From positions 2,310,001-2,342,000 of the forward strand of contig NC_010814.1 of assembly GCF_000020385.1 (NCBI RefSeq): a stretch of DNA of 32,000 bases, given 5' to 3'. The translations under genes and the position numbers were made by a program. This DNA comes from Trichlorobacter lovleyi SZ. GTDB lineage: Bacteria; Desulfobacterota; Desulfuromonadia; Geobacterales; Pseudopelobacteraceae. The notes below the pieces were generated by a model, which saw only the letters and a list, made by a program, of their open reading frames with translations, was not told the DNA's origin and searched no databases. Shown in pieces: positions 1 to 32,000 of the stretch (the stretch's first letter is position 1; each line of letters begins with the position of its first letter).

Positions 1-767
1 AGATGCAGATACCAGTTGATCAGCTGGGGGCCATAAAAGATGTAAAGCACAGCCCCCAGAGCCAGATAAGGACCGAACGGGATGGCCAGATGGCGTCCCT
101 TGCGTTGCAGCGCCATGATCGAGAGGCCGGCCACGGTCCCCACCAGTGATGAGGTAAAGATGATAAACGGGACAGCCTTCAGTCCCAGAAAAGCCCCCAG
201 CATGGCAAGCAACTTGGCATCTCCCCCGCCCATTCCCTCACGCCCGGTCAGCCAGAGATAACTGTAAAAAACCAGAGCCAGACTGCCCCAGCCGACAACA
301 ATGCCCAGCAGGGAGGAAAGCCAACCCGGCTCAGGCAGGAAAAAAGAGGCCAGGAAACCAAGGCCGACACCCGGCAGCGAGATCTCATCTGGGATGATCT
401 GATGATCAAAATCAATGAAGGTGACCACAATCAAAGCGGCAACAAGTAGGGAATAGATAAAGAAGGGGACGGTCAGACCGAAACGCAAAAACAGCAGCAG
501 CAGCAGGCAGGCGGTAAGCAGCTCAACCAGGGGATAGCGGATCGAAAAGGCTGCCCCGCACCCCCGGCAGCGCCCCCGCAGCAGCAGCCAGCTGATGATC
601 GGGACATTGTCAAACCAGCGTACGGCTGCACCGCAGGACATGCAGCGGGAACCGGGGCTGACAATTGACTGGTCAAGCGGCAGCCGGTAAATACAGACAT
701 TCAGGAATGAGCCAATCACCGCTCCGAACAGAAACACCACCACCGCCAGGTACATAAGCGGAGGCAT
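1..767 (-). CDS. pilD: Prepilin (type IV pilin) leader peptidase/N-methyltransferase; C-terminal end runs off the window
   Basis: Manual minus-strand translation from the ATG at 767 gives MPPLMYLAVVVFLFGAVIGSFLNVCIYRLP..., two CxxC pairs (CMSCG, CRGCG) and later REGMGGGDAKLLAMLGAFLG, typical of A24 prepilin peptidases. It is absent from the ORF track because there is no stop codon in the window. Confidence 0.85.
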   Translation of the reverse strand, partial: MPPLMYLAVVVFLFGAVIGSFLNVCIYRLPLDQSIVSPGSRCMSCGAAVRWFDNVPIISWLLLRGRCRGCGAAFSIRYPLVELLTACLLLLLFLRFGLTVPFFIYSLLVAALIVVTFIDFDHQIIPDEISLPGVGLGFLASFFLPEPGWLSSLLGIVVGWGSLALVFYSYLWLTGREGMGGGDAKLLAMLGAFLGLKAVPFIIFTSSLVGTVAGLSIMALQRKGRHLAIPFGPYLALGAVLYIFYGPQLINWYLH

Positions 768-769
768 GG

Positions 770-1036
770 CTATTCTTCACCAAATCCATCAATGATCAAG
801 GCGCCGATAGTCTGCATCGCCTCTGCCTCATCCGGCCCTTCTACGGTCAGACGGATCTTTGTGCCCTTTGAAGCAGCAAGCATCATGATCCCCATGATGC
901 TCTTACCATTCACCTCAACCGATTCACGGGCTAATTTAACTTCTGACTGAAATTTGCTGGCAGTCTTGACAAACAGTGCCGATGCACGGGCATGCAGCCC
1001 CAGTTTATTAACGATCTCAAATTCTTGCTGTTGCAT
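770..1036 (-). CDS. ptsH: Phosphocarrier protein HPr
   Basis: 88 aa. His-15 context GLHARAS and Ser-46 context NGKSIMGIM, the HprK target site. Confidence 0.9.
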   Translation of the reverse strand: MQQQEFEIVNKLGLHARASALFVKTASKFQSEVKLARESVEVNGKSIMGIMMLAASKGTKIRLTVEGPDEAEAMQTIGALIIDGFGEE

Positions 1037-1049
1037 GTAAGTACCTGTT

Positions 1050-1442
1050 CTATCTTAGAAATTCTCCAGCAACAATCACACTTTCACGGCCACAACGCAG
1101 CAATGAGGCACACAGTTCCTCCAGAGTCATGCGCTCGCGGCGGGAAAAGAAATCCACCATCATCGGCAGGTTAACGCCGGTCACCACCTCAACCCTGCCC
1201 TCCTGCAAAAATGACATGGCCGCATTGGACGGCGTGCCGCCAAACATGTCGGTCATGATGATCGCCCCATCGCTACCAACCTTTACCAGCGCTTCTGCAA
1301 TACGGGCAACAAGGCCGTCTGCAGGGTCATCAACGTGCAGTTCAACAGCCTCGCAGCAGTCATTACTGCCGGTTATCATGGTTGCCGCTGCAATCAATGA
1401 TGTGGCAAGTCCTGCATGGGTAACAACAACAAGTCCAATCAT
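1050..1442 (-). CDS. PTS EIIA component, mannose/fructose family
   Basis: 130 aa. MIGLVVVTHAGLA... and ...IIMTDMFGGTPSN are typical of the EIIA-Man fold. It sits between rapZ and ptsH. Confidence 0.8.
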   Translation of the reverse strand: MIGLVVVTHAGLATSLIAAATMITGSNDCCEAVELHVDDPADGLVARIAEALVKVGSDGAIIMTDMFGGTPSNAAMSFLQEGRVEVVTGVNLPMMVDFFSRRERMTLEELCASLLRCGRESVIVAGEFLR

Positions 1443-1448
1443 GGCTTA

Positions 1449-2306
1449 CTATCCCTTCTCAATATCACGGTGACTGATACGCACCTTGAGGCCCAATGTC
1501 TCCAAACGGGCGGCAGTTGCCTCGGTAATGGCCACTGAGCGATGCCGTCCGCCGGTACAGCCGATGGCAATCGTCAGATAACTCTTCCCTTCGCGGCAAT
1601 AGGCCGGAATCAGGAACTGCAGCAGGTTAAAAAAGTGATCAAGGAACGCTGTGGTGTCCGGCTGTTCAAGCACGAACTGCCGTACCGCCGGTTCCTGACC
1701 GCTATAGGGGCGCAGCGCAGGAACAAAATGGGGGTTGGGCAAAAAGCGGACATCCATAACCAGACTGGCATCCAGCGGCACACCATAGCGGAAGCCGAAC
1801 GAGACCACTTCCACGGTAAAATTGCTGCTGCCCTGTTCACCCTTGATGGCACGGATCACCTGTTCCTTCAGCTGATGGACATTGAATTCGGAGGTATCGA
1901 TGATTAAGGTGGCATTCTGACGCAGGGCTGCCAGCCGCTCCCGCTCAATCCTGATCCCCTCCGGAACCGTACAGTGCTCGTCAGCCGGATGACGGCGGCG
2001 GGTCTCGGCAAAACGCCTGATCAGCACCTCATCCGAGGCATCAAAAAACAGCACCTCAAGTTCATGTCCCACACTGCGCAACTCACGGAACGACTCGACA
2101 ATCCCTGTGGAGAGGTCTCGGCCCCGGATATCCGTAACCAGCACAACCCCTTTAAAGGACTCGCCGGACTTCTCAATCAGCTCAACAAACTGACGGAACA
2201 GCCGTACCGGCAGGTTATCGATACAGTAGAACCCTTCATCCTCCAGAGCCCGCACTGCGGTTGATTTACCTGAGCCGGACATCCCGGTGATCACCACGAT
2301 CCGCAT
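1449..2306 (-). CDS. rapZ: RNase adapter protein RapZ (P-loop ATPase YhbJ family)
   Basis: 285 aa. N-terminal Walker A GMSGSGKST, C-terminal GCTGGRHRSV motif, and the conserved position downstream of rpoN/hpf. Confidence 0.9.
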   Translation of the reverse strand: MRIVVITGMSGSGKSTAVRALEDEGFYCIDNLPVRLFRQFVELIEKSGESFKGVVLVTDIRGRDLSTGIVESFRELRSVGHELEVLFFDASDEVLIRRFAETRRRHPADEHCTVPEGIRIERERLAALRQNATLIIDTSEFNVHQLKEQVIRAIKGEQGSSNFTVEVVSFGFRYGVPLDASLVMDVRFLPNPHFVPALRPYSGQEPAVRQFVLEQPDTTAFLDHFFNLLQFLIPAYCREGKSYLTIAIGCTGGRHRSVAITEATAARLETLGLKVRISHRDIEKG

Positions 2307-2309
2307 CAG

Positions 2310-3320
2310 CTACTCCACCTCATCCCCAAGGTGCCTGACCTCCATTCGCTCCAGCAGACGTTGCTGAAAATCCTTTGCAGAATGGTAGCCCATCCCTTTC
2401 AGCAGGAAGTTCCGGGCCGCTACCTCAATGATCGAGCCAAGGTTACGCCCCGGTCGAACCGGAATAACCAGATGCGGCAGTTCTACCCCGAGAATGGTGG
2501 TGGTATTGTCATCAATCCCCAATCGGTCATACTCCTGATCGGGATTCCACTCCATCAGTTCCAGCACCAGGTCAATGATCTTCTTTTCACGGATTGACGA
2601 TACGCCGTACAGGTCCTTGATGTTGATGATACCCAGACCGCGGATCTCCATCAGGTGCTGGATCTGCTGCACCGGTTGTCCGACCAGACTGGCCGGCATC
2701 TTCTTCCTGATAAAGACCATATCATCAGCCACCAGCCGGTGCCCGCGGATAACCAGGTCAAGGGCGCATTCACTCTTGCCGATGCCGCTCTTGCCGGTCA
2801 ACAGCATGCCGACCCCCAGCACATCCACCAGCACTCCATGCAGATGGGTGGTAGGGAGCAGCCGTTCCTCAAGGAATTTGGTGATCAGCGAGATGAAGGT
2901 GGAGGACTGATGGGGAGAGACCAGCACCGGAATTGCGTGCTGCTCGGTTATCTCCAGAAAGGCTGCCGGCGGCGTCAGGCCCTTGCTGACAACAAAGCTG
3001 GAGATGGGAAACGAACAGAGTTTTTGCGTGTTGTCACGCAGCCGCTCGTCACTCAGTTGAAACAGATAGGATATTTCGGTATTGCCCAGCACCTGGATAC
3101 GATCAGGGTGCAGATGCTGGGTATAACCGGTCAGAGCCAGACCGGGCTTCTGGATCCGGGATGAACTGACCCGGTGCCCCAGCCCGCTGGCTCCTGCGAT
3201 CAAACGCAGATCAAGACCATACTCCTTGTCGTCGAGCAGATCCTGGATGGAAAGGGTAATGCCGTCCACAGTACGTGGTTGGTATGCCAGGGGAGGCGCA
3301 ACATGCCTCCCCTGAGGCAT
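2310..3320 (-). CDS. hprK: HPr kinase/phosphorylase
   Basis: 336 aa. P-loop GKSGIGKSECALDL and LMEIRGLGIINI, characteristic of HprK/P. The exact start is uncertain. Confidence 0.9.
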   Translation of the reverse strand: MPQGRHVAPPLAYQPRTVDGITLSIQDLLDDKEYGLDLRLIAGASGLGHRVSSSRIQKPGLALTGYTQHLHPDRIQVLGNTEISYLFQLSDERLRDNTQKLCSFPISSFVVSKGLTPPAAFLEITEQHAIPVLVSPHQSSTFISLITKFLEERLLPTTHLHGVLVDVLGVGMLLTGKSGIGKSECALDLVIRGHRLVADDMVFIRKKMPASLVGQPVQQIQHLMEIRGLGIINIKDLYGVSSIREKKIIDLVLELMEWNPDQEYDRLGIDDNTTTILGVELPHLVIPVRPGRNLGSIIEVAARNFLLKGMGYHSAKDFQQRLLERMEVRHLGDEVE

Positions 3321-3323
3321 CCG

Positions 3324-3869
3324 TTAGCCCCGCTGGGGCTCGATCAGACCGAAGTTACCGTCTTTACGACGATACAGGACATTTATTTCGTTGGAGGTTG
3401 CATCAGTGAAAACCAGGAAGTCCTTGTGCAGCAGATCCATCTGCATGACAGCCTCTTCCACCGCCATCGGCTTGGCAGTCTCGGTCTTGGTGGTGATCAC
3501 AACCGGCTCGGCATTGGTCTCAAGACCTTCAGCCTGGAAGACCTTCTTGGACATGGTGCGGCCATTGTTCTCGCCGGCAGGCTTGTGATCCTTCAGTTTT
3601 TCCTTGTAGCGCTTCAGCTGACGCTCGATCTTGTCCAGCACGGCATCAACAGCGGCATACATGTCGTTGGTGGCTTCCGATGCCTTGGTGGTGATACCAC
3701 GACCCGATATCACGATCTCAACAATATGGCGGATCTTCTCAACCGTGAAATAGACCTGAGCCGAAATCGGCTCATCAATGTACTTTGCAACCCGCTCAAG
3801 CTTCTCCTCAGCGTAGCTTTTCAGGGCCTCGCTCTGCTCCATATGCCGAAAGGTTGTCGATACTTGCAT
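3324..3869 (-). CDS. hpf: Ribosome hibernation promoting factor, long form
   Basis: 181 aa. It has an N-terminal sigma-54 modulation/S30EA domain plus a C-terminal extension (VFTDATSNEINVLYRRKDGNFGLIEP), and lies directly downstream of rpoN. Confidence 0.9.
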   Translation of the reverse strand: MQVSTTFRHMEQSEALKSYAEEKLERVAKYIDEPISAQVYFTVEKIRHIVEIVISGRGITTKASEATNDMYAAVDAVLDKIERQLKRYKEKLKDHKPAGENNGRTMSKKVFQAEGLETNAEPVVITTKTETAKPMAVEEAVMQMDLLHKDFLVFTDATSNEINVLYRRKDGNFGLIEPQRG

Positions 3870-3911
3870 GGTTTCTTCCTCCTCCTGTGTAGTTCCCTCT
3901 TGGTAAGTATA

Positions 3912-5360
3912 TCAGAAATGTCGCCGTCGTTCAGACGACGATCCGATACGCATCATTTCACGGTATTTCGTTACGGTCCGCCGGGCAATATTGACGGTGG
4001 CATCAGAGAGCATCTCGGCGATCTTCTGATCGGAAAGCGGTTTGGACGGGTCTTCCTTGTCAATAATATCCTTGATCCGGTTCTTGACACTCTCGGAAGA
4101 AACAGACTCGCCGTCAGATGTGGAGAGACCGCTGTTAAAAAAGTACTTCAGCTCAAACAGCCCCTGGGGGGTCTGCATATATTTGTTGGTGGTAACCCTG
4201 CTGATGGTGGATTCATGCATGCCGATATCTTCTGCCACATCCCGCAGCACCAGAGGGCGCAGTCCCTCAACCCCCCGCTCCAGAAACTCACGCTGGAACT
4301 TGACGATACTCTTGGCCACCCTGAAGATGGTGCGCTGACGCTGTTGAATGCTCTTGATCAGCCATTGGGCGGCCCGCATCTTGTCACCGACATATTCTTC
4401 GGCCTTGGCATCCATGCTGCCGCCGGCCTTGGCTTCGAGATAAAAGGGCGAAAGCCTCAGATTCGGCAGTCCTTCTTCATTCAGCAGCACCACATAATCA
4501 TCCCCCACCTTATGCACAAAGATGTCGGGAGAGATGTAATGCACCTCATCACTGCTGTACAAACGCCCCGGCCGGGGATCAAAACCGGCGATCACGCGAA
4601 TGGCGGCCAGCACGTGTTCAAGCTCAACCTTCAGGCTGCGGGCGATCTGTTTGTAGTTGCGGCTTTCCACTTCCGGCAGATAGCGTAGCAGTATCGCCTC
4701 AACCACGCTGCCTTCCATCCCCAGACTGCGGGCCTGAATCAACAGACATTCCTGCAGAGAACGGGCCCCCACACCACTGGGATCAAACTCCTGAATCCGT
4801 TCCAGCATGGTTTCCACAACCGGCTCCGGTACATCACAGACAACGGCGACATCTGCAATGGTGGAACAGAAATAGCCATCGTCATCAATATTGCCGATGA
4901 CCTCCTCCCCCACCCGCTGTTCCTCATCACTGTACTTGCCCATCTGCAACTGCCAGTGCAGGTGGTCGAACAGGGTCCCCTTGCGGGTCAGCAGATTTTC
5001 AAAGGAGAGCTTGTCATCGTCGTCTCCGGACTGTTCCCCGGAGGTGTAATTGTAGCCGTCAAGGTAGCTGTCCCAGTCGCGCAGGGTCTCTTCACCCGCC
5101 TCAACCTCCTGGAACGAATCGGTGTTTGCCAGAGCCTCATCAGGCAGTTCAGCCTCGACGACCTCCAGCAGCGTTTCACCCTCCCGGACCTCTTCCAGCT
5201 CGGAGGACTCCTCCAGAATCGGATTTTCCTCCAATTCCTGTCGAACCACATCCTGCAGCTCGATCCTGGTCATCTGAAGCAGCTTGATGGCCTGCTGCAA
5301 CTGGGGTGTCATCACCAGTTGCTGCGTCATCTTCAGTTGTTGGCGCATCTCCATCGCCAT
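3912..5360 (-). CDS. rpoN: RNA polymerase sigma-54 factor
   Basis: 482 aa. Gln/Leu-rich region I (QQLKMTQQLVMTPQLQQAIKLLQM), an acidic region II, and the C-terminal RpoN box ARRTVTKYRE. Confidence 0.95.
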   Translation of the reverse strand: MAMEMRQQLKMTQQLVMTPQLQQAIKLLQMTRIELQDVVRQELEENPILEESSELEEVREGETLLEVVEAELPDEALANTDSFQEVEAGEETLRDWDSYLDGYNYTSGEQSGDDDDKLSFENLLTRKGTLFDHLHWQLQMGKYSDEEQRVGEEVIGNIDDDGYFCSTIADVAVVCDVPEPVVETMLERIQEFDPSGVGARSLQECLLIQARSLGMEGSVVEAILLRYLPEVESRNYKQIARSLKVELEHVLAAIRVIAGFDPRPGRLYSSDEVHYISPDIFVHKVGDDYVVLLNEEGLPNLRLSPFYLEAKAGGSMDAKAEEYVGDKMRAAQWLIKSIQQRQRTIFRVAKSIVKFQREFLERGVEGLRPLVLRDVAEDIGMHESTISRVTTNKYMQTPQGLFELKYFFNSGLSTSDGESVSSESVKNRIKDIIDKEDPSKPLSDQKIAEMLSDATVNIARRTVTKYREMMRIGSSSERRRHF

Positions 5361-5378
5361 GACTGCTCCTTGCGGACG

Positions 5379-6122
5379 TTAGAGTTTGAAATCCTCGCCC
5401 AGATAAATCTCCCGGGCCTTTTTACTCTCTGCAATCTGTTCCGGCGTACCGAACTCCAGCACCTCGCCTGCGCTGACAATATAGGCGGCATCACAGACAC
5501 CCAGGGTCTCGCGCACATTATGATCGGAGATCAGAACGCCGATATTGCGGGCTTTCAAGCCGATAATCAACTGTTGAATATCTGCCACGGCAATCGGGTC
5601 AATCCCGGCAAATGGCTCATCCAGCAGTATAAATGCCGGTCTGGTGATCAAGGCCCGTGCGATCTCCACCCGCCTGCGCTCACCGCCTGAAAGTGCATAT
5701 CCTTTGGTATCCGCAACATGGGTGATACCAAACTCCTCCAGCAGCTCCTGGGCGCGGTGCTGTTGCAGCTCCCGGTCCGGCTCGGTGGTCTCGAGGATAG
5801 CCAGCAGGTTATCACGGACCGATAGCTTCCGGAAGACCGACGCCTCCTGGGGCAGGTAACTGATACCGCGCCGTGCCCGTTGATGCATCGGCAGCTCAGT
5901 GATTTCATCCCCGTCCAGCCGGACCTGACCGCCATCGGGCCGCGTCAGTCCCACCATCATGTAGAATGTGGTGGTTTTACCGGCGCCGTTGGGTCCGAGC
6001 AAACCGATCACCTGCCCGGAGTCAAGTGACAGGTTCACCCCCCGCACCACCTGACGGCGGCCATAGGTCTTGCACAGACCTTCGGCGCACAGATTTCTGC
6101 TATGGCTGTTTTTTTGCGTCAT
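5379..6122 (-). CDS. lptB: LPS export ABC transporter ATP-binding protein
   Basis: Walker A GPNGAGKTT, signature LSGGERRRVEIARAL, Walker B ILLDEPFAG. Positioned between lptA and rpoN. Confidence 0.95.
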   Translation of the reverse strand: MTQKNSHSRNLCAEGLCKTYGRRQVVRGVNLSLDSGQVIGLLGPNGAGKTTTFYMMVGLTRPDGGQVRLDGDEITELPMHQRARRGISYLPQEASVFRKLSVRDNLLAILETTEPDRELQQHRAQELLEEFGITHVADTKGYALSGGERRRVEIARALITRPAFILLDEPFAGIDPIAVADIQQLIIGLKARNIGVLISDHNVRETLGVCDAAYIVSAGEVLEFGTPEQIAESKKAREIYLGEDFKL

Positions 6123-6648
6123 GCTTTTTCAGGGTGGCACCTGATTTAGTGGGGTGAATCACCGCTTCAACCCTGGCGTTTTCGCCGCCGATAACCACAC
6201 TGCGATCATCATCCAGATAGTAGACAATCACCTTGCCGGTGATGGAATCCTTGTCCTGCGTCACCTTGGGATTACCGGAAAGGGTGATCTTCCCCTCCCT
6301 GCTCTCATACAGGGCATGTCCACCGGTACCGATCCGGTTGGTCTGCAGAATCCGCACTGAGCCGATCGCCTCTATCTTGTCGACCTGGTCCTGCTTATCG
6401 CCGTAGTAGATAACCAGCTTGTCGGAATAGATGGTAACATCCTCCTGGCGTGCCACCACCCGTCCGGTAAATGTTGCGATCTTGCCTTTATTGTCGGCCT
6501 TCAGTTCATCGGCCTTGATCGTGATGGGCCGAGAAGAACGGTCACGCGCAGCCGCCCCCCCTGACGCCGGCTGAGAAGCAGCCACGGCAGGCAGCACGCC
6601 CAGGAGCCAGACAGAAACAAGCACCAGTATCCGCTCAATCTTTCCCAT
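6100..6648 (-). CDS. lptA: Periplasmic LPS transport protein LptA (OstA-like)
   Basis: Start chosen at MGKIERILVLVSVWLL... (signal peptide). The OstA-like beta-jellyroll sequence ITIKADELKADNKGKIATFTGRVV follows. The ORF-track start at 6702 would overlap lptC heavily. Confidence 0.75.
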   Translation of the reverse strand: MGKIERILVLVSVWLLGVLPAVAASQPASGGAAARDRSSRPITIKADELKADNKGKIATFTGRVVARQEDVTIYSDKLVIYYGDKQDQVDKIEAIGSVRILQTNRIGTGGHALYESREGKITLSGNPKVTQDKDSITGKVIVYYLDDDRSVVIGGENARVEAVIHPTKSGATLKKHDAKKQP

Positions 6649-7216
6649 GTATCCCCTCGACAACCGCCTCCACAGACCCATGGAAACGGGCTTTTTCATC
6701 ATGCAGCGACATCTCCATCCCCTGCGCTGTCAGGGTAAGGCGGCCATCAACAACCTTGACCGGATGATTCGACACCACCAGTCCCGGCACGGAACGGTAC
6801 TCCAGCTGCTCCGTCGTAAAGGTCATTCCCTTCCTGGTAACGGCACGCACATTTTTCTGCATGGTCACCAGATGTTTCTCTTCCAGATAGCTGCCTGCCT
6901 CAGAGGTGATAATCAATCCCCCTGCCTTGCCGCCAAATATTTCCGTCTTCACCCCGGCAAGCTTTGCAGTGCCGGTTTCCTTATCATAATCCGCCCGCTC
7001 GGCAGTCAAATCCCAAAGCTTGTCATTTCCCCGCATTTCAGAGAAGTTCAGCCTGGTGATGGACATATCAATTTCAGGGGAGATTGGTTTGGAAGCGGTT
7101 TCAGGCGGGGTTGAACGGAACTGCCTGAAAAGGATAGCCGCCACCAAGGCAACAGATGCGGTCACGATGACCACTGCCAGAACCTGCCTGATTCGCCTTG
7201 TGCTCGGCATTTGCAT
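6635..7216 (-). CDS. lptC: LPS export system protein LptC
   Basis: A single N-terminal TM helix (IRQVLAVVIVTASVALVAAILF) followed by an LptC-like beta-rich domain, in the conserved kdsC-lptC-lptA order. The start is ambiguous: GTG 7285, ATG 7216 or ATG 7210. Confidence 0.65.
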   Translation of the reverse strand: MQMPSTRRIRQVLAVVIVTASVALVAAILFRQFRSTPPETASKPISPEIDMSITRLNFSEMRGNDKLWDLTAERADYDKETGTAKLAGVKTEIFGGKAGGLIITSEAGSYLEEKHLVTMQKNVRAVTRKGMTFTTEQLEYRSVPGLVVSNHPVKVVDGRLTLTAQGMEMSLHDEKARFHGSVEAVVEGIHGKD

Positions 7217-7299
7217 GGGTGCCACTATAGCATCGGGGCGGCCCGCTGTCCAGAGGATAACCGCCAGGCGGCCGACAGTTGGCACAGAGATTGTATGAA

Positions 7300-7818
7300 T
7301 TACAACTCATACCTCTCAACAACCAGCTCCTGCCACATGCCACGCCCCTTCAGCAACAGGTCGCACAGCTCACGCACGGCGCCCCAGCCACCCCTGGCAC
7401 AGGCAACATAATCCGCCACCTTCAGCACCTCCGGCAGGGCGTCTGCGGGGGCGGCAGAGAAACCGACCCGCCGCATGACCGGCACATCAATCACATCGTC
7501 ACCCATATAGGCAATCTGATGGTCGGCCAGGCCGGTGCGGCGTTTGATCTCATCATAGCTCTCCTGTTTACGCAGCGAGCCCTGATAGAGGATCTCGATC
7601 CCCAGCTCTTTCGCCCGCAGGTCAACCACCGGAGAGACGCGTCCCGTGATGATGCCGACCTGGATACCGGCCCGCTGCACCAGCTTGATGCCATGACCAT
7701 CCTTGACATTGAAGAACTTGATCTCGGTTCCGTTGGCATCCCAGATGATCCGGCCATCGGTCATGACGCCATCCACATCCAGCAGCAGCAGTTCTATATG
7801 TTTGAGCTTATCGTTCAC
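7300..7818 (-). CDS. kdsC: KDO 8-phosphate phosphatase (HAD superfamily)
   Basis: 172 aa. HAD motif I LLLLDVDGVMTDG, and synteny with kdsD. Confidence 0.85.
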   Translation of the reverse strand: MNDKLKHIELLLLDVDGVMTDGRIIWDANGTEIKFFNVKDGHGIKLVQRAGIQVGIITGRVSPVVDLRAKELGIEILYQGSLRKQESYDEIKRRTGLADHQIAYMGDDVIDVPVMRRVGFSAAPADALPEVLKVADYVACARGGWGAVRELCDLLLKGRGMWQELVVERYEL

Positions 7819-8783
7819 GCAATGCCCGCCTTGAGGATATCGTGCAGATGGATCACACCACAGGGGGCCTGACTCTGTTCATCTTCAAACGCAAACAGAG
7901 TGGTGATGGAATGACGCTCCATCAGCTGCAGGGCCGCAGCGGCCAGCTCCCGGCGCAGAATGCGTTTGGGATTGCGGTGCATCAGACTGCCGGCAGTGCT
8001 GTGCAGGATATCCTCACCACGCTCAAGGCAGCGCCGCAGGTCTCCGTCCGTGATCACCCCCGTCAGCTTTCCTTGGGCATCGGTGACTCCGGTGATCCCC
8101 AGCCCCTTGGAGGTAATCACAAACAGCGCCTCTTTCATCAGCATCTCTTCCTGCACCAGCGGAATCGAATCGCCGCCATGCATCAGATCCTCTACCCGCA
8201 GGAGCAGCTTCTTGCCCAGGGCACCACCGGGATGGAAGATGGCAAAATCCTCAGCCTTGAAGCCCCGTTCAACCAGCAATGCCACAGCCAGCGCATCCCC
8301 CATGGCAAGGGTGGCGGTGGTTGAGGAAGTTGGGGCCAGCCCCAGGGGACAGGCCTCTTCGGCAACCGAGACATCCAGAAAGACATCACTGGAACGGGCC
8401 AGATTCGAGGCAGGGTTGCCGCTCATGGCAATCAGGTTGGCCCCCAGACGCTTGATGACCGGCAGAATCCGCAGCAATTCTTCGGTCTCACCACTGTTGG
8501 AGATGCCGATCACCACATCGCCGGTCATAATCATCCCCAGATCGCCGTGAATTCCTTCTGCCGGATGCAGAAAAAAAGCCGGGGTGCCGGTTGAGGCCAT
8601 GGTGGAGGCAATCTTCTGGCCGACCAGACCGGATTTCCCCATACCGCTGACCACCACCCGGCCCGAGCTGGCCAGGATCATCTGCACCGCTTTTTCAAAG
8701 GAACTGTCCAGACGTCCGGCCAGTGCAGCCACCGCTGCGGCCTCGGCCTGAATAACCTTGCGTGCCTCATCAAGAATACTCAT
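7815..8783 (-). CDS. kdsD: Arabinose-5-phosphate isomerase (SIS + tandem CBS domains)
   Basis: 322 aa. SIS motif [24 protein letters not shown] and a C-terminal CBS pair. Confidence 0.9.
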
Positions 8784-9598
8784 CGCACCACCGCATCAAG
8801 GGCCTGCAGACGCTTCAACAGGGCCGGAAGTTCAGCAAGGGGGATAGAGTTGGGGCCGTCGCACAGGGCACAGGACGGATCTTCATGCACCTCCATGAAG
8901 ATACCGTCAATACCGGTGGCAACCGCAGCCCGGGACAGGGTTTCCACAAACTCACGCTGGCCGCCGGATGACTCCCCCTGCCCGCCCGGCAGCTGCACAC
9001 TATGGGTGGCATCAAACACCACCGGATAGCCGTAGGAGCGCATAACCGGGAAGGAACGCATATCCACCACCAGATTGTTATAGCCGAAGGAGGCGCCGCG
9101 CTCGGTCAGGATGATATTTTCATTGCCTGAAGCCGCCACTTTACCCACCACATTACGCATATCCCAGGGGGCCAGGAACTGTCCTTTTTTGACATTGACC
9201 ACCTTGCCGGTCTTGGCGGCAGCCACCACCAGATCGGTCTGGCGGCAGAGAAAGGCGGGAATCTGCAACACATCCAGCACCTGGGCAGCCGGAGCCACCT
9301 GTTCAATGGAATGGATATCCGAAAGCACCGGAATACCGAGGCTCTCCTTGACCTTGGACAGAATCCGCAGCCCCTCATCCATACCCGGTCCACGGAAGGC
9401 GTTGATCGACGTCCGGTTGGCCTTGTCATAGGAAGACTTGAAGATCAGCGGCATCCCCAGCCCGTTACAGATGGTCATCAGCCGCTCGGCATGGCGCAGC
9501 GTTGCCTCTTCACTCTCGATCACACAGGGACCGGCAATCAGCACCAGCAGGCGTCCGCCCCCCATTTTAACCGACCCGATCGACAATTCTTTGGTCAT
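8780..9598 (-). CDS. kdsA: 3-deoxy-8-phosphooctulonate (KDO-8-P) synthase
   Basis: Start set at the ATG at 9598 ([31 protein letters not shown]), preceded by the SD AGAGGA. This gives 272 aa. The upstream 154 codons of the tracked ORF lie antisense to ruvB and are not protein-like. Confidence 0.9.
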
Positions 9599-9612
9599 GG
9601 CATCCTCTTTCG

Positions 9613-9644
9613 ATAAAAAGGCCTCGCAATGATCTTCGCGAGGC
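9613..9644 (-). terminator. Terminator-like hairpin plus U-tract in the kdsA 5' leader (possible attenuator)
   Basis: Minus-strand RNA reads GCCUCGC-GAAGAUCAUU-GCGAGGC followed by CUUUUUAU, ending about 10 nt before the kdsA SD. It lies between divergent genes, so it is not a normal 3' terminator. Confidence 0.3.
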
Positions 9645-9673
9645 AGGCTCTTCTTACCACGTTCGCGGCTCCT

Positions 9674-9702
9674 TTGACAAGCGGGCAAAATTCGGTCATA
9701 GT
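9674..9702 (+). promoter_or_regulatory. Candidate sigma-70 promoter for ruvB (TTGACA-N17-CATAGT)
   Basis: A perfect -35 at 9674-9679, a 17-nt spacer and a weak -10 at 9697-9702. The ATG at 9710 has no SD, so the transcript would be near-leaderless. Confidence 0.25.
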
Positions 9703-9709
9703 TCGCCCC

Positions 9710-10726
9710 ATGGAACGAGCCATCACCCCGGAAAAACGCGACGACGACCTGCAGTTTGATGCCACCCTGCGCCCCCGTACCCTGCAGGATTACATTGGTC
9801 AGGAAAAGATCAGGGAAAACCTGAAGCTCTTTATTGATGCTGCCAAAGGGCGCAGTGAAGCCCTTGACCATGTGCTGCTGTACGGACCGCCGGGCCTGGG
9901 CAAAACCACCCTGGCCAACATTATTGCCTGCGAGATGGGGGTCAACATCAAGTCCACCTCCGGTCCGGTGATCGAGCGCCCCGGCGACCTGGCTGCCATC
10001 CTGACCAACCTTGAGCCCCATGACGTGCTGTTTATCGATGAAATCCACCGTCTCTCCCATGTGGTGGAGGAGATCCTCTATCCGGCCATGGAGGACTTCC
10101 AGCTGGATATCATCATCGGTCAGGGGCCCAGTGCCCGCAGCATCAAGCTGGACCTGCCCCGCTTCACCCTGGTGGGGGCCACCACCAGGGCCGGTCTGCT
10201 GTCATCCCCCCTGCGTGACCGCTTCGGGGTCATCTCCCGGCTTGAATTCTACACCCATGACGAACTGGCCTTCATCGTCACCCGCTCGGCCCGCATCCTG
10301 GGCATGGCAATCGACAGGGAAGGTGCGCTGGAACTGGCCCGCCGCAGCCGCGGCACCCCACGGATTGCCAACCGTCTGCTGCGCCGGGTGCGGGACTATG
10401 CCCAGGTCAGGGCTGACGGCGCCATCACCCTGAGTGTCGTACAGGAGACCCTGCGTCTGCTGGAGATCGACGAGATGGGGTTTGATCAGATGGACCGGAT
10501 GATCCTGTTGACCATCATCGACAAATTCGGCGGCGGCCCGGTGGGGCTGGACACCATAGGTGCGGCGATTGGCGAAGAAAGCGACACCATTGAAGATGTC
10601 TATGAACCGTTCCTGATCCAGAACGGCTTCCTGAACCGCACCCCCCGCGGACGGGTTGCCACCCCGGCAGCCTATCAGCACTTCGGCCGGCTCACGCCGG
10701 AACGTCCCCAGGGGTCACTGTTCTGA
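9710..10726 (+). CDS. ruvB: Holliday junction branch migration helicase RuvB
   Basis: Start at MERAITPEK... gives 338 aa. Walker [10 protein letters not shown], Walker [10 protein letters not shown], and the sequence [16 protein letters not shown]. Confidence 0.95.
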
Positions 10727-11415
10727 TGCAGCAACAGGCCCTTGATCTGCCGGTTACCCCACGCTACGGCTTTGAAAACTTCATCTCCTGCGCCGGTAAC
10801 AGCACCGCCCTGGAGTTCAGCCGCAGGATCACCGATCCGGCTGAACCGGAGAAACTGCTCTACCTCTACGGACCGGCAGGATCAGGCAAGACGCACCTGC
10901 TGCATGCCATCGGGCGCCAGCTGGCCGGAGAACAGTACCAGGTCCTGTCATGCCGCAACCTGACCGTCCCGGTTGCGACCAATCCCGGCAGTCTGTTACT
11001 GGTGGATGACCTGGACCAGCTGCCGGACCGGCCTGAACTGCGTAATGCCCTCTGGGAGGCCTTTAACCAGCAGTACAGCAGCGGCCATACCCTGGCCCTG
11101 GCAGGCAGGTTTGCCCCCAAGGAGCTGCCGACCATCGACGACCATCTGATCTCCCGACTGTTGTGGGGGCTGGTGGCCCGCCTGGATGTCTCAGATGACC
11201 GTTCACGTCAGATGCTGATTGCCAAGCTGGCCCAGGACCGGCAGATTATCCTGCCCGATGAGGTGGCCGGCTGGCTCTTGACCGTACTGCCCCGTGATGT
11301 CGGCTCGCTGGTCTCGGCCTGCGATGCCCTCTACCGGGCGGCCTTGCAGCGCAAATGCCGGATCACCCTGCGCCTGGCGCGGGAACTGGTTCTGCAGGGC
11401 ACCCTGCTATCCTGA
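10726..11415 (+). CDS. hda: DnaA-family AAA+ protein, Hda-like (DnaA regulatory inactivator homolog)
   Basis: 229 aa. N-terminal QQALDLPV resembles a clamp-binding motif. FENFISCAGN, Walker A GPAGSGKTHLL and Walker B LLLVDDLD follow. Its ATG overlaps the ruvB stop (TGATG). Confidence 0.6.
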   Translation: MQQQALDLPVTPRYGFENFISCAGNSTALEFSRRITDPAEPEKLLYLYGPAGSGKTHLLHAIGRQLAGEQYQVLSCRNLTVPVATNPGSLLLVDDLDQLPDRPELRNALWEAFNQQYSSGHTLALAGRFAPKELPTIDDHLISRLLWGLVARLDVSDDRSRQMLIAKLAQDRQIILPDEVAGWLLTVLPRDVGSLVSACDALYRAALQRKCRITLRLARELVLQGTLLS

Positions 11416-11482
11416 AAAACCGCTTGCACCCGAAGAGACTGTTTTTTATCGTAGCACCCACTCAACCGCAACCGGACTGCCC

Positions 11483-12796
11483 ATGAAATCCCCTGAAGAG
11501 ATAGAGCTTGCCAAAAAACGTCGCGAACTGGCAGACCTGCTTGAAGAGCAGTCTCTGATAGAACGGGAGCTGGCTGCCATCAAGGCGGAGATCAGGGTCT
11601 TTGAGCATGCCTATGAACAGATGCTGGGTGGCCGGATTGCCGAGCTGGAAGAGCTTGAATGGCAGATCAGCGGGTTACTGGGGACCGGCGAAAACGAAGA
11701 AGAACACCACAAATACTTTTACACCTCCGAACATGAATCAACAACCGCCGGCTTTACCCGCACCACCCTGTTGGACGACACCCCTGACACCACCACCATC
11801 CTTGAAGAGAAAAGCCTCAAGGCGCTCTACCGTGAGGTGGCCAAAGCGATCCACCCCGACCTCTCCAATGACGACCATGAACGGTTCAGACGGCAGGAAC
11901 TGATGGCCATTGCCAACCTGGCCTATCAGGAAGGGGACCGGACGCAGCTGCAGAAGATCCTGCGGGAATGGCAACTGGGTCCTAAAACCGCCAAGGGGCT
12001 CGATATCGGTGCCGAACTGGTCCGGCTGATCCGCCAGATCGCCTACACACGCCAGCACATCAAGGAGCTAAACAAACGGATCGATGAGTTGCGGCGTTCC
12101 GACATCTACCGCTTCAGGCAACGGGTGGACGACAGCCTGCTGGACGGCATCGACCTGCTGGCTGAAATGGCTGCCACGGTTGACCTTGACATTGCCAAGG
12201 CCAAAAAGCGCCTGGCATTGCTGAACGGAGAACAGGAAGCACCAGAAGAACGCCCGTCGCCACCACTTGAAACCCGCATCATCCGTTTTCCTGCGGAAAA
12301 CTCCTGTGGCGCCCTGTATCTCCGTGCCATCAACTCGGCGGACTACCGCGACTGGCAGAAACTGGGCTCGGCCAAAGGCCCCCGCGAAATACCGCTGGAC
12401 AAGGCGCTGCGCCTGGATCTGCGGGGGGACGGCCAGGGGGGGATCACCTTTCTTGAACAGCTGCAGCCCGATGACCTGCAGGCCCTGTTTCTGTACGACG
12501 TGGACGATGACGCCCTGACACAGATCGGCCACCTGACCGGCCTGCAGGAACTCTACCTGTCAAACACCACCATCACGGACGCCGGGCTCGGCAACCTGGC
12601 CCGCCTGACCAGCCTCCAGCGGCTCTACCTTTATCACACCGAGATCACCGACAAAGGCCTGGCCAACCTCTACCCGCTTACCTGGCTGCGCTGGCTGACC
12701 TTCAGCGGCACCAAGGTCACGGAAAAAGGGCTGGGGAAGCTGCGGACCGCCCTGCCCGGCTGCAAGGTCATCACCTTTAAATGGCGCTATGAATAA
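11483..12796 (+). CDS. J-domain (HPD) / coiled-coil / C-terminal leucine-rich-repeat fusion protein
   Basis: Start at MKSPEEIELAKK gives 437 aa. J-like segment LKALYREVAKAIHPDLSNDDHERFRRQELMAIANLAY. C-terminal LRRs: LTGLQELYLSNTTITDAGLGNLARLTSLQRLYLYHTEITDKGLANL. Confidence 0.6.
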   Translation: MKSPEEIELAKKRRELADLLEEQSLIERELAAIKAEIRVFEHAYEQMLGGRIAELEELEWQISGLLGTGENEEEHHKYFYTSEHESTTAGFTRTTLLDDTPDTTTILEEKSLKALYREVAKAIHPDLSNDDHERFRRQELMAIANLAYQEGDRTQLQKILREWQLGPKTAKGLDIGAELVRLIRQIAYTRQHIKELNKRIDELRRSDIYRFRQRVDDSLLDGIDLLAEMAATVDLDIAKAKKRLALLNGEQEAPEERPSPPLETRIIRFPAENSCGALYLRAINSADYRDWQKLGSAKGPREIPLDKALRLDLRGDGQGGITFLEQLQPDDLQALFLYDVDDDALTQIGHLTGLQELYLSNTTITDAGLGNLARLTSLQRLYLYHTEITDKGLANLYPLTWLRWLTFSGTKVTEKGLGKLRTALPGCKVITFKWRYE

Positions 12797-12908
12797 CAGG
12801 CTGCCGGAAACCGGCACGCCCCGGCTGCACCAGCCCCTCAAAGCACCTCTGCAAAGACAATTTTTTTCACCACAACGACTAACCAGCTGTTATGTGGGGG
12901 ATCGCCCG

Positions 12909-12953
12909 TAATCCACAAAAAATGTGGATAACCCTGTTGATGCCGGTGGATAA
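12909..12953. promoter_or_regulatory. Cluster of DnaA-box-like 9-mers, including a perfect box and a 7-bp palindrome
   Basis: TAATCCACA (12909-12917, 1 mismatch), TGTGGATAA (12923-12931, perfect reverse complement of TTATCCACA) and GGTGGATAA (12945-12953, 1 mismatch). ATCCACA-N5-TGTGGAT forms a palindrome. An AT-rich tract follows. Confidence 0.35.
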
Positions 12954-13282
12954 CTTTTAAAAATACTATGTAAACACTAGCGTTTTTACGGTTTGCACAA
13001 CGGATAACCACAACACATAACTACTTGTAATTACGTGTCAATATCTATTTTTCAGGCAACTGCGTCATACTTTTAAAATACGGCCCAGATGAAAAACCTA
13101 AAAAATAGGCAACTTCATTCTGACTCCTTCAAAACAGCCCCATTTTCAACAGATTTCATGACAAACCTGCCGGCAGGACCAGAATGCTCACAATTGATGA
13201 CATCAGGCCTTATTGATGCTCTGAAGAACTTTTCACACCAGATGCTTTGTTAGTTAGCAATTCCTGTGCTACAAACGGTGAG

Positions 13283-13312
13283 TTGACGGCATAAAACGAA
13301 GTGCGGTATCCT
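13283..13312 (+). promoter_or_regulatory. Candidate promoter of the toxin-antitoxin-like pair (TTGACG-N18-TATCCT)
   Basis: -35 at 13283-13288, -10 at 13307-13312, then the SD AAGGAG and the ATG at 13332. Confidence 0.3.
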
Positions 13313-13331
13313 TTTTACCAAGGAGAAAAGT

Positions 13332-13601
13332 ATGAAGAAAACCGAAGCGACCGGCACCAAGAAGCCTCAGGTGTTTACCGAGCTGGGGATGAAACGAAAA
13401 GAAAATCGTATTCCGCAACTAGCGGAAAATGCCGTTAAAAAAGCACGGACACAAACATTGGCCTCTGGCCGGAGTGTTATTGAATCCGTGGGAGGGCAAC
13501 TCGTCGAAACACGTCCGGATGGCTCGCGGAAAGTGATCAAATCAATTCCGCCGCCAACTCCTGTTGCAGCCGGGCAAAAGCGGGTCCGGAGAACAACATG
13601 A
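13332..13601 (+). CDS. Small basic protein, putative antitoxin/partner of the downstream zeta-like toxin
   Basis: 89 aa with a good SD (AAGGAG). Its stop overlaps the downstream ATG (ATGA at 13598-13601). I recognise no family for it. Confidence 0.45.
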   Translation: MKKTEATGTKKPQVFTELGMKRKENRIPQLAENAVKKARTQTLASGRSVIESVGGQLVETRPDGSRKVIKSIPPPTPVAAGQKRVRRTT

Positions 13602-14263
13602 GCCGTGCCACACCGCGACTGCGCATGTTCGCCGGGCCAAACGGTTCGGGCAAAAGCACAATAAAAGCAGTCGTTGAAGAGGCAATAGGACCGGATCTGT
13701 TCGGCGTGTATCTCAACGCCGACGACGTTGAGTTTGCAATACGACAGTCAAGATTCCTGGATGTGTTCAGTGTGTGGGGTAAAAACCTCTGCTGAAGAGA
13801 TTCTCGAATTTTTCAGAACCTCCCCATTCCTCGCTGAAAAGGGATTGGCCGAGGATGCGGCACGGTTGGTGTTTGCAAACGGGAAACTTTCCTTCCAGTC
13901 CATTGAGGTGAATTCCTACTTTGCTTCGGTTGCGGTCGATTTCCTGAGGCAGAAACTCCTCGATTCCGGTATTACCTTCACGTTTGAAACCGTCATGTCC
14001 CATCGAAGTAAAGTTGAATTCCTCAAACTGGCTCAAGACAAAGGCTTCCGGACGTACCTTTACTACGTGGCAACCGAAGACCCTGATATTAATGTCTCCC
14101 GCGTGGAATCCCGCGTTGCACAGGGTGGGCACAATGTCAACAGGGACAAAATCGTTGAGCGATACTCCCGTTCGTTGGAGTTGTTGTCCGAGGCGGTTGG
14201 CTATGCCAATCGAGCCTATATTTTCGATAACTCCTCTGCTGAAAAAGTCTGGATTGCAGAAGG
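13598..14263 (+). pseudogene. Zeta-toxin/COG4185-type P-loop kinase-like toxin gene, frameshifted near 13760-13795 and interrupted at its 3' end by IS21
   Basis: Frame A: MSRATPRLRMFAGPNGSGKSTIKAVV... (Walker A) stops at 13795. Frame B continues with ...SAEEILEFF...ITFTFETVMSH...GFRTYLYYVATEDPDINVSRVESRVAQGGHNVNRDKIVERYSRS, the family-typical core. The tracked ORF tail VNRHAILTHFRV is IS terminal sequence. Confidence 0.7.
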
Positions 14264-14331
14264 TGTGAATCGGCATGCAATATTGACCCACTTTCGGGTG
14301 TAATCGGCGTCCAAAATTGACCCACCTCAGC
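14264..14331. repeat. IS21 left terminal inverted repeat region (two internal repeat copies)
   Basis: tgtgAATCGGCATgcaatATTGACCCAC...AATCGGCGTccaaaATTGACCCACctcagc matches the reverse complement of 16630-16687. Confidence 0.8.
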
Positions 14332-14382
14332 ACCTCCTCCATTCTCTTTGGCATCATCCAGAGAGAGGAGCTTTGAAAGGAG

Positions 14383-15897
14383 ATGCTGCTAGTGGAATCC
14401 ATCCGTAAAATCCGCCAGGCTTACCACCGGGACAAGAAACCAATCAGGCAGATAGCCCGTGAGTTTCATCTGTCTAAGAACACCGTCAAGAAAATCATCA
14501 GAAGTGACGTAACCGATCAGGTTTATACCCGCACCGAACAGCCCAGGCCAAAGCTTGCTGCATTTGAAGAACGTCTCAAAGGACTGTTGTCTGAAGATGC
14601 CGTAAAGCCAGTCCGCCATCGTCGTAGTGCCCAGTTATTGTTTGAGACGCTACAGCGGGAAGGATTTGAAGGTGGCTATGACAGCGTCCGTCGTTACATC
14701 CAGCAGCAGCGCAAAGAGACCGGCGGCGGCGTAGCCGCAGCCTTTATTCCGCTATCCTTTGATCCTGGTGAGGCATTTCAGTTTGACTGGAGCTATGAGC
14801 AGATTGAGTTGGGTGGGATCATCGTAAAGGTCAAGATTGCTCAGTTTCGCCTCTGTAACAGTCGGATGCCATTTTGCGTGGCCTACACACGTGAGAGCCT
14901 GGAGATGGTTCTGGATGCTCATATCAAGGCATTCAGCTTCTTTGGTGGTGCCTGTCGGCGTGGTATCTACGACAACCTAAAAACCGTAGTAACCAAAGTC
15001 CTGATGGGCAAGGATCGTGTATTCAATCGTCGGTTTTTGAGTCTGGCCTCCCACTACCTGTTTGAACCGATAGCCTGCACTCCTGCTGCAGGCTGGGAGA
15101 AGGGGCAGGTAGAGAATCAGGTAGGCCTTGTGCGCAAGCGTTTCTTCGCCAAACGGCGGACATTTACCAACCTTTCTGAGCTAAACCAGTGGCTGCAGGA
15201 ACAATGTCTGGACTACGCAGCAACCCAGAAACATCCTGACAACCCACTCCTGACGATCAATGACCTGTTTAAGGAGGAACGCCGGCAGCTTCTCACGGTA
15301 ACGGTTCCGTTTGACGGTTATCTGGAAAGCGATGCCAAGGTATCTTCTACCTCCCTGGTCTCATTTGACCGCAACCGTTACAGCGTCCATGTCTCTGCTG
15401 TTGGCAACCCGGTCACGGTACGGGCCTATGCTGATCGTCTGACCTTTGTCCAGAGCGGCAGAACCGTAGGATTCCACAAACGGCACTTTGGTCGTGATCA
15501 GGTCTTCTATGATCCCTGGCACTATCTGGAGGCACTGAAGAAGAAGCCGGGAGCACTCAGAAACGGTGCACCGTTTAAGGAATGGAATTTGCCGGAATCT
15601 ATTGAGCAAATCCGTAGTGCCCTTGCCAAGCACCGTGATGGTGACCGGCAGTTTGTCGGGATACTGGCGGTTGTCTCCTACTATGGCATTGAAGCAGTAA
15701 CACAGGCATGCACTGATGCATTGGCAGCCAATACCATCAGTCGGGATGTCGTGCTTAATCTGTTGTCCCGAAACGATGAAGAACCGACACCAACGGCAGA
15801 TCCTGCAGCAAAACTGCCGGTTTTGATCATACCGCCTGTAGCTGACTGCAGGCGGTATGACCTGCTGCTTGCCGGAGGTGCCTGTGCTACTGCGTGA
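14383..15897 (+). CDS. istA: IS21-family transposase IstA
   Basis: 504 aa. N-terminal HTH ([20 protein letters not shown]), a DDE-type core (FQFDWSY...GIYDNLKT) and the typical IstA length. The start could instead be the GTG at 14392. Confidence 0.9.
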
Positions 15898-16621
15898 GAA
15901 ACTGCAAAAGGCCATGGAGACCCTTGGGCTGCATGGCATGAAGACTGCCTGTGACGAGCTGATCGCCACAGGCATCAAACAACGGGCCACACCGGAGAAG
16001 ATCCTGTTTGAGCTGCTTAATGCAGAGCTGGCTGAACGGAGAATCAGAAGTATCCGCTACCGCCTGAGTCAGGCAAGGTTTCCAGTAGAGAAGGACCTGG
16101 ATCACTTTGAGTTTACGGATACACCGATCAACGAGACACAGGTCAGAATGCTGTATGAGGGAGGCTTTCTTACTGAAAAGAGTAATATCATTCTGGTAGG
16201 TGGAACCGGTACCGGCAAGACCCATCTGGCCATTGCCATTGCACGGCAGGTGATCAGAAACGGTAAGCGTGGCCGATACTTCAACCTGCTGGATCTGGTC
16301 AACCAACTAGAACAGGAAAAGCTAAGCGGACGCGGAGGAAAGCTTGCAGAGGCACTCTGCAGGCTTGATCTGGTTGTGCTGGACGAACTGGGCTATCTGC
16401 CGTTCTCAAAGGCTGGAGGACAGCTGCTGTTTCACCTTATATCAAAGCTGTACGAGAGAACATCGCTTATCATTACCACTAACCTGACCTTTGGAGAATG
16501 GCCGCAGGTGTTCGGTGATGGCAAAATGACCACGGCACTTCTGGACAGGGTTACCCATCACTGCGAAATCGTCGAAACAGGAAATGAAAGCTGGAGAATC
16601 AAAACCAGAAACTCAGACTAA
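15884..16621 (+). CDS. istB: IS21-family helper ATPase IstB
   Basis: Walker [15 protein letters not shown], Walker [12 protein letters not shown], and the C-terminal [20 protein letters not shown] at 15884 is preceded by GGAGG, and the gene overlaps the istA stop. The ORF track starts it at 15857. Confidence 0.9.
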
Positions 16622-16629
16622 AATCAACC

Positions 16630-16687
16630 GCTGAGGTGGGTCAATTTTGGACGCCGATGGTGGGTCAAATTTCAATGCCGATTGACA
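16630..16687. repeat. IS21 right terminal inverted repeat region
   Basis: gctgaggtGGGTCAATtttggACGCCGATggtGGGTCAAAtttcaATGCCGATTgaca is the inverse of the left end. Confidence 0.8.
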
Positions 16688-16743
16688 ACAGAGGTGCAAG
16701 GAAGTATGCCAGAGATATGCTGAACTGCAAGCGCGCTGGGTAA
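16688..16743 (+). pseudogene. Displaced 3' remnant of the zeta-like toxin gene
   Basis: Joining 14263/14265 to about 16697 restores the frame as ...WIAEG-ARKYARDMLNCKRAG-stop (TAA at 16741-16743). The flanks carry CAGAAGGTG on the left and CAGAGGTG on the right. Confidence 0.5.
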
Positions 16744-17124
16744 TATTTATGTGCTTGTACTCTAACCTTTAAAATTGCAGCCAGTATGCACAAGCCCTCT
16801 GGCCTGTCCCGCCCTTGGCGTTTCCCCCTATGGGTAGGGGTGGGGTTGTCCGCTCCGGTGACTCTGGGGAGGTGCTGGGGCAGTACTTGTCTGATCCTGT
16901 CAGGGCGGCTTGCACTCAGTCGCTTGACCTGCAAGGGTGCTGTCCTTCATCGGGTGCAAGACATAAAGCACAACATGCAGCGTGTAGGGCTGGGTGTTGC
17001 AGTCAGGGTGGTATGTAGCGGTGCAGTGCTGGTATGGCTTGACAGGCTAGCGCTTGCTTGCTGTGCTGCTCTCTGGCCTGAAGTGTAACCGATTAGTAAC
17101 CTGCTGAGATTTAGAGGGCTGTTC

Positions 17125-17154
17125 TTGTCATGGGTGCTTGAATCTGGGTATAAT
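17125..17154 (+). promoter_or_regulatory. Candidate sigma-70 promoter TTGTCA-N18-TATAAT in orphan intergenic DNA
   Basis: -35 at 17125-17130 and a perfect -10 at 17149-17154. No ORF lies downstream, and it points toward the hairpin at 17226-17255. Confidence 0.3.
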
Positions 17155-17185
17155 CTGATGTGATGCTTTGGGCTAGGGATTCGCT

Positions 17186-17207
17186 CAAAGGATACCCAAA
17201 GGATACC
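17186..17207. repeat. Perfect tandem direct repeat, 2 x CAAAGGATACC
   Basis: Read directly: 17186-17196 and 17197-17207 are identical. The 10-mer AAAGGATACC recurs inverted at 13305-13314. Confidence 0.9.
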
Positions 17208-17216
17208 AATTGACTA

Positions 17217-17255
17217 AAATAAAAAAGAGGCTACAGACTCAACTCTGTAACCTCT
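17217..17255 (-). terminator. Rho-independent terminator downstream of tRNA-Pro
   Basis: Minus-strand RNA reads AGAGGUUACAGA-GUUGAG-UCUGUAGCCUCU, a 12-bp stem with one G-U pair, followed by UUUUUUAUUUU. Confidence 0.8.
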
Positions 17256-17264
17256 TATTATTAT

Positions 17265-17341
17265 TGGTCGGAGCGAAACGATTTGAACGTTCGACCCCCT
17301 GCTCCCAAGGCAGGTGCGCTACCAGGCTGCGCTACGCTCCG
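17265..17341 (-). tRNA. tRNA-Pro (anticodon UGG), CCA encoded
   Basis: Manual cloverleaf of 77 nt: acceptor CGGAGCG/CGCUCCG, D stem GCGC/GCGC, anticodon stem CCUGC/GCAGG with loop CUUGGGA, T stem GAACG/CGUUU with loop UUCAAAU, then ACCA. Confidence 0.9.
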
Positions 17342-17392
17342 AAAAGAAAGATTATTTACCACACGCAGCGGGCTGATAGCAAGCAAAAAGTG

Positions 17393-17701
17393 CTATTTTT
17401 CTTCAATCCGCCCCGCCCAGACCGGATCACCGGAAAACTGGTGGCGCAGATGTTCTTCAGGGATCTGGCGGTAAAACTCTTCCGCCGTGAATGAAAACCG
17501 GTAGGACTGGACGTAGTCCATAATGATTCCGGCGGCTTCATTCAACCTGCGGATACGTTCCGGGTCAATGTCGGCATGCAAATCAGGGTGGGCCTTCCTG
17601 ATCAGAGTACGGTGGCGCTGTTTGATCCGCTTGATGCTCAGCAGGTCATTTTCATGAAAGCCGAACAGGTACAGCGCCTCTTTTAGTTCTGCAAAGGTCA
17701 T
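17393..17701 (-). CDS. Small stand-alone J-domain protein
   Basis: 102 aa. IKQRHRTLIRKAHPDLHADIDPERIRRLNEAAGII carries the HPD tripeptide. Its start lies 7 nt downstream of the dxs stop. Confidence 0.6.
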   Translation of the reverse strand: MTFAELKEALYLFGFHENDLLSIKRIKQRHRTLIRKAHPDLHADIDPERIRRLNEAAGIIMDYVQSYRFSFTAEEFYRQIPEEHLRHQFSGDPVWAGRIEEK

Positions 17702-17707
17702 GTCCGG

Positions 17708-19585
17708 TCAGGGCGACTTGAAAAACATCCGTGCGGATTTGGCAATGCCTTCCTTGTCCAGGCCATGCATGGCCCGCAGTTCATGTTGCTCACCCTGCTC
17801 AATATACTGATCAGGATAGCCGATCCGCAAAACCTGCGCCTGCAGCCCCTGCTCTTCCAGCAGCTCCAGCACAGCGGTACCAAAGCCGCCCTGCAGCGCA
17901 TTTTCTTCAAGGGTAACCAGCCTGCCAAAACGCTTGACCAGCTGAAGCAGCAGCTCTGCATCCAGCGGTTTGACAAAACGGGCATTTACCACGCTCAGGT
18001 CCAACCCTTCTGTGGCAAGCTCTGCAGCAGCATCCAGGGCAGGATACACCATTGAGCCCAGGGCAACCAGGACACCATCAGCACCTTCACGCAGCAGTTC
18101 AGCCTTGCCGATAGTTAACGGCTTCAGGTCCTGATCAAGGGGCACACCGTAGCCGTTACCACGAGGGTAACGCAGTGCAATGGGGCCGTTAAAGTCGATC
18201 GCTGTCTTAAGCATATGCTGCAGCTCGTTTTCATCCCTGGGTGCCATCAGGGTCATATTGGGGATATGACGCAGATAGGAGAGATCAAAGACGCCGTGAT
18301 GGGTAGGACCGTCGTTACCCACTACCCCGCCCCGGTCAAGGGCAAACACCACCGGTAGATTCTGGATACAGACATCGTGCAGCACCTGATCATAGGCCCG
18401 CTGCAGAAAGGTGGAGTAGACCGCAAAGACCGGTTTCTTGCCTTCGCAGGCCAGACCGGCAGCAAAGGTGGCACCATGCTGCTCGGCAATGCCCACATCA
18501 AAGAACCGCTCGGGATGCTGTTTTGCAAAATTGGTCAGTCCGGTGCCGTCCGGCATGGCAGCCGTAATGGCCACGACCCGCTCATCCTCCTCTGCCAGCC
18601 GTGCCAGGGTGTTGCCGAAGATGGCGGTGTAGGAGGCAGCCCCCCCCTTGCCTTTCAGGACCTTGCCGGTTTCAAGCTCAAACGGTCCAACCCCGTGGAA
18701 CAGGGATGGGTTCTGCTCTGCCGGTTTGTAACCCTTGCCCTTGGTGGTCAGGACATGGATTAAAACAGCAGTATCCAGTTTTTTGACCCGTTCCATGGTT
18801 TCCTGCAGCAATGGCAGATCATGACCGTCAATCGGGCCGATATATTCGAAGCCAAATGCCTGAAACAACATGGCCGGTGTAAACAGCCCTTTAAAGGAAT
18901 TTTCAATTTTGCGGGCAAGCCTGATAGCCCCCTGCCCCATATCACTTTTTGCATGCTTGATAAGTTGCTCGGTTTCACGTTTGAATTTGTGGATGAACTC
19001 GCTGCTGGAGGTGCGGGAAAGAAAGCCTGACACCGCTCCCACGTTCTCGGCAATCGACATTTCATTGTCGTTCAGCACCACCACCAGATCGCGGTTCAGA
19101 TGCCCGGCATGGTTCAGACCTTCAAAGGCAATGCCGCCGGTCATGGAACCATCACCGATCACCGCCACCACCTTGTTGGTCCTGCCGGCCAGGTCCCGCG
19201 CCACAGCATAACCAGTGGCTGCCGAAAGCGAGGTGGAGGAGTGCCCCACTTCCCAGACATCATGCTCTGACTCACAACGCTTCGGAAAACCGCTGATACC
19301 ATCAAGAGTGCGCAGGGAGTTAAAACTGTCACGACGTCCGCAGATAATCTTGTGGGCGTAGGCCTGGTGCCCCACATCCCAGATCAGCTTGTCTTCCGGT
19401 GAATTAAAGACCTTGTGCAGGGCAATGGTCAGCTCAACCACCCCCAGCGAAGGGGCAATATGGCCACCATTTTTGGCGCAGGTCTCAATAATCAGCTGGC
19501 GGATCTCTGCTGCCAGCTTTGGCAGATCCGTCTGAGGCAGTTGTTTCAGGTCTGCAGGTGCATTGATCTGATTCAGTAATGACAT
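17708..19585 (-). CDS. dxs: 1-deoxy-D-xylulose-5-phosphate synthase
   Basis: 625 aa. [12 protein letters not shown], the TPP-binding [18 protein letters not shown], and a transketolase-like C-terminal half. Confidence 0.95.
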
Positions 19586-19591
19586 AGGGGA

Positions 19592-20485
19592 TCAGTTCTT
19601 TCTCTCAACAATGTAGCGGGCAATCGCACGCAGCGGTTCAGCAGCGGCACCCAGCGGCTCCAGGGCCAGCATCGCCTCATCCATCATGGCCTGGGCTTCC
19701 TGCTTGGCAGCAGCCAGTCCCATTACCGCCGGATAGGTAGCCTTGCCGCGGGCCTCGTCACTACCGGCATCCTTGCCGATCTCTTCAGTGGTACCTTCAA
19801 TATCCAGGATATCATCGGCAATCTGGAAGGCCAGACCAGCTGCCTCACCATAGCGCCGGATGGCAGCCAGCTGCTTATCATCAGCCCCGCCCAGCAGCGC
19901 ACCGGCCACCACCGAGGCCTTGATCAGAGCGCCGGTCTTGTGGGCATGGATATACTGCACCGTGGGCAGATCCATGTCCGGCTTACCCTCGCTCTCCATA
20001 TCAACCACCTGGCCACCCACCATGCCGTAAGTACCGGCACAGGTGGCGATCTCATGGATCACCCCCAGACGGGCGGCAGGGTCAATCCCGGCTGCAAAAC
20101 GGGGGTCGCTCATCAGCTTGAACGCCTCGGTTAAAAGACCATCACCGGCCAGGATGGCGATCGCCTCACCAAAGACCTTGTGGTTGGTGGGGCGTCCCCG
20201 CCGGAAATCATCATCATCCATGGCAGGCAGATCGTCATGGATCAGGGAATAGGTATGGATCATCTCCATGGCACAGGCCGCCGGCATGGCCTTGTCAATC
20301 TGGCCGCCAACCGCCTCGCAGGCAGCCAGCATCAGTACCGGGCGCACCCGCTTACCACCGGCAAAGATGGAGTAGCGCATCGCCTTGTGGAGGCTTTGGG
20401 GACGTTCCTCTTCCTTGGGAAGATACTGCTCCAGCGCTGCATCAACCAGCGCGATCTTTTCTTTCAGATATACCTTGAGATCCAT
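19592..20485 (-). CDS. ispA: (2E,6E)-farnesyl/geranyl diphosphate synthase
   Basis: 297 aa. First Asp-rich motif LIHDDLPAMDDDDFRRG and second motif FQIADDILD. Confidence 0.9.
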   Translation of the reverse strand: MDLKVYLKEKIALVDAALEQYLPKEEERPQSLHKAMRYSIFAGGKRVRPVLMLAACEAVGGQIDKAMPAACAMEMIHTYSLIHDDLPAMDDDDFRRGRPTNHKVFGEAIAILAGDGLLTEAFKLMSDPRFAAGIDPAARLGVIHEIATCAGTYGMVGGQVVDMESEGKPDMDLPTVQYIHAHKTGALIKASVVAGALLGGADDKQLAAIRRYGEAAGLAFQIADDILDIEGTTEEIGKDAGSDEARGKATYPAVMGLAAAKQEAQAMMDEAMLALEPLGAAAEPLRAIARYIVERKN

Positions 20486-20494
20486 ATGCTTCCT

Positions 20495-20728
20495 TTAGTC
20501 ATCGTTATCAGTAGTAAACGGCTCTTTGCGGAATGATCCATCGCGCTGCTTGATCAGCACCTCAACCTTGCGCTCGGCTTCATCAAGTTTCTTGGCACAA
20601 AAGGCAGCATGCTTGACCCCTTCTTCAAAGGCCTTGATGGAGTCATCCAGTGAAAGTGAGCCCCCTTCCAGCTTGCGGACCACCTCTTCCAACTTTTTCA
20701 GCGATGTTTCAAATTTTTCAGCTGCCAT
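20495..20728 (-). CDS. xseB: Exodeoxyribonuclease VII small subunit
   Basis: 77 aa. FETSLKKLEEVVRKLEGGSLSLDDSIKAFEEGVK is typical of XseB, in the classic xseB-ispA-dxs order. Confidence 0.85.
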   Translation of the reverse strand: MAAEKFETSLKKLEEVVRKLEGGSLSLDDSIKAFEEGVKHAAFCAKKLDEAERKVEVLIKQRDGSFRKEPFTTDNDD

Positions 20729-20871
20729 ACCTGCCCCCGTAAATGTGAAACGGCATTATACTTTGATTACGGATGAATCGTCAACCTCAAGCCGCCAGAA
20801 CAATCTTCCCATACCTGGCAAACTCTGTAATAATCACCCTCAATTATACGTCAGACAGACCAGAGGTATCC

Positions 20872-22293
20872 GTGAACGTACTTTTTATCCACCCCCACGG
20901 CAGCAACTGGATGCCGGGAATGCAGGATATCACCACCATCTTTAATGTCATGCCGCCGTTGGGGATTCTTTCCATTGCGGCCTGGCTGGAAAAACATCAG
21001 GTGCCGGTTGAGATCATTGACTGTTATGCCACCCCGCTGACGCAGCAGGAGCTGGTGAATGAGGTGTTGCGCCGCAAACCGGATGTCGTGGCTTTTTCCT
21101 GCACCACCTCCTCGTTTCTGGAGGGCAACCGGATTGCCGAGGCGATCAAGGCGGCCGACAGCGGCATCACCACCGTCTTTGGCGGTGCCCATGCCTGCAC
21201 CATGGGAGCGCCGCTGCTGGACCGTTTCCCGGCCATTGACTGCCTGGTGATGGGGGAAGGCGAGCAGACCATGCTGGAGCTGGTTCAGGCCGGATTTCAG
21301 AACCTGGCGAACATCCCCGGCGTGGCCTACCGGGACAGCAATGGCCAGGCTGCCCAGTCTGCCCCAAGGGAGTTGATCGCCAATCTGGATGAGCTGCCGT
21401 TCCCGGCCTATCACCTGCTGCCCGGTTTTCCCCAGAAGTACAAGCTGCCGCTGTTCAGTTCGCCGACCGCACCCAACTCCAGCATCATCTCCAGCCGGGG
21501 CTGCCCCTACCAGTGCTCCTACTGTGACCGCTCCGTGTTCTCGCGCGGTTTCCGTTTCAACTCACCGGAGTACATCCTTGAGCATGTGGCCATGCTGCAG
21601 CGTGACTACGGCATCAGACATGTCTTTTTCTACGATGACCTGTTCACCTTTGACCGCAAGCGGGTGGCCCACTTTTGTGAGCTCAAGGCCAGGATGGGGC
21701 TGCAGGTCACCTACAACTGCATTGCCCGCCTGGAACATGTGGATCAGGAGCTGCTGAGCCTGCTGAAAGGCTCCGGCTGCTGGCAGGTCAATTTCGGCAT
21801 CGAATCCGGTGACCCGGAAATACTGAAAAAACACCGCAAGTTCTACGGTCTGGACGAGGTGGGACGCAAACTGCAGATGGTGAAAGACAGCGGCATGCGT
21901 GTTAAAGGGCTCTTTATGGTGGGGCTGCCGGGCGAGGATGAGGCGGCCATCCGCCGCACCATTGACTACGCCCTGTCCCTACCGCTGGATGAGATTAACG
22001 TAACCAAGTTTACCCCGTTTCCCGGTGCGCCGGTTTTCAAGACCCTGGAGCAGTTTGGCCAGTTTAACGAGGCATGGGAACTGATGAACTGCATGAACTT
22101 TGTCTTTATCCCCCATGGCATGACCAAGCAGCAGCTTGAGGACCTGTACAATGAATTCATCCGCCGCTTCTACCGCCGCAGCCGGATTCACTGGGGCTAC
22201 ACCAAGATGATCTGGCAATCCCCCCATAGCGTACTGGATTTCCTGAAAAACCTGCCAGCCATCCTGAAGTTTGAAAGGAAACAAAAATGGTAA
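20872..22293 (+). CDS. B12-binding-domain radical SAM enzyme (class B type)
   Basis: GTG start at 20872 with GAGG 5 nt upstream. N-terminal Rossmann-like cobalamin-binding region (VLFIHPHG...PPLGILSIAAWLEKHQVPVEIIDC...VVAFSCTTSS) and a CxxxCxxC motif in SSRGCPYQCSYCD. Confidence 0.85.
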   Translation: MNVLFIHPHGSNWMPGMQDITTIFNVMPPLGILSIAAWLEKHQVPVEIIDCYATPLTQQELVNEVLRRKPDVVAFSCTTSSFLEGNRIAEAIKAADSGITTVFGGAHACTMGAPLLDRFPAIDCLVMGEGEQTMLELVQAGFQNLANIPGVAYRDSNGQAAQSAPRELIANLDELPFPAYHLLPGFPQKYKLPLFSSPTAPNSSIISSRGCPYQCSYCDRSVFSRGFRFNSPEYILEHVAMLQRDYGIRHVFFYDDLFTFDRKRVAHFCELKARMGLQVTYNCIARLEHVDQELLSLLKGSGCWQVNFGIESGDPEILKKHRKFYGLDEVGRKLQMVKDSGMRVKGLFMVGLPGEDEAAIRRTIDYALSLPLDEINVTKFTPFPGAPVFKTLEQFGQFNEAWELMNCMNFVFIPHGMTKQQLEDLYNEFIRRFYRRSRIHWGYTKMIWQSPHSVLDFLKNLPAILKFERKQKW

Positions 22294-22874
22294 AGGGCAT
22301 TATTTCTGTTCTGTTTGTCGCTCTTTTCAGTGGTTCTGCATTGGCTGACAATCAGGTAAAAACCACAGCAGATGCCCGTTACGAACTGTCCCTGCTGACC
22401 GGCTACGGTATCACCCATCGCGGCTTTGGCGAGACCCGCACCCAGGTACAGACCTGGGATGCCATTGCCCGCCTGGGCTGGTATCTGTCTGATGATATTG
22501 GCAAGGGCAGCTGGTACCAAGGCAGGCATCAACTGCTGGTGGAACTGCCGTACCATCTGGTGTTGGACCATGGGGGCAGATCAATGGTGGGGGGATACTT
22601 ACTTGGAAGCTGGAAGTTTACCAGCCTGAGTCACCTAAAACCTTACATATTTGCCGGTGGTGGACCGGTCTATGTGGGTCTGGGGCTGCCCACTATGGGA
22701 GCTAAACTTAACTTCAGCTATCAAGGTGGCACCGGGGTACAGATTCCTGTAGCAGAGGCAACCATGCTGAACCTGGAGTACCGCTATCACCATATCTCCA
22801 ATGCCGGCACAGCCTCCCCCAATGAGCCGCTTAACTCCAGCAAGTTCCTGCTGGGGCTAAGCTGGTTGTACTGA
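22287..22874 (+). CDS. Acyloxyacyl hydrolase / lipid A 3-O-deacylase (PagL)-like outer-membrane beta-barrel
   Basis: 195 aa. It has a signal peptide, alternating beta-strand pattern, the catalytic-type motif YRYHHISNAG...NEPLNS, and a C-terminal aromatic residue (SWLY). The ATG overlaps the radical SAM stop. Confidence 0.7.
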   Translation: MVKGIISVLFVALFSGSALADNQVKTTADARYELSLLTGYGITHRGFGETRTQVQTWDAIARLGWYLSDDIGKGSWYQGRHQLLVELPYHLVLDHGGRSMVGGYLLGSWKFTSLSHLKPYIFAGGGPVYVGLGLPTMGAKLNFSYQGGTGVQIPVAEATMLNLEYRYHHISNAGTASPNEPLNSSKFLLGLSWLY

Positions 22875-22885
22875 GAACAAACTGA

Positions 22886-23179
22886 CTATTTTTTGAAAGT
22901 ATCTTTGATCTCTTCCCCTGCCTTTTTCGCCCCGGCCTTAATCTCCGTACCGGCCTGCTTGAACCCCGCCTTGGTTTCTTTGCCAACCTGTTTCAAGGCC
23001 TCTTTGGTTTCCTTGGCAGCTTTTTTGGTATCCTCTTTAATGGTCTTACCAGCTTGTTTAAAGGCTTCTTTAGTCTCGCGGCCGGACTGTTTTACCTCTT
23101 CGGTAAACTCATTAGCCCGGACCGGTGCTGCCAGACAGACCAGCAGCACCAGCTGACACAGCACTGAAAAACGCAGCAT
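22886..23179 (-). CDS. Secreted Lys-rich protein built from 6.5 tandem 11-residue repeats
   Basis: Signal peptide MLRFSVLCQLVLLVCLAAPVRA, then EEVKQSGRETK / EAFKQAGKTIK / EDTKKAAKETK / EALKQVGKETK / AGFKQAGTEIK / AGAKKAGEEIK / DTFKK. It lies 3 nt downstream of the MMPL gene. Confidence 0.65.
   Translation of the reverse strand: MLRFSVLCQLVLLVCLAAPVRANEFTEEVKQSGRETKEAFKQAGKTIKEDTKKAAKETKEALKQVGKETKAGFKQAGTEIKAGAKKAGEEIKDTFKK
22889..23101. repeat. Degenerate 33-bp tandem coding repeat (11-mer protein repeats)
   Basis: The periodicity was read from the translated sequence. The DNA copies have diverged. Confidence 0.7.
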
Positions 23180-23182
23180 GCT

Positions 23183-25702
23183 CTACCTCCTTGGTGTAAT
23201 AACCAGTCGTAATGTTGCCGGCACCAGCAGCAGGGCTGCCAGCACCGTGAAGCCTATCCCGAAGTTGGTGGCCCAGCCGATGGACGACATGGCGCCGTAG
23301 TCAGTAAAGGCCAGGGAACCAAAACCGGCAACCGTGGTCAGGGCCGACAGCAGCACAGAGCGGGCTGCCTGAATGAAGTTCTGTTCCTGCTGCTCCGTCA
23401 GACCTTCAGCGCAGCGATGCTGGATATGCAGACCGTAATCACTGCCCATGCCGACAATGGTCACCAGCACCATAATGTTCATAAAGTTCAGCTTCATTCC
23501 CACCAACGCCATGGTACCCAGCATGGCCACGGCGCCAAACAACACCGGTCCCAGTGACGCCACGATGCCATTCAGGCTCTTGAAGTGAGTCAGTAACAGC
23601 GCCAACACAAGCAGACTGCCCAGGCTAACACCAGTAACGGCGCTTCTGCGTACCGCTGCCAGCAGTTCCTGACTGACCAGATCAGTACCGGTCACCCGTG
23701 CTGAAGGCACATTCTTGTGTAGCTCCTGCACAAACCCGGCCTGATCAAGCTGACCAGCCTTGAAGTAGAGGTAGGTTAAGGAATGCCAGCCGCTGCGATC
23801 ATGCACCAGGTGCCGATCCACCACCCCCCGCAGGGGCGAGGCCTCCAGCTGTGCAATAATCACGGATTCATCCAGTACAGAGGTCAGACTATTGGCCCGG
23901 AGTTTATTCAGGTACGACTCAAACGACGCAACGCTAAAGCCCTTATCATACAGTTTTTTGGCAAGCTCATCAGCACGAAAACCGGTCCCCTGCAACCGGG
24001 CAACAATCTGCTCTTGATCAGCCCGACGGTTCATGATCTGACCCAGGCTGGACCAGGCCTGCAGCCTGCCCTCTGCTGCCAGCCGCGCTGCCAGCGCCTC
24101 CACTGCCAGATTCTGCTGCATCACCGCAGCCTGGCTGGTCCCATCAACCGCCACCAGCAGGCTTTTAGGGGCCAGATTCAGGTGCTGCTCCACCAGTTCC
24201 TGGGCATGAAACGCCTCTGAATGCTGGGGCTGCAGGTTCTTCAGCTCACCATCAAATGAGGTGCGCAGACTAAGCAGAAAAAAGAACAGCACCAGGCCGC
24301 CTGCCCCCCACAACAGGGGACGCGACCATCGGCCGGCCAGACGCCAGAGCCTGACCAGCCCCAATCCCGGCAAGGCACGGTACAGACGGTCAGAGGTATC
24401 TGTCTTGCGCAGTAACACCGGCATCAGGAACAGGGTGGCATACAGGGAAAAGATCACCCCCAGCCCCACCAGCAGCCCCAGCTCGGACAAGGCCCGCACC
24501 TCTGCCCAGCCCAGGGCCAGAAACGGCAGTGCCGTGGTAGTTGCGGCAGTAAACAGCCCCTGACCGGTATCAACCACAGCCAGGCTTACGGCCTGATCAG
24601 TTGTGGCACCGGCAACCCGTTCAGTATGAAAACGATCATAGAGATGAATGGAATAATCAGTGCCCAGACCGATGATCAGGGCCATGAAGGCAAAGGAGAT
24701 AATATGGATACTGCTGAGAAACAGACCTGCCGTGCCCAGGGCCAGCAGCACCCCGACCGCCAGTACCACCGGAATCATCAGGGTGGGCCAGATCCGGCGG
24801 TAGACCGCGTAAAAAATCCCCAGCACCACCACCAGTGAGGAAAGGATACAGGAAAGGATGTTGTACTTCATGGCTGCTTCATCAATCACCGCACTGATAT
24901 GGGCACCGGCGCAGGAGATCTTGACCGGTGACCCGCTACGGGCCTGGTTGATGCCTGCCACCAGCTTGCGGGCAAAGGCCATTTCCTGCACCGGCTTGAC
25001 CGGCTCGGCAATCATGATCAGGACGCGACCATCCCGTGACAGAAAATAGGGAGATGCCGGGTCCATATCCAGGGCCTGACTGCCGGCCTTGAGGCGGGGC
25101 AGGATCAGGCTGCGCAGCCCCAATGGATCAGCAAGAGAGAGCCCTACGCCACTGGCGCCGATGGAACCGGCCAGTTCTGCGGTCAGTTGATCCAGTGCCT
25201 GATCAACGGCCTTGGGTTTGAAACGTTCAAGCAGTGCAGGGGTATTATTAAGCGGTACAAAGGCTGCGGGATGGGCTGCGCTGAATGCCACCAGATCCGC
25301 AAAACGCCGGGCTTCCGACTCTTCATAGATCCGGTAGACCACCCTTTTGAAGGCCGGCGCGCCATCCACCTGCAGGGTGCGCAACCGCTCTGCCAGACGG
25401 GATGCCTCAGCAGGCAGGACAGCAGGGTCTCCCTCCAGCAGGAAGTAGGCCTGGTTGGCGCCGCCGGACCACTCCAGTGAATCAAGCAGCAGACGCATGG
25501 CAGGACGATCCGCCGGAAACAGGCGGAAGATGTCAGTCTCAAAATGAATGGTCAGCAATGATGAAACAGACAAAAAAACAAGGGCAAGCAATGAAACAAT
25601 CACCAGACGGGGGGATTGTCTGGTGATCCGGTCGATCCAGCCAAGGTGACGGATGGTCTGGGCGTTGCTCCAGACAAGCAGGCGGTTAAGCAGCTCAAAC
25701 AC
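23183..25702 (-). CDS. MMPL/RND-superfamily exporter (two 6-TM bundles, two periplasmic loops)
   Basis: 839 aa. Two hydrophobic blocks (about residues 280-440 and 690-830) each follow a large soluble loop. Topology resembles the 'predicted exporter' of aryl-polyene clusters or HpnN. Confidence 0.8.
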   Translation of the reverse strand: MFELLNRLLVWSNAQTIRHLGWIDRITRQSPRLVIVSLLALVFLSVSSLLTIHFETDIFRLFPADRPAMRLLLDSLEWSGGANQAYFLLEGDPAVLPAEASRLAERLRTLQVDGAPAFKRVVYRIYEESEARRFADLVAFSAAHPAAFVPLNNTPALLERFKPKAVDQALDQLTAELAGSIGASGVGLSLADPLGLRSLILPRLKAGSQALDMDPASPYFLSRDGRVLIMIAEPVKPVQEMAFARKLVAGINQARSGSPVKISCAGAHISAVIDEAAMKYNILSCILSSLVVVLGIFYAVYRRIWPTLMIPVVLAVGVLLALGTAGLFLSSIHIISFAFMALIIGLGTDYSIHLYDRFHTERVAGATTDQAVSLAVVDTGQGLFTAATTTALPFLALGWAEVRALSELGLLVGLGVIFSLYATLFLMPVLLRKTDTSDRLYRALPGLGLVRLWRLAGRWSRPLLWGAGGLVLFFFLLSLRTSFDGELKNLQPQHSEAFHAQELVEQHLNLAPKSLLVAVDGTSQAAVMQQNLAVEALAARLAAEGRLQAWSSLGQIMNRRADQEQIVARLQGTGFRADELAKKLYDKGFSVASFESYLNKLRANSLTSVLDESVIIAQLEASPLRGVVDRHLVHDRSGWHSLTYLYFKAGQLDQAGFVQELHKNVPSARVTGTDLVSQELLAAVRRSAVTGVSLGSLLVLALLLTHFKSLNGIVASLGPVLFGAVAMLGTMALVGMKLNFMNIMVLVTIVGMGSDYGLHIQHRCAEGLTEQQEQNFIQAARSVLLSALTTVAGFGSLAFTDYGAMSSIGWATNFGIGFTVLAALLLVPATLRLVITPRR

Positions 25703-25712
25703 GGCCAGTATC

Positions 25713-26441
25713 CTATTTCGGTTTCAGGACTGAAAGGGGGTACAGCCGCAGTCCCTGCAACGGCACGGCAAACATCTGCGGTTCAAGTTCTGTATTGATT
25801 TCAGGTTCTTCGAGAGTCAGGCGGATCCGGTCACCTTCGGCACTTTCCATCTGCAGCTCCATCGGGACCAGCACACCATCAAGTACCGCATAATTCCGGT
25901 AACGGACCTGCTCACCGCTGGCCAGGCTTTTTTCCACGATCAGCCCCTGTTTCAGGGTAATCTGTTCCTTCACGCCCCGCTCGTTGATCTGCTCAACAAC
26001 ACCGTTTTGCGGGGCATTGGCCGGTATGTCGGCGGCCAGAACCCACTGCAGCATGGCAAGCCCCTGTTGGCCGGTTGCAGCAGGTAACTCCCTGATATTT
26101 CCCAGAAAGGCCTCGCCGCTTGCAGGATAGGCCAAAGTCAGTTGAGGGCCATCCAGCCGGGTTTCCATAACCGTGGTGCCAAAGGGGGAGAGCATGATCA
26201 GCCGCATCTGGTCAGGACGACGATAGACCATGAACCCCCGACCTGAGATGTTTTTCTCACCGGAGCGCAGGGCAACGGTCACGCCGGAGCTGAGGGTTTC
26301 CACCTTTCTGCCGGGAACCACCTGCGAGGTATCAAGGCGCGGCGTTGAGGTAACACAGCCGGAAAACAGCGCGGTCAACAGAACAAGCCACAGCAGATGA
26401 GCCAATGAAGATATCTGCTTGAAATGGAAGCGGTTACGCAT
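25713..26441 (-). CDS. Lipoprotein (LolB-like / DUF3261-like position in cluster)
   Basis: 242 aa. The signal peptide ends in the lipobox LFSGC. It sits between the LolA-like and exporter genes. The family assignment is a guess. Confidence 0.5.
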   Translation of the reverse strand: MRNRFHFKQISSLAHLLWLVLLTALFSGCVTSTPRLDTSQVVPGRKVETLSSGVTVALRSGEKNISGRGFMVYRRPDQMRLIMLSPFGTTVMETRLDGPQLTLAYPASGEAFLGNIRELPAATGQQGLAMLQWVLAADIPANAPQNGVVEQINERGVKEQITLKQGLIVEKSLASGEQVRYRNYAVLDGVLVPMELQMESAEGDRIRLTLEEPEINTELEPQMFAVPLQGLRLYPLSVLKPK

Positions 26442-26444
26442 CAG

Positions 26445-27056
26445 CTACTCCAGACGAAAATCAGCATCGGACAGGCCGACATTTTTGCGGGTCTTGCGAA
26501 AGGTCATCACGGTTTTATCACCGGCCCGCTCTTCAAGCACCAGTTTGCGCACCGTGCCATCATCATGCAGCACAACCGTTAACTCCTTCAGTTGTCCACC
26601 CTTGGCCGGTCTGATGGTCACGCTGGTCTGGCTGCCGGTCTGTTCTGCCCGCACCTCCATCCCCTCCGGCACAGCAGTTATCTGCTTTGCCAGTGTGGCA
26701 AACCAGCGGGACAATCCCTGCTCAGGTGGCAGCACAATCCGCTGCAGTTCCCCCTGATTGCCCAGGCGTTGCAGCAGCACCGTATCTTTCAGCAGCACCT
26801 TGCTGCTGTAGGGCGGCACCAGCTCCATGTAGAAACGGTCCGGTTTCTTGAAGCGGATCTGCCCCTGCATAACCAGTTTTTTCTTCATGATTGAGAGCTG
26901 TTTTTCCTGGGTCAGGTCTGCAGTAAAATCCTGCATGGTGCCAAAGGAACGGCGCAGCGCCTCCAGCCCTTCAACCGGGGTAAGGTTGCGGGCCTCTGCC
27001 TTCAGGGCTCCGGTCAGCATCAGCAGGGCAAACAAAAATGACAGCAACAATTTCAT
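26445..27056 (-). CDS. LolA-like outer-membrane lipoprotein carrier family protein
   Basis: 203 aa with a signal peptide. The LolA-like segment FTADLTQEKQLSIMKKKLVMQGQIRFKKPDRFYMEL follows. Confidence 0.7.
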   Translation of the reverse strand: MKLLLSFLFALLMLTGALKAEARNLTPVEGLEALRRSFGTMQDFTADLTQEKQLSIMKKKLVMQGQIRFKKPDRFYMELVPPYSSKVLLKDTVLLQRLGNQGELQRIVLPPEQGLSRWFATLAKQITAVPEGMEVRAEQTGSQTSVTIRPAKGGQLKELTVVLHDDGTVRKLVLEERAGDKTVMTFRKTRKNVGLSDADFRLE

Positions 27057-27466
27057 AACGGTCCAATCCCCAGTGTCAGGGTAACGTGTAACAGTTCTTC
27101 ATCCCCCACCAGCACCTGTCCTTCCACCAGACATAAGCGGCCAAAGGATTTGATGATCCGGGCGGTGACCTCCAGGGTCTCGCCAAGCTGCGGGGCGCGG
27201 CCAAAACGGGCCTGATCAACCGCAGCCAGAAAACCGCCCTCCCCTTGCTGCTCCACTGCTGCAATCCCGGAAAGCTGGGCAACCGCCTCAACCAGCAGGG
27301 TCTGGGGATAGGCCTGTAAAGCTGCGCTGGTCCGGTAACGGGCCCGGGCAAAGCTGCCCGGCTGCTGTTCCAGTACCTGGTCCAGCATGACAAAGGGATA
27401 GCGATGGGGCAGGTATGTGGTGGGATCAGGATTAAGCAGGGTCGCCACCAAGCACTGAAATGGCAT
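27053..27466 (-). CDS. FabZ/FabA-like hotdog-fold dehydratase homolog
   Basis: YLPHRYPFVMLDQVLE is the FabZ N-terminal signature. Where FabZ has GHFP this protein reads QAYP, so the His is not obvious. The start is ambiguous between 27466 and 27448, and the gene overlaps the upstream stop. Confidence 0.7.
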   Translation of the reverse strand: MPFQCLVATLLNPDPTTYLPHRYPFVMLDQVLEQQPGSFARARYRTSAALQAYPQTLLVEAVAQLSGIAAVEQQGEGGFLAAVDQARFGRAPQLGETLEVTARIIKSFGRLCLVEGQVLVGDEELLHVTLTLGIGPL

Positions 27467-28478
27467 AGTAGGGGCCTTCCGGCGAGGCAGCCAGCTGCAG
27501 CCCCTGCTCACCGGGCCGCAACGAAGCGGTCAAAAGCCCTAACGCTATGCCCCCCATGGCCAGTGAGCTGCCGATAATCCGGCCAGGATAACGGATTGTT
27601 GCGGCCTCTACTGTGCCGAGCAACGGTTGAACAGCCGGTTCAGGGCCGGTGAAGAACAGTTGATCACAACTATTTTGTGGCTGCAACAGCTGGTTGATCC
27701 CCTGCTGTTCTGCACCGGGCAGCAGGAACCCCACCGTGTTGATTGCGGTCAGCTGCGCTGCAATGGCAGCGCCCCGCTTGCGGGCATGTTCAGCCCGTTC
27801 CAGCACCAGTATGCCGCAGCCCTCACCAAAACCTGAGGCAAAGCGGTGTAACTGACCGGTAACCGCAAAGCCACGGATCATCTGGGGGGTCAGTTCATCC
27901 ACACCACCAGCCAGCATGATATCGGCCCGGCCTTCTTCAATAAAGCGACAGGCAGCCAGGATGGCGGATTCTGCAGAACAAAAGCGCTGGATAAAGGTGA
28001 TATTGGGGCCTTGCAGGCTATATTCAATGGAGGCGTTGCTGGCAGCAGCATTGGCAACCGTATTGGGAAACAGCATCGGCGACAGGCCTGGCACACCGGT
28101 CTGATAATAGCCGCTTAAAAACTCAGAGGCATTGGCAATACCGCCAAAGCCGGAACCCAGGGCAATCCCGATCCGGTCTGACGGGAAAGCGCCCTTGACA
28201 ATCCCGGCATCAGCCAGGGCCATACCAACCGTGGCAACCGCAAACTGGCTGGCGCGATCAAGTTTACGGGCCTTGAGCGGTGGAATAAAGTCAGTTGCCT
28301 TGAACTGATCAGCCTTACCCCAGCAATGACCAGTGGTGCCTGCTGCCAGATCCTCTGGAATCGGTTTCAGACAACTGGTGCCACTGATCAGCGCCTCAAG
28401 GGCCGGTTTGATGCCAATTCCTGCAGCAGATATGGCTGCAGAGCCGGTTATGGCAATGGCCGGTGCAAAACAATCCAT
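27432..28478 (-). CDS. Beta-ketoacyl synthase-like partner subunit (CLF-like, lacks the catalytic His pair)
   Basis: 348 aa with a thiolase fold. It retains Cys in IQRFCSAESAI, but the HGTGT and GHxxGAAG positions read differently (...GRIIGSSLAMGGIALG). Its ATG overlaps the KS stop (ATGA). Confidence 0.7.
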   Translation of the reverse strand: MDCFAPAIAITGSAAISAAGIGIKPALEALISGTSCLKPIPEDLAAGTTGHCWGKADQFKATDFIPPLKARKLDRASQFAVATVGMALADAGIVKGAFPSDRIGIALGSGFGGIANASEFLSGYYQTGVPGLSPMLFPNTVANAAASNASIEYSLQGPNITFIQRFCSAESAILAACRFIEEGRADIMLAGGVDELTPQMIRGFAVTGQLHRFASGFGEGCGILVLERAEHARKRGAAIAAQLTAINTVGFLLPGAEQQGINQLLQPQNSCDQLFFTGPEPAVQPLLGTVEAATIRYPGRIIGSSLAMGGIALGLLTASLRPGEQGLQLAASPEGPYYAISVLGGDPA

Positions 28479-29707
28479 CAGCAGACCTCCTGCTGCAGAG
28501 CTGCAGAGCCCAGCACAAGTGAAGTGACATTACCCCCAAAGGCAAAGGAATTGGACAGGACAATCCGGGTAGCTGTGGTACGACTGCCGCTATGGCCGTA
28601 ATCAAGATCACACTCCGGGTCAACACCCCTGAAATGCAGGGTCTGCGGAATGATACCGGCATTCAGGGCCAGCACGCTTGCCACTGCCTCAATGGCACCG
28701 GCAGCCCCCAGACAGTGCCCGGTTATCGCCTTGGTTGAGATCAACGGCACCTTGCCAGCCCGCTCTCCAAAGACCAGCTTGACCGCATTGGATTCAACCA
28801 CATCATTCAGGGGAGTACCGGTACCATGGGCATTGATCCAGCCAACCTGGTCATACGCAACTCCGGCAGCAGCCAGGGCTGCGTTCATGACCCTGGCAGC
28901 GGATTCACCGCCCGGTTCCGGCGCTGTCATATGATGGGCCTCACCCACCAGGGCATAGCCCAGCAGATAGCCCAGAATCTGCGCCCCCCTGCTACGGGCA
29001 GCCTGTTCCTCTTCCAGCACCATGAAGGCTGCCCCCTCACCCAGGGACAGCCCCTGACGTCCGGCACTGAACGGCGCACAGGGGTTGGGATCAACCACTT
29101 TCAGGGCATTGAAACCGGCAAAGGTCAACATGGCCAGGGCATCTGCCCCGCCGCACAGCATGGCCTGCTGGCGGCCGCTGCGGATCAGGTCAGCTGCCCA
29201 GCCAATGGCAGTACCGGATGAGGAACAGGCCGTGGTAATGCTGCCCTGGTAGCCGGCAAAGCCCAGTTCATGGGCAATGATCGTACTGCTGCAGTCAGGC
29301 AACAGGGTACGTAACAGACCGGGCCGGGCAGGCTTGTTTGACAGCTCCCCCTGCAGCCACGCTTCAGCGTGCAGCATGCCGCCAACTCCGCCACCAATAC
29401 AGACACCGATCTGGTAGGGATCATAGCAGCCGGTAACATCACTCATGGCAACCGCCTCGCGGGCTGCAATCAGGGCAAGCTGGTCAGTACGGGAGAGGTG
29501 GGTAACCTGGCGCCGGGTAAAGTACTCAGCAGGGTCATACCCTTTTACCTGACATCCGATTCGGGCCGGAAACTGCGATACATCAAACAGGTCAAGGGGT
29601 GCAATGCCGCTTGTACCCTGCAGAATCGCCTCCTGAAAGGCAGGAAGCGTCCTGGCAGCCCCGTTGATGGTGCCCAGACCGGTTATGACGATCCTCTTCG
29701 GGCTCAC
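28478..29707 (-). CDS. Beta-ketoacyl-ACP synthase (FabF/FabB-like KS)
   Basis: 409 aa. Active-site Cys in ITTACSSSGTAIG, and His residues in NAHGTGTPLND and KAITGHCLGAAG. The GTG start overlaps the fabG-like stop. Confidence 0.9.
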   Translation of the reverse strand: MSPKRIVITGLGTINGAARTLPAFQEAILQGTSGIAPLDLFDVSQFPARIGCQVKGYDPAEYFTRRQVTHLSRTDQLALIAAREAVAMSDVTGCYDPYQIGVCIGGGVGGMLHAEAWLQGELSNKPARPGLLRTLLPDCSSTIIAHELGFAGYQGSITTACSSSGTAIGWAADLIRSGRQQAMLCGGADALAMLTFAGFNALKVVDPNPCAPFSAGRQGLSLGEGAAFMVLEEEQAARSRGAQILGYLLGYALVGEAHHMTAPEPGGESAARVMNAALAAAGVAYDQVGWINAHGTGTPLNDVVESNAVKLVFGERAGKVPLISTKAITGHCLGAAGAIEAVASVLALNAGIIPQTLHFRGVDPECDLDYGHSGSRTTATRIVLSNSFAFGGNVTSLVLGSAALQQEVC

Positions 29708-30468
29708 AGAATGCCTCCATCAACCACCAGACATTGCCCGGTGATGTAGGCAGCTTTGGATGAGGCCAGAAATGCGATTGCATCAGCAATCTCGTCCGGC
29801 TGGCCGATCCTCCCCAGGGCAGATGATTTCACAATCCGCTCCACCTGATCCTGTTTCAAACCGGCGGTCATGTCCGTTTCAATCAGTCCGGCTGCAACAG
29901 CATTGACCCGAATCCCCATCGGCCCCAGCTCACGGGCAAGGGATTTGGTAAAACTGATGGCAGCCCCTTTTGTGGCAGCATAGTTGGTCTGCCCGGCAGC
30001 GCCGCTGATGCCGGAGATTGAAGAGACATTGATAATGGCTCCACTGCGGCGGGCCAGCATCTTACGGGCACCCCACTTGCAGCAGTGGAACAGGGGGGAC
30101 AGATTGGTACGCAGCACCGCATCCCAGTCATCTTCAGCCATCATGGCCAGAAAACCATCGCGGATAATCCCGGCATTGTTGACCAGGACATCAAGATACC
30201 CGCTTGCTGCAGTGGCAGCATCAATCAGGCTGGTTGCCCCGCTGGAAGTAGCAACATCAGCCTTGATGGTGGTGATACTGCCTGCCAGCTCTGCTGCATC
30301 CAGACGCAGCCTGTCCGCAGCCTCATCATTGTTCAGGTAGGCGGCAAAGACGGTGGCACCTGCTGCGGCAAAGCGCAGGGATACTGCCCGGCCAATGCCC
30401 CGGGTACCACCGGTAACCACGACAACGTTATGTTCAAATTCCAGTCCCATATCAAACAACCACCTCAA
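29704..30468 (-). CDS. 3-oxoacyl-ACP reductase (SDR, FabG-like)
   Basis: 254 aa. Cofactor motif VTGGTRGIGRA, NNAG, and a catalytic S...YAATK triad. Confidence 0.9.
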   Translation of the reverse strand: MRWLFDMGLEFEHNVVVVTGGTRGIGRAVSLRFAAAGATVFAAYLNNDEAADRLRLDAAELAGSITTIKADVATSSGATSLIDAATAASGYLDVLVNNAGIIRDGFLAMMAEDDWDAVLRTNLSPLFHCCKWGARKMLARRSGAIINVSSISGISGAAGQTNYAATKGAAISFTKSLARELGPMGIRVNAVAAGLIETDMTAGLKQDQVERIVKSSALGRIGQPDEIADAIAFLASSKAAYITGQCLVVDGGIL

Positions 30469-30488
30469 GATTCTATAAACAGATAGTA

Positions 30489-30611
30489 TTCCAGTTTCAA
30501 ATCAAGGATGAGATCAAGGCGGCGAGGAATTCGGCGACGCAGGCGTACACGCAGTACGTTGAGGAGCCGATGACGAGCCAACGCAGATATCGCCTTGAGT
30601 TGGAACTGGAA
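30489..30611. repeat. Long imperfect inverted repeat (19-bp arms, 85-nt interior) filling the radical-SAM/fabG-like intergenic gap
   Basis: TTCCAGTTTCAAATCAAGG (30489-30507) pairs with CCTTGAGTTGGAACTGGAA (30593-30611): 17 Watson-Crick pairs, one G-U in the plus-sense RNA and one mismatch. An inner GCGTAC-ACGCA-GTACGT hairpin is also present. Confidence 0.6.
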
Positions 30612-31994
30612 TCACTTCATCGGGGCGATTCTACTTCTTCCCATCCGCTTCAGCAACTTCCAAAGTGGTCCCCGCACCTTGAACATCCGCAACGCCTCCA
30701 GCATGGTGTCGCTGATATTCACCTCCAGACCCGGTACAATCCAGTTTTTACGCTGCATTGCCTGTTCTGTCACAATCGTTGAAAGCCGGTCCCTGATGGC
30801 CGGAGCCAGGTAAAAGGTAGGCTGCAGCAGATCTGTTTCAACGGTAATAATCCCCTCGTCCAGGGCGGTACGATACAGCCTGGTGCGGGGGTAGATCCGC
30901 ACCCCGGTCATGGCAATGACGGCGGTAGGATTCAGTTCATCCATCAGCTGAAAGGTATCCAGAATGGTCTCTTCTGTCTCTCCTGGTCCGCCAAAGATGA
31001 TGTAGTGGGCAAAATCCAGCCCCGCCTCCCGGCAAAGCAGCGAGGCAGATCTGACCTGTCCGAGTGTAAACGATTTACAGAGACTTGTTAACATGCCAGG
31101 TGAACCGGAGTCAGTGCCGAACTCAATCGCATCGCAGCCGGCCCGCTGCATCAGATCCAGAAGCTGCGGTGTGATAAAATCCGGATTGATAAAGGCAGAC
31201 CAGTTAACCTGTAACCCGGCATCAATCATGGCTGTGCAGAGCTGTTCACAAAAGCTGACCGGGTAGTTAAAGATATCATCCACAAAATAGAGATAATCAA
31301 CACCATGATCATTCACCAGACTGCGGATCTCGGCAATAATCTCAGCCACCGGTCTGGTCCGCATCTGCTGGCCTTCCAGCAGCGGATAGGTGCAGTAACT
31401 GCAACCAAAGGGACAGCCCCGTTTGGTCTGCAGATTGGCCATGCCCCCTTCCTTCAGGTAGCGGGCCACATCAAACAGCTCCCGATCAGGACTGCCGATT
31501 CTGGAAACTGTTTGCGGCGGGATAAAGTCGATTTTCCCCGGCAGCACAACACCGGGCAGATCAGCCGGATCAATCCCTTGTGCCAGCCGGTCCAGCAGAA
31601 GGGGCAGCTGCTGCTCCCCCTCCCCCACCAGACCGATATCAGCACCGCAGGCAGCCAGGATCTCCAGCGGCATCAGGCTGAAACCTGAACCACCCACAAT
31701 GACGGTTGCCCTGCCTTTGCAGACCGTTACCAGATCAGTCAGACCGGACAGATAGGAACGGGCATCAGGCCAGGTAACATTATCCAGATTACGCAGCGAA
31801 ATGATCACCGCCTCAGGCTGTTCAGCAACAACCGTTGCCTGGAGCGCAGCAAGGGGATCGGCTTCAAAACAGAGATCCAGCACTGCCAACTGATGACCGG
31901 CCTGTTTGAGCGGGGCTGCCAGAAAGGCCAGACCAAGGGGAAAGACCGGATAGGGGGAACGCTCCCGGTTTGCCGAAACCAGCAGCAGCTTCAT
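30612..31994 (-). CDS. B12-binding-domain radical SAM enzyme (second copy, divergent)
   Basis: 460 aa. N-terminal cobalamin-binding-like region (KLLLVSANRERSPYPVFPLGLAFLAAPLKQAGHQLAVLDLCFE) and a CxxxCxxC motif in TKRGCPFGCSYCTYP. Confidence 0.85.
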   Translation of the reverse strand: MKLLLVSANRERSPYPVFPLGLAFLAAPLKQAGHQLAVLDLCFEADPLAALQATVVAEQPEAVIISLRNLDNVTWPDARSYLSGLTDLVTVCKGRATVIVGGSGFSLMPLEILAACGADIGLVGEGEQQLPLLLDRLAQGIDPADLPGVVLPGKIDFIPPQTVSRIGSPDRELFDVARYLKEGGMANLQTKRGCPFGCSYCTYPLLEGQQMRTRPVAEIIAEIRSLVNDHGVDYLYFVDDIFNYPVSFCEQLCTAMIDAGLQVNWSAFINPDFITPQLLDLMQRAGCDAIEFGTDSGSPGMLTSLCKSFTLGQVRSASLLCREAGLDFAHYIIFGGPGETEETILDTFQLMDELNPTAVIAMTGVRIYPRTRLYRTALDEGIITVETDLLQPTFYLAPAIRDRLSTIVTEQAMQRKNWIVPGLEVNISDTMLEALRMFKVRGPLWKLLKRMGRSRIAPMK

Positions 31995-32000
31995 CGGCAG

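Follow-up and report, generated by a model that had tools for sequence, protein, structure and literature searches.

A conserved radical SAM and FAS-II-type gene cluster of Geobacterales with a predicted role in envelope lipid synthesis and export

Results

The window, which is the whole stretch of 32,000 nucleotides that was analysed, holds the downstream half of a conserved gene cluster together with a satellite gene pair, rSAM2-PagL, and, judging by the families of the encoded proteins, the most likely product of this cluster is a fatty or polyene chain that is chemically modified and exported to the outer membrane. All 11 genes were recovered by ORF calling and by Pfam/NCBIfam scans, with the coordinates, domains and order given by the preliminary description (Table 1), whose account of gene content was borne out for every gene. 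Its statement that the genes are tightly spaced or overlapping also holds, since neighbours overlap by 1 to ~35 nt or lie 3-11 nt apart, the only wide junction being a ~160-nt gap between the 460-aa radical SAM gene and the ketoreductase (KR) gene. The plus- and minus-strand transcription units converge as described, with stop codons 11 nt apart. Tight or overlapping junctions, and a frequency of terminator-like sites no higher than in shuffled sequence, suggest an operon structure. The spacer in the one wide junction shares 97% identity with T. lovleyi, compared with a mean of 88% across 14.8 kb, and its RNA fold has a z-score of -2.4; an Rfam search of the spacer gave no match, and the corresponding gap in one relative (locus L007) is only 23 nt. 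It may be a candidate internal promoter or RNA element.

Table 1. Features of the window and the signatures by which they were assigned
Feature	Coordinates	Strand	Signature or remark
rSAM2, B12-binding radical SAM enzyme, 473 aa	20872..22293	+	PF02310, PF04055; cluster motif CPYQCSYC
PagL-family outer-membrane beta-barrel esterase, 195 aa	22287..22874	+	PF09411; signal peptide
Secreted Lys/Glu-rich repeat protein, 97 aa	22886..23179	-	Signal peptide; last gene of operon
MMPL/HAE3-type RND inner-membrane exporter, 839 aa	23183..25702	-	PF03176, 115.7 bits
LolB-like outer-membrane lipoprotein	25713..26441	-	DUF3261 signature; lipobox LFSG/C
LolA-like periplasmic lipid carrier, 203 aa	26445..27056	-	PF03548, 46 bits; signal peptide
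FabZ/ApeP-like hotdog protein (DH)	27053..27511	-	FabZ NCBIfam, 57.9 bits, below cut-off
KS partner, chain-length-factor-like (CLF), 348 aa	27432..28478	-	KS N-terminal domain only
FabF-like beta-ketoacyl-ACP synthase (KS), 409 aa	28478..29707	-	Cys-His-His present
FabG-type 3-oxoacyl-ACP reductase (SDR, KR)	29704..30468	-	TIGR01830
Spacer between radical SAM and KR genes	30451..30611	-	Conserved intergenic
Lipid biosynthesis B12-binding/radical SAM protein (rSAM_ladder_B12), 460 aa	30612..31994	-	TIGR04072
YbgC-like 4HBT thioesterase gene, 3' end	31991..32000	-	Truncated by window end

The 460-aa radical SAM protein is the only cluster protein that passes a curated equivalog cut-off, scoring 392.4 bits against TIGR04072 (cut-off 360), and the ladderane-type link proposed in the preliminary description is thereby placed above mere analogy. 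Its residues C194, C198 and C201 do not vary across 30 diverse homologues, the family counts 1635 representatives (50% clustering, E <= 1e-30), and among solved structures TsrM, AprD4 and 9CCB come nearest; the activity of the family is a predicted one.

The KR scored 268.9 bits against TIGR01830 and likely starts at 30450, giving 248 aa. The KS reached 377 bits against the fabF model TIGR03150, under the cut-off of 493. Its partner matches PF00109 (94.6 bits), gave no match to PF02801 in the Pfam scan, and has no His in its C-terminal third and no catalytic His residues. In the alignment, the partner has Phe in place of the KS cysteine, and its next residue is Cys. Of 56 orthologues, at least 98% have this shifted Cys, and the partner carries the conserved motif QRFCSAE. 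The hotdog protein probably starts at 27466 (137 aa); its homologues are annotated with lengths of 126-137 aa and give a weak ApeP-like Pfam match. The LPHRYPF motif and the sequence around the catalytic Glu (LVEAVAQ) are retained, but the His-bearing loop is missing, a gap falling at GHFP when the protein is aligned to FabZ 6N3P. Since the catalytic His loop of FabZ is absent, the protein may depend on a partner for dehydration, or this step may not take place.

Among the export genes, the LolA-like protein has flexirubin LolA2 as its best NCBIfam match (62 bits, below cut-off), and the LolB-like protein passes the cut-offs of both PF03550 (43.1 bits) and PF11659 (DUF3261, 25.3 bits). The LolB-like gene diverges fastest from T. 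lovleyi (65-74% nucleotide identity, 88% overall). The repeat protein is built from amphipathic 11-residue repeats, about 6.5 in number (periodicity z = 9.7 at lag 11), and matches Apolipoprotein A1/A4/E weakly (23 bits, below cut-off); in Trichlorobacter (loci L092-L101 and L172) the MMPL gene is followed by a homologue of it, and weaker homologues occur in L013, L091, L130 and L152.

The last 10 bases of the window already belong to the thioesterase gene. On a contig encoding exactly the TIGR04072 protein of the window (L001), a 143-aa 4HBT protein overlaps the radical SAM start by 4 nt, and its gene is followed by a type I R-M/DarTG island, a FabD-like gene and a further B12 radical SAM gene. 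This island measures 8.4 kb, lies inside the operon in the strain of the window and could affect operon expression. In T. thiogenes, with a TIGR04072 protein 93-94% identical to that of the window, the cluster extension comprises a deacetylase (PSdeac), a glycosyltransferase (GT2), a SPASM radical SAM enzyme, an LpxL-family acyltransferase, an ACP, a B12 radical SAM enzyme, FabD and the thioesterase. The preliminary description had noted the absence of an ACP, a thioesterase and an acyl- or glycosyltransferase, which is literally true inside the window, but all of them are encoded just outside, being absent because the window cuts the cluster. The search for an ACP beyond the window succeeded in the neighbourhoods of relatives, where it came with thioesterase, FabD, glycosyltransferase and acyltransferase genes; the ACP of the Geobacter sp. 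SVR homologue is PRK09184-type (71.3 bits, cut-off 70). No enoyl reductase was seen in six annotated neighbourhoods.

A ~16-gene order is kept in ~45 Geobacterales genomes. Upstream, where 45 Geobacterales loci offered 9 kb or more, the thioesterase and FabD occur in 45, the LpxL-family acyltransferase and the ACP in 44 each, the SPASM radical SAM gene in 43, and the GT2 and the deacetylase in 42 each. Downstream, counted over 34 loci with at least 9 kb, KR, KS, CLF, DH and LolA are present in 32 each, with KR directly after the TIGR04072 gene (32/34), an adjacency also found in 18/20 Syntrophales/Thermodesulfobacteriota loci; LolB and the MMPL gene that follows it are present in 23/34 each.

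The 473-aa start of rSAM2 is backed by 473-aa homologues at 100% coverage, its domains score 79.7 bits (PF02310) and 92.9 bits (PF04055), and its Geobacterales orthologues are 66-98% identical. PagL lies downstream of it in 34/48 eligible loci, and the two genes, which overlap by 7 nt, are predicted to be translationally coupled. Cluster genes lie within 10 kb of rSAM2 in 12 of 20 eligible loci and in none of the other 8. In the window, and likewise in L089, L091, L092-94 and L172, the pair is convergent with the MMPL gene, whereas in L090, L106, L114 and L129 it diverges from the deacetylase gene; a distant cluster (L165) contains a 53% homologue. Because the pair sits at either cluster end in different genomes, its linkage is real. 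Both radical SAM genes highlighted in the preliminary description are thus co-conserved with the KS and export genes in related genomes. The radical SAM half without an adjacent KR-to-MMPL half (2/34 loci, e.g. L040 and L062), together with the eight rSAM2 loci without cluster genes, indicates separable modules.

The best NCBIfam names of rSAM2 (HpnJ, 181 bits, followed by ApyD and BchE), of an extra B12 radical SAM protein (HpnR, 246 bits) and of the MMPL protein (HpnN, 184 bits, with HAE3 at 170 bits) would fit radical SAM enzymes and an RND pump that act on hopanoids or other isoprenoids, and both the window and T. lovleyi have xseB, ispA and dxs next to rSAM2. However, the Hpn scores are all far under their cut-offs of 578, 650 and 752 bits, as are the ApyD and BchE matches, and the HAE3 match is below its own. 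The xseB-ispA-dxs group is a housekeeping unit that is not adjacent in other genomes, where the neighbours are instead FUR (L007), a cupredoxin gene and RuvB (L089) or pst/phoU (L091), while the invariant neighbours are FAS-II-type genes and the ACP. We therefore regard hopanoid or isoprenoid tailoring as highly improbable.

The PagL protein scored 74.7 bits against PF09411 (cut-off 23) and carries the conserved motif YRYHH(I/V)SNAG, with H168, H169, S171 and N172 invariant in 18 homologues. When its AlphaFold model (pLDDT 75.5) was compared with the PDB, the eight-stranded beta-barrel of P. aeruginosa PagL (2ERV) ranked first (E 4e-6, TM 0.69-0.70), so that the two proteins share Pfam family, fold and the His-x-Ser-Asn motif. 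They differ in that identity is only 21-22%, that phmmer against the PDB found no match at E <= 1, and that the window gene is coupled, by prediction, to one for a cytoplasmic B12 radical SAM enzyme.

Membership of PagL in this family by sequence and fold is one argument for lipid A remodelling, in which the ACP, KS pair, KR and DH would make a very long or branched chain, the LpxL-family enzyme would place it as a secondary chain on lipid A, PagL would remove the 3-O chain, and the GT2 and deacetylase would add an ArnC/ArnD-like amino-sugar decoration. The rhizobial acpXL-lpxXL system offers an analogy for a special acyl chain placed on lipid A. A Lip_A_acyltrans gene adjoins the ACP in 44/45 loci and in the Syntrophales locus L071, and the GT2, similar to polyprenyl-phosphate sugar synthases (AglJ, PpgS and ArnC), is paired with the deacetylase. 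Still, the acyltransferase passes no cut-off, and its score against the sugar-acylating PIM acyltransferase PatA (123 bits) exceeds those against lipid A acyltransferase models, which reach 70 bits at most (the value for lipid A lauroyl transferases). No ArnT-like transferase was found in the annotated neighbourhoods, and LPS uses the Lpt pathway, which would make a dedicated MMPL/LolA-like/LolB-like set unnecessary. Lipid A remodelling is thus an unlikely explanation.

Discussion

Gene content, order and conservation were observed directly; the chemical steps we infer from family membership. In the pathway that we propose, the FabD-like transacylase would load malonyl groups onto the dedicated ACP, and the FabF-derived KS, its His-less partner, the FabG-type KR and the hotdog DH would elongate the chain iteratively. 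As no enoyl reductase is encoded in the cluster, the chain is probably unsaturated or hydroxylated. Several radical SAM enzymes (the TIGR04072 protein, one to three more B12-binding enzymes, one SPASM enzyme and rSAM2) may then modify unactivated chain carbons by C-methylation or C-C bond formation, while the YbgC-like thioesterase would edit or release intermediates. The polyprenyl-phosphate-HexNAc-synthase-like GT2 and the deacetylase could make a sugar-lipid acceptor ready, to which the LpxL/PatA-family acyltransferase would join the chain. For its transfer to the outer membrane the lipid would take a route like the one proposed for aryl-polyene lipids, here made up of the MMPL pump, LolA-like carrier and LolB-like lipoprotein, possibly with help from the secreted amphipathic repeat protein, and the PagL-like esterase may trim an ester-linked acyl chain of the cluster lipid or of lipid A. 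Taken with all its steps together, a specialised envelope-lipid pathway of this kind is in our judgement reasonably probable.

The parallel to aryl-polyene (APE) clusters drawn in the preliminary description holds for function and architecture. The published roles of ApeO, C, Q, P, L, N and M match the KS, partner, KR, DH, LolA-like protein, LolB-like protein and exporter of the window, ApeN being described as a DUF3261/LolB-like protein, and the APE system offers a precedent for a LolA-like/DUF3261/RND route with a GalNAc-phosphoglycerol lipid anchor. Both cluster types (ApeA-R for APE) have a type II KS with an inactive partner, a dedicated ACP, a 4HBT thioesterase, and a glycosyltransferase and acyltransferase for a lipid anchor. 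The parallel does not extend to orthology of the KS pair. The best PDB matches of the KS are FabF proteins (295 bits), whereas the APE KS 6SMO_B (ApeO-like) gave 165 bits, and the partner scored 99 bits with FabF against 59 bits with 6SMO_C, a chain that we take to be ApeC; orthology with ApeO/ApeC was rejected for both proteins, which are FabF-derived by these scores. Moreover, the cluster type of the window showed neither an adenylating or aryl-starter enzyme nor a SAM methyltransferase, and its four to six radical SAM enzymes and PagL-family esterase are in none of the published APE gene lists examined.

The implied novelty of the FAS-II/radical SAM combination did not stand, since similar clusters, syntenic with those of Kuenenia, have been described in Geobacter, Pelobacter and Desulfotalea (Rattray et al. 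2009, Biol Direct 4:8), and antiSMASH "ladderane" BGCs of unknown function are reported from non-anammox phyla including Desulfobacterota (Cariaco Basin study). These clusters share with ours the signature B12 radical SAM gene above the TIGR04072 cut-off, FabF and FabG paralogues, a dedicated ACP and further radical SAM genes. The TIGR04072 membership, the synteny with Kuenenia and the polyene intermediate that becomes conceivable where no enoyl reductase is encoded would agree with a true ladderane or other cyclobutane lipid, formed by the TIGR04072 enzyme from a polyunsaturated acyl-ACP as proposed for anammox bacteria. However, published descriptions limit ladderanes to anammox Planctomycetota, and none were found in Desulfotalea despite its syntenic cluster (Rattray et al. 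2009). The six annotated neighbourhoods hold no phytoene-dehydrogenase-like gene, and the role of the TIGR04072 family in ladderane synthesis is itself unproven. The hotdog protein also differs from the DH of the anammox clusters as these are described, anammox amxFabZ (8AYC) being a poorer match to it than ordinary FabZ. A ladderane product thus seems very unlikely.

What sets the Geobacterales clusters apart from other ladderane-type clusters is the addition of the LolA-like, LolB-like and MMPL export genes, the LpxL/PatA-family acyltransferase, the GT2 and deacetylase, and rSAM2-PagL, of which no description was found in searchable papers. A characterised product for any member of the cluster was likewise not found in the searchable literature, which thus gave no grounds to reject the preliminary description. 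The cluster is a member of a known, uncharacterised family, and as a whole, at roughly 16-20 genes, it would quite probably serve a specialised envelope lipid.

Results

An ORF map together with Pfam and NCBIfam scans reproduced every gene named in the preliminary description (see table). Adjoining genes overlap or are separated by gaps of 3-11 nt, the sole exception being a spacer of ~160 nt between the gene for the upstream B12 radical SAM protein and that for the FabG-type reductase (KR). A terminator scan gave no more sites than shuffled sequence and no convincing one inside the operon, and promoter-like sites were uninformative except for one upstream of rSAM2, the B12-binding radical SAM gene on the opposite strand. 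The Rfam search of the whole window returned one tRNA only; around the cluster there was no riboswitch of the cobalamin or any other class.

Genes and other features of the window
Feature	Position	Strand	Remarks
Leucine-rich repeat protein, 500 aa	11294-12796	+	downstream of RuvB and Hda
Low-GC stretch	13000-17400		GC 0.48-0.54
Unannotated ORF, 211 aa	13767-14402	-	within low-GC stretch
istA (IS21 family)	14383-15897		within low-GC stretch
istB (IS21 family)	15857-16621		within low-GC stretch
tRNA gene	17268-17341	-	within low-GC stretch
Promoter-like site	20806-20834		upstream of rSAM2
rSAM2, B12-binding radical SAM	20872-22293	+	473-aa length backed by homologues
PagL-family gene	22287-22874	+	7-nt overlap with rSAM2
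rep97, secreted protein, 97 aa	22886-23179	-	strong 11-residue periodicity, z = 9.7
MMPL pump	23183-25702	-	
LolB/DUF3261-like lipoprotein	25713-26441	-	lipobox
LolA-like protein	26445-27056	-	signal peptide
FabZ-like hotdog protein (DH)	27053-27511	-	
Partner of the ketosynthase (CLF), 348 aa	27432-28478	-	N-terminal KS domain only, without catalytic His
FabF-like ketosynthase (KS)	28478-29707	-	Cys-His-His; third in transcription order
FabG-type reductase (KR)	29704-30468	-	second in transcription order
Spacer, ~160 nt	30451-30611	-	between TIGR04072 gene and KR
B12 radical SAM (TIGR04072)	30612-31994	-	first of the window's minus-strand genes in transcription order

The same layout is found in T. 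lovleyi CP058409.1, which is co-linear with the window at 88% nucleotide identity across 14.8 kb (dxs-ispA-xseB and rSAM2-PagL, converging on rep97-MMPL-LolB-LolA-DH-CLF-KS-KR-rSAM-TE-FabD). Two parts depart from this average. The spacer is 97% identical to that of T. lovleyi, against 88% for the flanking genes; it folds slightly better than shuffled sequence (z = -2.4) and has no Rfam match. It may serve as a promoter within the operon or as a regulatory RNA. The corresponding gap in L007, the locus of an 84% relative, is just 23 nt. No other part of the cluster has diverged nearly as much as the LolB-like gene, with 65-74% nucleotide identity to T. lovleyi against 88% overall, which suggests that the outer-membrane receptor evolves fast.

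The preliminary description had reported an acyl carrier protein (ACP), a thioesterase, a GT and an acyltransferase as missing, and this absence turned out to reflect the window edge only. A contig encoding exactly the window's upstream radical SAM protein (L001) carries, on the same strand and upstream of it, a 143-aa YbgC-like thioesterase (TE) overlapping the start of the radical SAM gene, an island of 8.4 kb with type I R-M and DarT/Macro genes, a FabD-like acyltransferase and a further B12 radical SAM gene. The ACP, the Lip_A_acyltrans (LpxL-family) acyltransferase (AT), GT2 and deacetylase genes are so far shown only in close relatives. In Geobacterales neighbourhoods mapped by tblastn, with one representative per species, the order is deacetylase (PF01522 and DUF3473), GT2, SPASM radical SAM, AT, ACP, a B12 radical SAM gene with DUF4070 (and up to two more), FabD, TE and the TIGR04072 gene, followed by KR, KS, CLF, DH, LolA, LolB and MMPL. 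Among loci whose flank on the side concerned extends for 9 kb or more, TE and FabD lie upstream in 45/45, AT and ACP in 44/45, the SPASM radical SAM gene in 43/45, and GT2 and deacetylase in 42/45; these high counts indicate that the components reported missing are present just outside the window. Downstream, KR, KS, CLF, DH and LolA are found in 32 of 34 eligible loci and LolB and MMPL in 23 of 34.

Several loci show local variations. The island of L001 (1147-9576), which belongs to the window's own organism and begins shortly after base 32000, includes a DarT/DarG (Macro) toxin-antitoxin pair. It lies within the lipid operon, flanked by the FabD-like gene and the TE gene, is co-directional with the operon and has 1-4-nt start/stop overlaps on both sides. 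L007 has a type I R-M system without DarTG at the identical spot (1814-9579), nothing is inserted there in T. lovleyi, T. thiogenes, L009 and L010, and the tblastn map shows no R-M island in T. thiogenes and ~45 other Geobacterales genomes. T. thiogenes, whose TIGR04072 counterpart is 93-94% identical, has an extra radical SAM gene of 317 aa immediately upstream of the deacetylase gene (L011, 2357-3310), which brings the Trichlorobacter cluster to at least five. Some Geobacter genomes (L089, 9521-11132, and L102-L104) have DedA/VTT-family and BrkB-family membrane protein genes between rSAM2 and PagL and an AsmA/DUF748-like gene after MMPL, all of them candidates for additional envelope-lipid handling linked to the cluster.

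The upstream radical SAM protein was assigned to TIGR04072 (rSAM_ladder_B12, lipid biosynthesis B12-binding/radical SAM protein) with 392.4 bits against a cut-off of 360, over residues 2-448 of 460. It has a B12-binding N-terminus and a CxxxCxxC core (PF02310, 49.4 bits; PF04055, 67.3 bits), and C194, C198 and C201 are invariant among 30 homologues. Its neighbourhood is also that of the family, with FAS paralogues (KR, KS, CLF, DH) following the gene and TE, FabD and ACP preceding it at the frequencies given above, while none of the other cluster proteins reaches an equivalog cut-off. The cluster as a whole belongs to the family of TIGR04072 clusters.

The rSAM2-PagL pair is linked to this cluster in Geobacterales, where identity among rSAM2 orthologues is 66-98%. 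Metagenome contigs were scanned for the pair: of 48 eligible loci, 34 had PagL downstream of rSAM2, co-directional and no more than 4 kb away, and at least two cluster genes lay within 10 kb of rSAM2 in 12 of the 20 loci with long flanks on both sides. The pair takes one cluster end or the other, being convergent on the MMPL gene in the window, L089, L091, L092-94 and T. lovleyi (L172) and divergent from the deacetylase gene in L090, L106, L114 and L129; in a more distant cluster (L165), a 53% rSAM2 homologue lies within the cluster. Since the linkage survives rearrangement, a shared function of the pair and the cluster is indicated, and both radical SAM genes are co-conserved with the KS and export genes in related genomes, as the preliminary description required. 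Membership of the PagL-like protein in the PagL family is supported by its Pfam score (PF09411, 74.7 bits against a cut-off of 23), by the invariant H168, H169, S171 and N172 of the motif HH(I/V)SN in the homologue alignment, and by its AlphaFold model, whose top PDB fold match is PagL 2ERV (TM 0.69-0.70); a phmmer search against the PDB gave no match.

With aryl polyene (APE) clusters, the cluster has in common a KS with a catalytically impaired partner, KR, DH and ACP (the ACP here known from relatives), as well as a LolA-like, DUF3261/LolB-like and RND export set equivalent to ApeL/N/M, with PF03548, PF03550 and PF11659, and PF03176 all above cut-off. However, both KS and CLF match FabF far better than their APE counterparts (KS, 295 bits with FabF and 165 with the APE KS 6SMO_B; CLF, 99 bits with FabF and 59 with 6SMO_C), so that they are not orthologues of ApeO and ApeC. 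AMP-binding proteins, as in ApeH-type activation of an aryl starter, were found neither in six annotated genome neighbourhoods nor among the scanned window ORFs. The APE parallel drawn previously stands for the core and export roles and does not extend to KS/CLF orthology or the aryl starter: judged from these comparisons, the cluster would work like an APE cluster, yet it is not part of the APE family. A hopanoid role was rejected, every cut-off being missed (HpnJ, 181 vs 578 bits; HpnR, 246 vs 650; HpnN, 184 vs 752); in addition, xseB-ispA-dxs is a set of housekeeping genes, and elsewhere dxs and ispA do not keep their place beside the cluster.

Elsewhere in the window, the low-GC stretch with its IS21-family element looks like an insertion because in Geobacter sp. 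AOG2 RuvB-Hda lies ~2 kb or less from rSAM2. The 500-aa protein downstream of RuvB and Hda has C-terminal leucine-rich repeats (weak Pfam LRR matches) and no NCBIfam match.

Discussion

The FAS-II/APE-like lipid-export cluster bracketed by two B12 radical SAM genes is real, and its original interpretation is largely correct. The cluster family itself is already known, widespread and uncharacterised, and since such clusters have been known since 2009, what the window contributes is one more member with a more complete inventory of parts, not a new kind of system. Rattray et al. (2009) described clusters in Desulfotalea, Geobacter and Pelobacter that resemble the proposed ladderane clusters of Kuenenia, and in a metagenomic study antiSMASH called 'ladderane' BGCs, reported without an assigned function, in Desulfobacterota and further phyla. 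Our searches of the literature on Geobacter and ladderanes, APE, lipid A or radical SAM enzymes found nothing beyond Rattray et al. (2009), and no pathway with a known product corresponding to the Geobacter-type cluster.

A ladderane is an unlikely product. None were found in Desulfotalea (Rattray et al., 2009), and the anammox cluster, as described by Rattray et al. (2009) and Dietl et al. (2023), has a phytoene-dehydrogenase-like gene, whereas none was seen here and no amine-oxidase/phytoene-desaturase Pfam families occur in the six annotated neighbourhoods. DH is closer to an ordinary FabZ (41.6 bits) than to the anammox dehydratase amxFabZ 8AYC (32.7 bits) and is thus not specifically amxFabZ-like.

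From the observed and conserved gene content, we infer the following chemistry. A FabD-like enzyme and the ACP would supply malonyl-ACP, and the chain would be elongated by KS, its His-less partner, KR and the hotdog protein. CLF has a near-invariant Cys within a QRFCSAE motif. Of the FabZ features, the hotdog protein retains the Glu context and lacks the His loop, which makes its activity uncertain. An unsaturated or hydroxylated chain is plausible because no enoyl reductase is encoded in the six annotated neighbourhoods. Four to six radical SAM enzymes, mostly with B12 domains, would then modify unactivated carbons. AT is closer to the sugar-acylating PIM acyltransferase PatA than to lipid A acyltransferases and GT2 resembles polyprenyl-phosphate HexNAc synthases, which together with the deacetylase suggests an amino-sugar lipid as acceptor. 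MMPL and the LolA-like and LolB/DUF3261-like proteins may deliver the product to the outer membrane in the roles of ApeM, ApeL and ApeN, the proposed carriers of aryl-polyene lipids, and the final step, in the outer membrane, would be that of PagL.

A serious rival is that the cluster makes an acyl chain for lipid A. It would explain the presence of an LpxL-family enzyme in the cluster, absent in Geobacter sp. SVR (L008), and the linkage of PagL, although PagL might act on the cluster's own lipid just as well as on lipid A. It also fits a Syntrophales MAG (L071, 71-16589), which keeps AT and has no Lol/MMPL export genes; this variant TIGR04072 cluster further has two full-length KS genes, a FabA-like DH, and BcrAD/BadFG-type activase and DUF2229/HGD-D-like genes (2-hydroxyacyl-CoA-dehydratase-like). 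In the boldest reading, the Geobacterales cluster would yield an undescribed class of outer-membrane glycolipid. Several cobalamin-dependent radical SAM enzymes would turn its acyl or polyene chain into a skeleton that is multiply branched or carbocyclic, with the TIGR04072 enzyme performing the C-C chemistry of anammox ladderanes, which we consider a long shot.

The leading candidates for forming the ladderane rings are radical SAM enzymes of TIGR04072, and according to later work and a 2026 review the radical SAM enzyme of the ladderane cluster is still uncharacterised; anammox bacteria are without a genetic system, and heterologous expression has failed. Cultivable Geobacterales (T. lovleyi, T. 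thiogenes, G. hydrogenophilus, Oryzomonas) carry TIGR04072 in a conserved, well-delimited cluster and could make its chemistry, and thereby part of the ladderane question, testable. If the reading as a glycolipid with ladderane-type C-C chemistry is true, cultivable Geobacter or Trichlorobacter strains would open the unsolved ladderane problem to genetics. According to the 2026 review, ladderanes and jawsamycin are so far the only cases in which radical SAM modification of ketoacyl lipids has been proposed. To add a third, one that has its own route to the outer membrane, would be a genuine gain, and it would be relevant to the biology of the cell envelope in metal-reducing bacteria as well.
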